Origin: Terriglobia bacterium
GTDB lineage: Bacteria > Acidobacteriota > Terriglobia > Bryobacterales > UBA6623
Assembly: GCA_009841225.1 (NCBI GenBank)
Contig: VXMF01000021.1
Coordinates: forward strand, 90,583 to 154,582
Direction: 5' to 3'
Length of the DNA: 64,000 nucleotides
Shown here piece by piece: positions 1-64,000 of the stretch. A program made the position numbers and the translations under genes. The notes under the pieces were generated by a model. It saw only the letters and a list, made by a program, of their open reading frames with translations, searched no databases and was not told the DNA's origin. The stretch's first letter is position 1; each line of letters opens with the position of its first letter.

Positions 1-1626
1 ATCATCTTCATCCCGGGCAGCGGCTGGCACGCGCCGCTGACGTACGATGCGGCACCGCTGAAGGCCTCGGGCTTCGCGAAGCTCTACGCTCCGCCACTGA
101 GCGAAGCGGGCTTCACCGTCTTCGTAATCAATCACCGCGCTGCCCCGCGCTATTCTTATCCGGCGCCGATCGAGGACGCCCAGCGAGCGGTGCGGTTCGT
201 GCGCCACAACGCGGACCGCTTCGGCATTGATCCCGATCGAATCGGCGGCGTGGGCGGTTCGTCCGGGGGGCACCTCATCAGCATGCTAGGCGTGCTGGAT
301 GGGGGCGGCGACCCTGCCAGCCCAGATCCGGTCGAGCGCGCGAGCGCGAAGTTGCAAGCCGTCTTTGCCAGGGCGGCCCCGTTCGATCTGACACGCGTAC
401 AGGGGCGCGTTTCCAGCGGATCGGTCTCGTCGCTTCTCGGAATGCGCCTAGGGGCGCGCGACATGCCGTCTTCCACGGAGCACCGCACCTACTGGGCGGC
501 CTCGCCCGCAGCACACGTGTCGCCGGATGACCCGCCGTTCTTGCTGATGCATGGAACCGCCGATGACCGCGTGCCGCACGTTCAGTCCGAGAAGTTTCTC
601 GCGCTGCTCGAGACGGTCGGAATCGAAGCTGAGCTGACCCTGATCGAAGGCGGCGGGCATGGAGCGAGTTTTCCCGGCGCTACCAACCCTCCGAACTACT
701 TGGGGGCGATGGTGAGCTTCTTTGAGAGGCACCTGTCGAGCGAAGCGAAAGCCGCCGCTTCTCCGCCAAAGCCATCGCAGCGAGACCCCCGCGTCGAACG
801 CAATGTCCCGTTCGGCATGGTCTCCGGCGGTGCGTTGCTCATGGACGTGTACCGTCCTGACCAGCCGAACGGAATCGGGATTTTGCATATCACCGGGAGC
901 GGCTGGCACTCCCCGCTCGCCGCCAGCGCACCGCAACAGAAGGCCAGCCGCCAAGTAGAGGTCTTCGGCGCGCCACTGGTAGAGGCCGGCTACACGGTGT
1001 TCGCGGTCAACCACCGCACGGCGCCGCTGAACAAGTATCCCGCCCAACTCGAGGATGTTGAGCGAGCGGTGCGATTCATACGCTTTCACGCCGCGCGCTG
1101 GGGCATCGACCCAGAGCGCATTGGCGGTGTGGGCGGATCTTCCGGCGGCCATCTCACGCTGATGCTCGGAGTATTCTCCACGACCGGCGACCCGGAGGGT
1201 CCCGACCCTGTCGACCGCGGGAGCGCACGGCTACAGGCCATCGTGCCGTGGGCACCCCCGACGGACCTGGTGATGCTCAACGGAGAGTACGGCCAGGGCA
1301 CCTTCGGTTCGCTCTTCGGGATGCGCCTCATGGCGCGCGACGCGAAAAGCTCGCCCCAGTTCAAGGCATATCGGGATGCATCGCCGATCCACCACGTATC
1401 GCCCGACGACCCGCCCACTCTGCTGATCCACGGCGACGCGGACGGAGTGGTGCCGCTAGGCCATTCCGAAATGATCGCCGCTCGCATGCGTGCCGTCGGC
1501 ATCGCGGTAGAGGCGCTGGTCATTCCTGGCGGCGGGCACGGTGCGCTGTTTCCCGGCAAGATCCCGGACGCGCCGGATTACGTGCAAGCCACGGTGGACT
1601 GGTTCGACCGCCACCTGCGCGATTGA
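1..1626 (+). CDS. Alpha/beta hydrolase (esterase/lipase, BD-FAE-like) with two tandem catalytic domains; 5'-truncated by window edge
   Basis: Frame 1 is open from base 1 (IIFIPGSGWHAPL...) and continues into ORF 190..1626. Two copies each of the nucleophile elbow GGSSGGH, the acid motif (HGTADDRV / HGDADGVV) and the His motif (GGGHG). Confidence 0.85.
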   Translation: MIFIPGSGWHAPLTYDAAPLKASGFAKLYAPPLSEAGFTVFVINHRAAPRYSYPAPIEDAQRAVRFVRHNADRFGIDPDRIGGVGGSSGGHLISMLGVLDGGGDPASPDPVERASAKLQAVFARAAPFDLTRVQGRVSSGSVSSLLGMRLGARDMPSSTEHRTYWAASPAAHVSPDDPPFLLMHGTADDRVPHVQSEKFLALLETVGIEAELTLIEGGGHGASFPGATNPPNYLGAMVSFFERHLSSEAKAAASPPKPSQRDPRVERNVPFGMVSGGALLMDVYRPDQPNGIGILHITGSGWHSPLAASAPQQKASRQVEVFGAPLVEAGYTVFAVNHRTAPLNKYPAQLEDVERAVRFIRFHAARWGIDPERIGGVGGSSGGHLTLMLGVFSTTGDPEGPDPVDRGSARLQAIVPWAPPTDLVMLNGEYGQGTFGSLFGMRLMARDAKSSPQFKAYRDASPIHHVSPDDPPTLLIHGDADGVVPLGHSEMIAARMRAVGIAVEALVIPGGGHGALFPGKIPDAPDYVQATVDWFDRHLRD

Positions 1627-1655
1627 AGCGGCCCGCAGGCCGGCTCGGGGGACGC

Positions 1656-2939
1656 TCAGTCCACTAGCGCTTGGTAGGTCAAGGTCTGGAAGTCCTGCCG
1701 AATGTTGAGGTGGGTGTAAGGACGGACCTGCGTCATCAGGATTCCGATCAGCTCGTCTTGCGGATCAACCCAGAACACGGTGCAGTAAGCCCCGCCCCAG
1801 CCGTAGGTGCCCTCGGCGCTCGGTACCGCGCTGCGGCCGAGGTCCACAGACACCGAGTAGCCCAGGCCGAATCCGAAGCCATCGCCACGCAGCCAGACTG
1901 GGCGGTCGCCGGTGTGGTTCGCAGTCATTAGCCGCACCGTGCGCGGGCCCAAAATGCGTACGCCGTCGAGTTCCCCTCCGTTGAGCATCATCTGGTGGAA
2001 GCGGAAGTAGTCGCTGGTCGTGGAAACGAGTCCGCCGGCGCCGCTGAAGTAGACGTGCGGCTCCCTCACCCAGCGACTTTGCTCGTCGGGCTTTTCTTGC
2101 AAGACAATCTTGCCGGCGTCGTCCGGCTCGTACAGGGCCGCGAAGCGCGGCAGCTTCTCGCCCGGCAGGTAGAAGTGCGTGTCCCGCATGCCAAGCGGGC
2201 CGAAGATCTTCTTGCTGAGATATTCGTCCAAGGTCATCCCCGAGAGCACTTCGACCAGCCTTCCGACCACATCTGTGGCGGGTCCGTACTCCCAGCGCTC
2301 GCCTGGCTCGAAGTTCAACGGCAGCTTGGCCAAAGCTGTAACGTAGTCGCCCACTGTGCCACCGGGCTTGCGGCTGCGGCGCAGTTCGTTGTAGAGACCG
2401 CGCGTGACGCCGCGGTAGGTATTGGCGAGGCCGGCGGTATGTGTGAGCAGGTGCTGGATGGTGATCGACTTCTCGGCTTTGACCGTCTTGAAGGGACCTC
2501 GGGCGCGGTCGCCAGGCTCGACTGGCAACGCAAGCTTCATCTCGGCAAACTCAGGCAGATACTTCGAAACGGGGTCGCGGAGCAGGAAGCGCCCCTCCTC
2601 CCAAAGCATCATCAGGGCCACCGAGGCGATCGGCTTGGTCATCGAGGCGATCCGAAAGATGACGTCGGTGGACATCGGCGCACTGGCTTCAACGTCCCGA
2701 TGGCCGAAGCTCTTGTGATAGACGATCTGGCCGCGCCGGGCAATCAGAGCGACCACGCCGGGGACCTCATTGCGGTCCACGTACCCTCGCAGGCTCCGGT
2801 CGATGCGGACCAGCCGGTCGGGAGCGAATCCGGCCGTCGCGGGATCGGAGATTGTGGCGGAAGCGGCTGCGAGTCCGGGAACGAACAATGCGGCGGCAAC
2901 CAGCCCGACAGCGAATGCATGCCTCGAGTGATGTCTCAT
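1656..2939 (-). CDS. Serine hydrolase, beta-lactamase/class C-like family, secreted
   Basis: SxxK motif IASMTKPI, LLTHTAG, W-E-Y-G (YxN-equivalent), GWGG near the C-terminus; N-terminal signal peptide. Start placed at MRHHSRH (2939). Confidence 0.85.
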   Translation of the reverse strand: MRHHSRHAFAVGLVAAALFVPGLAAASATISDPATAGFAPDRLVRIDRSLRGYVDRNEVPGVVALIARRGQIVYHKSFGHRDVEASAPMSTDVIFRIASMTKPIASVALMMLWEEGRFLLRDPVSKYLPEFAEMKLALPVEPGDRARGPFKTVKAEKSITIQHLLTHTAGLANTYRGVTRGLYNELRRSRKPGGTVGDYVTALAKLPLNFEPGERWEYGPATDVVGRLVEVLSGMTLDEYLSKKIFGPLGMRDTHFYLPGEKLPRFAALYEPDDAGKIVLQEKPDEQSRWVREPHVYFSGAGGLVSTTSDYFRFHQMMLNGGELDGVRILGPRTVRLMTANHTGDRPVWLRGDGFGFGLGYSVSVDLGRSAVPSAEGTYGWGGAYCTVFWVDPQDELIGILMTQVRPYTHLNIRQDFQTLTYQALVD

Positions 2940-3109
2940 AGATGACTCCTTAGTGCCGCTCCCTCTTGGCACGGAGGGCAACCATTAGGAACGCACCCTA
3001 TAGGTTGTACCAAGACGGCTCTCAACCTGTCCCCAGCATGCTCGGACTGCTACCATGCGACCGCGCTTGGCCGCGTCGCGCTTCGGCACGCGTTCGAGTC
3101 CGCGGATCC

Positions 3110-4453
3110 ATGCACGAGCAACAGGCCACCGAAAGCCTCCGTCCCGGTTTCGATTCGTCGCGGACGAACCATTTGAACGTGTCCCGGCGCAGCCTGCTAG
3201 CGGGCCTGCCAGCTGTCGCTCTGCGGGCGCAGCAGCGGCAGCCGAACTTGCTGGTGATCGTCGCTGATGACCACGGTTGGAACGATCTCGGCTGTTACGG
3301 GCACCCAGTGGTGCGTACGCCCCACTTGGATCGCATGGCGGCGGACGGCGTGCGCTTCACGCACTGCTACACCACGGCGCCGCTATGCAGTCCCGGGCGT
3401 GGAGCGGTGATGACCGGGCTGTACCCGCACGTCTCAGGAGTCACGCGCCTGGTGCAGGGGGAGGACGCGGCCCGCCTTTCCCTCCGACCGGGCCTGTGGA
3501 CCTTCGCCAAGGGCCTGGAGGAACTAGGTTACGTAAACGCTGCGGCGCGCAAGTGGCACCTGTCAACGGCCGGCGCGCTGCCGCACGGCTTCCATCACGA
3601 GTTCCCGTCCAGAGAGACCTACCTAGAGCAAGCAGAAGCCTTCTTGGAGCAGCGCCACGACCGGCCGTTCTGCCTGTACTTCTGCCCGACCCACACCCAT
3701 CGTCCCTTTCGCAGCCATAGCGGATTCGAGTATTCGCCCGACGATGTCGCCCATTGTCTGCCACCGTACCTGAAGGACACGCCCCAGGTGCGCGAACACT
3801 ACTCGTGGTACCTGTCGGAAATCAGCAAGATGGACGACGAGATCGGACGGCTGCTAGCAGCCTTGCAGAGGAGCGGGGAGCTGGATCAGACCGTGGTGGC
3901 GTTTCTGACCGATCACGGGCCGTCGCTCCATAGGGCCAAGTTCTCGCTGTACGACTGGGGCACCCATTCCAGCCTCATCATGCGCGGCCCTGGCGTCACA
4001 GGCAGCGGCAGGGTCGACACCGGGTTGGCGTCAACGATCGATGTTGGGCCGACGCTGCTAGGCCTGGCGGGCGGCGCAGCGCCAAGCTCATGCCAAGGGG
4101 TCGACCTCGGCCCGCGCCTCGCGGGGCGAGACGCGAAGCAGCGCAGCCTGGTGTTCTCCGAGCATCACGAGAACAACTACCTCACGGCGGTGCGCGGAGA
4201 ACGCTTCAAACTGATCCGCAATCACACCAAGGACGAGCCCCTCGTGTCGGCGCGAAATGTCCGCAATTGGCAAGGCATGGACGCGGACACGCTCCGGCAG
4301 CCCTACCCGCTGCCGCGGCCGGACCGCGAGTTGTTCGATTTGGCCGCCGACCCGCTGGAAAGCCGCAACCTCGCGGACGACCCTGCCTACCGCGATCAGC
4401 TCGTGAAGTTGGAGAGCGAACTAGACAGGTGGTCTGCCCTGCCCCGGCGGTGA
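3110..4453 (+). CDS. Sulfatase (arylsulfatase/heparan N-sulfatase-like), probable Tat substrate
   Basis: ADDHG metal motif, CSPGR (CxPxR formylglycine motif), TDHG, ELFDLAADPLE; SRRSLL twin-arginine-like leader. Start codon uncertain. Confidence 0.85.
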   Translation: MHEQQATESLRPGFDSSRTNHLNVSRRSLLAGLPAVALRAQQRQPNLLVIVADDHGWNDLGCYGHPVVRTPHLDRMAADGVRFTHCYTTAPLCSPGRGAVMTGLYPHVSGVTRLVQGEDAARLSLRPGLWTFAKGLEELGYVNAAARKWHLSTAGALPHGFHHEFPSRETYLEQAEAFLEQRHDRPFCLYFCPTHTHRPFRSHSGFEYSPDDVAHCLPPYLKDTPQVREHYSWYLSEISKMDDEIGRLLAALQRSGELDQTVVAFLTDHGPSLHRAKFSLYDWGTHSSLIMRGPGVTGSGRVDTGLASTIDVGPTLLGLAGGAAPSSCQGVDLGPRLAGRDAKQRSLVFSEHHENNYLTAVRGERFKLIRNHTKDEPLVSARNVRNWQGMDADTLRQPYPLPRPDRELFDLAADPLESRNLADDPAYRDQLVKLESELDRWSALPRR

Positions 4454-4501
4454 TCCGAGCTGCAGGCAGCATTGGTGCGGCACGCTGCCTTAGCCGGGAC
4501 C

Positions 4502-5326
4502 TTACGAACCGTTGGCGCTCTCGTCGAGGTAGGTTGCTATGTCTGCAATCTCGTCCGACGTGTACACCGTTTCAAGGTCGTCAGGCATCGACGACCGCGC
4601 CCGAGTCAGCTGTCGCTTGACGTCCGCCTTGGCGAAGGACCGCAGGGGTGGCGGCACCGATGCCGCATCGAAAACACGGATGCGAGTCTCGGTCTCCTCG
4701 GCCAGAACGCCTGCTAGGGTCTCGCCGCTGTGCAGCTCAACCTGAACCTGCTCGAAGCCGAAGGCGATGCGCCGGTGCGGCTCCCGCACGTCACGTTCCA
4801 ACTCTTGGGGGGTCTTCCCCTTGGCTGCGATCTTTAGGTTGGGCCCGACCGGCGTGCCCAAGCCATCGAGCTGATGACACACGCTGCAGCGGCGTTCGCG
4901 GGTCAGGTCAAAGAACAGCTCCTTGCCGCGCAAGGCTCCTGCCGAGAGTGCCGGCGGCTGTGGGGAATCCAATGCCGCCCCAAGCTCGACAATGGCTGCC
5001 GCACCTGTCAGGGGTTCGCTGGACAGACTCATGACATATGCGGTGACCGCCCAGACCGCATCTTCTGCGAGCACGTCCTTCCAGCCCGGCATGCTTGTGC
5101 CGGGCAGGCCCTCCGCCGTGATGCGAAACAGCTCGCTCGGATCCCATACGCGGTCGCGCAACGCGGGTCCGCGCGCCGACCGGCCCTCCGAACCATGGCA
5201 ATAGCCCACGGCGCAACTCTTGGCGAACTGTGCAGAGCCCTGTTCGATGAGGTTCTCGGAACTCAAGTCGACCGTATCCGCCGCTTGCAACCCTATGACC
5301 AACAGCAGTGCGACAGCTACCCTCAT
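4502..5326 (-). CDS. Secreted di-heme c-type cytochrome with a planctomycete-type putative heme-binding domain
   Basis: Signal peptide; CAVGYCH (CX4CH) and CSVCH motifs; VGPNL and SSMP...EIADIATYL segments typical of the Pirellula/Verrucomicrobium heme-binding domain. Confidence 0.75.
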   Translation of the reverse strand: MRVAVALLLVIGLQAADTVDLSSENLIEQGSAQFAKSCAVGYCHGSEGRSARGPALRDRVWDPSELFRITAEGLPGTSMPGWKDVLAEDAVWAVTAYVMSLSSEPLTGAAAIVELGAALDSPQPPALSAGALRGKELFFDLTRERRCSVCHQLDGLGTPVGPNLKIAAKGKTPQELERDVREPHRRIAFGFEQVQVELHSGETLAGVLAEETETRIRVFDAASVPPPLRSFAKADVKRQLTRARSSMPDDLETVYTSDEIADIATYLDESANGS

Positions 5327-5536
5327 CAGCGCCCCCCTCTGGCCGAGACCTCCAATTCACGCCTGCACGTGATTCATAACAGGCAGCTTGCTGCCAGCGC
5401 GCCGGCCATGTCTCGCGAGATATATCCCATTCTTGCAGGTGCATTGCCCGGCTACCGAAAACTTGCTCTGCGCAGCTGGCCGGGGCGGCTGCCAGCACGC
5501 CGACGCCACGAGATGGCGAATCGAGGACGCGCCGAC

Positions 5537-5770
5537 TCACTGAATTCGACGCCAGCCCGCAAGCCGGAGCGCTGAGGAGACAAGCGCACCGCCGAGCAAG
5601 CCCGCGATCGCGAGTACCGGAGGCCAGACATCGAGGAGCGACCCCATCGGAAGACCTCCGGGCAACACGTCGTTCAGCAGCTCTATGAGCGCGCCGGCAA
5701 GCGCCCCTAGGAGCGCCCAAGTCAACGCCGTCCTGACTGTGCCGCGTATGTGTCCGTGCCACTTCTTCAT
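5537..5770 (-). CDS. Small membrane protein (2 TM helices), hypothetical
   Basis: 77-aa ORF with two hydrophobic stretches; SD-like GGAGG upstream; co-oriented with the PadR operon. Confidence 0.55.
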   Translation of the reverse strand: MKKWHGHIRGTVRTALTWALLGALAGALIELLNDVLPGGLPMGSLLDVWPPVLAIAGLLGGALVSSALRLAGWRRIQ

Positions 5771-5901
5771 GACTGCCTCCCTCCAATTCCACGTAAGGGG
5801 TTCTCCCTACTGTGGTCGCTCGAGTCCACTCGTCATCGCAGTTTGGCAGCTTGACCGGAAACTCGACCATGAACACCGAATACTCCTCGAGTGTCGACGC
5901 C

Positions 5902-7287
5902 TCACACGAAGCCAAACAGCAGCGGGAACGCAACGACCACAACGGCCGCCCACACCGCGTACACGGGTAAGTAGGCTGTCTGCCAGCGCTCAAGAGCAGT
6001 GAACGGGCCGCGGCCGGTGAGGAACCGAGCATACAGCCACGCCGACCACGCAAGGTTTACCAGCAGAACCAAGTTCTCGCCTAGGGCCGCCACCCGGTTC
6101 GGGCTCAAGCCGAACTCTGAAATCCGCCCAGCTATAGCAGAAAGCGCCACGCCATCGACCACCAGAGCGCAGACCACAAGCAGAAGCTGCAGCGCGTCAA
6201 ACGTGCCGGGCGGGGCCTGCACGTCACGCGCCGAGATCGCATAAAGCAGCAGGCCGAGGACGACTGCCAACAGCAGGTCGAAGCCGATCAGCATCTCTCG
6301 GTCCATGTCGATGCCGCTCCCGGTCCACGCCATCGTTACCAGCAACGCGAGTAGAGCGGCGGCGAACAGCGGCGTAAACAGGCGCGTCAACACGGGCGCC
6401 ATGTTCTCAACGACGCTCTGCTTCGCTTCTACGAGCCACGCCCCGACGATGACAGCCCCCATAGCCCCGCAAGGGAGCATCCACTGCTGCGCGAACCACT
6501 CCATGTCCACACCGATTGCGGCGAAAGAGACCGCGGTGAAGCCCGTAAGGACACCGCCCCCCAAAGCCATGAGCACGTAGTAGATGAACAGCTCTCCGGA
6601 GAAGCGCACGAAGTCCATGCGCCGGCTCCCATCGAACCAGCGTCCTCCCGAGTAGGCGATGCCTACGGCGAGCCACAAGGCAATCGGCAAATGCAGCGCC
6701 GCGAGCGTTTGGGTGTGGCCTCCCGCCGTGAAGGGGAAAGCGTTGATGGCGATCGCCGCCGCAGCGAACGCCAGCGCCAGTCGGAGGCACCCAGTCCGGT
6801 CCAGGCGGCGTTTCCACGCGAAGTAGCCAGCCAGGAACGGGAGCACGAAAAAGCTGACGTTGGGAAAGTAAAACGTGCCCGAGTCAAAGAATCCGTCTCC
6901 CGACCCAATGTGCGGATAGCCGAACAGCTCGGGCAGCTTGATCGCCGCGGCTGCAGCCGCGGCCAGACCTATCACAACTGTGCGCTCGCGGACCGGACTC
7001 CGGCTTGGTTCGCCGTCCGAGTCCTTGGCCATCACGAGCTGCTTCCACAGCCGCTCGGAGTGCTCGCGCGCAAACTCGCGCGAAACAGCGTCGAGGTCTC
7101 CCAGTCGCTTGACCGCGACTAGGAACGCCTCGTCTGTAGCGAGGCCTGCGCTGCGCAGGTCTGCGACTAGATCGCGCAGGTGGCCTTCGAGTTCCTCCAC
7201 ATCCGAATCGCGGATGGCTGGGCGCCGTCGCAGCCAGCTCCGCCACTGGGTGATTTGCGCTTCCAGCGCGTCGTCGTGCGTCAACAT
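5902..7287 (-). CDS. Multi-pass membrane protein with N-terminal permease-prefix domain
   Basis: N-terminal DVEELEGHLRDLVADL...GLATDEAFLVAVKRLGD is typical of permease-prefix domain 1; about 10-11 hydrophobic helices follow; overlaps the upstream PadR gene. Start placed at MLTHDD (7287). Confidence 0.8.
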   Translation of the reverse strand: MLTHDDALEAQITQWRSWLRRRPAIRDSDVEELEGHLRDLVADLRSAGLATDEAFLVAVKRLGDLDAVSREFAREHSERLWKQLVMAKDSDGEPSRSPVRERTVVIGLAAAAAAAIKLPELFGYPHIGSGDGFFDSGTFYFPNVSFFVLPFLAGYFAWKRRLDRTGCLRLALAFAAAAIAINAFPFTAGGHTQTLAALHLPIALWLAVGIAYSGGRWFDGSRRMDFVRFSGELFIYYVLMALGGGVLTGFTAVSFAAIGVDMEWFAQQWMLPCGAMGAVIVGAWLVEAKQSVVENMAPVLTRLFTPLFAAALLALLVTMAWTGSGIDMDREMLIGFDLLLAVVLGLLLYAISARDVQAPPGTFDALQLLLVVCALVVDGVALSAIAGRISEFGLSPNRVAALGENLVLLVNLAWSAWLYARFLTGRGPFTALERWQTAYLPVYAVWAAVVVVAFPLLFGFV

Positions 7288-7667
7288 GTCGCCCCAACTC
7301 CCCGTTGCCGCAACGGCCACCATGAGGCGGGAACCAGCGAAGATTCCATCCAGATTTCGCGCAGCGCGGCGTCCACCACCTGCCACTGCCGCCGCTGGGT
7401 CTTCAGGTGCGCTCGGCCTGCCCTAGTGATGCGGTAGTACCGCCGCCGCCGGCCACTCTCCGATTTTGCCCAGCGGGCTTCAACGTAGCCGAGCCGCTCG
7501 AGACGATGGAGCACCGGATAGAGCATTCCGTCCGTCCACTGAAGATGCCCGCCCGACAGCTCGCCGACTCGCTTGATGATCGCGTAGCCGTAGCTGTCTC
7601 CGTCCGCCAGAATTGCCAATACGAGCGGCGCTGCCGAAGCTGCCACTAGGTCCTTGCTGATGTTCAT
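7281..7667 (-). CDS. PadR family transcriptional regulator
   Basis: DSYGYAII...GMLYPVLHRLE...RRRYYRIT..G signature. Confidence 0.92.
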   Translation of the reverse strand: MNISKDLVAASAAPLVLAILADGDSYGYAIIKRVGELSGGHLQWTDGMLYPVLHRLERLGYVEARWAKSESGRRRRYYRITRAGRAHLKTQRRQWQVVDAALREIWMESSLVPASWWPLRQRGVGATC

Positions 7668-7717
7668 TTCCGTTCACCGCTCCGACCACGAAGCGACCCT
7701 ACTCAATACATAGCATA

Positions 7718-7740
7718 TCAATGCATTGAAGTGCAATGCA
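7718..7740. promoter_or_regulatory. Overlapping palindromes upstream of padR (candidate operator)
   Basis: TCAATGCATTGA (7718-7729, perfect 12-bp palindrome) overlaps TGCATTG-N5-CAATGCA (7722-7740) in an AT-rich patch about 50 nt upstream of the padR start. Confidence 0.55.
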
Positions 7741-7848
7741 ACAAGACTGGCCGAAGAGTGCGCGATCGGTCTGATCGACCGCGACCTGCCGGTCTGACGG
7801 GCAGAGGCGCTGTGGACGATGAAGTACGGGCGGGACGCGCGCCCGAAT

Positions 7849-8742
7849 TCAGAACCAGTACTTCAAGCTCAGGCTCACGCCCCAAAACCTGCTGTCCTTG
7901 GTCGCGACCTGATACAGGATCGTTTCGCCGCGGCCCACGCTCGATTCATGGCTGCGAAGCTGATTCCAGGGCGTCGGCTCGCTGACGAACTCGCCGAAGT
8001 CAGCCCAGCGGAACTTCATGCCCAGCGTAACCGTGTCACGGAGCCGGTAGTCCACGCCGGCCAGCAGTTGATACCCCAGCATGACATCGGTCAGCCGGGC
8101 ATCGCCGATCGTCGTCGTGCCAGCGACCTTGGCGCGCAGAGCCGGGTCCGAAAAGGTCGCGATCCGCTCCGGATCGTCGTTACGCTTCCAGATGGTGGCA
8201 TAGTCAAGCGCCGCCCGTTCCACGCCAACGCCAACACCTACGTAGGGGATCCAAGAATAGGAAGACCCGAAGTCGTAGTACATGTTTGCAAAGACGTCGT
8301 GCGACCGCAGGTCATCGACGGTGCCGACCGCAAGCTCGATTTCCTGCTCGCGTTTGTCCAGCGTCACGTCGTCGAAGATGCCTAAGTCTGACTGAGTGTT
8401 ATAGGCCGTGATCCGGTAGAAGTACTCCCCCTCGAGTCTGACGGGCCCCCAGTCGTAGCCGAGCGCAATCCCCGTACTGACGCCTGCCGCGCCATCGAAT
8501 TCGTTGCTCCACGACGTACGCGCTGGAGCAGTGTCGCACTCACTGCCAGTCTCCAAGCCGTGCGGATTGATGATCAGGTCGCACTTGGTGCTCCAGTCGT
8601 TGTCCGACCCGTCCACAGCGAGCTGCGGGGCCATGGTGGCTCCCATGTCCGTCTGGAGGTACACCCCGGTCTGAGCCGCCGATTCACTGGCACACACTGT
8701 CAAGACCGTCACAACCGCCAAGGAATACAGTCGTTTCCCCAC
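7849..8742 (-). CDS. Outer-membrane beta-barrel protein (porin/opacity-like family)
   Basis: Signal peptide ending ESAAQ; alternating beta-strand pattern (GYDWGPVRLEGEYFYR, ANMYYDF, PYVGVGVG, YQLLAGVDY); C-terminal aromatic ...SLKYWF. Start placed at GTG 8742; the ORF track extends to 8904. Confidence 0.8.
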   Translation of the reverse strand: MGKRLYSLAVVTVLTVCASESAAQTGVYLQTDMGATMAPQLAVDGSDNDWSTKCDLIINPHGLETGSECDTAPARTSWSNEFDGAAGVSTGIALGYDWGPVRLEGEYFYRITAYNTQSDLGIFDDVTLDKREQEIELAVGTVDDLRSHDVFANMYYDFGSSYSWIPYVGVGVGVERAALDYATIWKRNDDPERIATFSDPALRAKVAGTTTIGDARLTDVMLGYQLLAGVDYRLRDTVTLGMKFRWADFGEFVSEPTPWNQLRSHESSVGRGETILYQVATKDSRFWGVSLSLKYWF

Positions 8743-8921
8743 CGTCGCCTTCGCGCATAGCCCATTGATCCGGCCAGCAGCGGATTCCCCTTCATCGGCT
8801 TCCCTCGGCCGGGCTCGAAGTAAGGCGCAGCTTGGGAGCGTGGGAGTGAAGCAACCGGCTCGCTGGCGGTTGCGTGTCATTCGGCAGATGCGATCGTTGC
8901 CCATCTAGGTCGCTTGCTGAT

Positions 8922-8937
8922 CAATCGTTGACGATTG
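8922..8937. promoter_or_regulatory. Inverted repeat CAATCGT-TG-ACGATTG between divergent genes; overlaps a TTGACG-N18-TACGAT promoter-like sequence
   Basis: Perfect 7-bp arms read directly from the sequence; lies in an AT-rich intergenic patch. Confidence 0.4.
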
Positions 8938-9195
8938 TAAAGAACATTATCTACGATGGGGCTTACTTGTGCCCGATCGTTCAACTTCTGTTAGCTTGGT
9001 GCTTGGTCTTAGCGGCTGCCAAGTCTCAGCCCACGCCTTGGTGCCAAGCCGAGGGAATCAGTGCTAGTGAAGGCACTACAGAGCGTGACGTATAGCGTGC
9101 CAAGTACGGGATCGTTGCCGAGATCGCCATGTCTGGCGCAACGGATGCGAGGTCTGTGTCTCAGCCGGGCGCGGGCCAGCGGCTAGGATGAGATT

Positions 9196-10953
9196 TTGGC
9201 GATAGAGCCCAAGACCAACAACGTCCAGGACGTCCGTTACGAACCGGATGAGCGGCCACCGCTCCCGGTCGCTGTCGGGCTCGGGCTGCAGTACGTGGCG
9301 ATCACTGCGGCCAGTATTGTATTGACGCCGGCGCTGCTGGTTGGGACCGTCGGGGGTAGCGACGACTATCTCACCTGGGTCGTGTTCTCGGCCCTCGTTG
9401 TGAGTGGAGTGACCACGGTGATTCAGGTCGTTCGCGTCGGACGCCTAGGCTCCGGATACATCCTGCTAATGGGCAGCAGCAGCGCTTTCCTCGCCGTCTG
9501 CGTTCCTGCGCTCGAGCGCGGCGGCGGCGGACTCCTGGCGAGCCTGATCATCATCTCGTCGCTTTGCCAGTTCGTCCTGGCGGCCAAACTCTCCCTGTTC
9601 CGGAAGATCTTCACGCCGACTGTGGCGGGCACGGTCCTAATTCTGATTCCGGTGACGCTGGCCTCGATCATCGTGCGCAGGCTGACCGACGTGCCGGCTG
9701 AGGCTGCGTCTGCCGCCGCGCCGGTTACGGCCGGGGTGACTCTGGCAGTGATCGTCGCGATCTCCATGCGTGCGAGCGGAGCCTTCCGGCTCTGGGCGGC
9801 GGCGGCGGGGCTGGTGATCGGCAGCCTGGTGGGCGGGCTTTCCTTCGGGATCTACGACAGCGAGCGCGTCTTGGAAGCAGCGTGGGTAGGGCTGCCGGCG
9901 CTTGCGTGGCCCGGCATCGACCTCAGCTTCGGTCCCGACTTCTGGGCCCTGCTCCCGGCGTTCGTCATCGTGACGCTCGTCGGTGCACTGGACACGATCG
10001 GGGACGGGATCGCCATCCAGCGGATTTCCTGGCGAAAGCCGCGCGCCATCGACTTCCAGTCCATTCAGGGCGCGCTTGCCGCCGACGGGCTGGGCAACCT
10101 GTTGTCCGGGTTGCTAGGCACAGTGCCGAACACGACGTACGCGAGCAGCATCGCGGTCGCCGACCTCACTCGGGTAGCGGCGCGCGTCGTCGGCATTTGT
10201 GCTGGGGTGATGTACGTAGGGCTGGCGTTTCTTCCCAAGCTTGTCGCCGTCATCGTCGCGATTCCCGGTCCGGTAGTCGCCGCGTATTTCATCGTAATCA
10301 TGGCGTTTCTGTTCATCCTCGGCGTCCGGATCCTTGTTCACGACGGCCTCGACTATCGCAAGGGCTTCGCGGTGGGCCTCGGATTCTGGCTGGGGCTCGC
10401 CTTTCAGATGGACTGGATATTCCCCGAGTACTTTCAGGGCGCGTGGAGCGAGCTACTCGGGAACGGGATGACGGTGGGCGGCCTGACAGTGATCATCCTG
10501 ACGCAGTTCGTGGAACTAACCGGGCCTCGCCCCCGGCGCCTGAAGACAGAGCTGACATTTGAGAACTTCACGAAGGTGGATGACTTCCTGTCCGACTTCG
10601 CCGCGCGCGGGAAGCGTACCCCGGAGATGACAGACCGGATCCGGGGCGTCGGCGAAGAGATGCTGGTCACCCTGTCCCGGCCACAGGCAGACGACGGGCC
10701 GAAGCCAGAGCGGTTTCTGTTGGTGGTCGCACGCGACGACGGGGACGCGGTCAATCTCGAGTTCGCGGCGGCAACCGACGACACCAACCTAGAGGATCGA
10801 CTGGCCCTGCTCGGCGAACGCGGCGGCGGCCCTCCGGTCGAGGAGGAGATCTCCCTGCGCCTGCTGCGACACTACGCTTCGTCAGTGCGCCACCAGCAGT
10901 TCCACGACACAGACGTGATCACAGTGCGGGTCGGTCCAGCCACGTCTCTGTGA
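9196..10953 (+). CDS. NCS2 (xanthine/uracil/ascorbate) permease with an extra ~140-aa soluble C-terminal domain
   Basis: VGLGLQY, GSSSAF and ADGLGNLLSGLLGTVPNTTYASSI (NAT motif region); many TM helices; hydrophilic tail from about 10535. Confidence 0.85.
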   Translation: MAIEPKTNNVQDVRYEPDERPPLPVAVGLGLQYVAITAASIVLTPALLVGTVGGSDDYLTWVVFSALVVSGVTTVIQVVRVGRLGSGYILLMGSSSAFLAVCVPALERGGGGLLASLIIISSLCQFVLAAKLSLFRKIFTPTVAGTVLILIPVTLASIIVRRLTDVPAEAASAAAPVTAGVTLAVIVAISMRASGAFRLWAAAAGLVIGSLVGGLSFGIYDSERVLEAAWVGLPALAWPGIDLSFGPDFWALLPAFVIVTLVGALDTIGDGIAIQRISWRKPRAIDFQSIQGALAADGLGNLLSGLLGTVPNTTYASSIAVADLTRVAARVVGICAGVMYVGLAFLPKLVAVIVAIPGPVVAAYFIVIMAFLFILGVRILVHDGLDYRKGFAVGLGFWLGLAFQMDWIFPEYFQGAWSELLGNGMTVGGLTVIILTQFVELTGPRPRRLKTELTFENFTKVDDFLSDFAARGKRTPEMTDRIRGVGEEMLVTLSRPQADDGPKPERFLLVVARDDGDAVNLEFAAATDDTNLEDRLALLGERGGGPPVEEEISLRLLRHYASSVRHQQFHDTDVITVRVGPATSL

Positions 10954-11513
10954 GCACCGTTCGAAGCTCCGGACTGGAGGTGACCGACGGGAGCGGCCCC
11001 GGGGGTCGTGTGATGCTGATTGCACTGGGTGGTTTGCCGGGCGTAGGGAAGTCGACCATCGCGACATCCCTAGCCCGGAGGATCGGGGCGGTCCATCTGC
11101 GCATCGACACGATTGAGCAGGCGATGCGCAACGCGGGCCTCAAGGTGTCGGGACCGGAGGGATATCTTGCAGCTCGCGATCTCGCCGAGGACAATCTGCG
11201 CATCGGCCACAGCGTCATCGTCGACTCGGTCAATCCGATAGCGATTACTCGCAGCTACTGGCACGCGACCGCGGCGCATCTAGCGATAGATCTCGTGGAG
11301 ATCGAGGTTATCTGCAGCGACAAGCGCCAGCATCGTCAGCGGGTCGAGTCACGCGTCAGCGATGTCCCCGGCCTTGTAGTTCCGACTTGGCAGCAGGTTC
11401 TGGACCGAAGCTATGAGCCATGGACGACCGCACATATCGTGGACACGTCCGGGTGCACATTGGAGGACACGCTATCGCAGGTCGAAACCATCGTGTGCTC
11501 GCGCCGGCCCTGA
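10950..11513 (+). CDS. P-loop kinase/AAA_33-like ATP-binding protein
   Basis: Walker A GLPGVGKS, LRIDTIEQ, SVIVDSVN; GTGA overlap with the permease stop. Confidence 0.85.
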   Translation: MSTVRSSGLEVTDGSGPGGRVMLIALGGLPGVGKSTIATSLARRIGAVHLRIDTIEQAMRNAGLKVSGPEGYLAARDLAEDNLRIGHSVIVDSVNPIAITRSYWHATAAHLAIDLVEIEVICSDKRQHRQRVESRVSDVPGLVVPTWQQVLDRSYEPWTTAHIVDTSGCTLEDTLSQVETIVCSRRP

Positions 11514-11701
11514 CCCACGCGGTTGACTGATTGCCGTTGGCGATCATCGGCAAGGACGAGTCCGAAGGCAAGGATGCGGGTCAGTTGTGTCGCTTTGGGT
11601 CAGCGCGAGCCGTCCAGGCTCAACCGCACCGGCACTGACGGGCGATCCGCACTCGGGGAAGCTGCGAACTCACATGATCCGGAGCGTGAGATTGGTCGCA
11701 G

Positions 11702-12031
11702 CTATGCCGCTTGATCGATCAGCCTCGTCAGTGCTGAGAGGTGCCGCTTGAGGCTGGTCCGACCGCTCTCGCTGAGCCGGTACCAAGTTACAGGCCGCCG
11801 ATCGCGGTAGGTCTTCTCCACTGCCAAGTAGCCGGACTCCTCGAGCTTGCGGAGATGCGCGCCGAGACTGCCGTCCGTCTCGCCAAGCACCTGTTTAAGG
11901 CCGGTGAAAGACATCGCGTCGTGCCGGGAGAGCAGGACGCACGCCGCCAGCCGGACGCGATGCTCGAGGACGCCGTTGAGGAGGTCGAGCTCGTCAAGAG
12001 CAGGCACATCGGGGTCAGCTGGCGGTTTCAC
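11702..12031 (-). CDS. Winged-helix transcriptional regulator (ArsR/MarR-like)
   Basis: RVRLAACVLL...SFTGLKQVLGETDGSLGAHLRKLEESGYL...TWYRLS..GR; overlaps the upstream membrane-protein gene. Confidence 0.85.
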   Translation of the reverse strand: MKPPADPDVPALDELDLLNGVLEHRVRLAACVLLSRHDAMSFTGLKQVLGETDGSLGAHLRKLEESGYLAVEKTYRDRRPVTWYRLSESGRTSLKRHLSALTRLIDQAA

Positions 12032-12584
12032 GCTTCGGTGCTCCGAGCACGGCTCCGGTCACGAGCGCGATGGCGAGCACCACACCTGCAGTGGTCCAGC
12101 CAAAGCCAGGAACCCAGACCGTGACCAGGTACGCGGCCGCCGTCAGAATGCCGATAGGCATCATCCGGCGCTCGATATAGAGGCCCCCGTGGAAGTAGGT
12201 CAGCCCGAGCAGCAGGACCCACAAGGACCCGAACCCAGCCCACGTCAGTTGCCCTGCACTGACGAGGGCAAGCCCAAGCAGACCTGCAGTCATGAATGAC
12301 AGCCAGTGGAGACTATGGCGTACACCTGTCTGGCGATCCCGAACGCCGGCGCTACGACTCGCGCGCATCCCGAGCCAAACCGAGAGCACGAATCCGATGG
12401 GCCCTGCAAAGAGCCAGTAGGTGCCGATCCACGAATAGTCGTCGACAAAGTCGACCAGCGCGAAGCCAACGCCTCCAAGCAACGCCCACAAGAGATAGAT
12501 CGCAGGAACGGATCGCGTCTCCAATCGTTCGGCCGCGGCACGAACAAACGCGATATCTTCCTTGAGTTGGGTTTTGTCGGTCAT
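12015..12584 (-). CDS. Integral membrane protein (about 6 TM), hypothetical
   Basis: Hydrophobic helices after an N-terminal QLKEDIAFVR segment; SD AAGGAGG upstream. Confidence 0.7.
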   Translation of the reverse strand: MTDKTQLKEDIAFVRAAAERLETRSVPAIYLLWALLGGVGFALVDFVDDYSWIGTYWLFAGPIGFVLSVWLGMRASRSAGVRDRQTGVRHSLHWLSFMTAGLLGLALVSAGQLTWAGFGSLWVLLLGLTYFHGGLYIERRMMPIGILTAAAYLVTVWVPGFGWTTAGVVLAIALVTGAVLGAPKRETAS

Positions 12585-12610
12585 CGAGTCCTCCTTGACT
12601 CTGGATTACT

Positions 12611-12637
12611 GAGTTACTCTGAGTTACAGAGTAACTC
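12611..12637. promoter_or_regulatory. Operator-like inverted repeat GAGTTACTCTG-N5-CAGAGTAACTC
   Basis: Perfect 11-bp arms (12611-12621 and 12627-12637), between the predicted -10 and the start of the membrane protein/wHTH operon. Confidence 0.7.
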
Positions 12638-12638
12638 T

Positions 12639-12667
12639 ACAGTACAGAGTATTGCGGCTGCTGTCAA
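12639..12667 (-). promoter_or_regulatory. Sigma70-type promoter TTGACA-N17-TACTGT
   Basis: On the minus strand: TTGACA at 12667-12662, a 17-nt spacer, TACTGT at 12644-12639; points into the 12584 gene. Confidence 0.65.
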
Positions 12668-12789
12668 CCCCAGCCGGAAAGAAGCGTTTCGGCGCTGGCC
12701 GGAAACTTGAGTCTCTACGGATGCAACAGGCTACGATGCATGGACCGAAGACAGATACGGCCATGCCAGATTCCAGCCGCCCCTGCTGG

Positions 12790-12937
12790 ACAGCCCCTCG
12801 GCGAGTTGCTTCTCTTGCCGGCGCGCCCAGCGCCGCCGCTGGCGGTCCAGCGGGAACAGCTGGCGGCCCAGTGCCCACAGGTGCTCGCGGGCGTGGTAGA
12901 TGTCGACGATCTCGCTGGCGTCAGGGAAGTAGATGTG
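12790..12937 (-). mobile_element. Transposase fragment, ISKra4-like (IS remnant)
   Basis: Minus-strand frame absent from the ORF track reads HIYFPDASEIVDIYHAREHLWALGRQLFPLDRQRRRWARRQEKQLAEG. It resembles the FP.A..IVD.YHA.EHLW segment of ISKra4-family transposases; an in-frame stop lies just upstream. Confidence 0.65.
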
Positions 12938-13025
12938 GCTCGATCTTCAGCGAGTCCCCCTGTCGCTGCTATTCTGGGCGCCGGTGCCACCGCGTCCGGC
13001 TGAACTCTTGGCCTGTCGCGGTCAG

Positions 13026-14501
13026 ATGGAACTGCACAATTACAAGGTGCCCACGAGGACCGGAATCGGGACACTGAGGTTCGCAAGCTGGCTCCGGACA
13101 CTGGCGGCAGTGGCATCGGTATTTGTGTCCTGCCAAGGAACTCCGGACACACCCGAAACCCTCCCGCCCCTGCCCTCGTTCCGCTTGGACGCGATGTCTC
13201 CTGGAGCGCGGGCGACGCTGGAACCTGCACAGGATCGTGCGATCAGAAACCCGCGCGATAGCGAGGCAAACGGCGCATTGGCGATGGCCCTGCACGCCTA
13301 CGAACTGCGCGACGGGGCCGCTGCAGCATACCGCCGCGCAGCCACGCTGGCACCGAACGAAGGGCGGTGGCAGCATTACCTTGGGCTGGTCCTTGCGGAG
13401 TCGGGACAGCATTCACAAGCAGCGGAGCACTTCCGCAGGGCGGCTGCGATCAAGCCGGACTCTGTGGCGGCGCGCATTTGGCTAGGCGAGTCGCTCCTCA
13501 GCGACGGCCGTCCGGCCGAAAGCCAGAGGGCCTTTGAGCAGGCCATCGAACTGGACCCGTCCAGTGCTGCGGCGCACTACGGCCTAGGACGGGCGCGGGA
13601 TTCTACCGGAGACTCGGACGCAGCCCTGCGGTCCTTTCTGCGGGCGGTCGACCTGACACCGGAAGCCGGTGCAGTCCGGTACAGTCTGGCGATGCTGTAC
13701 CAATCTCTGGGACGGGCGAGCGATGCCAAACAGCAACTGGAGATGGCGGGCGGGGTCCGCCAGCAACCACCGATCAACGATCCCCTCGTGGCGGCTCTCC
13801 GCAACCTGCGGAGGGACAGGCAGAAGTACTTGCAGGAAGGGCTCCGATTGGAAAGCGAAGGCCTGTTGGCGGAGGCAGTACAGGCTTATGGAAGGGCGGC
13901 GGAGGCTGACGCCCGCTACGCCCAGCCGCACATCAACCTAGTCGCCGTGTACGGGAAACTAGAGCGCCTTAATGACGCCTCCCGCCACTACGACCGCGCC
14001 CTGGCGCTGGCACCCGACTCCGAGGAACTGCATGTCAACTGGGGCACTCTGATGGCTCAGCACGACAGGCTCGAGGAGGCAGCGGCGAGTTTCCGTCGGG
14101 CGTTGGAGATCAACCCTCACGCCGGCGGAGCGCATGCCGACCTGGCGTGGGTCCTCGAACAGTCAGGGAGCCACACGGAGGCGCTTGAGCACTACCGCCT
14201 CGCGGTGCAGTACGACCCGACCAACCGTCCGGCGAATTTCGAACTTGCGAGGGACCTGATTCGCAACGACCGCATCGAGGAGGCTATCCAGCACTTGCTG
14301 CGGACGCTGGAGCCAGTGGACGAGCGGACGCCAACCTACCTCTACGGCCTGGCCGACGCGCACCTGCGGATCGACGAGCCGCGCAAGTCCGCCGAGTATC
14401 TTCGGCGCGCGCTCGAACTCGCGAACGGAATGGGCCAGTCGGAACTAGCTCGCAACCTCGAGGCGGATCTCCGAGCTCTGGAAGCGGCCGGTCGCCGCTG
14501 A
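13026..14501 (+). CDS. Tetratricopeptide repeat protein, possible lipoprotein
   Basis: Repeated A..Y..A..L.P...A...LG TPR units; VFVSC lipobox-like motif. Start moved from 12933 (which overlaps the IS remnant) to ATG 13026. Confidence 0.85.
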   Translation: MELHNYKVPTRTGIGTLRFASWLRTLAAVASVFVSCQGTPDTPETLPPLPSFRLDAMSPGARATLEPAQDRAIRNPRDSEANGALAMALHAYELRDGAAAAYRRAATLAPNEGRWQHYLGLVLAESGQHSQAAEHFRRAAAIKPDSVAARIWLGESLLSDGRPAESQRAFEQAIELDPSSAAAHYGLGRARDSTGDSDAALRSFLRAVDLTPEAGAVRYSLAMLYQSLGRASDAKQQLEMAGGVRQQPPINDPLVAALRNLRRDRQKYLQEGLRLESEGLLAEAVQAYGRAAEADARYAQPHINLVAVYGKLERLNDASRHYDRALALAPDSEELHVNWGTLMAQHDRLEEAAASFRRALEINPHAGGAHADLAWVLEQSGSHTEALEHYRLAVQYDPTNRPANFELARDLIRNDRIEEAIQHLLRTLEPVDERTPTYLYGLADAHLRIDEPRKSAEYLRRALELANGMGQSELARNLEADLRALEAAGRR

Positions 14502-14518
14502 CAGCGACCGGCCGCCGG

Positions 14519-17500
14519 TCAGAAGATGAGCTTCATCCCGAACTGGATCTGGCGGGCCGGGCAGCACTCCATCGTGGACGAGATCCGGCCGCCGGCTGGC
14601 CGGTTGATCGTCCCATTCGGGAAGTTGAAGTGGGGTTCGTTGAACAGGTTGAAGAACTCGGTCCGAAAGTCGAGCGAGACCCGTTCGGTCAGACCGAAGG
14701 TCCGGGAGACCATCACGTCAAGGTTGACAAGGCCCGGACCCTCGATGATCCAGGCCGCCGAGTCTCCGAACGTGAAACGGTCGGGCACTTCGAATGCCCC
14801 GACGTCGAACCACCGCTCAGGCGTCCTCTCGCTACGAGGGAGGTTGCCGTCCCTGATCCGGTTCGGACGCTGACCCCCTGTCGTGTTGGCAGGGTTGCCA
14901 GCGACTCCGGGGGTGAGCGGCAGGCCGCGCTGCGCCTCAAAGATCGGAGAGATCTGCCACCCGCCGATGATCTTGGCGAGAGCGCCTTGCGTGGCGAACT
15001 TGCGGCCGCCTCCGAACGGCAGATCCCACACGCCGGCGTAAAAGAAGCGCTGCGGCATGTGCTGGCGCGAGATGGTTTTCTCCGGGGCCAAGTGCCAGTA
15101 GCTGGTCCTCTGCCCCAGCTGCTTGGCCAAGTTCTTGCTCCAAGTGAATCCACTCAGAACGGAGAATCCTCCGCCGAAGCGCCGCTCGAACTTTGCCTCA
15201 AGTCCTTGGTAGTTCGCCCCGCCGACCGCAGGGTTCGTATTGATGTTCGCGAATTGAGGGAACCAACGCCGAGGGTTGTTCGGCCCGGGCCCCGGCTCCG
15301 GCTGGTTCAGATTCGCGCCACTCTCGGTACGCACGGTGTTGGACCCCACGTAGGCGAAGGAGACTAGCGAGTTGCCGGGCAGGGACTGCTGGATGTTAAA
15401 GTTCCATTGATTCGTCGTGCCGTTCGGGAAAGAAAACGGCCAGACTCCCACGAGAGAGCGACCGGCGATCACGTCCGGATTCAGCGCATCGGACGGAACT
15501 CCATCCTGGATGACGACCCGCGAAGTCGAGCTCGCCGCTTGGGTGGGGATGTCGTTCTGCAGATAGAAGGGAGGATTAGCTGTGGGATCAGCCAGCACGG
15601 GCAACCTAAAGGTCGCGACGTAGAACACGCCGTACCCCGCCCTGATGACGGTCTTCGGAGTCACCTGATAGGCCAGCCCCACCCTCGGGCCCCAGTCATT
15701 GAGGTCGCGCATGCGGAACGACCTGCCCTCCACGCCGCTGCCTGTCGGGATCAATGTCCCGAAACGCGAATCTTCAGGGTCGATGATGAAGTTCATCGCA
15801 CGATCGTTCTGTTCCACGTACGGAGACTGGTACTCGTACCTCAGCCCGATGTTCAAGCTCAGCTTCGGCGTCACCTTCCAGTTGTCCTGGATGTAGGTCT
15901 CGTAGGCGTAGGCGTGGCGTCTAACGTTCAGGGGGGTGCTGAACCGCATATTGCTCGTCAGGCCGAGCAGACTGTCAGCGAGGCCGTCTCCCCCGCCTCG
16001 CACTCCCGCGACCGCGCGTGTGAACTGGTTGTTGAACCAGAACCGCCCCCGCGCAAAGTTGGTGATACCCGACCAGCGCACGAAATTGCGGACGTTGACG
16101 CCCATCTTGAGGGAGTGGCTGCCCTTGGTCATCGAGAAGCTCTCGACGATCTGACGCACATCCTGCTTCCTGGGGTCAGGAGCGAAGTTGCGGTCGCCGA
16201 TGGTTCGATAGCCGGAGGGCCGGAAGTCGGGCAGGCCGTTGATGTCCTCGCGGTCGAACAGACCCTTGAAGCCAAACTCTTTCCAGAGCTGTGTCTGCGT
16301 CGGAGTGTCAATGCCGCCGACCAGCCGGTTGTAGGCAACTCGGAGCTCGTTGACCATGCTGCCGCCCAGCGCTGCGGTCCAGTTCACGACCCCCGTCCTA
16401 GCCCGCGAAAAGCGGGTGGCGGTGTTGCCTCCGCTTGCCGGAAGCGGGAGGTTCCCTGGCTCGAGGCGGTCGAAGTTCAGGTAGCTGAAGCGAACAAAGA
16501 TCGTGTGGTTCGTGGCGGCACGCCAGTCAAAGCGAGAGTCGATCTTGTCGTCGTCCCGATTCCGCGACGGGTTAAAGAGGTAGTTCTGCCGCCCGCCCCG
16601 ATTCGGCTCCGGATACAACCCGACAATCCTCGCCGATACCGGGTCAATGCGGTGTGCAGGCAGGACGTCATTCTTGAACCGGGTCCGCGTCCCGTCGTCC
16701 GCCTGCGAAGCCGGATCGTAGATCTGAGCCATTCCCGAGAAATCGCCGCGAACCTGCTCGGGCGTTGGGATGATGCTGAGCCGCGTTAGCTTCTCCCGGA
16801 TCCTCGTGCCCTCGTAGCTGCCGAAATAGAACATCCGGTCCTTGACGAGCGGGCCGCCGAAGGTCGCTCCGTATTGGTTCTGCCGGAACGGGGGTTTCGG
16901 GCGCCCGCTGTTGAAGAAGTTGTTGGCATCGAGCACCTCGTTGCGGAGAAACTCGAACGCCGTCCCGTGGATGTCGTTGGTCCCGGACTTCGTTGTCACT
17001 TGGACGATGGCACCACCTCCGCGGCCGAACTCCGCGCCGTAGTTGTGAGTCTCCATCTTGAATTCCTGGATGGCGTCGATCGAGGGCTTCACGGCCTGGT
17101 TGGATGCCACCACGACGCCGCTGAAGTAGTTGTTGTTGTCCGCACCGTCGAGCGTGAAGACGTTCTGGTCGAATCCCGCGCCGTTGACGCTGAAGGCGTC
17201 CTCGACGAAGTTCTGCCGGCGGCTAGGGAGGACTCCGGCCGTCAGAACCGCGAGTTCCTGGTAGTTCCTGCCGTTTAGGGGCATCTGGGTGATCGTGGTG
17301 TTCTCGATCGCCTGCCCCAAGCTGGACGTCTCCGATTCCAGCAGCGGCAGTTCTGCGGTGACCTCGACGGTCTCGGTAACGGAGCCAACCTGGAGCTCCA
17401 CGTCCACACGAGCGCGCGTACCGGCACTGAGCGTGACATTCGGCCGCAGCAGGGTCTGGAACCCCTCGCTCGTCGCTGTCATGTCATACGTCCCGATGGG

Positions 17501-17725
17501 CAAGGCGGTGATGACGTAGTTGCCTGTCGAGTTGCTCTCAGCGGTGTACTCGAGGCCGTTAGCCTGGTTGATCGCTTGGACGGACGCTCCGGGGACGGCC
17601 GCCCCCGAGCTGTCAGTCACGATGCCGGTAATGGTGGCGGTGTCGGTCTGCGCAGACGCGATCGCCACGACAAGGAAGAGCCCGGCCACGAAAGCCGAGA
17701 CAGTGCGAAAGCTCGATAGTGCCAT
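14519..17725 (-). CDS. TonB-dependent receptor (acidobacterial Oar-like, N-terminal carboxypeptidase-regulatory-like domain)
   Basis: ITGIVTDSSGAAVPGA, MPLNGRNYQEL, PSIDAIQEFK, YGAEFGRGGG, TKSGTN..HG..FEFLRN, C-terminal RQIQFGMKLIF. Start placed at MALSS. Confidence 0.93.
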   Translation of the reverse strand: MALSSFRTVSAFVAGLFLVVAIASAQTDTATITGIVTDSSGAAVPGASVQAINQANGLEYTAESNSTGNYVITALPIGTYDMTATSEGFQTLLRPNVTLSAGTRARVDVELQVGSVTETVEVTAELPLLESETSSLGQAIENTTITQMPLNGRNYQELAVLTAGVLPSRRQNFVEDAFSVNGAGFDQNVFTLDGADNNNYFSGVVVASNQAVKPSIDAIQEFKMETHNYGAEFGRGGGAIVQVTTKSGTNDIHGTAFEFLRNEVLDANNFFNSGRPKPPFRQNQYGATFGGPLVKDRMFYFGSYEGTRIREKLTRLSIIPTPEQVRGDFSGMAQIYDPASQADDGTRTRFKNDVLPAHRIDPVSARIVGLYPEPNRGGRQNYLFNPSRNRDDDKIDSRFDWRAATNHTIFVRFSYLNFDRLEPGNLPLPASGGNTATRFSRARTGVVNWTAALGGSMVNELRVAYNRLVGGIDTPTQTQLWKEFGFKGLFDREDINGLPDFRPSGYRTIGDRNFAPDPRKQDVRQIVESFSMTKGSHSLKMGVNVRNFVRWSGITNFARGRFWFNNQFTRAVAGVRGGGDGLADSLLGLTSNMRFSTPLNVRRHAYAYETYIQDNWKVTPKLSLNIGLRYEYQSPYVEQNDRAMNFIIDPEDSRFGTLIPTGSGVEGRSFRMRDLNDWGPRVGLAYQVTPKTVIRAGYGVFYVATFRLPVLADPTANPPFYLQNDIPTQAASSTSRVVIQDGVPSDALNPDVIAGRSLVGVWPFSFPNGTTNQWNFNIQQSLPGNSLVSFAYVGSNTVRTESGANLNQPEPGPGPNNPRRWFPQFANINTNPAVGGANYQGLEAKFERRFGGGFSVLSGFTWSKNLAKQLGQRTSYWHLAPEKTISRQHMPQRFFYAGVWDLPFGGGRKFATQGALAKIIGGWQISPIFEAQRGLPLTPGVAGNPANTTGGQRPNRIRDGNLPRSERTPERWFDVGAFEVPDRFTFGDSAAWIIEGPGLVNLDVMVSRTFGLTERVSLDFRTEFFNLFNEPHFNFPNGTINRPAGGRISSTMECCPARQIQFGMKLIF

Positions 17726-17991
17726 GCGGGTTGCCTCCTTTTCTGGCATCCCGGCCGCTTGCGGGCACCGCTCAGCTCGCACCCGCCGACCCCTCAGTTG
17801 CGACCGGGGCGTTCGGGTCGCCTTATCCTAGAACGCTCCCAGCCCAGGGTGGGCCGGATCTCCGCCGATAGTTCGCAAAAAAGGGCAGATTCATGCCGAG
17901 ACAGGCCCTTGAGAGCATTCGCGTCTTGGTTCGGAAGGGTCTGGGAACGAATGAGCGGACGGAACGCCGCACTGAATGGACTAGCGAACCG

Positions 17992-18048
17992 CTCCGGACG
18001 ATCTGCTCTGACAGTTGGCCCGGCTACGCAGCGCTGGAGAAATCCGGA
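17992..18048 (+). mobile_element. Possible degraded transposase motif (IS1595/IS1-like)
   Basis: Short peptide LRTICSDSWPGYAALEKSG resembles the T(I)xTDxWxxY DDE-domain motif; only 19 codons long. Confidence 0.25.
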
Positions 18049-18162
18049 AGCCGGCCTCAGTGCTTCGGGACTTGATGAATCTCAATGAGAGCTTGTGGAC
18101 TGGGGCCGGACCAAGGTCCTGCGGACTGTGAACAGTGGCCAATGGACGTCCAGCTCCCGAGC

Positions 18163-18630
18163 TCAGTAGGTGCCATCTGCCGCCAGATTCGTCCAAGCGT
18201 GTAGAACATCGAGCGCGCCGTCGCAAGGGACGTGCACCATAGGCAACTCGCGCTCTCCGATTGGCTTCGCCAACTCCTCGTAGATGAACTCGTCGCGGAA
18301 CGCGATGCGGGCGGCGTCGTGCCGGTTGACCGAAAAGTAGACCCTGCCGATGCGCGACCAGTAGATTGCGCCCAGGCACATCGGGCACGGCTCGCAACTG
18401 GAATAGATCTCGCAGCCCGTCAGGTCGTACGTCGCCAGGCTGCGGCAAGCGTTCCTGATCGCCACGATCTCGGCATGGGCTGTGGGGTCCTTCGAGCGGA
18501 GCACCTCGTTCCAGCCTTCGCCGACAACCGCGTCGTCACGGACGATCACGGCACCGAACGGCCCGCCGTGTCCCAGCTTCACGCCTCTGCTGGACAGCTC
18601 CACGGCGCGCTTCATATGCGTTTCGTTCAT
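18163..18630 (-). CDS. guaD: Nucleoside/guanine deaminase (cytidine deaminase fold)
   Basis: GGPFGAVIV, HAEIVAIR, CEPCPMC; closely resembles the short Bacillus-type guanine deaminase. Confidence 0.75.
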   Translation of the reverse strand: MNETHMKRAVELSSRGVKLGHGGPFGAVIVRDDAVVGEGWNEVLRSKDPTAHAEIVAIRNACRSLATYDLTGCEIYSSCEPCPMCLGAIYWSRIGRVYFSVNRHDAARIAFRDEFIYEELAKPIGERELPMVHVPCDGALDVLHAWTNLAADGTY

Positions 18631-18711
18631 CGTTCTACAGTGCCGGTCCGCCGCACGGCGTCAGAATGACACCCATCTCAAGATCCTGCCGTGCACCGCT
18701 TTGGCAAGTTT

Positions 18712-18759
18712 GGTTTACAAAACAGAGTGTATCATGACACAACGTAAACCCATGTGTCA
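18712..18759. promoter_or_regulatory. Interleaved inverted repeats upstream of the XRE-peptidase gene
   Basis: GGTTTAC (18712-18718)/GTAAACC (18744-18750) and TGACACA (18735-18741)-N11-TGTGTCA (18753-18759); TTGACA on the minus strand at 18760-18755. Confidence 0.5.
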
Positions 18760-18778
18760 ACATGGAGGGAGGGGCGGA

Positions 18779-19858
18779 ATGATCGGAAAACGGCTCAAGC
18801 TGGCACGCACGGCCGCCGGGCTCTCGCTGCGCGGCCTCGCCGCGGTCATCGAACACCGCGTCTCGGCGCAGGCGATCGGAAAGTACGAACGCAACGAAAC
18901 CATGCCGGGCAGTGCCGTGCTGATCGCCCTCGCCGACGCCCTGCATACGACCGTGGACTACCTGCTTGGCGACGCAGACCTCCTCCTCGACGATCTCAAG
19001 TTCCGCAAGAACGCGTTCACAAGCAAGCGCGCCGTGGCACGAGTCGAGGCCGCGGTGCTCGCGGATCTCGAACGTTATCTCGCCGTCGAGGACATCCTCG
19101 GCCTACCTAGTGCCCGATGGGACCAGCCGCGGGACGCACCCTATCCGGTGCGGCACGATGCCATCGAGGCGGACCGTGCCGCCCATGCCCTACGTCTCCA
19201 TTGGGGCATGGGCCACGAGCCCGTTCCCAACCTAGTTGAACTACTCGAAGAGCGGGGGATCAAGATATTCGCCTTGCCCCTCGGCACCGTGGGCGGTCTC
19301 GCCGCCCGGGCGCGCAGAGCGGGACTCGCGCCCGTCCCCTTCGTCGTCGTGAACTCCGAGGACTGGGCCGAGCGGCAGCGCTTCACCATTGCCCACGAAC
19401 TCGGCCACATCGTGCTCGACGTCTCCCGCGGGCTCGACGCGGAGCGTGTTGCGCACCGCTTCGCCGGCGCGTTTCTGATGCCTACCGCGGCGCTGTGGCT
19501 CGAGGTCGGCAAACGACGCAGCGCCCTCTCCGTCGGCGAACTCTTGGCTCTGAAGCATGTGTTCGGCGTTAGCATTCAGGCGCTGACTCACCGCTGCCGG
19601 GATCTCGACATCATCGGCGTGGCCACCTATCGAGCCCTGTTCAACGAGTTCGATCAGCTGGGTTGGCGCTCCCCTCCCTACAAGGAGTACGGCGCCAAGG
19701 CTGGCGAGTTCCCGAACCGGTTCGGCCGGCTCTGCTTGCGCGCCCTCGCCGAAGGGGCCATCACCGATTCGAGAGCGGCGGAGCTCCTTAACATCGGCAT
19801 CGGCGACGTCAACGACTACATGCGGGGCATCCTGCCTTCGTCGACGCCCGCGGGGTGA
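18779..19858 (+). CDS. XRE-family HTH fused to ImmA/IrrE (COG2856/DUF955) zinc metallopeptidase
   Basis: N-terminal IGKRLKLARTAAGLSLRGLA...VSAQAIGKYERNE HTH; RQRFTIAHELGH (HExxH); E..AHRFAGAFLMP. Start placed at MIGKR; SD GGAGG upstream. Confidence 0.92.
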   Translation: MIGKRLKLARTAAGLSLRGLAAVIEHRVSAQAIGKYERNETMPGSAVLIALADALHTTVDYLLGDADLLLDDLKFRKNAFTSKRAVARVEAAVLADLERYLAVEDILGLPSARWDQPRDAPYPVRHDAIEADRAAHALRLHWGMGHEPVPNLVELLEERGIKIFALPLGTVGGLAARARRAGLAPVPFVVVNSEDWAERQRFTIAHELGHIVLDVSRGLDAERVAHRFAGAFLMPTAALWLEVGKRRSALSVGELLALKHVFGVSIQALTHRCRDLDIIGVATYRALFNEFDQLGWRSPPYKEYGAKAGEFPNRFGRLCLRALAEGAITDSRAAELLNIGIGDVNDYMRGILPSSTPAG

Positions 19859-19861
19859 CGC

Positions 19862-20374
19862 GTGTCCCGCCGGGTCGTCGTGTCGGACTCGTCGGTGCTC
19901 ATCGACCTCGAGCGCGGCATCTTCTTCGCCGCCGCCTTCGCGCTGCCGTTCGAGTTCTGCGTGCCGGACCTGCTCTACCGGCGCGAGCTTGAACCTCTCG
20001 GAGGCGACCAACTCGTTCACATGGGCCTCCGCGTGCTCGAGCTCGACGACGCCGGGGTCGGCCGCGCGGCCCGGTATCGCCAGGCCGTCCCGGCGCTCTC
20101 ACTATCCGATGCCTTTGCGCTAGCGCTCGCTCACAGCACCGGTGGCACGCTACTTACAGGCGACGCTCGTCTGCGTCGGCTTGCCGACGATGAGAGAATC
20201 GCTTGTCACGGCGTGCTGTGGCTCCTAGACCGGATTTTCCAAGAGCGTTCCGCGACGCCAAAACAGCTTTACGATGGGCTAGTCAGGATCCGAGACCACC
20301 CCCGCTGCAGACTTCCCAAGGCCGAGGTAAGCAAGCGCCTGAAGGTCTTCAAGCTTGCTGCGAAAACCGCTTGA
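19862..20374 (+). CDS. PIN-domain protein (putative RNase toxin)
   Basis: VVVSDSSVLIDL, LS.SDAFALALA and LLTGDARLR carry the conserved PIN acidic residues; 3-nt gap after the XRE-peptidase gene. Confidence 0.8.
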   Translation: MSRRVVVSDSSVLIDLERGIFFAAAFALPFEFCVPDLLYRRELEPLGGDQLVHMGLRVLELDDAGVGRAARYRQAVPALSLSDAFALALAHSTGGTLLTGDARLRRLADDERIACHGVLWLLDRIFQERSATPKQLYDGLVRIRDHPRCRLPKAEVSKRLKVFKLAAKTA

Positions 20375-20463
20375 CGACAACCCCCGGCGTACGGGCGCGA
20401 GGCGGCAAGACAAGTGGAGGGCGAGCTGCTTCGGCCCTTCGATACCCAAATCGAGCTTGAGAA

Positions 20464-22209
20464 TTAAGGCAGAGAGAAGACGAAGATGCTCGATCCCGAA
20501 GGGAAGTGCTCTGCCTCGGGCCAGAGCTGCGTGGTGAGTCCGGCCAGCGCCGAACCCCAACCGCTCGGAGTAGCGATGTACTGCCGGCCGTCGACCGCGT
20601 ACGTGATGGCGGAGCCGCGATGACCGGAGCCCGTTCGAAAGCTCCACAGCTCGCTTCCATCGCTGGCGTCGAGCGCGAAAAACCTGCCCGTGGCATCGCC
20701 GCTGAATACCAGCGCGCCGGCGGTAGCTAACTGCGATGCCAGCAGGGGGTACTTGTGCCGAATCCGCCACTTGCGCTCTCCCGTGACCGGATCGTAGGCC
20801 GACAAGTGCGCATGCGCCTCTCCGCTCTTCGGGTGAGCCATCTCAAACTCTCCTCCGAAAAACGCGAGACCCTCCTGGGGGTCCTCTTGCCTTACCGTCA
20901 GCGTCTGGCACCATTCCAGGCCAGTCGAGTAAAACCAGCCAGTCTGGGGGGAGTAGGCGCCATGGTTCCAGCTCCGCCCACCACCAATCGCGGGACAGAC
21001 GAAGCTGGTCTCGCCGACGGGCGGCTCGTTCCGCCCGATCAAGCGTCCCTGCTCGTCTATGCCTTCGATCCAGTTCGAACTCTCCACCAGAGGCCACGCG
21101 CCGAGGAACTCCCCGTTCTGTCGATCCAGCAGCCAAACATAGCCGGACTTCGATGGATTGAGCATGGTCTTGCGCACCACGCCATCCACTTCCAAGTCCA
21201 GCAGGACCATTTCGTAAGCCGTGTCGTAGTCCCACACGTCGTGCGGGATCTGCTGGTAGTGCCATTGGATCTCGCCGGTGTCCGGATCGAGCGCAACAAC
21301 CGAATCCGTGTAGAGGTTGTCGCCTTCTCGGTCGCCGCCATAGAAGTCGGCAGCCGGGTTTCCCACCGCCCAATACAACAGGTCCAATTCGGGATCGTAG
21401 GTGCCGGTCACCCAAGTCGAGCCACCGCCGTAAACCCAAGAGTCCCCCGCCCAAGTGTCGTGGCCGGGCTCCCCGGGCCCGGGGATTGTCCAGAACCGCC
21501 AGCGGTGCCGACCGGTGCGGGCGTCGAAGGCGTTGATGTATCCGCGATGAGCCGAGTCGCCTCCAGTGACGCCCGTGATGACCAAGTCCTTGACTACTAG
21601 CGGTGCAGCAGTGATGTTGCAGCCGCACTGCTTGGAGTTCTCCACCTCGACGCGCCAGACTTCCTCCCCGGTTTCTCGGTCCAACGCGACTACATGGTTG
21701 TCCAATGTGCCCATGTAGACCAGCCCATAGGCCACCGCTACGCCACGGTTCCAAGTCCCATAGGTGCCAGGAATCTGATCAGGCCTGGGATAGTCGTAGC
21801 GCCAGATCTGCTCGCCCGTGGCCGCATCGAGCGCAAAGACGCGATTCCAAGCGGTCGAGACGTACATGGTGCCGTCGACGACCAGCGGCGCAGCTTGTAA
21901 TCCGCCGTCGGTCACACCGCTCTCAAATGCCCACACAGGCCGGAGCTGTTCGATGTTCGCGCGATTGATCTGATCCAACGGACTGTAGCGCCAGCTCTCG
22001 TACGTACCGTAATACGTCAACCAGTTCTCCGGCTCGTCACCCGCTTGGTTGAGCCTCGCGGAATCGACCTCCCCGCCTGAGGCGAGCCCGGCTGCAAGCA
22101 GCAGTGCTGCCGCACATCGCTGGATTTTCGGCCGGATCTTGGAACGTTGGCCGAACCGTACGACCCAGTTGCGATCTTCTGCAATGAGCCCGTAGCGTGT
22201 CGTCATCAC
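20464..22209 (-). CDS. PQQ-dependent dehydrogenase, methanol/ethanol family-like
   Basis: NWLTYYG..ESWRYSPLDQINRANI, repeated W-motif propeller blades (ALDAATGEQIWRY), HDVWDYD, CPAIGGGRSW. Confidence 0.9.
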   Translation of the reverse strand: MMTTRYGLIAEDRNWVVRFGQRSKIRPKIQRCAAALLLAAGLASGGEVDSARLNQAGDEPENWLTYYGTYESWRYSPLDQINRANIEQLRPVWAFESGVTDGGLQAAPLVVDGTMYVSTAWNRVFALDAATGEQIWRYDYPRPDQIPGTYGTWNRGVAVAYGLVYMGTLDNHVVALDRETGEEVWRVEVENSKQCGCNITAAPLVVKDLVITGVTGGDSAHRGYINAFDARTGRHRWRFWTIPGPGEPGHDTWAGDSWVYGGGSTWVTGTYDPELDLLYWAVGNPAADFYGGDREGDNLYTDSVVALDPDTGEIQWHYQQIPHDVWDYDTAYEMVLLDLEVDGVVRKTMLNPSKSGYVWLLDRQNGEFLGAWPLVESSNWIEGIDEQGRLIGRNEPPVGETSFVCPAIGGGRSWNHGAYSPQTGWFYSTGLEWCQTLTVRQEDPQEGLAFFGGEFEMAHPKSGEAHAHLSAYDPVTGERKWRIRHKYPLLASQLATAGALVFSGDATGRFFALDASDGSELWSFRTGSGHRGSAITYAVDGRQYIATPSGWGSALAGLTTQLWPEAEHFPSGSSIFVFSLP

Positions 22210-23171
22210 TCGGATTCCCCTTCCGGCAACAGCGCGATTGCTCTGGTGCGAGCGCCCGACTGGTCGGCGACCTTCAAGGGCAAGGCTATATAGAACGCAC
22301 CCCGGACCGGCAGCTCGCCTAGGTTGGTCAGCAGCTCTTCCCAGCTCATGCCCTGTTGCAGCCCGGCGAGGTGCGTGGGTTGGCCATCTTCGACAGGCCC
22401 CATCGAAGCGCCGTCAGTGCCGAGGTGCCAGACGCCACGGTCGAAGAGATACTTGACCGCCTCGGGAGTCGGTGCCGGCCACCCCGGAGCGGTCTTCAGT
22501 ACGAGCGGCTCCATGGTCATGCGGGCGCCCTCTGGCAAGGGCTTGTAGTACGCATCCGAGTACCCGCTGTGGAACAGCACCACTTCGCCAGACTGGATCG
22601 AGCCGTGCTCGGACTCCCAAGTCTGAATACGCTCCACGCTGATAGGAGCGGAGAATCCCGGCTCGGCCGCGTCGCGCAGATCTGTCACATCGATGACCAC
22701 TGCGGGCCCCATTAGCCTGCTCAACGGATACTTGTCGCCAGTGATGGCGCCCATCGGGCTGGCATGTGGCAGGCCCGAATCCGGTGGCGGCACGAAATGC
22801 GCTGGGAAATCGGTCTGCGTGCCAGTGTGCTCGTCGAGGACAAAGCGCTGGGAATAGTACGGCCCGTTGCTGCCCGACGCCGGCGAGCCGTACACGTTAG
22901 TGGGCTGTTCGAACCAGTTGTTCGTCCAGCGCGCAAAAGGCGGGTTGGAGCCCCAGTGCGCGGGCAACGTCTCCGCAAGCAACACGGTGAGGTCCACTAC
23001 GCGCCGTGCCCGCCCGGTGAACTCGCCGGCAGATCCGGCTTCGATCGCGGCCTCATCGAAGCCGGCACCCACGCCAGCAGCGGGACTAGACCTGGGATCC
23101 TCTTTAGAGGTGCAGTGCAGCGCTAGCAAGAGCAGTGCAGAAGCTGCGCAAGCAGCAAGGGAAGGCCGCAT
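22206..23171 (-). CDS. Cyclase-family metal-dependent hydrolase (kynurenine formamidase-like), probable lipoprotein
   Basis: EHTGTQTDFPAH motif, GPAVVIDV, VVLFHSG, LGTDGASM, ELLTNLGELP..G..YIALPLKV; LALHC lipobox-like leader; 4-bp overlap with the PQQ gene. Confidence 0.8.
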   Translation of the reverse strand: MRPSLAACAASALLLLALHCTSKEDPRSSPAAGVGAGFDEAAIEAGSAGEFTGRARRVVDLTVLLAETLPAHWGSNPPFARWTNNWFEQPTNVYGSPASGSNGPYYSQRFVLDEHTGTQTDFPAHFVPPPDSGLPHASPMGAITGDKYPLSRLMGPAVVIDVTDLRDAAEPGFSAPISVERIQTWESEHGSIQSGEVVLFHSGYSDAYYKPLPEGARMTMEPLVLKTAPGWPAPTPEAVKYLFDRGVWHLGTDGASMGPVEDGQPTHLAGLQQGMSWEELLTNLGELPVRGAFYIALPLKVADQSGARTRAIALLPEGESE

Positions 23172-23573
23172 GATCGACTCCTTCTTGTGAGCGCCCAGTC
23201 ACGGCGATCGCTCCAATCGCAGGACCCGCTGGCCTCGGAAAGCCTCTAGCCGCAGGCTGTTTGTTATGGGCAGTCAACTACTTAGAAACGATATCGCACT
23301 GCGAGAGCCAAGCTTCACCGACGCATTGTCACTACGGATCAACCGCCAGCACGTCGACAAGGCCCGGATTGCAGCATCGAACTCTCGTTCTCCATCTAGA
23401 TACGGCTTCCACTCGCGCTCACAGGCGCCAAGGTGATCGGGCCAAGCATGGTCCCGCACAATTCCTGCGTCACGTGACACAGCGTTCGCTCGGGCTCCCA
23501 ACATGCAGACTCGGTCGCATACGATGAGAAGGATCACGGCGCGGCCGCGACCACAAGTGTCGCGGCAGGATCC

Positions 23574-26500
23574 ATGACACCAACAAGACCACAGGCAAGG
23601 TTAGGTATCGCCCTTGCCGGCATAATCGTTGTTGCTTGGAACTTGAGCTTGTTGCCTTCCGATGCCGCAGATGGTGCACCGCAATCGCTTGAAGCATCGT
23701 TCGAGCAGACTGCGGGACCGTTCCTGAGCCAAAACTGCGTCGCCTGCCACAACGAGAACACCGCCATGTCCGGCGTCCGTCTGGATCAGCTCGACGCCGC
23801 GCTCGAAGACCGGCACCTTCGGCTTTGGGAGGTCGTCCAGAAGAGGGTGGTCGACGAGTCCATGCCTCCGGAGGGCGCACCGCAGCCCACGGCCGCCGAG
23901 CGCCAGCGCATGGATGCTTGGATCGAGCAGGCTCTGGACGTAGCGCGCTCAAGGCCCGTGCCAAAGAACGGTGTCGTGCGCCGACTCACGGTGGCGCAGT
24001 ATCGAAACACCCTGCGCGATCTGCTGCGACTGGAAGACGACATCACCGACACGCTCCCGCCAGATGCGGTCTCCAAGGACGGCTTTGTGAACAACACCGC
24101 CACCCTAGAGCTCTCCCCTCTGTTGATGGAGGCCTACCTGGAAATCGCTGACGAAGCATTGACCCGAGCCATTGTTGATCCGGACGCGAAGCCATCGATC
24201 CAGAACTTCCGGGTGGAGCTAGGCGCCGGGATCAATCCCGAGCCGCTGGAGGACGAGCTGATCCTTGGCGCGAACAGCCTGCTGTTGGCCACGCCCGATT
24301 ACGTGGTCAGCGAACCGACCCCACGCAAGCCGTTCGCGTTCGAGCACAAACGCATGCGTACGAACTACCGCTTCAACGAAGGCTACCGGGGCAACGCAAC
24401 GGTTCGCGGCTGGCGCGAATTCGATAGCATCTACCACTCCGTGTTCGCTTGCATGCGCGGCAGCCGAGGCTATCCCAAGGGCCAGCCGTACAGCACCGTT
24501 CCTGAGGGCCTGCTGCTCCGTCCGGCGATTCCCAACGATGAACTGTTCCGCCTGGACGGCACCTATGGGCCGAAGGCGAACTTCAAGATTTCGCTGCGCG
24601 AACTACCTGACCACGGGCGATTTCGCGTGACCGTAACCGCCGCGAAATACGACGATGGCCTGCTGCTGGACCAAGACGACGAGGCCCAGCCGGGGGATCG
24701 CGGCTCAGGCGCGGTCAGTGTCGATCCGGGAAGGGACAGCAGCGTGGACCTCGAGCGCGGGGGCATCTACCAAGTTGACGTATACGAGACGCCCAGAAGC
24801 GAGCCTCCCCCGCTAACAGACCTCTCCCGGCTGGAGGAAGGCCTCGCCGGAGCGTGGACGCTGGACGGCGACGAAACGATCGAGCTAGGGGCCAACGGGA
24901 GCTTCGTCGACTCCCCGTTCGGAAGAGCGCTCTCACTCGACGGAGAGGCCTATCAGCGCGGGGCGGTGGTCCCTCAGCATGACGGACTGAACGTCGGCGC
25001 GGCCGACTTCACGGTGACGGCCTGGATTCGGCCCAGGCAGAGACACCGGGCAGGCATCGTCGCGCGCGGAGCCAGGCAGTACACGCACGGCTGGTTTTTC
25101 GAAATGTCAGACAACAGAGGGTCGCTGCGGCTGGAGACAACCGGCCCGAACAACGAAACCAATGGCGTGGTCACGTCCCCGCCCGGCGTGCTCCGGGCCA
25201 AGGCTTGGCAGCATGTCGCCGCCGTCGTGCGGCGCGGCGCAGCCGAAACCAAGCTGTACGTGAATGGCTACGCCGTCGCACGGGGAATGATCGATGCCGC
25301 AAATCTGGACAACCCTGAAATCGACCTCCATCTCGGCCAAGTCCCCGAACAGGGGCCGTTCCGCGGCCAGCTCGACGAGGTGCGGTTGTATCGCAGGGCG
25401 CTATCCGAAGCCGAATTGCAAGCCTTGGTGCAACCCGGCAGGCACTTCGTCAAACCTCCGCCAGACCGGCCGCAGGACGTGACGCTCACGCTGGGAAGCC
25501 GCCAATTCTCGGGCACGTTGCTACAACCAGCATTTCTAGCCGTGCGGCTCGAGGCGGGCACGCTGCCGGTGGGCGCCCAAGGAACGGGCGTGAAGGACGT
25601 GAACCGGATTGTCCTGACGCCGCTTGACGCGGACCACGATGTCGCCAGAAGGTTCCAAGCTTTCGAGGGGCGCGTGCCGCGGCTCGGCGTCTACTTGGGC
25701 CTCCGCCGCGACTGTGGCAGCACGCTTGCTCCGGTTGGCCCGCCGCGGACCGTGCCGGAAACCGACCTGCTGCGCTACGTGTTCGAGGGCGCGGTCCGAG
25801 ACTTTCCCAGCCCTGACGTGGAGAAGGACAACATAAACTACCTTGCCGGCATCCGCGAGATCGGCGTTCGCAGCGAGTACACCGACGGGCGTGACATGCC
25901 GCGCCTGCTAGTCCGCTCGGTGGAATTCGAAGGTCCGTTCTACGAGCAATGGCCGCCCGAATCGCACCGCAAAATCTTTGTGGACTTCGACCGCAAGGCC
26001 GACTCGGCAGCCTACGCCCGCCGCATCATTTCCGCGTTCGCGAGTCGAGCCTACCGGCGCCCTGTCTCCGAGGCGGAGGTATCGGCGCTGCTGGCTGTAT
26101 TCCAGTCCTCGCTAGAAGACTCGGGCAAATTCCGCGAAAGCATCAAGGACGCGCTGCAAGTCACCCTGACGTCCCCGCAGTTCCTGTTCTTGGTCGAGCG
26201 CAGCAGCACACCAGAGCCCGAGGAACTGGAGAGTCACGAGCTCGCTTCGAAACTGTCGTACTTCCTGTGGAATTCCCCTCCCGATCGCGAATTGCTGAAG
26301 CTGGCCGGCAACGGCAAGCTGCCCTCCCTGACCGGGAGCCAAGTTGCGCGCATGGTCAATGACGAGCGCTTCTCGAAATTCGTGGAGGAGTTTGCCTCGC
26401 AGTGGTTGAGCCTCGACAAGTTCGACGCGCTGGGGCCCGACCGAGAGCGCTTCCCGAAACTCACCCGCGCCACGCGCGAGCAGCTTCGGCGCGAGCCGAT

Positions 26501-27212
26501 CGAACTGCTCGGGCACCTGTTCCGCAACAACCTCCCCGCCAAGCACCTGGTCGTCTCCGACTACATCGTCGCGAACGAGGTCGTCGCCAGCTACTACGAC
26601 CTAGGCGACCGCAGCGAGAGCGGCCTGGAGTTCGTGCCGATCATGCACGGCCGGCCCGAACTGGGAGGCTTGCTGGGTCAGGCCGCGATCATGGCCGGTC
26701 TCTCTGACGGGCGCGAGTCGAATCCGGTCAAGCGCGGAGCTTGGCTGGCCCGCAAGATCATCGCTGAGCCGCCCGACGATCCCCCGCCCAACGTGCCGGA
26801 TCTCGCCGCGAGCACCGAGGGCCTGCCCCTCCGCCAGCGGCTCGAGCAGCACCGCCGCCTGCCCGGCTGCATCCAGTGCCACCTGAAAATTGACCCTTGG
26901 GGCGTCGCGCTGGAGGAATTCGATGCCGGCGGACGGCTCAAGCTGGAACCGGTGGACGCCCGCTCGATGTTGCCGGACAGCACTGAGGTATCCGGCATTG
27001 GCGACCTGAAACGATATCTGAGCGAGGACCGCATCGACCAGGTCGCTTTCGGCGTTCTCAAGCACCTAGTGACGTATGCCAATGGGCGCGATCTTGCCTA
27101 CAATGAAGTAAGCTATCTCAAGCAAGATGGGTTGAAGCTCAAGCAAGGCGGCTACAGGATGCAGGACATGCTCCGCTACGTAGTCACGAGCGAGCTCTTC
27201 CTGGAAAAGTAG
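23574..27212 (+). CDS. DUF1592/DUF1588/DUF1587/DUF1585/DUF1595-type protein with N-terminal cytochrome c and an inserted LamG (ConA-like) domain
   Basis: CVACH; [16 protein letters not shown]; [15 protein letters not shown]; [10 protein letters not shown]; C-terminal CIQCH..IDPWG; LamG motifs [34 protein letters not shown] at about 24830-25440. Confidence 0.9.
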
Positions 27213-27240
27213 GGCGGCTGCGCAGAGAGGCTGGAGGACT

Positions 27241-28575
27241 ATGTCCCGCAAGATCGATCGACGAGCGTTCCTGTACGGAATCGGGGGCATCTCGCTGGCC
27301 CTGCCCGTCTTGGATGCCATGGGAGCCGAAGTGGCCGAGCAGATCCCGCGCCGCTTCTGCGCCCTGTATACGGCCAACGGCATGGCCCTGCCGCGAACCG
27401 AAAACGGCATCGACGAATGGAGCTGGTTCCCAACTGCGGAGCGTGATGGCGAGTATGTCTTCGGCCGCTCGACCGAGCCGCTGAGCGATTTTCGGCAGAA
27501 GCTGAGCTTCATGGGCGGCCTGTACCATCCCAGCGGTCCCAAGGCTGACCCGCATACCTGCTCGGACATGTGGCTGACCGGCGCCCCGCTGCACAACCCC
27601 AAGCCGGGAACGTACAACACCGTCGCCCTCGACCAGGTAGTGGCGCAGCACACCAAGCAGCACTGCCGCCAGCCATCGCTGGTGCTTTCCATCGACGCCG
27701 GCACGGGCTTTCTCTCGCGTACGGGGACGATTTCCTACAACCTCGAGGGCCGGCCGATCCCGGCCGAGAACAACCCTCGCCGTGTCTTCAACCGCTTGTT
27801 CCGCGGTGACCGCGAATCCATGGAATCGGAGCGGGCACGCCTCCAGCGGCGCATCAAACTCGTCGATGCGGTGGCAGACAGCGCCCGATCGCTCGACCAC
27901 CAGCTCGGACAGTCCGACCGCCAGAAGATGGATCAGTACCTGACCTCGCTGAACGAGCTCGAGTCACGCATGATCGCGTCCGAGCGATGGATCGACATCC
28001 CTCTGAAGCGGCAGGACTACTCGCACTTGAACCTCGACGCTACTTCCGAGGGAGAGCCGGCCGATTTCTACCAGACGATGTTCGATCTGATCGCGCTGGC
28101 ATTCGACGCAGACATCACTCGGTCGGTAGCGTTCATGCTCAATCGCGAGGACGGCATGGGGATCAGCGACTCGTTCCCCCTCAAACTCGGCCTATCGGCC
28201 ACCCATCACAAGCTGTCACACGCCACAGACAAGGACGGCCAGTGGCAGTTTGCGAAGTACGACCGGTTCCTCAGCCAGCAGCTCGCACACTTCTTCGGCC
28301 GGATGGAGAGCTATCGCGATCGCGACGGCTCAGTGCTGGACAACACCATCGTGCTGTACGGCAGCGGGGCGAGCACGACCCATACGTCGCGCAATTTGCC
28401 GACGCTGCTCGTGGGCGGCGCCAACATGGGCCTGAAGCACGGAACGTACTGGCGGGATGGCGAGACGCGCATGTCGAACATGTACCTCAGCCTCCTGCAC
28501 TCGATGGGGATCGGCGTGGAGTCGTTCGCCGACAGCACGTCCACGCTGAGCGATTCGATCTTCAGCCGCACCTAG
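27241..28575 (+). CDS. DUF1552 domain protein (Tat-like leader)
   Basis: [23 protein letters not shown] leader; [12 protein letters not shown]; [12 protein letters not shown]; [13 protein letters not shown]; usual partner of DUF1592. Confidence 0.9.
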
Positions 28576-28686
28576 GCTTCGACTCAGATCCGGCGACTGG
28601 GAGCCGATCAGTCCTGCGCCTGCGGGATCCAGCCTACAGCTGACGGCAGTCTGTCGCCGTGCTCCGCGCAATAGCGAGGGCCGGCA

Positions 28687-30387
28687 CTATGCCAACTCGC
28701 CCCTGCGAGCAGCTTCCAGCAGGTGATCGCAGGCACGGGCCGTGTTCGCCATCATGGTCAGGGTCGGATTGACCGAACCCAGGCTTGGGAAGGCCGCGCC
28801 ATCGGTCACGAAGAGGTTCTTGACATCGTGCGCCTGACAGTATTCGTTGAGCACAGACGTGTGTCGGTCCCGCCCCATGCGGGCAGTGCCAACCTCGTGG
28901 ATGCCGTCCCCGGGTGTCTTGGGCCGATCGGACGTCTTGATCTCGACAGCTCCAGCGGCTTCCAGCATTGCCGCGCCTTGCTCGAGGCTGTCGCGGAAGA
29001 GCGCCCGCTCGTTGTCGCCCCACTCCATGTGGATTCTCAACACCGGGATGCCCCACGCATCGACCACGTCGGGATCTAGTTCGACAAAATTGTTGTAACT
29101 CGCCAACCCCTCGCTGAGCGCGTGCAGGCTGGCCTGCCAGTAAGCGTCTTCATGCACCGACCGCTTGAACGCCTCGCCAAATCCCGCGGCAGCCGTTGCA
29201 AAGCGCGGACCCGCTCCACCCTGGTAGCTGAAGCCCCGGATCACGCCGTTGGTGTGCGTCTTCGTCACGTTGCGGAACCGCGGGACGAAGATCCCGTTTG
29301 GCCTCCGTGGCGGGCCGTGCCACGGCTTGGCCCTGCCCAGCCGCGGCAAGCGGCCGGTGATCGTCGCACCGTACATGTGGTCCATCAGGTAGTGCCCCAG
29401 CGTGCCGCTGGAATTGGCCAGCCCTCCGGGCGCAGAGTTGAGCAAGATGCGAGTGGATTCGAGAGTGGACGCGCACAGCAGGACCACTCTGGCGCGGATC
29501 TCGCGTACGCGCCGACGGGCCCGTTCGACATACGACACGCCAGAGGCCAGGCCCGTGGCGCGGTCCATCGTCACGTGTGACACAACGGCGTCGGTAAGAA
29601 GCGTTAGCCGCCCGGTCCGCTTGGCGGCCGTCAGGGTAGTGAAGGGACTCGAGAAATACGAATACGTCACGCAACCGCGGTTGCACGGACCGCAGTAGTG
29701 GCAAGCCTCGCGCCCGTTGTGTCGGGCGGTGAGGACCGCGGAGCGTCCGATCGTGACGGGGCGCCCGAAGCGGCTCTCGACAGCCCGCTTTAAGACGCTC
29801 TCGCCACAAGTGAAGTCCATCGGGGGCAGGAGTTCTTGGTCGGGGAAGTGCGCCAGCCCCTCGTTGCGGCCGCTGACACCGATGAAGCGCTCGACCTTCG
29901 AGTAGTAGGGGGCGAGATCCTTGTACGAGAAGGGCCAGTCGGCACCGACCCCATCACGGCTGGCCGCCTTGAAGTCCAAATCACTGAGTCGGTAGCTCTG
30001 GCGGCCCCACGTCAGAGTCCGTCCTCCCAGAGCCCGCACGCGCACCCAAACGAACGGCTTGCCCGCGGGCGTGGTGAATGGATTCTCGATGTCGTTGGCG
30101 AACCACTTGTAATTGACTTCCGAGCATGCCCCTTGCTGCGCATGCATCGGCCGCAGGCGCGCAACTTCGGGCGAAGTGACGCCATTCGGACGCGTGTCGC
30201 GATACTTCATCGCGTACGGCGGGACGTGCTCGGCGAACTGGTCGGGCGTGGTCTCGGCGCCGGCCTCCAGCAGCGCGACTGACAGACCGGCCTCGGTCAA
30301 TTCCTTGGCCGCCCAGCCGCCTGTCGCGCCCGAGCCGACGATCAGCGCGTCAAAGATCTCCTGGCCGCCGTCCGCAAGCTGTGGCAT
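28687..30387 (-). CDS. GMC family oxidoreductase (FAD), gluconate/lactose 3-dehydrogenase-like large subunit
   Basis: IVGSGATGG FAD motif, ALGGRTLTWG, CHYCGPCNRGC Fe-S motif, HEVGTARMG, NPTLTMMA. Start placed at MPQLA. Confidence 0.9.
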   Translation of the reverse strand: MPQLADGGQEIFDALIVGSGATGGWAAKELTEAGLSVALLEAGAETTPDQFAEHVPPYAMKYRDTRPNGVTSPEVARLRPMHAQQGACSEVNYKWFANDIENPFTTPAGKPFVWVRVRALGGRTLTWGRQSYRLSDLDFKAASRDGVGADWPFSYKDLAPYYSKVERFIGVSGRNEGLAHFPDQELLPPMDFTCGESVLKRAVESRFGRPVTIGRSAVLTARHNGREACHYCGPCNRGCVTYSYFSSPFTTLTAAKRTGRLTLLTDAVVSHVTMDRATGLASGVSYVERARRRVREIRARVVLLCASTLESTRILLNSAPGGLANSSGTLGHYLMDHMYGATITGRLPRLGRAKPWHGPPRRPNGIFVPRFRNVTKTHTNGVIRGFSYQGGAGPRFATAAAGFGEAFKRSVHEDAYWQASLHALSEGLASYNNFVELDPDVVDAWGIPVLRIHMEWGDNERALFRDSLEQGAAMLEAAGAVEIKTSDRPKTPGDGIHEVGTARMGRDRHTSVLNEYCQAHDVKNLFVTDGAAFPSLGSVNPTLTMMANTARACDHLLEAARRGELA

Positions 30388-30712
30388 GCACGATTCCCGC
30401 GTGCAGAAAGCAGCGTCGCACTGGCGCTTCGGAACACACGAGGCCACTAGCGCAGGCGGCGAGGCTCAGCGATTCTGCAGTCGCGGAATCACAATCTTAC
30501 AGCGCTTTGCCAAGGTCCGTTCGAGTCCAAGATCTCCCGGATCGCGCTCTCGGCCAAACTCAGTGCCGGCCTGCGGGTATTGGCCAAGCCGGGCCCGAGA
30601 CGGTCCGGGCACGATCCTCGGATCGGCGGCGAGCTGGTTTGGTTCACGCAACAGCTCGTCCTTGCCGCGATTCGTTCGACAGAGGCACCAAGGTCGGTTA
30701 CTCTGGAGCCGT

Positions 30713-31195
30713 ATGGCCCGCATCGCGACGCTGTTGATCCTTGGTGCCCTGGCGCTGCCGGGCCAAGCCGACCGCAACAGGCTCGGCTTGCCCAACCCGC
30801 CCAAGACTGACATCCCCTACTTGATCCACGGCAGCGACATCCGCGAGCTTGAGCAGGTCGATGCGACGGAGGAGACCACGAAGAACCAGCTCCGCTACTG
30901 GATCGCCGGCCCGGCGGCCGCGATCCGCACGCCGCTCGCGGCGCCGGAGTTCTTGTTCGATTCGCAGCAGATCGATCCCCGCGACCTGAGCCTGTTTGGA
31001 TTCGAGGTCAAGAACGGCCGCCGCGAACTCCTCTTCCGCAAGAAGAAAAAGGTCGTGGCCGAGCCCTACTTTCTGAACCTAGAGGGCGTGGCGGGTCGCG
31101 TGATTCGGATTCGGATTAACGCTAGCCTGGCCCCGGGTGAGTACGGCATCACACCCGATGGCCAGAATATTGTCTTCACATTCTCGGTTTTCTGA
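30713..31195 (+). CDS. Secreted hypothetical protein
   Basis: Signal peptide MARIATLLILGALALPGQA at the 3' end of ORF 30113..31195; compact beta-rich domain with typical codon usage. Confidence 0.7.
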   Translation: MARIATLLILGALALPGQADRNRLGLPNPPKTDIPYLIHGSDIRELEQVDATEETTKNQLRYWIAGPAAAIRTPLAAPEFLFDSQQIDPRDLSLFGFEVKNGRRELLFRKKKKVVAEPYFLNLEGVAGRVIRIRINASLAPGEYGITPDGQNIVFTFSVF

Positions 31196-31230
31196 GTCCA
31201 TTGCCCTCTTCTAATGGGCAACACCAGCCA

Positions 31231-32091
31231 CTAGCCTTGGAGCTGGTCAATCTCGTCTTTCAAGTAGGCAATCGACTCCCTGACTATCCTCTCCGCACCG
31301 GGCGAGAAGTCGAACACTTCCATGGAAACCCAACCTGCGAAGTTGCGATCCGCGGCCACTTGCAGCACGGGCTTGAAGTCGTAGCCGCCCCCCTTGCGCG
31401 GATAGCTGCCATCCAATTCGTTGACGTGGATGTGGCGGATCTTCGACCAGTGCTTTGACACCAGCTCGTCGTGAGGCTGGTCCTCCTCGATCGCATTGTG
31501 CGAATCGAACATGGTCTGGACCATGGGGCTGCCGATCTCATCGACGATCTCCGCCGCGCGATCCAGCGAGATGATGACGTCGCACTGGTCAGTCGGCAGC
31601 GCCTCGACGCAGAGCGTCACTCCAGCTGCCTCAAGATCCGGCACGATCATGCGCACGCCCTCGATGAAATTGGCTTCCGCCTGCGCTCGTGTCAGCCCGC
31701 CTGTGGTCTTTCGCTGCACTGGCGAGCCAAACACCATGACGCCCCCTGTAGCGCCCAAGGGGCGCAGGTCGGCGCACAGCTCGACCAGCCCGCGCACGTA
31801 TTCCCAGCTCCGTTGTCGCACGGCCTCGTCCGGCGTAGTAACGTGCAGCCCCTCCGGACCGACCGTAAGCCAGTGCAAGCCGACGAAGCCGAGCCCTTCC
31901 GAGACGATAATGTCGCGAATCTCGCGCCGCCGCTCGGCGGGCAGGTTCGTCGCGTACTGCATCAGCGTGAACGGGGCAATCTCAATACCCGTCCATCCCG
32001 CGCTGCGCATCGAACGGCACGAGTCCGCAAAGTCGGACTCGCCGTAGAGTTCGTTGCAGACCGAGAGTTTGAGGTTCTTGGCAGTCTCCAC
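31231..32091 (-). CDS. Sugar phosphate isomerase/epimerase (D-psicose/tagatose 3-epimerase-like TIM barrel)
   Basis: GIEIAPF, CVEAL, MFDSHN, HIHVNE, WVSMEVF metal-ligand pattern. Confidence 0.88.
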   Translation of the reverse strand: METAKNLKLSVCNELYGESDFADSCRSMRSAGWTGIEIAPFTLMQYATNLPAERRREIRDIIVSEGLGFVGLHWLTVGPEGLHVTTPDEAVRQRSWEYVRGLVELCADLRPLGATGGVMVFGSPVQRKTTGGLTRAQAEANFIEGVRMIVPDLEAAGVTLCVEALPTDQCDVIISLDRAAEIVDEIGSPMVQTMFDSHNAIEEDQPHDELVSKHWSKIRHIHVNELDGSYPRKGGGYDFKPVLQVAADRNFAGWVSMEVFDFSPGAERIVRESIAYLKDEIDQLQG

Positions 32092-32263
32092 CTGTCCACT
32101 CTACAGCAGGGCCTCCGGAAAGGTCACGGCGGCGGTTCCAGCCACCCTGCTGGAATCGGTCTACGGCCGTTGCGCCTAGCTCAGTGCTAGAGTCCTGCCC
32201 GGTCGGGCTGCGTTAGGGAACGGGAGTGCAACCGATGCCAAGCGTTGCCGACGGGTCCGCAGG

Positions 32264-35200
32264 CTACTTGCGGCGCGACCACGCCTCAATGTTCCAAAGA
32301 TCCGACTCCCAGCCGTTCACCTGGAATCCCTCGATGTCGTTGCCATGAGCAGCCACCGCCCCGCGGTGGATCAGTGGAATGGTCGAGTAGCTCTGCACGA
32401 GCAAGTCGTTGAGGGCAATCGTGATCTGGTGCCGCTTTTGCTGGTCGAACGTGTTTCTCAACTCGCCATAAAGCTGATCGAATTCATCGGAGCTAAAGCG
32501 CTCCGTGTTGCTGCCGTGGAACGAGTTGGCCGCTCGCGCAATTTCGGCCGAGGTCCACGATACGAAATAGCCTTCCGCATCCGCGCTAGTGCCCCCGGTC
32601 GTGTACATCTGGACGTCTGAATAGAACCTCCCGGCTGTGTCCGGACTGTTGGTGTCGCCGCCGAAGAAAACGGACGGGTTGATCTGCTTCAGCTCGGTCT
32701 CCACGCCTATTTCCGCCCACCATTCCTTGATGTGCTCTTGAGTGGCTTGGCGGACGGAGTTCGTCGAGGTCTGGAACAGGACCTTGAGCGGGACTCCGTC
32801 GCGTTCCCTTATGCCATCGCCATCCGAGTCCACGATCCCGGCATCATCGAGAGTCACCTTCGCCAATTCGATGTTCTGCACCAGGCATTCGTCGTTATTG
32901 CTCGATGCCTGGCCCGCTACTGGCCAGATGTTACACGAAGGGCGGCCCGCAAGGTCGCCGTAGCCGATCCGCACGAGCGTGCTGCGGTCAATCGCCAGCG
33001 AAAGGGCCCGGCCGACGACCGGGTCGGTCAGGAAGGGGTGGGGGTTGGCACCATCAGCGTATTCGGACCGGAGGCTGCCCAAGCTCGCATCCGGATTGGT
33101 TTGGTTCAGCAGCAGGCGCTCGACGTTCGAGGCGAATCCCGATACGACTACCCCGCTCCCCCCGGCCGCGATCGTGGCCAGGGTGTCGGGATCGACTTGG
33201 AGGTTCGAAGCGTAGTCGGCCTCGTCCAGCTCGAGGACAGACCTAGCCGCTTGAATCGCATCGCCTCCCCCCTGCAGGACGATTTCCCTGAAATACGGCT
33301 GGCCTGCTCCGGCGCCACGATACCGCGGATTGAACTCGTAGCGCACGGAGCCCCCCTCGCGGAAGTCTGCCGCGATGTACGGACCGGTGCCAAGCGGAAC
33401 TCGATTCGCATCGGCGCAGGCTGCACCAGCATCCAAGCAGTCGGCGAACTGAGACGCTTGGAGAATCGGGCTCCCCATGGACACGAACGGCGAAAAGGGG
33501 AACGCGACCGGGCCGTCGAACCTGACGGCCACGGTTCGCTCGTCAACCGCCTCAACCGACATAACGCGATCGAAGCGCGAGGTGCGCGCACAGGGCACGC
33601 CGCTTGCAGTGCAGAACCGCCAGGTAGAGACCACGTCGTGCGCCGTCAGCGGCGTTCCGTCCGACCAAACCGCATCCTCGCGGAGAGTCCACGTAACGCT
33701 CGTGCGATCCCCCGGGATCCCGCCGTTGGCGATCGAGGGAATTCGTGCCGCTAACGCGGGAACCAATACTCCGTCCGGACCATACTCGGCCAGCGGCTCG
33801 ACCACCAGCGACGCGGCCTCGGCATCCTTCGTCCCCCTAGAAAGGTACGGGTTGAGAGTGGTTGGCGCCTGCCAGTGGGCCAGGGTCGCCGAGTCGCCTT
33901 GCCCCGCTTTCTGCATGCCGCCGCCGGGCGCGCCTGTTCCTTCGCCTGTTCCGGTTCCTCCTGGCGGTGGCATCGTGGCCATGCGATGGTCCGGATAGTA
34001 TCCGGCGCCCACCAGGATCGGCAGCCCCTGTGCCATGACCCGCCTGATGAAGGTCACCTTGCGTTCCGGCATGTTCGTGGAGGGGTTTCGGGCCGTGTAG
34101 TGCAGCAAGGCTTCGTGGAACGCGTCGCCCACGGCCACCCTGTCCTGGCCGCCGGCAGGGCTCAGCTCGGATGCGCGCATGCCGGAGCGGCTGCCGCCGC
34201 GATCGCCCGAAAACAGCGTGTTGCCGTGCATGTCGACGCCGAACACGTAGATCGAACCGCTCTTCCAGCGCGGATCGGATGCCAGCGTGGCCCCGGCGAA
34301 GTACCCCTGGGATTCGACTTCGAACGCCGCGCACCGCACGAATTCCCGCAGTCCCTGCTCGGTCGGATCAGCCTCCAGCGCTGCCGCGTTGACTTCTCCC
34401 TCCCCGTCAGGGCACGTGCCAGGCAGGTCGTGCAGGTAGATTCCGGCCCCGACCGCGGCGCGCTGCCCGTTCCAGTCCACCTCTACGACGTACGAGCTCT
34501 TCGGCTCTGACCTTCCCGCCTTGAAGTTGGTGAAGGCGTAGTGCAGCCATCCCTCGTCCGCGTCTTGCAACACACGGTGCAGCTCGTAGTAGTAGTCAGT
34601 CCCGAAGTTATCCACGAGCTCCCGCGAGGCTCCTTCCCGGAAAGGCTCTGGGGGGAACACCGCGGTGCCCGAGATGAAGCGCTCGGGGGTCGGCGCAAGG
34701 AAGTTCACAAAGACGTAGTAGAGGTCGTCGTCGTGACGCCAGCGCTCGTCGTCGTGAAAGGCCCGGTATGCCTCCTCCTCGCCGTGCAGCCCAATGTACT
34801 CGGCAGCGCACCTTACGAACGCTTGGATGTCCCGCCGCGTGCGGATCCCGCGAGCCGTGACGCGATTGTCGTCACAGGAGGGTTCCGAGGCCGCCAGTCC
34901 GGAGCCGAGCTCGTAGCCAGCGCCCAAGATGAGGGGCACGCCGTGCGAGACTACGCGCTTGAGCATTCCGAGCTTGGGCTGGATGGCCCCCGTCCTCGGA
35001 TTGCGGCCCCGATAGTAGATCAGGGCCTCGCCAAACGCATCTCCGACAGCGACCATGTCCCGCCCGCTGAACTGGTCCATGGGATCGCTCTTGCCGCCGA
35101 ATTCGTGCAGCGACTTGCCATTGATCCGCACGCCGTGGCCGCTCAGGACTTGGTTTCCCTCCAGGTCCATCGCGAACACGTAGCCGGAGCCGTCGCGCCA

Positions 35201-35878
35201 CCGCGGGCCCGTTTCGAGCTCTTCGCGGGCAAAGTAGCCCTTCTCCTCCAACAGCATTGCCGCGCAGCGCACGAATACCTCAAGCTTTGCCTCGCTGGGA
35301 GCGGCCGCCAAGTCGGCCGCGTTCACTTCTTCGGAGCTGCAGGTGCCGGGCAGGTCGGGCGCGTAGATGCCGGACCCGACCACGGCGCGCTGGCCGTCCC
35401 AGTCCACCTCGACCAAGTACGAACTCTTGGGCTGCTGCGCACCGGTGGACGGATTCCCGCTCCAGTAGTACATCCAGCCGGAATCGGCAAGCCCCAGCAT
35501 GCGAAACGACTCGGAATAGTAGTCGGTCCCAAACGCGTCGATATAGGTGCCCCAGACGTCGCCTTCCCTGGACGGATCGCGCGGATAGACATAGACGAGC
35601 GCTTCGTCTGCGGACGGCGCCACCTGCTCGACAAACAGGTAGATTGGTCCGTGCCTCCAGCGCTCGTCCTCATGGAACGCCCGCCGGGCCTCGGCGGTGC
35701 CGTGCTCTCTCAAGTACTCCGCCGCGCACCGAACGAACGCCTGGACATCAGTCGTCGTGCGGACTGCGCTCGCGCTGATTTGATGCTCCGCGCAACTGGC
35801 CGGCGCGCTTGCGCGTACGGGCAATGCCGCAATCGGCACAAGAACGGCTAGCAGGAGAAACCGGATTGGTCGCGTCAC
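32264..35878 (-). CDS. Secreted fusion: four tandem single-Cache-like domains + family-5 (peptide/nickel) ABC solute-binding protein
   Basis: Signal peptide; four repeats with FVRCAA...RW...Y.F...G..Y...NP.T....K......GxGxY; Gly/Pro linker; then SBP5 motifs PTTLNP, VTWTLREDAVWSDGTPLTAHDV, PLGTGPY, RALSLAIDR, DGDGIRERDG. Confidence 0.85.
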   Translation of the reverse strand: MTRPIRFLLLAVLVPIAALPVRASAPASCAEHQISASAVRTTTDVQAFVRCAAEYLREHGTAEARRAFHEDERWRHGPIYLFVEQVAPSADEALVYVYPRDPSREGDVWGTYIDAFGTDYYSESFRMLGLADSGWMYYWSGNPSTGAQQPKSSYLVEVDWDGQRAVVGSGIYAPDLPGTCSSEEVNAADLAAAPSEAKLEVFVRCAAMLLEEKGYFAREELETGPRWRDGSGYVFAMDLEGNQVLSGHGVRINGKSLHEFGGKSDPMDQFSGRDMVAVGDAFGEALIYYRGRNPRTGAIQPKLGMLKRVVSHGVPLILGAGYELGSGLAASEPSCDDNRVTARGIRTRRDIQAFVRCAAEYIGLHGEEEAYRAFHDDERWRHDDDLYYVFVNFLAPTPERFISGTAVFPPEPFREGASRELVDNFGTDYYYELHRVLQDADEGWLHYAFTNFKAGRSEPKSSYVVEVDWNGQRAAVGAGIYLHDLPGTCPDGEGEVNAAALEADPTEQGLREFVRCAAFEVESQGYFAGATLASDPRWKSGSIYVFGVDMHGNTLFSGDRGGSRSGMRASELSPAGGQDRVAVGDAFHEALLHYTARNPSTNMPERKVTFIRRVMAQGLPILVGAGYYPDHRMATMPPPGGTGTGEGTGAPGGGMQKAGQGDSATLAHWQAPTTLNPYLSRGTKDAEAASLVVEPLAEYGPDGVLVPALAARIPSIANGGIPGDRTSVTWTLREDAVWSDGTPLTAHDVVSTWRFCTASGVPCARTSRFDRVMSVEAVDERTVAVRFDGPVAFPFSPFVSMGSPILQASQFADCLDAGAACADANRVPLGTGPYIAADFREGGSVRYEFNPRYRGAGAGQPYFREIVLQGGGDAIQAARSVLELDEADYASNLQVDPDTLATIAAGGSGVVVSGFASNVERLLLNQTNPDASLGSLRSEYADGANPHPFLTDPVVGRALSLAIDRSTLVRIGYGDLAGRPSCNIWPVAGQASSNNDECLVQNIELAKVTLDDAGIVDSDGDGIRERDGVPLKVLFQTSTNSVRQATQEHIKEWWAEIGVETELKQINPSVFFGGDTNSPDTAGRFYSDVQMYTTGGTSADAEGYFVSWTSAEIARAANSFHGSNTERFSSDEFDQLYGELRNTFDQQKRHQITIALNDLLVQSYSTIPLIHRGAVAAHGNDIEGFQVNGWESDLWNIEAWSRRK

Positions 35879-36066
35879 CCTATGAGGTTATGAAACGCTG
35901 GTTTGGAGAGTCAATCTTGCGCCCCGTCGGGCGTCGGGGCCCTTGTGAGGCGGAAGTCACTCCGGCGAGAACACTTGGCCGCTTGCGGCGTCTGTGATCG
36001 CCGACGATTCGTACGGCCGAGGCCGTCAGCAGCCACTATGTAACAATGGCTGTTCGAGGAGACTGA

Positions 36067-36951
36067 ATGCAATCCGATTTCACACGCAGGAAGTTCGCGC
36101 GCCTTGCTGTCGGCGCGGGAGCCGGCCTTGCCGGAGCTCCTGTGTTCACCGCCCACGACAGAATCACCGCCAAGTTCTCCGGGGTGACCGTCGGCGCGCA
36201 GAGCTACAGCTTCCGGGATCGACCCCTGGACGAAGCGATCGCAGCGATGAAGCAAATCCGCATCGGCTCTTGCGAATTGTGGAGCGGCCACACGGAGCCG
36301 CTGCGCGAACTCCGCAGGGATCGCGAGAAGCTGCGGGCATTCCGCCTTGAGACACCGCTGAGGCACTACGAGGAAATCGGCGAGAGCTTCCACGCGGCCG
36401 GGATCGAACTGAACGCGTTCAACTACAGCTTCCGCGACGACTTCACCGACGAAGAGATCGCCCGGGGCTTCGAGATGGCCAAGGCCATGGGCGCCAAGGC
36501 GCTCACCGCATCCGGCACGGTCAGCGTCGCCGGGCGCGTCAACGGCCACGCCCAGCGCTACCGCATGACGGTGGGCATGCACAACCATTCCCGCATCAGG
36601 GAAAACGAGTACGCCACGCCGGACGACTTCGCGGCCGCGTCCAAGGGCAACAGCCACATCGGGGTCAACCTGGACATCGGCCACTTCATCGCCGCCGGCT
36701 TCGACCCGCTCGACTACATCAAGCAGAACCACGCGCAGATCATTGCCCTGCACATCAAGGATCGCAAGCGGGACCAAGGCGAGAACGTGCCTTTCGGAGA
36801 GGGCGACACCCCGATCCGCGAGGTGCTCGCCCTGCTGCGCGACAACAGCTACGACATCCCCGCCAACATCGAGTACGAGTACAAGGGCGGCGACACCGTA
36901 GAGGAAGTCGAGAAGTGCTTCAATTACTGCAAGCGGGCCTTGGCGTCATAA
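36067..36951 (+). CDS. Sugar phosphate isomerase/epimerase, Tat-exported
   Basis: TRRKF twin-arginine leader; GAQSYSFRD, GMHNH, NLDIGHF, LHIKD, ANIEYE. Confidence 0.88.
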   Translation: MQSDFTRRKFARLAVGAGAGLAGAPVFTAHDRITAKFSGVTVGAQSYSFRDRPLDEAIAAMKQIRIGSCELWSGHTEPLRELRRDREKLRAFRLETPLRHYEEIGESFHAAGIELNAFNYSFRDDFTDEEIARGFEMAKAMGAKALTASGTVSVAGRVNGHAQRYRMTVGMHNHSRIRENEYATPDDFAAASKGNSHIGVNLDIGHFIAAGFDPLDYIKQNHAQIIALHIKDRKRDQGENVPFGEGDTPIREVLALLRDNSYDIPANIEYEYKGGDTVEEVEKCFNYCKRALAS

Positions 36952-37037
36952 TCCGATCGGCTACTTCCAGCAGACCGGCGGCAGGGCCGCCATCGTGGAC
37001 CGCACACGCTCGCAAGCACACAAGGTAGTTCCAAGTC

Positions 37038-37769
37038 ATGGACGTCGCGGCTATCCTTCCCGCTGCCGGGCACGGCACGCGCATGGGCAAGGACCTGTCG
37101 AAGCACTACGGCAGCGACCGCAAGCAGTTCATGAAATTGGGCGGCGTCCCAATCTTGGCACTGACGATCCGCAAGTTCCTAGCTGTCCCGAGGATCAAGG
37201 AAATCTTGGTCGCGGTCCCGGAGGGCAGCGAAGCGGACGTGCAAGCGATGCTTGCAGACACTGTCACGGCGTCTCGCGTGCGCGTGCTGGCAGGCGGGCG
37301 CAACCGCCAGGAATCGGTTCGGCACTGCCTCGACGAGGTGTCGGACGGCATCCAGTTCGTGGCGGTCCATGACGGCGTCCGCCCGTTCGTCCCGGTGAGC
37401 CTGATCGAGCAGGCGCTGGACGAAGCCGCGCAGCGAGGCGCTGTGATTCTCGGCATGCCCGCCGAAGAGACTGTCAAGCAAATCAGCCTCAAGGTCGTGC
37501 GGGCCACCTTGCCGCGCGAGCGCATCATGCTGGTGCAGACGCCCCAGGTCTTCGCTGTCGACCTGCTCAAGCGTGCCTTCCTGCAAGCGGCCCAGGATGG
37601 TTTCACGGCCACGGACGAGGCCAGCTTGGTGGAGCACATCAACGAAGATGTGTACGTGCTGCGCGGAAGCGAGCGCAACATCAAGATCACACGACCGCAC
37701 CATCTCTCGATCGCACAGCTCTACTTCGAAGAAGAAAACCGTGAATCCGCCCCCATTCCCCGGTGTTGA
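37038..37769 (+). CDS. ispD: 2-C-methyl-D-erythritol 4-phosphate cytidylyltransferase
   Basis: AILPAAGHGTRMG, KQF, GGRNRQES, VHDGVRP, QTPQVF, TDEAS, NIKIT. Confidence 0.95.
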   Translation: MDVAAILPAAGHGTRMGKDLSKHYGSDRKQFMKLGGVPILALTIRKFLAVPRIKEILVAVPEGSEADVQAMLADTVTASRVRVLAGGRNRQESVRHCLDEVSDGIQFVAVHDGVRPFVPVSLIEQALDEAAQRGAVILGMPAEETVKQISLKVVRATLPRERIMLVQTPQVFAVDLLKRAFLQAAQDGFTATDEASLVEHINEDVYVLRGSERNIKITRPHHLSIAQLYFEEENRESAPIPRC

Positions 37770-38271
37770 GCCGACTGAGACTCGCGTCGGAATCGGATAC
37801 GACTGCCATCGGCTGGCCGCTGGCCGCAAGCTCGTCCTGGGCGGGATCGAGATCGAGTCCGACAAGGGCCTGCTGGGGCATTCGGACGGCGACATACTGC
37901 TCCACGCGATCACCGATGCGATGCTGGGCGCGGCGACTCAAGGCGACATAGGGGAGCTCTTCCCCCCCACAGACCCGCAATGGGAGGGAGCGGACAGCGG
38001 CGTGTTCCTGCGCCATGCGTCAGAACTCTTGACCGGCTATGGATGGAGGGTAGTCAATGTGGACGCGGTGGTCATCATCGAGAGGCCCAAGCTGCTGCCG
38101 CATCGTGATCGCATCCGCCAGAACATCGCTTCCCTGCTGGGAATCGAAGCGTCCGCGGTCGGCCTGAAAGCCAAGACCGGCGAGGGTGTCGGGCCGGTAG
38201 GCAGCGGCGAGCTAGCCGAGGCGCATGCCGTTGTGTTGATCGCGCGCCAAGAGGCTCCAAGGGTCATGTGA
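37741..38271 (+). CDS. ispF: 2-C-methyl-D-erythritol 2,4-cyclodiphosphate synthase
   Basis: RVGIGYDCHRL, GHSDGDILLHAITDA, GDIGELFP, KAKTGE; GTG start overlaps the 3' end of ispD. Confidence 0.95.
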   Translation: MNPPPFPGVEPTETRVGIGYDCHRLAAGRKLVLGGIEIESDKGLLGHSDGDILLHAITDAMLGAATQGDIGELFPPTDPQWEGADSGVFLRHASELLTGYGWRVVNVDAVVIIERPKLLPHRDRIRQNIASLLGIEASAVGLKAKTGEGVGPVGSGELAEAHAVVLIARQEAPRVM

Positions 38272-38440
38272 GCCCCGATCCGCAGAGGTGGGCACTCCTG
38301 CAACGACGGCCCGCTCTGCGAACCGCCAGCGGCCCGCGGCGCGGCTGGTTCCGAGGAAAGAACCCAGATAGCCGCTCGGTTAGGGCCCGCCACCCTCACG
38401 AATTCGAGCTGTGGCCGGCCCAAGCGCCGTATAATCTCAG

Positions 38441-41400
38441 GTGATCGTGCGAGTTCCGGCCTCACTGCTGCACATGTTGATCCTCGGCGTGGCCCTAAGC
38501 CCGCTGATGGGGGCAAGCGTGCAGTTCAACCGCGACATTCGCCCGATCCTGTCGGAGAATTGCTTTGCGTGCCATGGCCCGGACGAGGCCAAGCGCATGA
38601 CATCGTTCCGCTTGGACAAGGAACTGGGAGCCGAAACCACACTCAGCGGAGGGCGCAAGGCCGTCGTACCCGGCGATCCGGGCGGCAGCGAGTTGTACCT
38701 GCGCGTGTCCGCTTCAGACCCGACCCGGCGCATGCCCCCGTCGGCCATGGGGCATGACCCGCTCACCGACCGCGAAATCGGCCTGTTGCGGCAGTGGATC
38801 GAGGAGGGCGCCCAGTGGCAGGGACACTGGGCGTTCCTGCCGCCGCTGCGGCCCGCGGTGCCTGCCGTCGAGCACCCCGGCTGGCCTGTCAATCCGGTGG
38901 ACAGCTTCGTCCTGCACCGCATGCGCTCCGAGGGATTGGAGCCATCGGCACCGGCATCAAGGGAAGCCCTGATCCGCAGAGCGAGCCTGGACCTGACGGG
39001 CATGCCCCCGGAACTCGGAGACATCGACACCTTCATGGCAGACGACTCTCCGGACGCCTACGAGACCGTTGTGGACCGGCTCCTGGCGTCGCCCCGCTAT
39101 GCGGAACGGATGGCGATCCGCTGGCTCGACGCCGCGCGCTACGCCGACACGAACGGCTACCAGACCGACGCCGAACGCGACATGTGGCGGTGGCGCGACT
39201 GGGTTATCCAAGCCTTCGATTCCAACAAGCCGTTCGACGAATTCACGATCGAGCAGATCGCGGGCGACATGCTTCCGAACGCCCGCTTGGACCAAATCAT
39301 CGCGACTGGCTTCAATCGCAATCACCGAGGCAATGGCGAGGGAGGCATCGTCGACGCTGAGTACGCGGTGGAGTACGTGGTGGACCGCGTTGACACTACT
39401 TCGACGGTCTGGCTGGGACTGACCGTCGGGTGCGCTCGTTGCCACGACCACAAGTACGACCCGTTCACCCAGACGGAGTACTACGAGCTGTTCGCTTACT
39501 TCAACAACGTGCCGGAGAAGGGCAAAGCGTTCAAGTACGGCAATTCCCCGCCCTTCGTCAAGGCCCCGACTAGCGAGCAGCAGGCCAGCTTGGCCCGGAT
39601 GGACGCAGATCTGGCCGCCGTGCGCGCCGACCGAGACCGTCTCGAGGAGCGTCACGCGAGTGAGCGACCGGAATGGGAGCAAGACCTTGCGAGCGAGCCC
39701 ACCGAGTGGATCGACGGGCTCGACCTCGCTCTCGCTTTCCCCGAAGGCCACGATCTACCCAAGCCAACCGAGCGGGCGTTCGAATCCGGCAGCTTCGCCG
39801 AATTGGGCGACAAGGCCAATTTCGGCTTCCGCGACCGCTTTAGCGTCACTGCGTGGATCCGCCCGGAAGACCCGAACGGGACGATCGTTTCAAGGACCAA
39901 GCACGTCCTGCCGGAAGATGACACGCAGTCCAATCCCGGCTGGGGCTTCTACCTCAAGGACGGAAAGCTGCAGGTCAACCTGGTCAACCGCTGGCTCGAC
40001 GACTGCCTGCGGCTGGAGACGAAGCAGCCAGTCACTATCGGCAAGTGGCAACAAGTGGGCTTCACCTATGACGGCACGCGCTTGGCCTCGGGAGTCCGCA
40101 TCTTCATCGACGGAGAACCGGTCGATCTCAAGGTCATCCGCGATGAAATGAACCAGGAGATCCGCTCGAAGGAGCCGTTGCGCGTAGGTCGTGGCCTAGG
40201 GCTCGACTACCGGGGCAAGCTGCGCCGCCTGTTGGTCTACGGCCGCGCGTTGACCCGCGAGGAGATGCGCATCGCATCTGAAGAGCGCAGCCTCGACGAG
40301 ATCGCGGCGATCCCGGCGACCGACCGCGCTCCGAACCAGTCGCTAAAGCTCGAGCACGCCTATCGCGAAGCGGTGGGCCCGGCCGATCTGACGGCATTGT
40401 CTGCGCGGATCCGAGACTTGGAGCGCGAGCGCGCGCAGTACTTCGACGCCTTGCCGACGGTGATGGTGATGCAAGAGGCGTCACCCCGGCGCAAGACCTT
40501 CCGCCTGGATCGAGGGGCATACGACGCACCCGCCGAGCAAGTGCAGCCGGGTCTGCCCGCAGCCCTGTCAACCTCGGACGCGAGCGACCGGCTGGGCTTC
40601 GCCCGCTGGCTGGTGTCCCGCGACAATCCCCTGACAGCGCGCGTAACCGTCAACCGCGTCTGGCAGATGCTGTGGGGCGCTGGCATTGTCAAGACGGTCG
40701 AAGACTTCGGATCGCAGGGCGAATGGCCCACCCACCCCGAATTGCTGGACTGGCTGGCAGTGGACTTCATGGAATCGGGCTGGGACATGAAAGCCTTGGT
40801 CAAGACGATTGTGATGAGCGCGGCCTACCGCCAGTCGTCCCGGCTGCGCCCGGGCGAGGTCGGATCGGACCCGGACAACCGGCTGCTGGCCCGCGGTCCG
40901 CGCCTACGCCTGCCCGCGGAGTCTGTCCGTGACCTTAGCCTCGCCGTCTCCGGCCTGTTGGTCGAAGGGATAGGCGGCCCCTCGGTGCGTCCTTATCAGC
41001 CCGCCGGGCTATGGACCGAGTTGGCCGGCGGTGCCGACTACGACGTGGGGAGCGGCGCCGATCTGTACCGCAGGAGCCTGTACACATTCTGGAAGCGAGC
41101 CGTGCCTCCGCCATCGATGATGCTGTTTGATTCCGCCGGGCGCGAAGCTTGCACGGTGCGGGCCGTACGCACGAATACTCCCTTGCAAGCCCTGAACCGC
41201 ATGAACGATGCCGCCTACATGGAGGCATCGAAAGCACTTGCCGGCAGGGCGTTGCGCGAAGCGGGCGCCGGGCGTGACCAGCGCTTGGGCTACATGTTCC
41301 GCCTAGCGACCTCGCGGCACCCCAGCGAGCAGGAGACGCAGGTCTTGTCGTCCGGATTCAACCACCACTTGGATCGCTTCCGCAGCGATCCCAAGGCGGC

Positions 41401-41521
41401 GACCGCGCTGTTGGGAGAGCAACCCAGGCACACCGGCGAAGTGTCGCAACCCGAAGCGGCGGCGTACACAATGATGGCCAGCTTGGTGCTGAACCTAGAC
41501 GAGACGATCACGCGAGAGTAG
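38441..41521 (+). CDS. PSD1/planctomycete cytochrome c protein (DUF1549 + DUF1553) with an inserted LamG domain
   Basis: VQFNRDIRPILSENCFACHG; NPVDSF; LIRRASLDLTG; WLDAARYADTNG; CARCHDHKYDP; PTHPELLDWLA; TNTPLQAL; LamG-like FSVTAWIRP, WQQVGFTYDG, RIFIDG at about 39780-40270. Confidence 0.92.
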   Translation: MIVRVPASLLHMLILGVALSPLMGASVQFNRDIRPILSENCFACHGPDEAKRMTSFRLDKELGAETTLSGGRKAVVPGDPGGSELYLRVSASDPTRRMPPSAMGHDPLTDREIGLLRQWIEEGAQWQGHWAFLPPLRPAVPAVEHPGWPVNPVDSFVLHRMRSEGLEPSAPASREALIRRASLDLTGMPPELGDIDTFMADDSPDAYETVVDRLLASPRYAERMAIRWLDAARYADTNGYQTDAERDMWRWRDWVIQAFDSNKPFDEFTIEQIAGDMLPNARLDQIIATGFNRNHRGNGEGGIVDAEYAVEYVVDRVDTTSTVWLGLTVGCARCHDHKYDPFTQTEYYELFAYFNNVPEKGKAFKYGNSPPFVKAPTSEQQASLARMDADLAAVRADRDRLEERHASERPEWEQDLASEPTEWIDGLDLALAFPEGHDLPKPTERAFESGSFAELGDKANFGFRDRFSVTAWIRPEDPNGTIVSRTKHVLPEDDTQSNPGWGFYLKDGKLQVNLVNRWLDDCLRLETKQPVTIGKWQQVGFTYDGTRLASGVRIFIDGEPVDLKVIRDEMNQEIRSKEPLRVGRGLGLDYRGKLRRLLVYGRALTREEMRIASEERSLDEIAAIPATDRAPNQSLKLEHAYREAVGPADLTALSARIRDLERERAQYFDALPTVMVMQEASPRRKTFRLDRGAYDAPAEQVQPGLPAALSTSDASDRLGFARWLVSRDNPLTARVTVNRVWQMLWGAGIVKTVEDFGSQGEWPTHPELLDWLAVDFMESGWDMKALVKTIVMSAAYRQSSRLRPGEVGSDPDNRLLARGPRLRLPAESVRDLSLAVSGLLVEGIGGPSVRPYQPAGLWTELAGGADYDVGSGADLYRRSLYTFWKRAVPPPSMMLFDSAGREACTVRAVRTNTPLQALNRMNDAAYMEASKALAGRALREAGAGRDQRLGYMFRLATSRHPSEQETQVLSSGFNHHLDRFRSDPKAATALLGEQPRHTGEVSQPEAAAYTMMASLVLNLDETITRE

Positions 41522-41750
41522 GGCTCCCCACGAACAGTTTCCGCAGCCCCTGTGGTCGTGGCCACGCATCCGCGTTCGAGGCAGGGCGCTGACGCCGGTC
41601 CGCCCTGATCGGCGACGCACACTCGCGCTCGCCTCGCTAGGTTCGATCGGACGGTTGTCCAGGCTGCAGTGAGGTTGGCAATCCTCGCGACCTCGTTGTA
41701 CCGTGGGCACCGTCCGGACCGAAGGCCACATCGGGTCGAGCACCCGAAGA

Positions 41751-42143
41751 ATGACCATGCAGACGAAGCACCTTCCTGAATCCTACGACGCGCTGGCCCC
41801 AGACGGCTCGGAGATTCGAGTCCTTGCGGCCACGGCCAGCGGCAGCATGGCGCACTGCTCTCTGCCTCCGGGGCGAACCTCGGTGGCGGTGGCGCACAGA
41901 ACGGTGGAAGAGGTCTGGTACTTCCTTGCCGGCACGGGCGAGGTCTGGCGCAAGCTCGGCGAGCGGGAGGTGGTCATCGAAGTTTCGCTTGGCACTTCTC
42001 TCGCAATCCCCCTCGGCACTCACTTCCAGTTCAGAAACACCGGAAATACACCGCTGGAGTTTCTCCTAACCACGATTCCTCCTTGGCCGGGCGACGACGA
42101 AGCCTACCGTGTCCCTGGCCTGTGGCCAACAGGAGGCGATTGA
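41751..42143 (+). CDS. Cupin domain protein (mannose-6-phosphate isomerase-like)
   Basis: H..VEEVWYFLAG.GEVWR, IP.GTHFQFRNTG..PL cupin motifs. Confidence 0.85.
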   Translation: MTMQTKHLPESYDALAPDGSEIRVLAATASGSMAHCSLPPGRTSVAVAHRTVEEVWYFLAGTGEVWRKLGEREVVIEVSLGTSLAIPLGTHFQFRNTGNTPLEFLLTTIPPWPGDDEAYRVPGLWPTGGD

Positions 42144-42355
42144 TCCCTTAGCGGACCAATTGGCAAGACACTCCGGCACCGCGTCACGTGATCCGCTTGT
42201 CGAGGTTGACTCTAGCGTGCACGGATCAGAGCGGAGAGCCTGACGCCGCGGCAAGCGGAAACCAGCGCCTAGGGCAGTCCCCGGTGTCCCGCCACAGCTG
42301 AACGCTCTACCTCGACCGCCGGCATCGAGCGTATAATGGACGCGGATTCGAGACC

Positions 42356-43786
<1,431 letters not shown>

Positions 43787-43830
43787 CGGCGAGACCGCCC
43801 GACAGTCCCGCCCCTCGATTGAAGCGCCCG

Positions 43831-44067
43831 ATGCAACGCATCCTTGCCCTTCTCGCTGTAGTCGTCTTCGCGGCACTGCACCAAGATTTCTGGCTGTGGG
43901 ACGACGCCAGGCTGGTCTTCGGGTTCCTGCCATCCGGCCTGGCCTATCACGCGGCGTATTCGGTGGCCACTGCCGGAGTATGGCTGTTAATCGTGCGCTA
44001 CGCCTGGCCGGCAGGGCTGGATGAGACAGCGGATTCGCGAGAAGGGACAGGGGAACGAGCGCAGTGA
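43831..44067 (+). CDS. Small membrane protein partner of the sodium:solute symporter (DUF3311-like)
   Basis: LHQDFW.W....L.FGFLP.GL.YH pattern; overlaps the symporter start. Confidence 0.75.
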   Translation: MQRILALLAVVVFAALHQDFWLWDDARLVFGFLPSGLAYHAAYSVATAGVWLLIVRYAWPAGLDETADSREGTGERAQ

Positions 44068-45596
44068 CGCAATTTGGCATCATCTGCGCCTATCTCTGCG
44101 TCCTGATCGGCCTCGGCTTTCTGAGCAACCGTTCGTTCCGGGGAACGGCCCAAGACTTCTTCCTCGCAAGCCGCACCATCGGGCCGACACTGCTGCTGCT
44201 GTCCGTCTTCGGCACGGCCATGACAGCCTTTTCGCTGGTGGGCAGCACTGGCGAAGCCTACCGCAGCGGCATCGGAGTGTACGGGCTGATGGCCTCCTCT
44301 TCCGGCATCGTCCATACGGCGGTGTTCTACTTTGCAGGCCTGCGGCTGTGGTCCTTCGGCGCCCGCTACGGCTATACCACCCAGATCCAGTTCTTTCGCG
44401 ACAGGTTTGAGAGTCGGGCGCTCGGGCTGCTCCTGTTCCCTGTTTTGGTCGGCTTGGTCATCCCGTACGTGCTGATCGGACTGCTCGGCGCCGGAAGCTT
44501 GGTGCAAGCGTTGACGCAGGGCGCATTCCCGCAGCTGTTCGCATCCACCGGGGGGGCCGTGCCGCCATGGCTGACCGGGTTGGGGATCGCGGGCGTGGTG
44601 TTGTTGTACGTGTTCGTTGGAGGGTTGCGCGGGGCCGCTTGGGCCAACGCGCTCCAGGCGGGCGTGTTTATCGTGACCGGGATCGCTACGTTCGTAGTGA
44701 TCGCGCCCAAGCTCGGCGGGGTTGCAGCTGCGACGGAGGCTGTGCTGGCGGTCCATCCCGACAAGCTCACCCGGACTGAGAACTTCGGCCAGCTGCACTT
44801 CTTCAGCTACTGCTTCATCCCGCTGTCGATCGGAATGTTCCCCCACGTCTACCAGCACTGGCTGACCGCAAAGTCGGCGAAGTCATTCAAGCCGCTGCTG
44901 GTGCTACACCCTGTCTGCACGATGCTTGTTTGGCTGCCCTGCGTCCTTATCGGCGTCTGGGCCACTGCGGCGGTGTTGCCCGACGGCACGTCGATCATCG
45001 CTCCGGACTCGCCCGTCAACAGCGAGCTGGGCGCCATGGTGGGCGCGCTTACCACTCCAGTGCTGGGCGGCCTGCTCGGCGCGGGCATCCTGGCGGCCGT
45101 CATGTCCTCGCTCGACTCCCAGTTCCTTGCGATCGGCTCAATGGTCACGAACGATATCGCAATAGACTTGCTCGGCAAGGGACGCCTCGACGACCGCGCC
45201 AAGGTTCGGCTGGGCCGACTGGTCGTGATCGGCATCGCCGCGGCAGCGTACTTGTGCTCGCTGGCCGAGCCGCGCAGCGTCTTCACGCTCGGCGTCTGGT
45301 GCTTCAGCGGCTACTCGGCACTGTTCCCGGTGGCGGTGGCCGCGATCTACTGGCGCCGGGCCACGGCCGCCGGAGCGATCGCGGCAGTGCTCACAACGGT
45401 TGCTGTCGGCTGGGCGTTCTTCCACGCCGGCGGCTACGGCAGCGATCCCGGGTATCTCTTCATAGGTATGCTTCCGGTTGTGCCGATGGTGGCGGCCTCG
45501 ACACTGGCGTTGGTGGGAGTCTCGCTCGCGACTGCCCCGCCGTCAGAGAGCACGCTGGCCAAGTTCTTCCGCTCTTCCGGGTCACGCCAAGCCTAG
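44064..45596 (+). CDS. Sodium:solute symporter family protein
   Basis: DFFLASR.IGP, SVFGTAMTAFSLVG, GILAAVMSSLDSQ; about 13 TM helices. Confidence 0.92.
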   Translation: MTQFGIICAYLCVLIGLGFLSNRSFRGTAQDFFLASRTIGPTLLLLSVFGTAMTAFSLVGSTGEAYRSGIGVYGLMASSSGIVHTAVFYFAGLRLWSFGARYGYTTQIQFFRDRFESRALGLLLFPVLVGLVIPYVLIGLLGAGSLVQALTQGAFPQLFASTGGAVPPWLTGLGIAGVVLLYVFVGGLRGAAWANALQAGVFIVTGIATFVVIAPKLGGVAAATEAVLAVHPDKLTRTENFGQLHFFSYCFIPLSIGMFPHVYQHWLTAKSAKSFKPLLVLHPVCTMLVWLPCVLIGVWATAAVLPDGTSIIAPDSPVNSELGAMVGALTTPVLGGLLGAGILAAVMSSLDSQFLAIGSMVTNDIAIDLLGKGRLDDRAKVRLGRLVVIGIAAAAYLCSLAEPRSVFTLGVWCFSGYSALFPVAVAAIYWRRATAAGAIAAVLTTVAVGWAFFHAGGYGSDPGYLFIGMLPVVPMVAASTLALVGVSLATAPPSESTLAKFFRSSGSRQA

Positions 45597-45720
45597 AGCA
45601 CCCCGCACCGGCGCACGAGCGGCTTGCCTGAGGCCGGAAGAAGCCCTGCGAGCCAAGCGGGCTAGACTGGACTGCAAGCGCCCGCCGGCTCCGGCGTTTG
45701 CGCTGCCGGCCCTGAATGCC

Positions 45721-46980
45721 GTGAGGATCACCTACATCACTGCTGGCGCGGCTGGCACGATCTGCGGCAACTGCTTGCGGGACAACGCTCTCGCCGCGGC
45801 TCTGAAGAAGGTTGGCCACGATGTCGTGCTGTTGCCAGCCTACACACCGTTGCTGACCGACGAGGAAGATGTCAGCGAGCCGCGCGTAGTATTGAGCGGG
45901 GTCAACCTCTACCTGCAGAGCAAATTGAAGTTGGCCCGTTCGATCGGCCTGCTCGACCCCCTCCTCGACCACCCGCGCCTGCTGCGGTGGGCATCGAGTT
46001 TCGCAGTGGAGACGAACCCCGCACAGCTCGGAGAAATGACGCGGGACACGTTTCTCGGCGATCGAGGGCCGTACCGGCGGGAGATCCGCAAGCTTCTGGG
46101 CGTGCTGCGGGACTTGCAGCCCGACGTCGTTCACTTGACCAACTCCATGCTGGCTTCGGTAGCGGCTCCAATCAAGCGCCATCTGGGCGTGCCAGTCGTT
46201 TGCTCCCTGCAAGGAGAGGCCGACTTCCTAGCCGGCTTGCCGGAGCCGAGGCGGAGCGAATGCTACGACCTGCTGCGCGAGCACGCGGCCCAAGTGGACA
46301 GTTGGATCGCGCCCTGCCGCGACCAAGTCGAAGCCATGCGTGCTGCTCTCGGCGTAGCAGCCGAGGAGTTCGAGACCATCCTGCCGGGCATCTCAACAGA
46401 CGGATACGGCCTGGCGAGAGTCCGCTCGGAGAATCGCTTCGTCATTGGCTTCCTCGCTCGGATTTCCGAAGAGAAGGGATTGAGCGTTCTGGCCCGCGCC
46501 GTCGACGTCTTGCGCAAGAGGCATCCCGGGCGGGCAATCGAGCTACGCGTAGCGGGCTGGCGAGCCGACACCAAGCAATCCTACATCGATGGATTGCGCG
46601 GGCAGTACGGCTTCGACGACCTAGGGTATTTGCACCGGGATGAGAAGATCGCGTTCCTAAAAGGGCTGGACGCATTTTCCGTCCCGGCGACCTACCGGGC
46701 GTCGAAGGGCCTCTACGTCTTGGAAGCCCTTGCTGCCGGGGTTCCCGTAGTGCAGCCACGCATCGGCGTGTTTCCAGAATTGCTCGACATGACAGGTGGC
46801 GGGCTCTCCTGCACGCCAGGTGACAGCGAGGATCTGGCGGCCAAGCTTGAAACACTGATGACGGACGCCGCGTCCGCGAGCCAATTGGGGCATTCGGGCC
46901 GCGGCAAGCTGCACACCCACGGCACGGCCGAGCGCATGGCCGGCCAAACCTTGGCGGTATACGAGCAGCTGTTGGGCTGA
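45721..46980 (+). CDS. Glycosyltransferase family 4 (GT-B)
   Basis: GFLARISEEKGL, GLYVLEALAAGVPVVQP C-terminal GT4 motifs; N-terminal ITAGAAGTICGNCLRDN. Start placed at GTG 45721. Confidence 0.88.
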   Translation: MRITYITAGAAGTICGNCLRDNALAAALKKVGHDVVLLPAYTPLLTDEEDVSEPRVVLSGVNLYLQSKLKLARSIGLLDPLLDHPRLLRWASSFAVETNPAQLGEMTRDTFLGDRGPYRREIRKLLGVLRDLQPDVVHLTNSMLASVAAPIKRHLGVPVVCSLQGEADFLAGLPEPRRSECYDLLREHAAQVDSWIAPCRDQVEAMRAALGVAAEEFETILPGISTDGYGLARVRSENRFVIGFLARISEEKGLSVLARAVDVLRKRHPGRAIELRVAGWRADTKQSYIDGLRGQYGFDDLGYLHRDEKIAFLKGLDAFSVPATYRASKGLYVLEALAAGVPVVQPRIGVFPELLDMTGGGLSCTPGDSEDLAAKLETLMTDAASASQLGHSGRGKLHTHGTAERMAGQTLAVYEQLLG

Positions 46981-46986
46981 GAGCGC

Positions 46987-47676
46987 CTAGAACAGCACCG
47001 TCAGATCGGCAAAGCGCTCCACCGTCCGGAAGCGTTCGTGGGACTCCGGCACGGCCTGGATCTCAAGCGACCAAGTGCTCCGATTCGGCACCAACACTGC
47101 TCCCAGCCCAGCTTCGAGGGCCGGATTGATATCGGACTTGGGGCTGTTGCCGATCATCCATGTGGTCGCTGGGTCAGCGCCGATCTGCCTGACCAGGGTC
47201 CGATAGCATTCAACATCCTTCTCGGGCACGGTGGCGACAGGCTCGAAGAAGCCCGCAAGACCCGAGCGTTCCAGCTTGGTGTGCTGCTCCTCAGGATCTC
47301 CCTTGGTCAGCAAGGCCAGACGGTACCGTTGGCGAAGTTCTGCGAGCGTGTTGACCACGCCGGGCAGCAGTTCGATCTCGCCGCTGCTGATCCTGTCTGT
47401 CATTCCGACGATTCGGCGGCGCTGCTCTTCGCTGGCCGGTCGGCCTCGCAGCGTTTCGAAGCACTCCACCAAGTTGAGGGCGAAGTTCTTCGTGCCGTAG
47501 CCACGAAGCTTGATGTTGCGACTCTCGATCTCATCGAGCCGTTGACGCACCGCGACCGGCGAGAGGCGCGGATGGTCCAAGTACCGTATGAACTCCGAGA
47601 TCGCGTGCTCGAAGTAGATGTTGTTTTCCCACAGCGTGTCGTCGGCGTCGCAAATGAGCCAGGGAACGCTCGCCAC
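46987..47676 (-). CDS. HAD family hydrolase
   Basis: Motif I LICDADDTLW, motif II LLTKGD, K, motif IV MIGNSPKSDI. Start estimated at GTG 47676. Confidence 0.88.
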   Translation of the reverse strand: MASVPWLICDADDTLWENNIYFEHAISEFIRYLDHPRLSPVAVRQRLDEIESRNIKLRGYGTKNFALNLVECFETLRGRPASEEQRRRIVGMTDRISSGEIELLPGVVNTLAELRQRYRLALLTKGDPEEQHTKLERSGLAGFFEPVATVPEKDVECYRTLVRQIGADPATTWMIGNSPKSDINPALEAGLGAVLVPNRSTWSLEIQAVPESHERFRTVERFADLTVLF

Positions 47677-47826
47677 CGAACCAGTATCCGATATGTGTCG
47701 GGTAGGCCTGCGAAGATGGCTCGGAGCGCCGAAGATTGCGAGGGGGGCAAGTCCGGGGCGGGCCGGGACCGCGCGTGACATCGCGCGCAGCGAGGCGCCG
47801 AATCAAGGCTGCTATCCGGGTCCGGG

Positions 47827-48366
47827 CTAATAGAAGAGATACTTGCGCCAGTTCTCTTGGTGGTTGCCCATCTGCCGCATGAGACTGCGGCTGGTGTGCA
47901 GGTTGAACGGCTTCGGCTGCCGCTGCAGCTTCATCTGCGCCTCGACCGGCAAGCGGTCTCCCTTGCGGTTGTTGCAGCGCAAACAGCAGGCGACCAAGTT
48001 CTCCCAAGTGTTGTTGCCCCCGCGCGACCGCGGGACGACGTGATCCAACGTGAGGTCGCCCGTGCCGAACTGCCTGTTGCAGTACTGGCAGGTGTGCTGG
48101 TCCCGAATCAGGATGTTCTTGCGCGAGATCGCACGCATCTGGCGGGGGATGCGGCGGTACTCCAGCAGGCGGATCACGGAGGGAACGGCCAGGCTCTGGG
48201 ACGGAGAGTGCACGCGGCCCTCGCCAGATTCCTCCGTGGCCGCCATCCCCTTGACGAGCAGGATCAGGGCGCGCCGCACCGCGCAGACATGGATCGGCTC
48301 GTAGCTGGCGTTCAAGACCAGCACCGGCCGCCGGAGCGGATTGACCTTGGAGTGCTCGCGGATCAC
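47827..48366 (-). CDS. HNH endonuclease (McrA-like housekeeping family)
   Basis: PVLVLNASYEP, PSVIRL, NILIRDQHTCQYC, LTLDHVVPRSRGG, WENLVACC..CN..KG. Start estimated at GTG 48366. Confidence 0.9.
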   Translation of the reverse strand: MIREHSKVNPLRRPVLVLNASYEPIHVCAVRRALILLVKGMAATEESGEGRVHSPSQSLAVPSVIRLLEYRRIPRQMRAISRKNILIRDQHTCQYCNRQFGTGDLTLDHVVPRSRGGNNTWENLVACCLRCNNRKGDRLPVEAQMKLQRQPKPFNLHTSRSLMRQMGNHQENWRKYLFY

Positions 48367-48530
48367 GCCGCACCCCCCGGCCAGCCCGTTTGCGCTAGCG
48401 ACAGCCGATGCAGACCGACGCCGGGCATCCCCGCGAGATCGGGCGCACCGGGACACCGGACGGCGCACACGCCGCGTCCACGCCGCAGTTGCGGCCGGAA
48501 TGTTCGATTAGCCCTTCGACTGGGGAAAGC

Positions 48531-48899
48531 TCACCTCTCGCCAGATGACCCGATTTCGCTCTCAACCTCTTGCTGGCAATCTCGGCAGTAGCGGGTCCAC
48601 GGCACGGCTTCGAGCCGCTTGAGGTTGACCGCCCGCCCGCATTCTTCACAAATACCAAATTCTCCGGTGTCAAGTCGGATCAGGGCGTCTTTGACCAATA
48701 TCAGCTGCTCGCGCAAGCTGAATCCCTGAGCGCTGAGGAAGTCCCGGTTGGAAGCCGCGGCCGCTTCCTCTCCTTCGTCGCCGCCGACCGTCTCGCCAAT
48801 GGCACGGCTCGCGTCCGCAGTCTTGGCTAGCGTCGCGGTGAGCTGGTCGCGCTTCAACTCGAGAACTTTCCTCAGTCCTGCAAGTCGCTTGGGGTGCAT
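48531..48899 (-). CDS. TraR/DksA family C4 zinc-finger protein
   Basis: AL.RL..GEFGICEECG....KRLEAVPWTRYCRDC. Start placed at MHPKR. Confidence 0.88.
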   Translation of the reverse strand: MHPKRLAGLRKVLELKRDQLTATLAKTADASRAIGETVGGDEGEEAAAASNRDFLSAQGFSLREQLILVKDALIRLDTGEFGICEECGRAVNLKRLEAVPWTRYCRDCQQEVESEIGSSGER

Positions 48900-49066
48900 G
48901 ATCGCTGGGACTTGGTCACAGAGGCCGAACAGTGGGCCGCTAGCGAGCGCTGTCGATTCCGTAATTCTATTTGCGCCCCGATACGCTGTCAAGATGGCCC
49001 GGGCGCTCATCCGGGGCGCCCCGGCGGCGGGCGGCGCCCACCTCCGCCTGGGCTAGACTAGAGCCT

Positions 49067-50455
49067 GTGACAAAGCCACGCACTCTATACGAGAAGGTCT
49101 GGGATTCACACGTGGTCACCCACGAGGCCGGAGCGCCGGCCGTGCTCTACATCGACCTCCATCTCGTGCACGAGGTGACCTCGCCGCAGGCCTTTCAGGG
49201 CCTGCGCGACCGAGGAATCAAGGTCCGCCGCCCCGATCGCACCCAGGCGACGATGGACCACAGTATCCCGACGCAGAACCAAGCCCTGCCGATCATGGAT
49301 CCGATCGCTGCGAAGCAGGTCGAGCAGCTGCGCATCAACTGCCGCGAATTCGAGGTCCCGCTGGCCGACCTCGGGGACGAGTCGCAGGGGATCGTCCACG
49401 TGATCGGGCCGGAATTGGGCCTGACCCGACCCGGCATCACGGTGGTCTGCGGGGACAGCCACACTTCCACGCACGGCGCGTTCGGCGCTCTGGCCTTCGG
49501 CATCGGTACCACGGAGGTCGAGCATGTGCTCGCCACGCAGTGCTTGCTGCAGCACCGCTCCAAGACTTGCGAAGTACGCTTCGCCGGCCGCGTCGCGGAC
49601 GGCGTCGTGGCCAAGGACCTCATTCTGGCGCTCATCGCGGAGATCGGCATCGGCGGGGGCACCGGCTACGTGCTGGAATACACCGGCGAGGCGATCCGCT
49701 CGCTCTCGATGGAGGGCCGCATGACTGTGTGCAACATGTCGATCGAGGGCGGTGCCCGCGCCGGCATGGTCGCCCCGGACGAGACAACGTACGGGTTTCT
49801 TGCCGACAAGCCGACCGTCCCCAAGGGTGCCGAGTGGGACGCCGCAGTGGCGCGCTGGCGGAAGCTTCCCTCCGACAACGGTGCCGTCTACGATCGCACC
49901 GTCGAGATCGACGCCGCCGGGCTCGAGCCGATGATCACGTGGGGCACCAATCCGGGGATGGGAGTACGCGTGAGCCAGCCCGTGCCCGAGCCGAACGGCA
50001 ACGCGAGCGTACGCAAGGCCCTCGACTATATGCGCTTGGAGCCGGGCAAGCCACTGATCGGGCAGCCCGTCGACGTCGTGTTCATTGGCAGCTGCACCAA
50101 CTCGCGCATCACCGATCTGCGCCAGGCCGCTGGTCTCCTGCAAGGGCGCAGGGTCAATCCGCGGGTCCGCATGATGGTCGTGCCCGGCTCGGAAAGAATC
50201 CGGGCGCAAGCCGAAGCGGAAGGCCTTGCGGATATCTTCCGTGCCGCCGGGGCGGACTGGCGCCAGGCCGGCTGCAGCATGTGCATTGCGATGAACGGCG
50301 ACCAGCTCGACAGCGGCCAGTACTGCGTTTCCACCAGCAACCGCAATTTCGAAGGTCGGCAGGGCAAGGGCGGGCGGACCTTCCTAGCCAGCCCGCTGAC
50401 CGCTGCTGCCACGGCGGTCGAGGGCTCGGTCGCGGACCCCCGACGCTACCTGTAG
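49067..50455 (+). CDS. leuC: 3-isopropylmalate dehydratase large subunit
   Basis: [61 protein letters not shown] start at 49067. Confidence 0.97.
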
Positions 50456-50473
50456 CACATCAGGAGAGAACCC

Positions 50474-51082
50474 ATGCAACCCGTCACCAGCTTCAGCGGG
50501 AAGGTCGTTCCGCTGCCCGTTTCCGACATTGACACCGATCAGATCATCCCGGCTCGCTTCCTGAAAACTATTGAGAAGCTCGGGCTTGGCGAGAACCTGT
50601 TCAACGACTGGCGCTACCTGCCCGGCGGCGGACCCAATCCCGAGTTCGTGCTCAACCAGCCGCGAGCGGCGGGCGGCACGATCCTGCTCGCGGGCGACAA
50701 TTTCGGCTGCGGCAGTTCTCGCGAGCACGCGCCCTGGGCTCTGCTGGGCTTCGGCTTTCGCGCGGTCATCAGCACCTCGTTCGCGGACATCTTCCGCAAC
50801 AACTGCCTCAAGAACGGCCTGCTGCCCGTGGCTGTCGACGCAGCCACGTCGGCCGAGCTCTTCGAGGCCACCAGTTCCGATGAAGGGCTAGAAGTCACCG
50901 TGGACCTAGCCAACCAAACACTGACCTTGCCGAGCGGCAGGGGCGTCTCGTTCCCTATCGACGATTTCTCGAAGCAGTGCCTGCTCGAAGGGGGCGACCA
51001 GCTGAGCTACATCCAGCAGCGCATGGCGGCGATCACCGCCTACGAATCGAATTCTGCCAACGCGCTGAACACACTGGCCTGA
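50474..51082 (+). CDS. leuD: 3-isopropylmalate dehydratase small subunit
   Basis: DIDTDQIIPARFLK, NFGCGSSREHAPWAL, SFADIFRNN. Confidence 0.97.
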   Translation: MQPVTSFSGKVVPLPVSDIDTDQIIPARFLKTIEKLGLGENLFNDWRYLPGGGPNPEFVLNQPRAAGGTILLAGDNFGCGSSREHAPWALLGFGFRAVISTSFADIFRNNCLKNGLLPVAVDAATSAELFEATSSDEGLEVTVDLANQTLTLPSGRGVSFPIDDFSKQCLLEGGDQLSYIQQRMAAITAYESNSANALNTLA

Positions 51083-51092
51083 AGCGCCGGGC

Positions 51093-51872
51093 TCAGGCCC
51101 TGCGTCGCGCCGCGAACACTAGCCAGATCCCCGCGGCGAAGAGCCCAAGCGCCACCAGCTGCGTAGTGCTCAGCGTCCCGCCCACCAGCGCCGGTCGGGC
51201 GCTATCGGCGCGGAACGGCTCAATGACGAAGCGAAACGAGGAGTACAGGGCCAGGTAAGCGCCGAGGATTGCTCCGGCCGCGTGCGGCTGCAAGAAGCGC
51301 CACAACAGAAACGCGCCGATCAGCGCTGTGCCGAAAGCCTCGTAGAGCTGCGTCGGATGCAGCGACATGTTCAGTGGCACGCCCGTGAAATCGTGGGCGA
51401 TCGGGTTGCTAAACGTCACCGCCCACGCCACGTGGGTCTCCCGGCCCCAGCAGCAGCCGGCGGCGAAGCAGCCCATCCGGCCGATGGCGTGCCCGAAGGC
51501 CAGGCCCGGCACCATCAGGTCCGCCGTGGCAAGCCAAGGCAAGCCGTGTCTGCGCGTATACCAGTACGCCACGCCAAGGGCCGTTATCAGGCCGCCGTAG
51601 AACACTCCCCCTGAGCGCAAGGCGGACAGCGAGAACAGCCTGCCCCAGTCGGCGGCGTAGTAGCTCCAGCTGTTGGCGATCAGGAAGAGCTTGGCGCCAA
51701 CGATCGCCGAAAGCAGCAGAACGATCCCGAGACTCGTGATGCGCTCCGGGTCGATCGCGGTCCGCTTCGCCAGCCGCGCGGATAGCGAAATGCCGGCCAG
51801 GAATCCGGCGGCGATCAGCAGGCCATACGTCGGCAGCGAGAACGTGCCGATCTCGAGCAATCTGGGAAACAT
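51093..51872 (-). CDS. lgt: Prolipoprotein diacylglyceryl transferase
   Basis: YGLLIA, GGVFYGG, AIGRMGCF..GCCWG, HPTQLYE, RF.IE.FR. Start placed at MFPRL. Confidence 0.93.
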   Translation of the reverse strand: MFPRLLEIGTFSLPTYGLLIAAGFLAGISLSARLAKRTAIDPERITSLGIVLLLSAIVGAKLFLIANSWSYYAADWGRLFSLSALRSGGVFYGGLITALGVAYWYTRRHGLPWLATADLMVPGLAFGHAIGRMGCFAAGCCWGRETHVAWAVTFSNPIAHDFTGVPLNMSLHPTQLYEAFGTALIGAFLLWRFLQPHAAGAILGAYLALYSSFRFVIEPFRADSARPALVGGTLSTTQLVALGLFAAGIWLVFAARRRA

Positions 51873-51885
51873 GGCAGCGGTGGAT

Positions 51886-52431
51886 CTAGCTTTGGGCGGC
51901 GGACTCGCGGCCCGGCCGCCGGAAGGAGTCCAGCAGCAGCAGCCCAACTCCGACCGTGATCGCCGAATCCGCCACGTTAAAGGCTGGCCAGTGGTAAGTC
52001 CCGACGAAGAAGTCAAGAAAGTCGGTCACATAGCCTTGCCACCAGCGCTCGTACAGGTTTCCGGCCGCTCCGGCCAGAATCAGGGGAAAGGCGCAGCGGT
52101 TCAGACCCGATGCTTGGCCTGTTTGCCGGAACAGCACCAACACGACAGCGACCCCTGCCAGCGCCAGACCCGGAAGAGCCCAGTCGCGGAACCACGTCGG
52201 TGCGTCTGCGAAGAGCCCGAACGCAATTCCCACATTGCGCACATGCACAAGGTTGAAGAAGCCGTCCACTACCGCCACGGACTCTCCGTGCGCCAATGCA
52301 CTTGCTACGACGGCCTTGGTATACAGATCCAAGGCCAAGATCGCGCAACCGAGGGCGGCCAGCGCCAAGTTGGAAGCGGCCAGCGCGGCGCAGCAGCGGC
52401 CGCTCCGCACCGCAGCAGCGGACTCGTCCAT
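51886..52431 (-). CDS. lspA: Lipoprotein signal peptidase (signal peptidase II)
   Basis: DLYTK, VRNVGIAFG, GAAGNLYER, VTDF, FNVADS. Confidence 0.95.
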   Translation of the reverse strand: MDESAAAVRSGRCCAALAASNLALAALGCAILALDLYTKAVVASALAHGESVAVVDGFFNLVHVRNVGIAFGLFADAPTWFRDWALPGLALAGVAVVLVLFRQTGQASGLNRCAFPLILAGAAGNLYERWWQGYVTDFLDFFVGTYHWPAFNVADSAITVGVGLLLLDSFRRPGRESAAQS

Positions 52432-52597
52432 CGGACTTACGCGCGCCCCTCCACGAGTTCAGTCTACATGAATTGCCTAGTGCCACAGCACTGCCGCAAC
52501 GGCGGACAGCAGCCGGACTGCCGGCCCTTGGCACACGGCCAATCGCGCGCTCAGGCGCGGCTGGCAGCGTGCTAAGATGAGCGCAGGATCTGGCGCA

Positions 52598-52930
52598 ATG
52601 TCTGTATTGGCCCAGAAGTCGTGCGTCCCCTGCACCGGCGGCGTGCCGCCGGTCGAAGGCGAGGAGCTAGCTCGGCTTAGCGCCGAGGTAGCGGACTGGA
52701 GCGTGGTTGACGGGCACCACCTGCAGCGCGAGTTCGGCTTTCCCAACTTCCAGCAGGCTTTGGACTTCACAAACGCCATTGGCGAAGTGGCAGAGAGCGA
52801 GGGGCACCACCCGGACATTTTTCTCACCTGGGGAAAAGTCGGGGTCAAGATCTGGACCCATAAGATCGACGGGCTGACCGAGTCCGATTTCGTGCTGGCG
52901 GCGAAGATCGATAGCTTGCGAAACCCGTAA
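52598..52930 (+). CDS. phhB: Pterin-4-alpha-carbinolamine dehydratase
   Basis: C.PC.GG.PP, AE.EGHHPDI, WTHKIDGLTESDF.LAAKID. Confidence 0.92.
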   Translation: MSVLAQKSCVPCTGGVPPVEGEELARLSAEVADWSVVDGHHLQREFGFPNFQQALDFTNAIGEVAESEGHHPDIFLTWGKVGVKIWTHKIDGLTESDFVLAAKIDSLRNP

Positions 52931-52966
52931 GGCGCTCCGGGCGGGGGCACCGCCAGCGACGTATTC

Positions 52967-54562
52967 ATGAGGCAGAGGACGGACATCATGCGGGTCGTCC
53001 GTTCGGTACTGCTGATGATGGCGGTCATCGCCGTCTGCGCCGTCCTGGGCGGGCTCTACGGCTTGCGCATCGGCACCAATGGCAATTTCATCCAGATGGC
53101 GCCGATCAACGGCCAGCTGCACTTAGCACGGCAGGCGACGCGTCTGATCGAGCAGCGCTTCGTCCGGGAAGTGGAGTGGGACGACGCGATCTACCAAGGG
53201 GCGATCCCGGGCATGCTCGCCACTCTCGACCCGCATTCAGCGTTCCTCGACACCGAGAACTTCCTTGCCATGCGCGAGCAAGAGCGCGGAAGCTATGCCG
53301 GCGTCGGCGTACAGATCGTCAATTTCGGCAACAAGACGATCATCGACTTCCCGTTTCCCGAAACGCCGGCGTTCGAAGCCGGCATCCGGCCGGGCGACGC
53401 GATCGAGTTGGTGGACGGCAACCCGGTGAACCGACTGCCGGTCGAGGAAGTGGCGAGCCGACTTAAGGGACCGGCCGGGACGCCTGTCGGCCTCAGTCTT
53501 TCGCGGGAGGGTCTGGACCGGTGGATCGAGGTCGAGCTCGTGCGGCACGTGATCCCTCGACCGACGATTCCCACCCGCCTGCTGTTCGAAGACGGCACCG
53601 CCTACCTCCACTTGACCAGCTTCGGGGAGCGGACTCCCGACGAGTTGGAAGAAGCCTTGGATCGAATGGAAAGCCAAGGCATGACCGGACTGGTCCTAGA
53701 CCTGCGGGGCAACAAGGGCGGCTTGCTTTCGGCAGGCGTCAGGGTCGCCAGCCACTTCCTAGAAACCGGGCAAAGCGTCGTGTCCCATCGCGGTCGAGCG
53801 TCGCCGGAGCGCCACTACCGCGCGAAGTCGGAGAACCCCGATCTCGACTATCCGATCGTGGTGCTCGTCAATTGCGGGTCCGCGTCCGCGTCCGAGATCG
53901 TGGCCGGTGCGCTGCAGGATCACGACCGCGCTCTGATCGCTGGCAGTGGCACCTTCGGCAAGGGCTTGGTCCAATCGGTGTTCGCGCTGCCGGAGTCCAC
54001 GGGAATGGTGCTGACCACGGCGCGCTACTACTCGCCGAGCGGCCGTCTGATCCAGCGCCCCTATGCCAGCATAGCCCCGAACGAGTACTTCACCGAGCCG
54101 TGCAGCGAACAATACAGGCCGCAACAAGGCACGGTCCGGCTCACCGACAGCGGGCGCAAGGTGTACGAGTTCGGCGGCATCGCGCCGGACGTTGAAATCG
54201 AGGGTCTGCGCAGGACAACCGTGCAACGGCTGGCGGCCCGGCATCGCGCGGTCGAGCGCTTCGTGGCGCGACTCCGTGCCCGCGGCTACGCAATGCTCAA
54301 AGGCGAGACGCCTTCGCCGGACATGCTGGCCGATCTACTGGCGTTCATGGGACGGCTGGGAATTCCGACTGGCCCGCAGATGCCAGCGGAGGATCGGCAG
54401 TTCCTGATGCGGTCACTCGCAACCCACCTTCACGTGTCCTATTTTGACTACGACGAAGGACAGCGGATCCGTGCCAGCTACGACCCAGTCATCTTGCGCG
54501 CGAGATCGTTGCTCGCGCAAGCCGCCAGCCTGATGGACAAGAGCCGGATTCCGGTTTCCTAG
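52967..54562 (+). CDS. S41 family carboxy-terminal processing protease (PDZ + tail-specific protease)
   Basis: LDPHS, GVGVQI PDZ, LDLRGNKGG, SASASEIVAGALQDHDRA, TFGKGLVQ, TTARYYSPSGR.IQ. Confidence 0.93.
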   Translation: MRQRTDIMRVVRSVLLMMAVIAVCAVLGGLYGLRIGTNGNFIQMAPINGQLHLARQATRLIEQRFVREVEWDDAIYQGAIPGMLATLDPHSAFLDTENFLAMREQERGSYAGVGVQIVNFGNKTIIDFPFPETPAFEAGIRPGDAIELVDGNPVNRLPVEEVASRLKGPAGTPVGLSLSREGLDRWIEVELVRHVIPRPTIPTRLLFEDGTAYLHLTSFGERTPDELEEALDRMESQGMTGLVLDLRGNKGGLLSAGVRVASHFLETGQSVVSHRGRASPERHYRAKSENPDLDYPIVVLVNCGSASASEIVAGALQDHDRALIAGSGTFGKGLVQSVFALPESTGMVLTTARYYSPSGRLIQRPYASIAPNEYFTEPCSEQYRPQQGTVRLTDSGRKVYEFGGIAPDVEIEGLRRTTVQRLAARHRAVERFVARLRARGYAMLKGETPSPDMLADLLAFMGRLGIPTGPQMPAEDRQFLMRSLATHLHVSYFDYDEGQRIRASYDPVILRARSLLAQAASLMDKSRIPVS

Positions 54563-55578
54563 CGCGGCTCGTAGCTCTTGCTGAACCCAGTCCGTGAGTT
54601 CGTCACGGAAAACTGGCCATCAGGCTGCACCGAGGCCTTGATCCAATGGGCGGCGCAGCCCTCGGTCTCGCCGGTGTTGGCGATGAACTCTTCACTGGCG
54701 TTGTGCTCCGCCCCGCTCTCCACCGCCCGGTGCACCTGCCACAGATCGACCAGGGACTCGGCGGCCATCAACGCGCTGAAGGTCGCCGGGCTGCCGCCCT
54801 TGCGCGGCCCGTTGTTCATCACCGCCACGAGCGGCTGGATGGCTTGGATGTGCGCTGGGGCGCCGGACGTGTGCATCCCGTGGTGCGTGACTTGGTATAG
54901 GTCGACCGCTCCGAAGAGATTGACCGGGCAGGCGGTCTCGATTTCGTAGTTCCAAGTGAGGTCGCCCAAATCGAGGAATTCGAAGTCTCCGACGCGGATC
55001 ATGAACCCGACGCTCTTGCCATTCTCGCCCTTGTCAACGCGCTTCGCGGTTGCGCCGCGGCAAGCAGGGTTGGGAGTCGCCGCTGTCAGAGGCTCTTCCA
55101 AGAAGCGACTGCGGGCCGCGACGAAAACGAAATCCGTGCTGGCCAAGGGCAGCCTCTGGCCGGGCTCGGCTCGGATGCGCCCCTCTCCGGCGGTGTCGAC
55201 ATAGCTTTGCCACAGTTCGTCCGCGCGCTCGTTCCAGCCCACCTCGACGCTGTCGCCGTGATCGACGAAGTTGTGGATCGGCACGCGATCGGCCAGGGCG
55301 GCCACTCCTCCCGTGTGATCGCGGTGGAAGTGCGACGCAATGAAATAGTCCAGTTCGAGCTTGCCCACCTCCTCGCCAAGGACCTTTGCGATGCGCTCGG
55401 CATCGCGCCCCTCGAAGCCCGGCCAGCCGGCGTCCATCAGGATGGTCTCCGAGTCCGGTGTCACGACTAGTGTCGCGGCCCCGCCCTCGACATCGATCCA
55501 ATAGATGTCCAACGTCGCGCCCAGCGCCAGCGGGCCGGCCGCCGAGACCAGCAGAATCGCGAGAAACATAGATTTCAT
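54559..55578 (-). CDS. Secreted metallo-beta-lactamase-fold hydrolase (ComEC/Rec2-like)
   Basis: Signal peptide; IYWIDVEGGAATL, LMDAG, SHFHRDHTGG, GDLT, VTHHG. Start placed at MKSMF. Confidence 0.88.
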   Translation of the reverse strand: MKSMFLAILLVSAAGPLALGATLDIYWIDVEGGAATLVVTPDSETILMDAGWPGFEGRDAERIAKVLGEEVGKLELDYFIASHFHRDHTGGVAALADRVPIHNFVDHGDSVEVGWNERADELWQSYVDTAGEGRIRAEPGQRLPLASTDFVFVAARSRFLEEPLTAATPNPACRGATAKRVDKGENGKSVGFMIRVGDFEFLDLGDLTWNYEIETACPVNLFGAVDLYQVTHHGMHTSGAPAHIQAIQPLVAVMNNGPRKGGSPATFSALMAAESLVDLWQVHRAVESGAEHNASEEFIANTGETEGCAAHWIKASVQPDGQFSVTNSRTGFSKSYEPR

Positions 55579-55798
55579 GACCCCAACATCATAAAGCCCA
55601 ACAAGCCCTGACCCAGTCTTCCATGCGTCTGCCGCTACGCCGCGACAACGTCCTGGAACCCTAGCGGACCGCGCTCGACGCATGCAAGCTGGTAGGATTG
55701 AAAGATCGCGCCTGCCACTCGCGCAGAGCCCCCAGCGCCTTGGTCGATTGCCGCCGCCACACTGCGCTAGACTGGGAAGGGGAGGTTCATGCACAAGC

Positions 55799-56125
55799 AT
55801 GTCTAGGGTAATTCTCGCGCTCCTCAGCGCAGCGCTATTCGTCGTCGGCGGGGCTGCGGCCGACGACCAATCCGGCGACGCCGCCAAGGGCAAGGAAGCG
55901 TTCCAGCAGCGCTGTCTGGTCTGTCACTTCGAGGACAGCGCTGAGAAGAAGATCGGACCCGGCTTGGCCGGCATCAAGGAGGGCACACTGCCGAGCGGCA
56001 AGGAGTCCACCTTCGAGAATGTTCTCGAGAACCTGAACAAGGGCGGCAACGGCATGCCCGCGTTCGAGCAGATGCTCAGCGACGAGGAGAAGAGCGATAT
56101 CGCAGCCTACGTCCTGAGCTTGTAG
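55799..56125 (+). CDS. Monoheme cytochrome c
   Basis: Signal peptide, CLVCH, IGPGL, GGNGMPAF, LSDEE..DIAAYV. Confidence 0.9.
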   Translation: MSRVILALLSAALFVVGGAAADDQSGDAAKGKEAFQQRCLVCHFEDSAEKKIGPGLAGIKEGTLPSGKESTFENVLENLNKGGNGMPAFEQMLSDEEKSDIAAYVLSL

Positions 56126-56224
56126 TGCGCCGCCCGACGCATGGGTGCGCAACCGCGAAGTCGTGCCGCTGGCCGACCGATCCCCTCTTGACGGTGTAAC
56201 GGTCTGCCCGCAACAGGAGCAACT

Positions 56225-56464
56225 ATGGACATTGAGAAGAAGGTCACCGAAATCATCTGCGAGCAACTCAGCGTCGAGGAGTCGCAAGTGACTCCCGAGG
56301 CGAAATTCCAAGAGACCCTCAACGCCGACTCGCTCGACATCGTCGAGCTGATCATGGCGTTTGAGGAGGGATTCGATATCGAAATCCCCGACGACCAAGC
56401 CGAGGGCATCCGCACCGTCGGCGACGCGATCAAGTACATCGAAGCGGCTACGTCGGACGAATAG
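56225..56464 (+). CDS. acpP: Acyl carrier protein
   Basis: [23 protein letters not shown]; SD AGGAG upstream. Confidence 0.97.
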
Positions 56465-56475
56465 CAGGAGCACTG

Positions 56476-57717
56476 TTGGCAAGACGAGTCGTCGTTACGG
56501 GTGTTGGCCTCGTCTCCCCCGTGGGAGTGGGTACCGAGGCTTGCTGGTCCGCGATCCTGCGCGGATGCAACGGCATCGAGCGCATCACCCACTTCGATGC
56601 CAGCGCCTACGCCTGCCAGATCGCGGGCGAGGTGAAGGGCTTTGACCCGCGGGATTTCGTGACGGCCAAGGACCTGCGCAAGATGGCGCGTTTCATCTTC
56701 TTCGCGATCGCAGCCAGCGATTTCGCGATGGGGATGGCGGGCCTGGAGATCACGCCGGCCCTGTCGCCGCGCGTCGGCGTGTACGTGGGCAGTGGCATCG
56801 GCGGCTTCGATATCATCGAGCGCGAGCACGCGAAGCTGCTCAGCGCCGGTCCGCGTCGCGTTACGCCCTTCTTCATCCCTGCCACGGTGGTCAACCTGGC
56901 CTCGGGCAACGTCTCGATTCGCTGGAACGCCAAGGGCCCGAACTCCGCCACGGCGACCGCATGCACCAGCGGCGCTCACGCCGTCGGCGACTCGTTTCGC
57001 CTGATTCAGAACGGATACGCCGACGCGATGATCTGCGGAGGTGCGGAAGCGGCGATCACGCCGATGAGCATCGCCGGCTTCGCGGCCATGAAGGCTCTCT
57101 CCACCCGCAATGACCACCCCGAAACGGCCAGCCGACCGTGGGACGCCGACCGGGATGGCTTCGTGGTCGGCGAAGGGGCCGGCCTGCTGGTGCTGGAGGA
57201 GCTCGAATCGGCACAGCGTCGCGGAGCCCCGATCATGGCTGAGATGGTCGGTTACGGCATGAGCGGCGACGCGTACCACATCACTTCCCCGGCCGAGGAC
57301 GGGGAGGGAGCCGAGCGCGTCATGCGCAGCGCTCTCGAGGATGCGGGCATTTCCGCCCGCGACGTCTCCTACATCAACTCTCACGGCACCTCGACGCCAG
57401 TCGGCGACGTGATCGAGTCCCGCGCGATCGAGCGGCTCTTCGGAAAGGACGCCGGCAAGGTCGCGGTCAGTTCGACGAAGTCCATGACCGGACACCTCCT
57501 CGGCGGTGCCGGCGGCCTAGAAGCCGGCTTCTCGGCGCTGGCAGTGCGCGACCAAGTCGCGCCGCCAACGATCAATCTGGAACGTCCCGGCGAGGGCTGC
57601 AATCTGGACTACGTGCCGGGCCAGGCCCGGCCGATGGAAATCGAATACGCCCTGAGCAACTCGTTCGGTTTCGGCGGCACCAACGGTGCTCTGGTCTTCC
57701 GCCGCTATAGCGGCTGA
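56476..57717 (+). CDS. fabF: Beta-ketoacyl-ACP synthase II
   Basis: RRVVVTG, TACTSG (catalytic Cys), HGTST, KSMTGHLLG, SNSFGFGGTN. Confidence 0.96.
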   Translation: MARRVVVTGVGLVSPVGVGTEACWSAILRGCNGIERITHFDASAYACQIAGEVKGFDPRDFVTAKDLRKMARFIFFAIAASDFAMGMAGLEITPALSPRVGVYVGSGIGGFDIIEREHAKLLSAGPRRVTPFFIPATVVNLASGNVSIRWNAKGPNSATATACTSGAHAVGDSFRLIQNGYADAMICGGAEAAITPMSIAGFAAMKALSTRNDHPETASRPWDADRDGFVVGEGAGLLVLEELESAQRRGAPIMAEMVGYGMSGDAYHITSPAEDGEGAERVMRSALEDAGISARDVSYINSHGTSTPVGDVIESRAIERLFGKDAGKVAVSSTKSMTGHLLGGAGGLEAGFSALAVRDQVAPPTINLERPGEGCNLDYVPGQARPMEIEYALSNSFGFGGTNGALVFRRYSG

Positions 57718-57779
57718 TCGGGCCCTGATTGCTAGAATTGCTGGTTGGGCGGCCTTGAGGCCCCGCTCCCCTCTGCACC

Positions 57780-58550
57780 ATGAATATATTTGTCTGCGTT
57801 AAGCAGGTCATGGCGCGGGACTCCGTGATCCGCCTTGACGAGGGCGCGACATGGGTGCGCGACGACGGCCTGACCTTCGAGATGAACGAGCCGGACACCT
57901 ACGCGCTCGAAGAGGCGTTGCGGCTCAAGGAAAGGCACGGGGGAGAGGTCGTGGTCGTGACTGCCGGCCCGGCGCGGTCTGCCTCCACGCTGCGCGAGGC
58001 GCTCGCCAAGGGGGCCGACCGAGGCATCCACATCGAAGACGATCGCTTTGTCGAAGCCGACACTCACGCGACCGCCTCCGCGCTTGCCGCGGCCATTGGC
58101 CGGGAACAGCACGACCTCATCTTGACCGGCCTGCAGTCCGACGATTCGGGCTTCGGCCAGACTGGGGTGATCCTTGCCGAAAAGCTCGGTCTGCCGCATG
58201 CGACGATCATCATGGAGATCGACGCTTCGGGCTCGCAGCTGCGCTGCAAGCGTGAGCTGGAGGCTGGCTGGTTTCAAACGGTCACGCTGCCCCAGCCAGC
58301 CCTGCTGACAATCCAAAGCGGCATCAACAAGGTGCGCTACGCCACCCTGATGGGAATCAAGCGGGCCCGCAAGAAGCCGCTCCAGCGCTACGCGACAGAC
58401 GACCTGGGCATCGAGATCACCGCGCAGCAGGGCGTTCGGCGGCTCTACCAGCCGCAGCAAGCGAAACAGACCGTGTTCCTGGAGGGTGGCAGCCGCGAGG
58501 TCGCCGACGAACTGCTCAACAAGCTTCGGTTTGAGGCGCGAGTGATATGA
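57780..58550 (+). CDS. etfB: Electron transfer flavoprotein beta subunit
   Basis: VCVKQV, MNEPD.YALEEAL, ALAKGAD, TG.QS.D...GQTG, RYATL.GI. Confidence 0.95.
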   Translation: MNIFVCVKQVMARDSVIRLDEGATWVRDDGLTFEMNEPDTYALEEALRLKERHGGEVVVVTAGPARSASTLREALAKGADRGIHIEDDRFVEADTHATASALAAAIGREQHDLILTGLQSDDSGFGQTGVILAEKLGLPHATIIMEIDASGSQLRCKRELEAGWFQTVTLPQPALLTIQSGINKVRYATLMGIKRARKKPLQRYATDDLGIEITAQQGVRRLYQPQQAKQTVFLEGGSREVADELLNKLRFEARVI

Positions 58551-59527
58551 GCATCCTACTGGTTACCGAACAGCAGGACGGCAAGTGGCACCGCATGTCG
58601 TTTGAGGCCCTGGCAGCGGCTCAAGAAGCCGCGACCGGCATCGACTGTCCATTGGTCGCCGCCGTCGTCGGATCCGGCGTCAGACCACTCGCCACCGAAC
58701 TTGCCAACAAGCGAGTCTCCGAGGTCGCCGTGATCGACAGTCCCGAGCTGGCCCAATACAGCCCTGACGGTTTCGCCTCGGCACTGAGCCAAGCGGTCGA
58801 ACAGGTCAAGCCCCGCCTGGTTCTCTTCCCGCATACCTACCAAGTGCGCGACCTAGTCCCCAAGCTCGCCGCCTCGCTCGGAGGGTGCTTCGTCAGCGAT
58901 ATCGTTGACATGCGATTCGAAGGCGGCGAGCCGATCTTCGTCAGGCAGTTGTTCCAAGGCAAGCTGCACGCCGACGTGTCCGCATCCGGCCAGCCGCCGC
59001 ACTTCGTGTCCGTGCAATCGGGCGCGTACCGAGCCGATGGCGTGGCCGAGGGTGCGGCGCCAGCCCCCATTCGCAGCGTCCCGGTGTCACTGGACGCCAG
59101 CGCCATGCGGACCCAGGCGGAACCTCCGTATCAGGACGCCAAGGATGCAGTCGATCTCGGTTCGGCCCAGATTATCGTCTCGGTCGGGCGGGGCATCCAA
59201 GATCCAGACAACATTCCGCAGGCCGAGGCTCTGGCCAAGGCGCTCGGTGGAGAGCTGGCCGCCTCCCGCCCGATCTGCGACAACGGCTGGCTGCCGCTAG
59301 AGCGCCAGATCGGCAGCTCAGGGCAGACCGTCGCGCCGAATCTCTACCTCGCCCTGGGCATCTCCGGGGCGATCCAGCACGTGGTCGGCATGAAGGGCGC
59401 CAAGACGATCGTCGCGATCAACAAGGATGCCGGCGCGCCAATCTTCGAGATCGCCGACTACGGGATCGTGGCCGACCTGTTCGACGTGGTGCCGAAGCTG
59501 ATCGAAGCGCTGGAAGATCCGAACTAG
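58547..59527 (+). CDS. etfA: Electron transfer flavoprotein alpha subunit
   Basis: [46 protein letters not shown]. Confidence 0.95.
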
Positions 59528-59574
59528 CCGGAGCGTTGCCGCAGCGCGGCGGCGAGTGAGAAGATACGGTCGGC

Positions 59575-61068
59575 ATGCGAGAGCTCCCCAAAGCCCTGAC
59601 AGCGACCGCGCTGGCGGTCGCAACGCTAGGGTGCGGCAGCGCTACCACGCCCGCCAGCCGCGAGCCGGGCGATCGACCGAATTTCGTGCTCGTCTTCATC
59701 GACGACATGGGCTACGGGGATATCGGGGCCTTCGGCTCGCGCGAGAATCGCACGCCCCGAATCGATGCCATGGCTGCGGAAGGCATGAAGCTCACAAGCT
59801 TCTACGCCCATCCGGTCTGCACTCCTTCGCGGGCTGCCCTGCTGACCGGGAGCTACCCGATTCGCAACGGGCTGCAGACCGGTTACTGGCACCCGGTGCT
59901 AATGCCGGGTGATCCACAGGGAATCCATCCGGACGAAGTCACGGTTGCGGAAGTCCTCAAGCAGCGCGGCTACGCCACCGGGATCGTCGGCAAGTGGCAC
60001 CTCGGCGACCAGCCCGAGTTCCTTCCCAACAATCACGGCTTCGACTACTACTTCGGCCTGCCGTATTCCAACGACATGAGCCCATTCATGCCGCTCAATC
60101 CTCGCAACCATCCCCCGCTCGCGCTACTGCGCGATGGCGAGGTGATCCGCGAGGTGCCCGAAGATCAGTCGTTCCTCACCGGCGCGTACACGGCCGAGGC
60201 ACTCGCCTTCATCGACCGCCACCACGCCCAGCCGTTCTTCCTGTACGTGCCCCATTCCATGGCTCACGTGCCGCTGTGGGCAGGCGAGCGATTCAAGGAC
60301 ACGTCCGAGAACGGCATCCTCGGCGACTGCATCGAGGAGATCGACTGGAGCATGGGGCAGATCCGTGACAAGCTCGAAGAGCACGGAATCGCCGAGAACA
60401 CGCTCGTATTCTTCACCTCGGACAACGGGCCCGCAAGAGGCAGCGCAGGCCCTCTGCGCGGACGCAAGGGCAGCACCTACGAGGGAGGCTTGCGCGTGCC
60501 GACCGTGGCGTACTGGCCCGGCACGATCCCGGCCGGCACTTCGTACGACGACACCGCTACCACCATGGACATCCTGCCGACGTTCGCGGCTCTGGCGGGT
60601 GCCGAGTATCCGGCGGAGCGGATCGACGGCCACGACATGTCCGGCGTGCTGAAGGGCGATGCGACGCGGGACTCCCCCTACGAGGCCTTCTACTTCTACC
60701 GGGGTTACGAGTTGCGCGCCGTCCGCAGTGGAGCGTGGAAACTGCACACAGACGGCACGCTCTACAACCTTGAAGCCGACATTGCCGAAAGCCGCGACGA
60801 GGCCGCGGCCCGCCCCGAGGTGAAAGCGCGACTAGCGTCGCTCTTGGAGCATGCGCGCAAGACTCTGGGCGACGGCCCGGTGTGGCCGGGCGATCCGGGC
60901 ATCGCGCTGCCGCCGACTACCAGGCCGATTGGAACAATCTCGAGGTCGCCGGAACTGCTGATCCCGCGTCACGGGGCTAGCGGCAGCGCCGCTCACGAAC
61001 CGCCGATCCGCGGCAAGACCACGAACGTCACGCCCCCGCCAGACTTCCAGCGTCCCGCGAACTGGTAG
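59575..61068 (+). CDS. Sulfatase (arylsulfatase A-like), probable lipoprotein
   Basis: IDDMGYGD, CTPSRAALLTG, GKWHLG, FFTSDNG, TLGC lipobox-like leader. Confidence 0.92.
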   Translation: MRELPKALTATALAVATLGCGSATTPASREPGDRPNFVLVFIDDMGYGDIGAFGSRENRTPRIDAMAAEGMKLTSFYAHPVCTPSRAALLTGSYPIRNGLQTGYWHPVLMPGDPQGIHPDEVTVAEVLKQRGYATGIVGKWHLGDQPEFLPNNHGFDYYFGLPYSNDMSPFMPLNPRNHPPLALLRDGEVIREVPEDQSFLTGAYTAEALAFIDRHHAQPFFLYVPHSMAHVPLWAGERFKDTSENGILGDCIEEIDWSMGQIRDKLEEHGIAENTLVFFTSDNGPARGSAGPLRGRKGSTYEGGLRVPTVAYWPGTIPAGTSYDDTATTMDILPTFAALAGAEYPAERIDGHDMSGVLKGDATRDSPYEAFYFYRGYELRAVRSGAWKLHTDGTLYNLEADIAESRDEAAARPEVKARLASLLEHARKTLGDGPVWPGDPGIALPPTTRPIGTISRSPELLIPRHGASGSAAHEPPIRGKTTNVTPPPDFQRPANW

Positions 61069-61094
61069 CGTTCGCCCCGCTTCGCCGACCCTGG

Positions 61095-63653
61095 TCACTC
61101 CTGAGCGGCCTCGGCGCCGACCTTGACGGCTCCCAGCACGCGGCGCAGCAAGCCCCGCTTGGGTGGGGCATTCGCTTCCAACTCCTCCCGCAATGCAGCC
61201 CGCCGACGGGCGTCCCGATGCCGGGAAGTGTCCGCGGTATCGGGTTCGGTGCCCGCAACATAGACCTCTTCCTTGCAGTTCTTGCAGTAGTGGTCGGCAA
61301 GCACTCGCTGCACGGCACTGACCGGCACGCGCACGACGCCCTCCGGCTCTGCGAAAGGTCCCGGATTCGCATAGGTGGCCAGCTGGCGGACCTTTTGCAT
61401 AAACATCGCCCAGATAGGCAATGCCGAATGCGCGCCCTCCAGGCCAAGATCGGTGTTGTCGTCGAATCCGACCCACACCACGCAAATGAGGTCATTGGTA
61501 AAGCCGGCGAACCACCCGTCATCGTCGGTGCCGGTCTTGCCCGCCGCGTTGGTGATGCCGTACGTGAACCGTGCCCGAATGCCCGAGCCGTGCCGGATCA
61601 CGTCCTGCATGATGTGCGTCACCATGTAGGCCACGCGGGTGTCCATCACCGCCTGCTGCTCGACCTCGCTCTGGTACAGCGTCCCGCCCGCATCGTCGCG
61701 CACGTAGCGCACGAAGCGGGGCTCGACTCGCACGCCGTTATTGACGAATGAGGAGTATGCCGCCGCGACTTCGACCGGCGTAACCTCGTACGTGCCAAGA
61801 AACATAGAAGGGACGGGCAGTATATCGCTTCCCATTCCGGCGCGGCTGGCAAGATCGAGCACCCGCTGGTAGCCGGCCATCTGCCCCACCTTCACCGTTG
61901 CAACGTTGATCGAGCGCATCAGCGCGTAGCGCAAGCTGATCAGTCCGTAGTAGTGGTCAAGGTGATTCGACGGCTCGTAGGGCGGCTGCAATTCGCTGAA
62001 CTCGAAAGAAGTGGGCTCGTCGAGCACCAGAGTGCTCGGCGTCAACACGCCGGGCGGCGGCGCATACTGCGTGCGGGCATATTCGGGCAGCGCGTGGCCG
62101 TAGCCGCGGTCGATGGTCAGCTGGCGTTCGCCGTCCAAGACGGTGTCAAGCGCGGCCGCGAACACAAAGGGCTTGAAGACCGAACCTGGCTGCCGCTTCG
62201 CCAATGCGCGATTGAGCTGGCTGCCGCCGTAGTCCCGGCCGCCGACGACCGCCTTGATTTCGCCGGTGCGGGGGTCCATCGCGACCAGCGCGACCTGTGC
62301 CCGCGGGGGCGCCTGACCGCGGTAGCGACTCTGCCGGGCGATGCGTTCGTCCACGAGCTTCATGCCCTCGCGGACGGCCTCGACGGCGAATTCCTGCAGC
62401 CGCTTGTCCAAGGTGGTATACACCCAGTAGTTCTTCGTGACAAGGTCGTCCGTCTCGAAATGGCCCTGGAGGCTCTTGTTGACCAAGTCGATGTAGTACG
62501 GCGCGTCGCGCGATTCCATGTGCCCACGTGACAGCTCGATCTCCGCGGCCCCAGCCTCTTCGAAAGTCGAGTGGTCGATAAAGCCCTCACGCAGCATTGC
62601 GGAGAGCACTTGGTTGCGCCTGAACTTGGCCCGCTCAGGGTAGCGGTACGGGTTGAGGTAGCTAGGCCCTTGGGGCAAGCCGGCCATCAGGGCCGCCTCG
62701 GGCAAGGTCACATCTCGCACATCCTTGTCGAAGAAACCCCGCGCGGCCTCCCCGAAGCCATGCACGTTGAAGCTGCCCTGCCGTCCCATGAAGACTTGGT
62801 TCGAGTAGTTCTCGAAGATCTGCTCCTTGGTCAGCCGACCCTCGAGTTGGATGGCGATCATGGCCTCGGCAAGCTTGCGCTTCACCGTCGTTTCCCTCGT
62901 AAGGAAGAAGTTGCGGGCGAGTTGCTGGGTCAGCGTTGACGTCCCCCTAGGCCGCTTCCACTCCCTCAGGCCCTCGATCGCCGCTCCGGTAGTGCGAATG
63001 AAGTCGATACCGTGGTGCGAGTAGAACCGGTGGTCCTCGATCGCGATCACCGCATCGATCAAGTGCCGCGGGTAGTCGCTGAACTTGAACAGCCGACGCT
63101 TGGAGCGTTCTTGGTCGAACTGATTCGTGATCAGCTCGGGCTCGATCTGGTACGCCTCCAACTCCTCGCCGGTGTCTGTCAAGACGATCTCGGCGATGTG
63201 GGAATCTTCGACAGAGATCCGGGCGGGGTCGGGTGTGAAGTGCGACAGGGGACCGGGGTGGATCTCGATGTGGTCATTGCCAAATGCGTACCAGCCGACG
63301 CGGTTGTCTGGATCGCGCGTGTAGCCGGCGGCCCGCAGGTTGCGCGCAATTGCCTCCACGGCGCCCGGGTCGCCGACAGAAATCGTGCGAGGCGTAGCCA
63401 AGAAGCGGGCGGTCCGATCAAACGCGCCGCCATCGAGACGCAAGTCGATGATGGCGCTGTACTTCCAGTAGAAGTGGTTGTAGACGACACCGCCCACCAC
63501 GCCGGAAACCAGGCACAGGCCCAGCAACACGGTTCCCAGCGGGGTCCGCACGAATCGGGCGATTCGGTTCAGGAAGCCGAGGCGGAGGCGCAGCTTGGCC
63601 TCCCGATTCCGGGCCCGGCTCGGCCCCGGATGGCCCTTCTTCGCAGTGGTCAT
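61095..63653 (-). CDS. Class A penicillin-binding protein (transglycosylase + transpeptidase, PBP1A/1B family)
   Basis: AIEDHRFYSHHG, STLTQQLARN, RK..E; transpeptidase RQPGSVFKP, SIN, GKTGT. Start could extend to 63692. Confidence 0.93.
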   Translation of the reverse strand: MTTAKKGHPGPSRARNREAKLRLRLGFLNRIARFVRTPLGTVLLGLCLVSGVVGGVVYNHFYWKYSAIIDLRLDGGAFDRTARFLATPRTISVGDPGAVEAIARNLRAAGYTRDPDNRVGWYAFGNDHIEIHPGPLSHFTPDPARISVEDSHIAEIVLTDTGEELEAYQIEPELITNQFDQERSKRRLFKFSDYPRHLIDAVIAIEDHRFYSHHGIDFIRTTGAAIEGLREWKRPRGTSTLTQQLARNFFLTRETTVKRKLAEAMIAIQLEGRLTKEQIFENYSNQVFMGRQGSFNVHGFGEAARGFFDKDVRDVTLPEAALMAGLPQGPSYLNPYRYPERAKFRRNQVLSAMLREGFIDHSTFEEAGAAEIELSRGHMESRDAPYYIDLVNKSLQGHFETDDLVTKNYWVYTTLDKRLQEFAVEAVREGMKLVDERIARQSRYRGQAPPRAQVALVAMDPRTGEIKAVVGGRDYGGSQLNRALAKRQPGSVFKPFVFAAALDTVLDGERQLTIDRGYGHALPEYARTQYAPPPGVLTPSTLVLDEPTSFEFSELQPPYEPSNHLDHYYGLISLRYALMRSINVATVKVGQMAGYQRVLDLASRAGMGSDILPVPSMFLGTYEVTPVEVAAAYSSFVNNGVRVEPRFVRYVRDDAGGTLYQSEVEQQAVMDTRVAYMVTHIMQDVIRHGSGIRARFTYGITNAAGKTGTDDDGWFAGFTNDLICVVWVGFDDNTDLGLEGAHSALPIWAMFMQKVRQLATYANPGPFAEPEGVVRVPVSAVQRVLADHYCKNCKEEVYVAGTEPDTADTSRHRDARRRAALREELEANAPPKRGLLRRVLGAVKVGAEAAQE

Positions 63654-63805
63654 GCTGCGGCGCACCCGACGAGAGGCGAATCTCTGGCTCAAGCGACTGC
63701 CGCCGGCTGTCCGGCTCGGCCAGCGCCTTCCGACACGGGCGGCACCTTAGCGTTTTGACGCAGCTCCCGCAGCGTCCGTTTCGCGCCTGTGCCCGTCGGC
63801 TGGCG

Positions 63806-64000
63806 CTAGGCCACGGCCTCGCTGATTCGGCCAACCAGCAGTTTCGCTATCTCTTCGATACTAGCATTCTTGGAGCGTCCCGTGCTGCGCTCGGTCAATT
63901 CCACCAATCCCTCGGAGATGTTTCGACCCACCGTGACCCGATACGGGATCCCGATCAGGTCGGCGTCCTTGAACTTGACGCCAGCGCGCTCGGCCCGGTC
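63806..64000 (-). CDS. proS: Prolyl-tRNA synthetase, C-terminal anticodon-binding end (rest of the gene lies beyond the window)
   Basis: Minus strand reads [26 protein letters not shown]...VELTERSTG, stop TAG at 63808-63806. Confidence 0.88.

Follow-up and report, generated by a model that had tools for sequence, protein, structure and literature searches.

The open reading frame at 32264..35878 on the minus strand of the window (the whole 64-kb stretch of DNA that we analysed) encodes a real and conserved secreted protein of Bryobacterales (Acidobacteriota), which belongs to an uncharacterised family and is not a one-off. The product (1204 aa, GTG start, stop codon counted in the coordinates) joins four Cache repeats to a family-5 solute-binding protein (SBP). 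Our preferred reading, to which we assign a probability of roughly 0.45, is that it acts as a solute receptor for a membrane partner encoded elsewhere, built on a lineage-specific and non-signalling Cache module for binding or anchoring. It would then be a modular exported protein, periplasmic or secreted, whose two bodies are independent and linked by a flexible tether.

Domain layout and folds

All features described here lie on the minus strand. By our reading of the sequence, the protein starts with the signal peptide that a first-pass annotation had claimed (35807..35878, residues 1 to ~24); it is of Sec type, with an n-region MTRPIR, a hydrophobic core and a VRA/ASA cleavage motif; this reading finds no lipobox directly before Cys29. 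Homologues have equivalent leaders, and the distance to the first Cys varies. Beyond the cleavable leader the 1204-aa protein has neither a transmembrane (TM) segment nor an output domain. Likewise, no TM segment was seen in any family member examined, and the Pfam lists of 120 homologues contain no output domain among the matches listed.

Four repeats follow the leader: R1 (A-type, 35345..35794, residues 29-178, Cys29/Cys51), R2 (B-type, 34880..35344, residues 179-333, Cys180/Cys205), R3 (A-type, 34418..34879, residues 334-487, Cys335/Cys357) and R4 (B-type, 33986..34417, residues 488 to ~631, Cys489/Cys516). The nucleotides at which the repeats had been said to start (35794, 35341, 34876 and 34414) are the exact first bases of Cys29, Cys180, Cys335 and Cys489. 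In pairwise BLASTP of the four segments, R1 and R3 are 52% identical (E=2e-54) and R2 and R4 44% (E=2e-40), compared to 27-29% for the cross-type pairs (E=1e-12 to 4e-5). Because identity within a type exceeds identity across types, far beyond chance, the A-B-A-B order first described is real. The repeat motifs were largely right: FVRCAA, RW, Y.F and G.G are common to all four repeats, but 'NP' reads NF in R3. Each of the eight repeat cysteines is conserved at >=90% among homologues, a pattern that fits the earlier idea of one disulfide per repeat and from which we infer that the repeats are stapled.

Scanning the full protein with Pfam places sCache_2 (PF17200) at residues 224-321, that is in R2 (E=5e-15). 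R2 reaches 56.1 bits in the full protein and 32.8 bits alone, against a gathering cut-off of 25; scanned singly, R3 (14.3 bits) and R4 (14.0 bits) stay below this cut-off and R1 gives no Pfam match. A profile of the A-type repeats matches the sCache_2 structures 4K08 (E=8.8e-7) and 5G4Y (E=2.5e-3). The AF2 model of the four-Cache array is one rigid body (pTM 0.90, pLDDT 89) in which every repeat consists of a helix and a five-strand PAS-like sheet, with helices of its own. Foldseek aligns the repeats with the sCache_2 structures 4EXO/2QHK, 4K08 and 5G4Y at target TM-scores (TMt) of 0.60-0.71 and rmsd 2.7-5 Å (4EXO 0.71 at rmsd 2.7 Å; 5G4Y 0.65; 4K08 0.60). Model confidence and structural matches together bear out the Cache/PAS-like fold that had been suspected.

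A dCache identity of the repeats was rejected: matches to dCache_2 (PF08269) span one module only (positions 88-174 or 217-295 of the 298 in the profile) and share residues with the sCache_2 matches, the repeats have separate helices, and superposition on dCache structures is poor (TMt up to 0.29, rmsd >10 Å). For the interdomain arrangement of the array, Foldseek returned no good PDB match, all alignments of >=270 columns having an rmsd >10 Å.

In the sCache_2 domain of PscD, carboxylates are bound by Tyr90, His103 and Lys156 together with Tyr143 (PMC5062169). Sequence alignment shows that both repeat types retain the equivalents of Tyr90, Tyr143 and Lys156, and that His103 of the carboxylate triad is replaced by Phe/Tyr in A-type and by Ser in B-type repeats. 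Since most of these residues are retained, the array probably still binds a small carboxylate-bearing group. Residues invariant in the A-type are identical at the R1 and R3 positions across 66 homologues, and paralogues have not diversified at key Cache residues, which are invariant.

A Gly/Pro/Thr-rich disordered tether (33905..33985, ~residues 632-658: HRMATMPPPGGTGTGEGTGAPGGGMQK) leads from R4 to the family-5 (cluster C) solute-binding domain (32267..33904, residues ~659-1204). Pfam finds SBP_bac_5 at residues 706-1110 (E=7.9e-49, 167 bits vs a cut-off of 32.4), and Foldseek aligns this part with AapF, NikZ, CtaP, YliB, DppA and OppA over ~550 columns at TMt 0.78-0.87. The C-terminus is thus a full family-5 SBP with a cluster-C fold, as first noted. 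Its six cysteines (756/763, 814/821 and 982/998) are invariant in 83 homologues.

Calling this domain 'peptide-binding' went too far: the closest solved SBPs are 17-21% identical and have diverse ligands, namely peptides, metal chelates, opines or a signalling molecule. Identity with an Opp/Dpp peptide SBP equivalog was rejected, with scores far under the NCBIfam cut-offs even for the best models (TIGR04028 79 bits vs 468, Opp4A 74 vs 650, DppA 26 vs 1005).

Conservation of the fusion

Intact proteins with four Cache domains and an SBP5 domain (1199-1254 aa) are found as 11 copies (L008, L009, L010, L012, L015, L018, L019, L021, L023, L025 and L062) in at least 10 species-level Bryobacterales MAGs, and P0363 is a twelfth copy of this type. 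The Bryobacterales that carry the protein are apparently sponge-associated. With its conservation across many MAGs, where it bears the automatic annotation 'ABC transporter substrate-binding protein', it is not the orphan of unknown architecture that it had seemed to be. The Cache family is also expanded, with at least 4-6 copies per genome.

Several relatives are disrupted, by frameshifts (L001, L011, L016), an in-frame stop (L017) or insertions (L020); one is a remnant beside an IS (P0225) and another a split gene (P0200). These many disrupted copies show rapid turnover of the family and could mean that its function is dispensable. They also invite the very improbable explanation that the gene is an assembly chimera or a decaying, functionless pseudogene. 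Against this, the 1204 codons of the window copy form one ORF without interruption, the region has an even base composition throughout, and the same junction recurs in at least 10 independent genomes assembled by three assembler types (SPAdes, MEGAHIT and long-read assemblies). P0121, 99% identical, crosses the Cache-SBP junction in another assembly. Whole-gene dN/dS is 0.19-0.23, and the values of 0.09-0.36 across all domains (R1 0.10-0.25; R2 0.16-0.29; R4 0.27-0.36; SBP 0.15-0.17) indicate purifying selection on every one of them, which rules out an assembly artefact. Conservation and purifying selection refute the chimera or pseudogene for the window copy, and the junction that had been flagged for checking is genuine.

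The tether is under relaxed selection (dN/dS 0.35-0.79). It is ~27 residues long with variable length among relatives, and the orthologue L013 carries an extra ~130-aa NigD_C-like domain at this position. An AlphaFold model of a Cache pair with the SBP (m16302cc16faf) has a pTM of 0.62, a linker pLDDT of ~31 and no fixed Cache-SBP geometry.

Transporter context and the Cache pair as a promiscuous module

Nowhere in the 64-kb window is there an ORF with ABC ATPase motifs or a homologue of OppB/C/D/F; the flanking genes encode two AP_endonuc_2 TIM-barrel proteins, a GMC oxidoreductase and ispD/ispF. Similarly, a search of the +/-8 kb around 79 Cache-array loci and 7 further Bryobacterales-type loci (L001-L004 and L087-L089; 1.53 Mb) turned up no Opp-type permease. 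The absence of a TM helix, an output domain and an adjacent transporter, all claimed by the first-pass annotation, is upheld on each count. The best 120 relatives of the cognate-type permease (>=70% identity) are Acidimicrobiia-type and their contigs do not fit Bryobacterales in size, which leaves a transporter partner in Bryobacterales genomes unproven. Known orphan SBPs borrow a distant permease, as E. coli MppA uses Opp, so the missing linkage to permease and ATPase genes does not exclude membership of SBP_bac_5.

Stand-alone orthologues of the SBP5 domain do occur with transporters. P0235 (54% identity) and P0191 (64%) lie in canonical operons of opp/dpp type, in the order SBP-permease-permease-ATPase-ATPase, and an M20 peptidase gene adjoins that of P0235. 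In P0208, P0211, P0215 and P0219, an SBP_bac_3-, OpuAC- or NMT1-like module stands N-terminal to the same SBP5 subfamily; P0219, with this different N-terminal binding domain, is encoded within an opp-type operon between M20 peptidases. Dozens of residues are invariant between the SBP part of our protein and transport SBPs encoded in operons. In our preferred reading, the C-terminal part would be a working solute receptor of cluster C whose ancestor was the SBP of an ABC importer of opp/dpp type, encoded in operons that also carry M20 peptidases. The only hint of a peptide-like substrate comes from these peptidases, whose genes share operons with stand-alone orthologues. The domain probably binds a peptide-like or amide compound and probably docks, as other orphan SBPs do, on a distant membrane partner, most likely a permease of Opp/Dpp type.

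The membrane partner could instead be a kinase or chemoreceptor, with the protein acting in trans as a signalling adaptor like AibA or CBP, and the fused Cache pair mimicking or competing with the receptor's own periplasmic Cache dimer. Partnerships of SBP5 proteins and Cache domains in trans are documented (PMC8050422), the A-B pair could imitate a Cache dimer, and the genes are orphans. Nonetheless we consider this improbable: no conserved sensor gene was seen beside a copy at the loci examined, at least 4-6 copies per genome are unusual for a dedicated adaptor, and the pair also carries enzymes.

Indeed, the A-B Cache pair is a promiscuous module. About 60 protein clusters consist of two Cache domains and an SBP5 domain (the SBP part being 66-70% identical), hundreds of proteins consist of four or six Cache domains alone, and a 13-Cache protein also exists. 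The pair is further fused to FGE-sulfatase (x1, x3), Sod_Cu (Cu/Zn-SOD), Cytochrome_P460, MCP-like_PDC_1, LRR and fn3 domains.

This range of cargo bears on the earlier proposal that small-molecule sensing is coupled to peptide delivery, with the Cache domains allosterically tuning capture or delivery by the fused SBP. Two ligand-binding folds are covalently linked, the Tyr/Tyr/Lys pocket residues are retained and two repeat types could mean two ligands. Yet the parts are joined by a disordered tether, which is under relaxed selection, differs in length between relatives and can accommodate an entire extra domain, and no fixed geometry is predicted (AF2 pTM 0.62 for Cache and SBP vs 0.90 for the array alone). 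The presence of the pair on SOD, cytochrome P460, FGE-like, LRR and fn3 proteins argues against SBP-specific regulation, and the invariance of key residues among paralogues also speaks against the proposal. The proposal is not supported, and we regard such coupling as improbable.

Given that many unrelated periplasmic proteins carry the pair and that its key residues do not vary between paralogues, we favour the Cache array as a common carrier, anchoring or capture module for the cargo domain. The array would not be a sensor input but a rigid, disulfide-stapled, Bryobacterales-specific structure that lacks a signalling output. It may hold or concentrate its cargo at one shared ligand, be it a metabolite or a component of the envelope or the host matrix; any anchoring target is hypothetical.

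A bolder form of this idea, which we offer tentatively and hold to be rather unlikely, is that the Cys-stapled A-B pair represents a new class of portable, extracytoplasmic and non-signalling binding or anchoring domain dedicated to one shared carboxylate-bearing ligand. If true, the pair would in its function resemble a CBM, LysM or SLH domain more than a sensor. Bryobacterales, apparently sponge symbionts, would join it to SBPs, redox enzymes, FGE-like domains and LRR/fn3 proteins, and amplify it to arrays of 4-13 domains, so as to keep these proteins on the shared ligand, possibly a sulfated glycan or an envelope component. Only one other neofunctionalisation of bacterial Cache domains away from signal transduction would then be documented.

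The protein might also be a binder or adhesin with no link to transport, whose Cache array and SBP sequester host metabolites or attach to a polymer of the sponge matrix or envelope, for example a carboxylated or sulfated glycan, with multivalency from 4-13 Cache domains. No transporter genes lie near any copy, some proteins consist of 4, 6 or 13 Cache domains with no cargo, and the LRR and fn3 domains fused to the pair are typical of host-interaction proteins. Sulfatase genes are enriched 2.9-fold as immediate neighbours (p=0.019) and FGE-sulfatase fusions exist; a 2.9-fold excess is modest, though, and these genomes abound in sulfatases. One report describes the Acidobacteriota of sponges as degraders of polysaccharides with many eukaryote-like repeat (ELR) proteins (PMC8163846). 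On the other hand, the dN/dS of the SBP (0.15-0.17) is the constraint expected of a working receptor, its dozens of invariant residues are shared with transport SBPs, and sCache_2 pockets are sized for small molecules (PMC5062169). On balance, we judge this explanation unlikely.

Comparison with known systems

An extra extracytoplasmic binding module is also known from GlnPQ, which has several substrate-binding domains (tandem SBDs) in one chain, and is seen in the fusions of SBP_bac_3-, OpuAC- or NMT1-like modules with SBP5. There, the partners are SBP folds and the genes lie inside transporter operons, whereas our orphan gene combines SBP5 with a Cache array. Cluster-C SBPs such as DppA, OppA, NikA/NikZ, AapF and AgaA share the full SBP_bac_5 fold and the signal peptide but not the 630-residue N-terminal Cache array. 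Like the gene for E. coli MppA, the gene described here is remote from any permease.

Partnerships of a family-5 SBP with Cache-type domains in the same compartment are known for AibA and TlpB (sCache_2) in H. pylori and for CBP and ChiS (dCache-like) in Vibrio (PMC8050422). In both cases, SBP and Cache domain reside in different proteins, the latter as part of a membrane receptor that has an output, while here they form one soluble chain with neither an output nor a predicted fixed interface.

All Cache families but SMP_2 are reported to carry signalling outputs (Upadhyay et al. 2016; PMC4822843). The metazoan alpha2delta/Cachd1 proteins, which are extracellular and have several Cache domains, and bacterial SMP_2 likewise place Cache domains outside classical signal transduction; SMP_2 has no sequence relationship to our repeats, and alpha2delta is built of dCache_1-type modules. 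Chains of alpha2delta are among the best multi-domain Foldseek matches (E ~1e-8) but only at TM ~0.1. With this TM and no Pfam match to VWA or dCache_1, an alpha2delta/Cachd1 type was rejected.

Close kin of the repeats are the sCache_2 domains of chemoreceptors (PscD-SD 5G4Y/5G4Z, Adeh_3718 4K08 and V. parahaemolyticus 4EXO/2QHK). They have the fold in common with our repeats, and kinship extends to sequence through PF17200 (R2) and the match of the A-type profile to 4K08. By alignment, equivalents of the two tyrosines and the lysine that contact carboxylate are kept, His103 is replaced and the Trp sandwich is changed to Phe. Unlike these receptors, the protein lacks both flanking TM helices and an MCP, kinase or GGDEF output; instead, it strings four tandem domains in one soluble chain, in each of which a conserved Cys pair ties the N-terminal segment to helix 1.

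Repeat structure and predicted fold of the fusion protein

The target gene is an uninterrupted ORF on the minus strand (32264..35878) that encodes 1204 aa. The first-pass annotation described its product as four Cys-containing repeats in A-B-A-B order followed by a full family-5 solute-binding protein (SBP). A self-BLAST of the whole protein returned the identity match alone, and was replaced by pairwise BLASTP of ~155-residue segments. Repeats R1 and R3 (A-type) are 52% identical (E=2e-54) and R2 and R4 (B-type) 44% (E=2e-40), compared to 27-29% for all cross-type pairs (E=1e-12 to 4e-5). Because of this difference, we consider the A-B-A-B pattern and the common FVRCAA, RW, Y.F and G.G motifs to be real.

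The repeats carry cysteines at 29/51, 180/205, 335/357 and 489/516, and another six are found in the C-terminal third. The nucleotide positions assigned in the first pass to Cys29, Cys180, Cys335 and Cys489 are exactly the codons of these residues. All eight repeat cysteines are conserved at >=90% in a 66-sequence alignment, and none of the six SBP cysteines varies among 83 sequences. The predicted disulfides are 29-51, 180-205, 335-357 and 489-516 in the repeats, with three more in the SBP. We ruled out a lipoprotein: Cys29 has no preceding lipobox, and an equivalent Cys opens every internal repeat.

Pfam places SBP_bac_5 at residues 706-1110 (E=7.9e-49) and, in the full protein, sCache_2 at residues 224-321 (E=5e-15); when the repeats are scanned singly, R2 alone is above the sCache_2 cut-off. 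An AlphaFold2 model of the first 619 residues of the mature protein, built from the 66-sequence alignment, has a pLDDT of 89 and a pTM of 0.90, and every repeat in it forms a helix plus a five-strand sheet. Foldseek against the PDB matches single repeats to 4EXO/2QHK (target TM-score 0.71, rmsd 2.7 A), 5G4Y, the sCache_2 chemoreceptor sensor domain PscD (0.65), and 4K08 (0.60). The model and these matches to solved sCache_2 sensor domains bear out the proposed Cache/PAS-like fold. A reading of the A-B pair as one dCache domain was ruled out by the single-repeat Pfam scans and the Foldseek comparison.

A second model covers R3-R4, the linker and the SBP (83-sequence alignment A3); the full-length alignment A2, in which the repeats were mis-registered and 4xCache-only rows went down to 34-39% identity, was left out of modelling. 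This model has a pLDDT of 80, a pTM of only 0.62 and a linker pLDDT of about 31, because of which the Cache array and the SBP are predicted to behave like beads joined by a tether. The SBP part superposes on AapF, AgaA, CtaP, YliB, NikZ, DppA and OppA with target TM-scores of 0.78-0.87 at only 17-21% identity. Together with the Pfam match, these cluster-C structures uphold the description of a full family-5 SBP. Sequence matches to the PDB are weak (best 1.5e-17, Thermotoga oligosaccharide/peptide-type SBPs) and NCBIfam equivalog scores lie far under their cut-offs; these values and the low structural identities do not single out a ligand class for the SBP.

Distribution, authenticity and turnover of the fusion

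A homologue search with the Cache half returned at least 328 proteins with 50-65% identity across the full half, mainly in two size classes, ~630 aa (4xCache) and ~980 aa. By their sequences, members of the longer class have two extra Cache-like domains at the N-terminus, ruling out a C-terminal extension for the ~350 additional aa. One homologue, P0106, is named 'signal transduction histidine kinase' by JGI, a name its domains do not support: its Pfam list shows Cache domains alone and Cache-like repeats run throughout its sequence. Searching with the SBP half gave ~60 clusters (834-934 aa, 66-70% identity) in which Cache and SBP_bac_5 occur together; they consist of one A-B pair plus SBP5. 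These come from Bryobacterales and other Acidobacteriota MAGs and are named 'ABC transporter substrate-binding protein' by NCBI, a label that masks more than half of the target protein.

A scan of GTDB species representatives found 326 matching stretches, the best 80 of which are without exception from Bryobacterales or Terriglobia MAGs (29 genomes, at most 6 copies each). Several Cache-array copies are found per genome. Among 1.84 billion protein clusters, the A-B pair family has 400 representatives at E<=1e-3, of which 72 reach E<=1e-30; its named members are nearly all from Acidobacteriota MAGs, mostly Bryobacterales. Bin names such as RHO3_ and SB0664_ look like those of sponge metagenome bins, and sponge MAG studies (PMC8163846) agree with a putative sponge origin of the carrier bins.

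Across the best-80 loci, 10 genomes carry 11 intact copies of the complete 4xCache+SBP5 gene, 1199-1254 aa long, in assemblies made with SPAdes, MEGAHIT and long reads. P0363 is the same fusion from one further genome, and P0121, 99% identical, covers R4, linker and SBP in a separate assembly. Compared with seven orthologues, dN/dS ranges from 0.09 to 0.36 in the repeats and from 0.15 to 0.17 in the SBP, and amounts to 0.35-0.79 in the linker. A chimeric junction, which the first pass had asked to be checked, is ruled out by this recurrence across independent genomes and assemblies and by dN/dS; conservation and purifying selection likewise exclude an artefact as the explanation of the protein. 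With 10 genomes and ~60 Cache+SBP5 clusters, the architecture can no longer be called an orphan. It is already present, auto-annotated, in public MAGs; our literature search found no description of it, and nothing specific on 4xCache+SBP5 or output-less Cache arrays. We rate the target as a variant of the orphan SBP5 and sCache_2 kinds.

Many related copies are disrupted. Those in L001 (P0003), L011 and L016 are frameshifted, the L017 copy has an in-frame stop and the L020 copy two insertions; P0225 is an SBP remnant adjoining an IS and P0200 is a split gene. The loci with disrupted Cache-SBP5 copies include L087/L088 and L089. In L013, the orthologue with flanking genes closest to those of the window, a ~130-aa domain (L013:9835-10270) is inserted in the linker that joins R4 to the SBP. 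It contains two cysteines and matches NigD_C weakly (E=0.0017), and the reading frame enters it via a frameshift at a C-run. Several disrupted copies come from what appear to be long-read assemblies. The disrupted copies suggest a rapid birth-and-death turnover of the family.

Gene neighbourhood and putative transporter partner

The absence of an adjacent permease or ATPase gene noted in the first pass extends to the whole 64 kb, which holds no ABC ATPase or Opp-type permease. The target is flanked by two xylose-isomerase-like AP_endonuc_2 TIM-barrel genes and a GMC oxidoreductase (28687-32091 and 36067-36951), with ispD/ispF also nearby; the upstream AP_endonuc_2 gene has a twin-arginine-like leader and the GMC oxidoreductase lies downstream of the target. 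This arrangement is kept only in the closest relatives (L008-L013), where neighbours are 90-98% identical and the target orthologue 86-92%. The more remote orthologues have unrelated gene surroundings. As synteny outside the genus is absent in the compared loci, no conserved operon partner can be derived. A scan for promoters and terminators gave no informative signal.

Other genes in the window include planctomycete-type PSCyt/PSD, DUF1501 and DUF1552 genes. They form two pairs in this acidobacterial DNA: a PSCyt/PSD multidomain protein with DUF1552 (23574-28575) and a PSCyt1/PSCyt2/PSD1 protein with DUF1501 (38441-43786), both large proteins having a Laminin_G_3 domain. At 59575-61068 lies an ORF with a lipoprotein-like leader and, in its N-terminal part, a sulfatase-like motif (NFVLVFIDDMGYGDIG). 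At 30113-31195 (+), a 360-aa ORF has no Pfam match; its C-terminal half opens with a signal-peptide-like stretch (MARIATLLILGALALPGQA), and translation may begin further downstream to give a small secreted protein.

Stand-alone relatives of the SBP, P0235 (54% identity) and P0191 (64%), are found in canonical opp/dpp-type operons with two permeases and two ATPases. An M20 peptidase gene adjoins the P0235 operon. The loci with operons of this SBP5 subfamily are L005, L006 and L090, and M20 peptidase genes flank the operons in L005 and L090. The same subfamily occurs with N-terminal SBP_bac_3, OpuAC or NMT1-like domains (P0208, P0211, P0215), and the fusion P0219 is retained within an operon between M20 peptidases; fusions of these types are probably on Acidimicrobiia contigs. 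The SBP5 lineage appears fusion-prone. The 120 closest relatives listed for the permease of the P0191 operon (>=70% identity) are all Acidimicrobiia-type, and no OppB/OppC homologue was found in the 1.53 Mb of sequence surrounding Cache-array genes in Bryobacterales.

A Cache pair with many fusion partners

The A-B pair is fused to SBP_bac_5, FGE-sulfatase (one or three copies; P0373 and P0380), Cu/Zn superoxide dismutase, cytochrome P460, MCP-like_PDC_1, LRR, fn3, a pair of ~110-aa repeats and unknown domains, one of them a 245-aa N-terminal domain (P0382, P0369, P0366, P0449, P0374, P0379 and P0376 for the fusions other than SBP5, sulfatase and MCP-like_PDC_1). The P0379 C-terminus is SBP3-like by eye, with no significant PDB match (E about 0.2). 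P0482 (2099 aa, on a 2.55-Mb contig) has 13 tandem sCache_2 matches and no other significant domain. None of the family members examined shows a TM segment or a signalling output. Sulfatase genes occupy 8 of the 149 slots adjoining Cache-array genes, compared to 14 of 751 other slots (Fisher p=0.019), with 7 of the 8 co-oriented (L027, L028, L034, L039, L044, L049, L054 and L062, beside the Cache-array gene at about 8001-10400). We regard this neighbourhood as a weak lead.

The best-supported reading is a two-body exported protein made of a solute receptor and a Cache module. The first body would be a functional cluster-C receptor whose ancestors supplied an Opp/Dpp-type importer with a peptide-like substrate; its present membrane partner would be encoded at another locus. 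The second would be a tandem Cache module that is rigid, disulfide-stapled and specific to the lineage, still looks ligand-competent and has no output. As this module occurs fused to many unrelated proteins of the periplasm, its most likely role is that of a common unit for binding, anchoring or capture. The invariant A-type residues (W74, Y80, E123, R126, W135, Y138, K151 and W160 in R1), identical at R1 and R3 and among paralogues, argue against diversified sensing and for one ligand or partner common to all.

The first-pass annotation instead suggested that the protein could couple sensing to peptide delivery, and in this rival reading the Cache part would act allosterically on the SBP. A flexible linker that tolerates insertions and a module promiscuous in its fusion partners both weigh against such specific coupling. 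The protein could also be a pure binder or adhesin, or a signalling adaptor, for which AibA-TlpB and CBP-ChiS offer a precedent (PMC8050422).

If the shared Cache module does anchor or capture in a ligand-dependent way, it would be a new functional class within the Cache superfamily, and would indicate a specific host- or envelope-derived ligand important for life within sponges. That the A-B pair represents such a non-signalling class is an unproven possibility. Cache domains are generally seen as the dominant extracellular sensor inputs of signalling proteins in bacteria, and their defining survey names SMP_2 as the sole family without signalling outputs (PMC4822843). The output-less arrays, a small soluble Cache family fused to transport receptors and periplasmic enzymes, depart from this rule.

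Among known structures, the array matches PpsR, alpha2delta, Cachd1 and DosP as multi-domain proteins with poor superposition, and its interdomain arrangement therefore has no good PDB counterpart. The A-type profile matches 4K08 (E=8.8e-7) and PscD (E=2.5e-3); the B-type profile gave myelin-P0 matches alone among PDB sequences, which are spurious. Using the roles described for the PscD pocket (PMC5062169), profile alignments show that A-type repeats keep the equivalents of Tyr90, Tyr143 and Lys156, with His103 replaced by Phe/Tyr and the Trp92/Trp145 sandwich by Phe. In the 4EXO alignment, B-type repeats keep Tyr/Tyr/Lys and have Ser for His.
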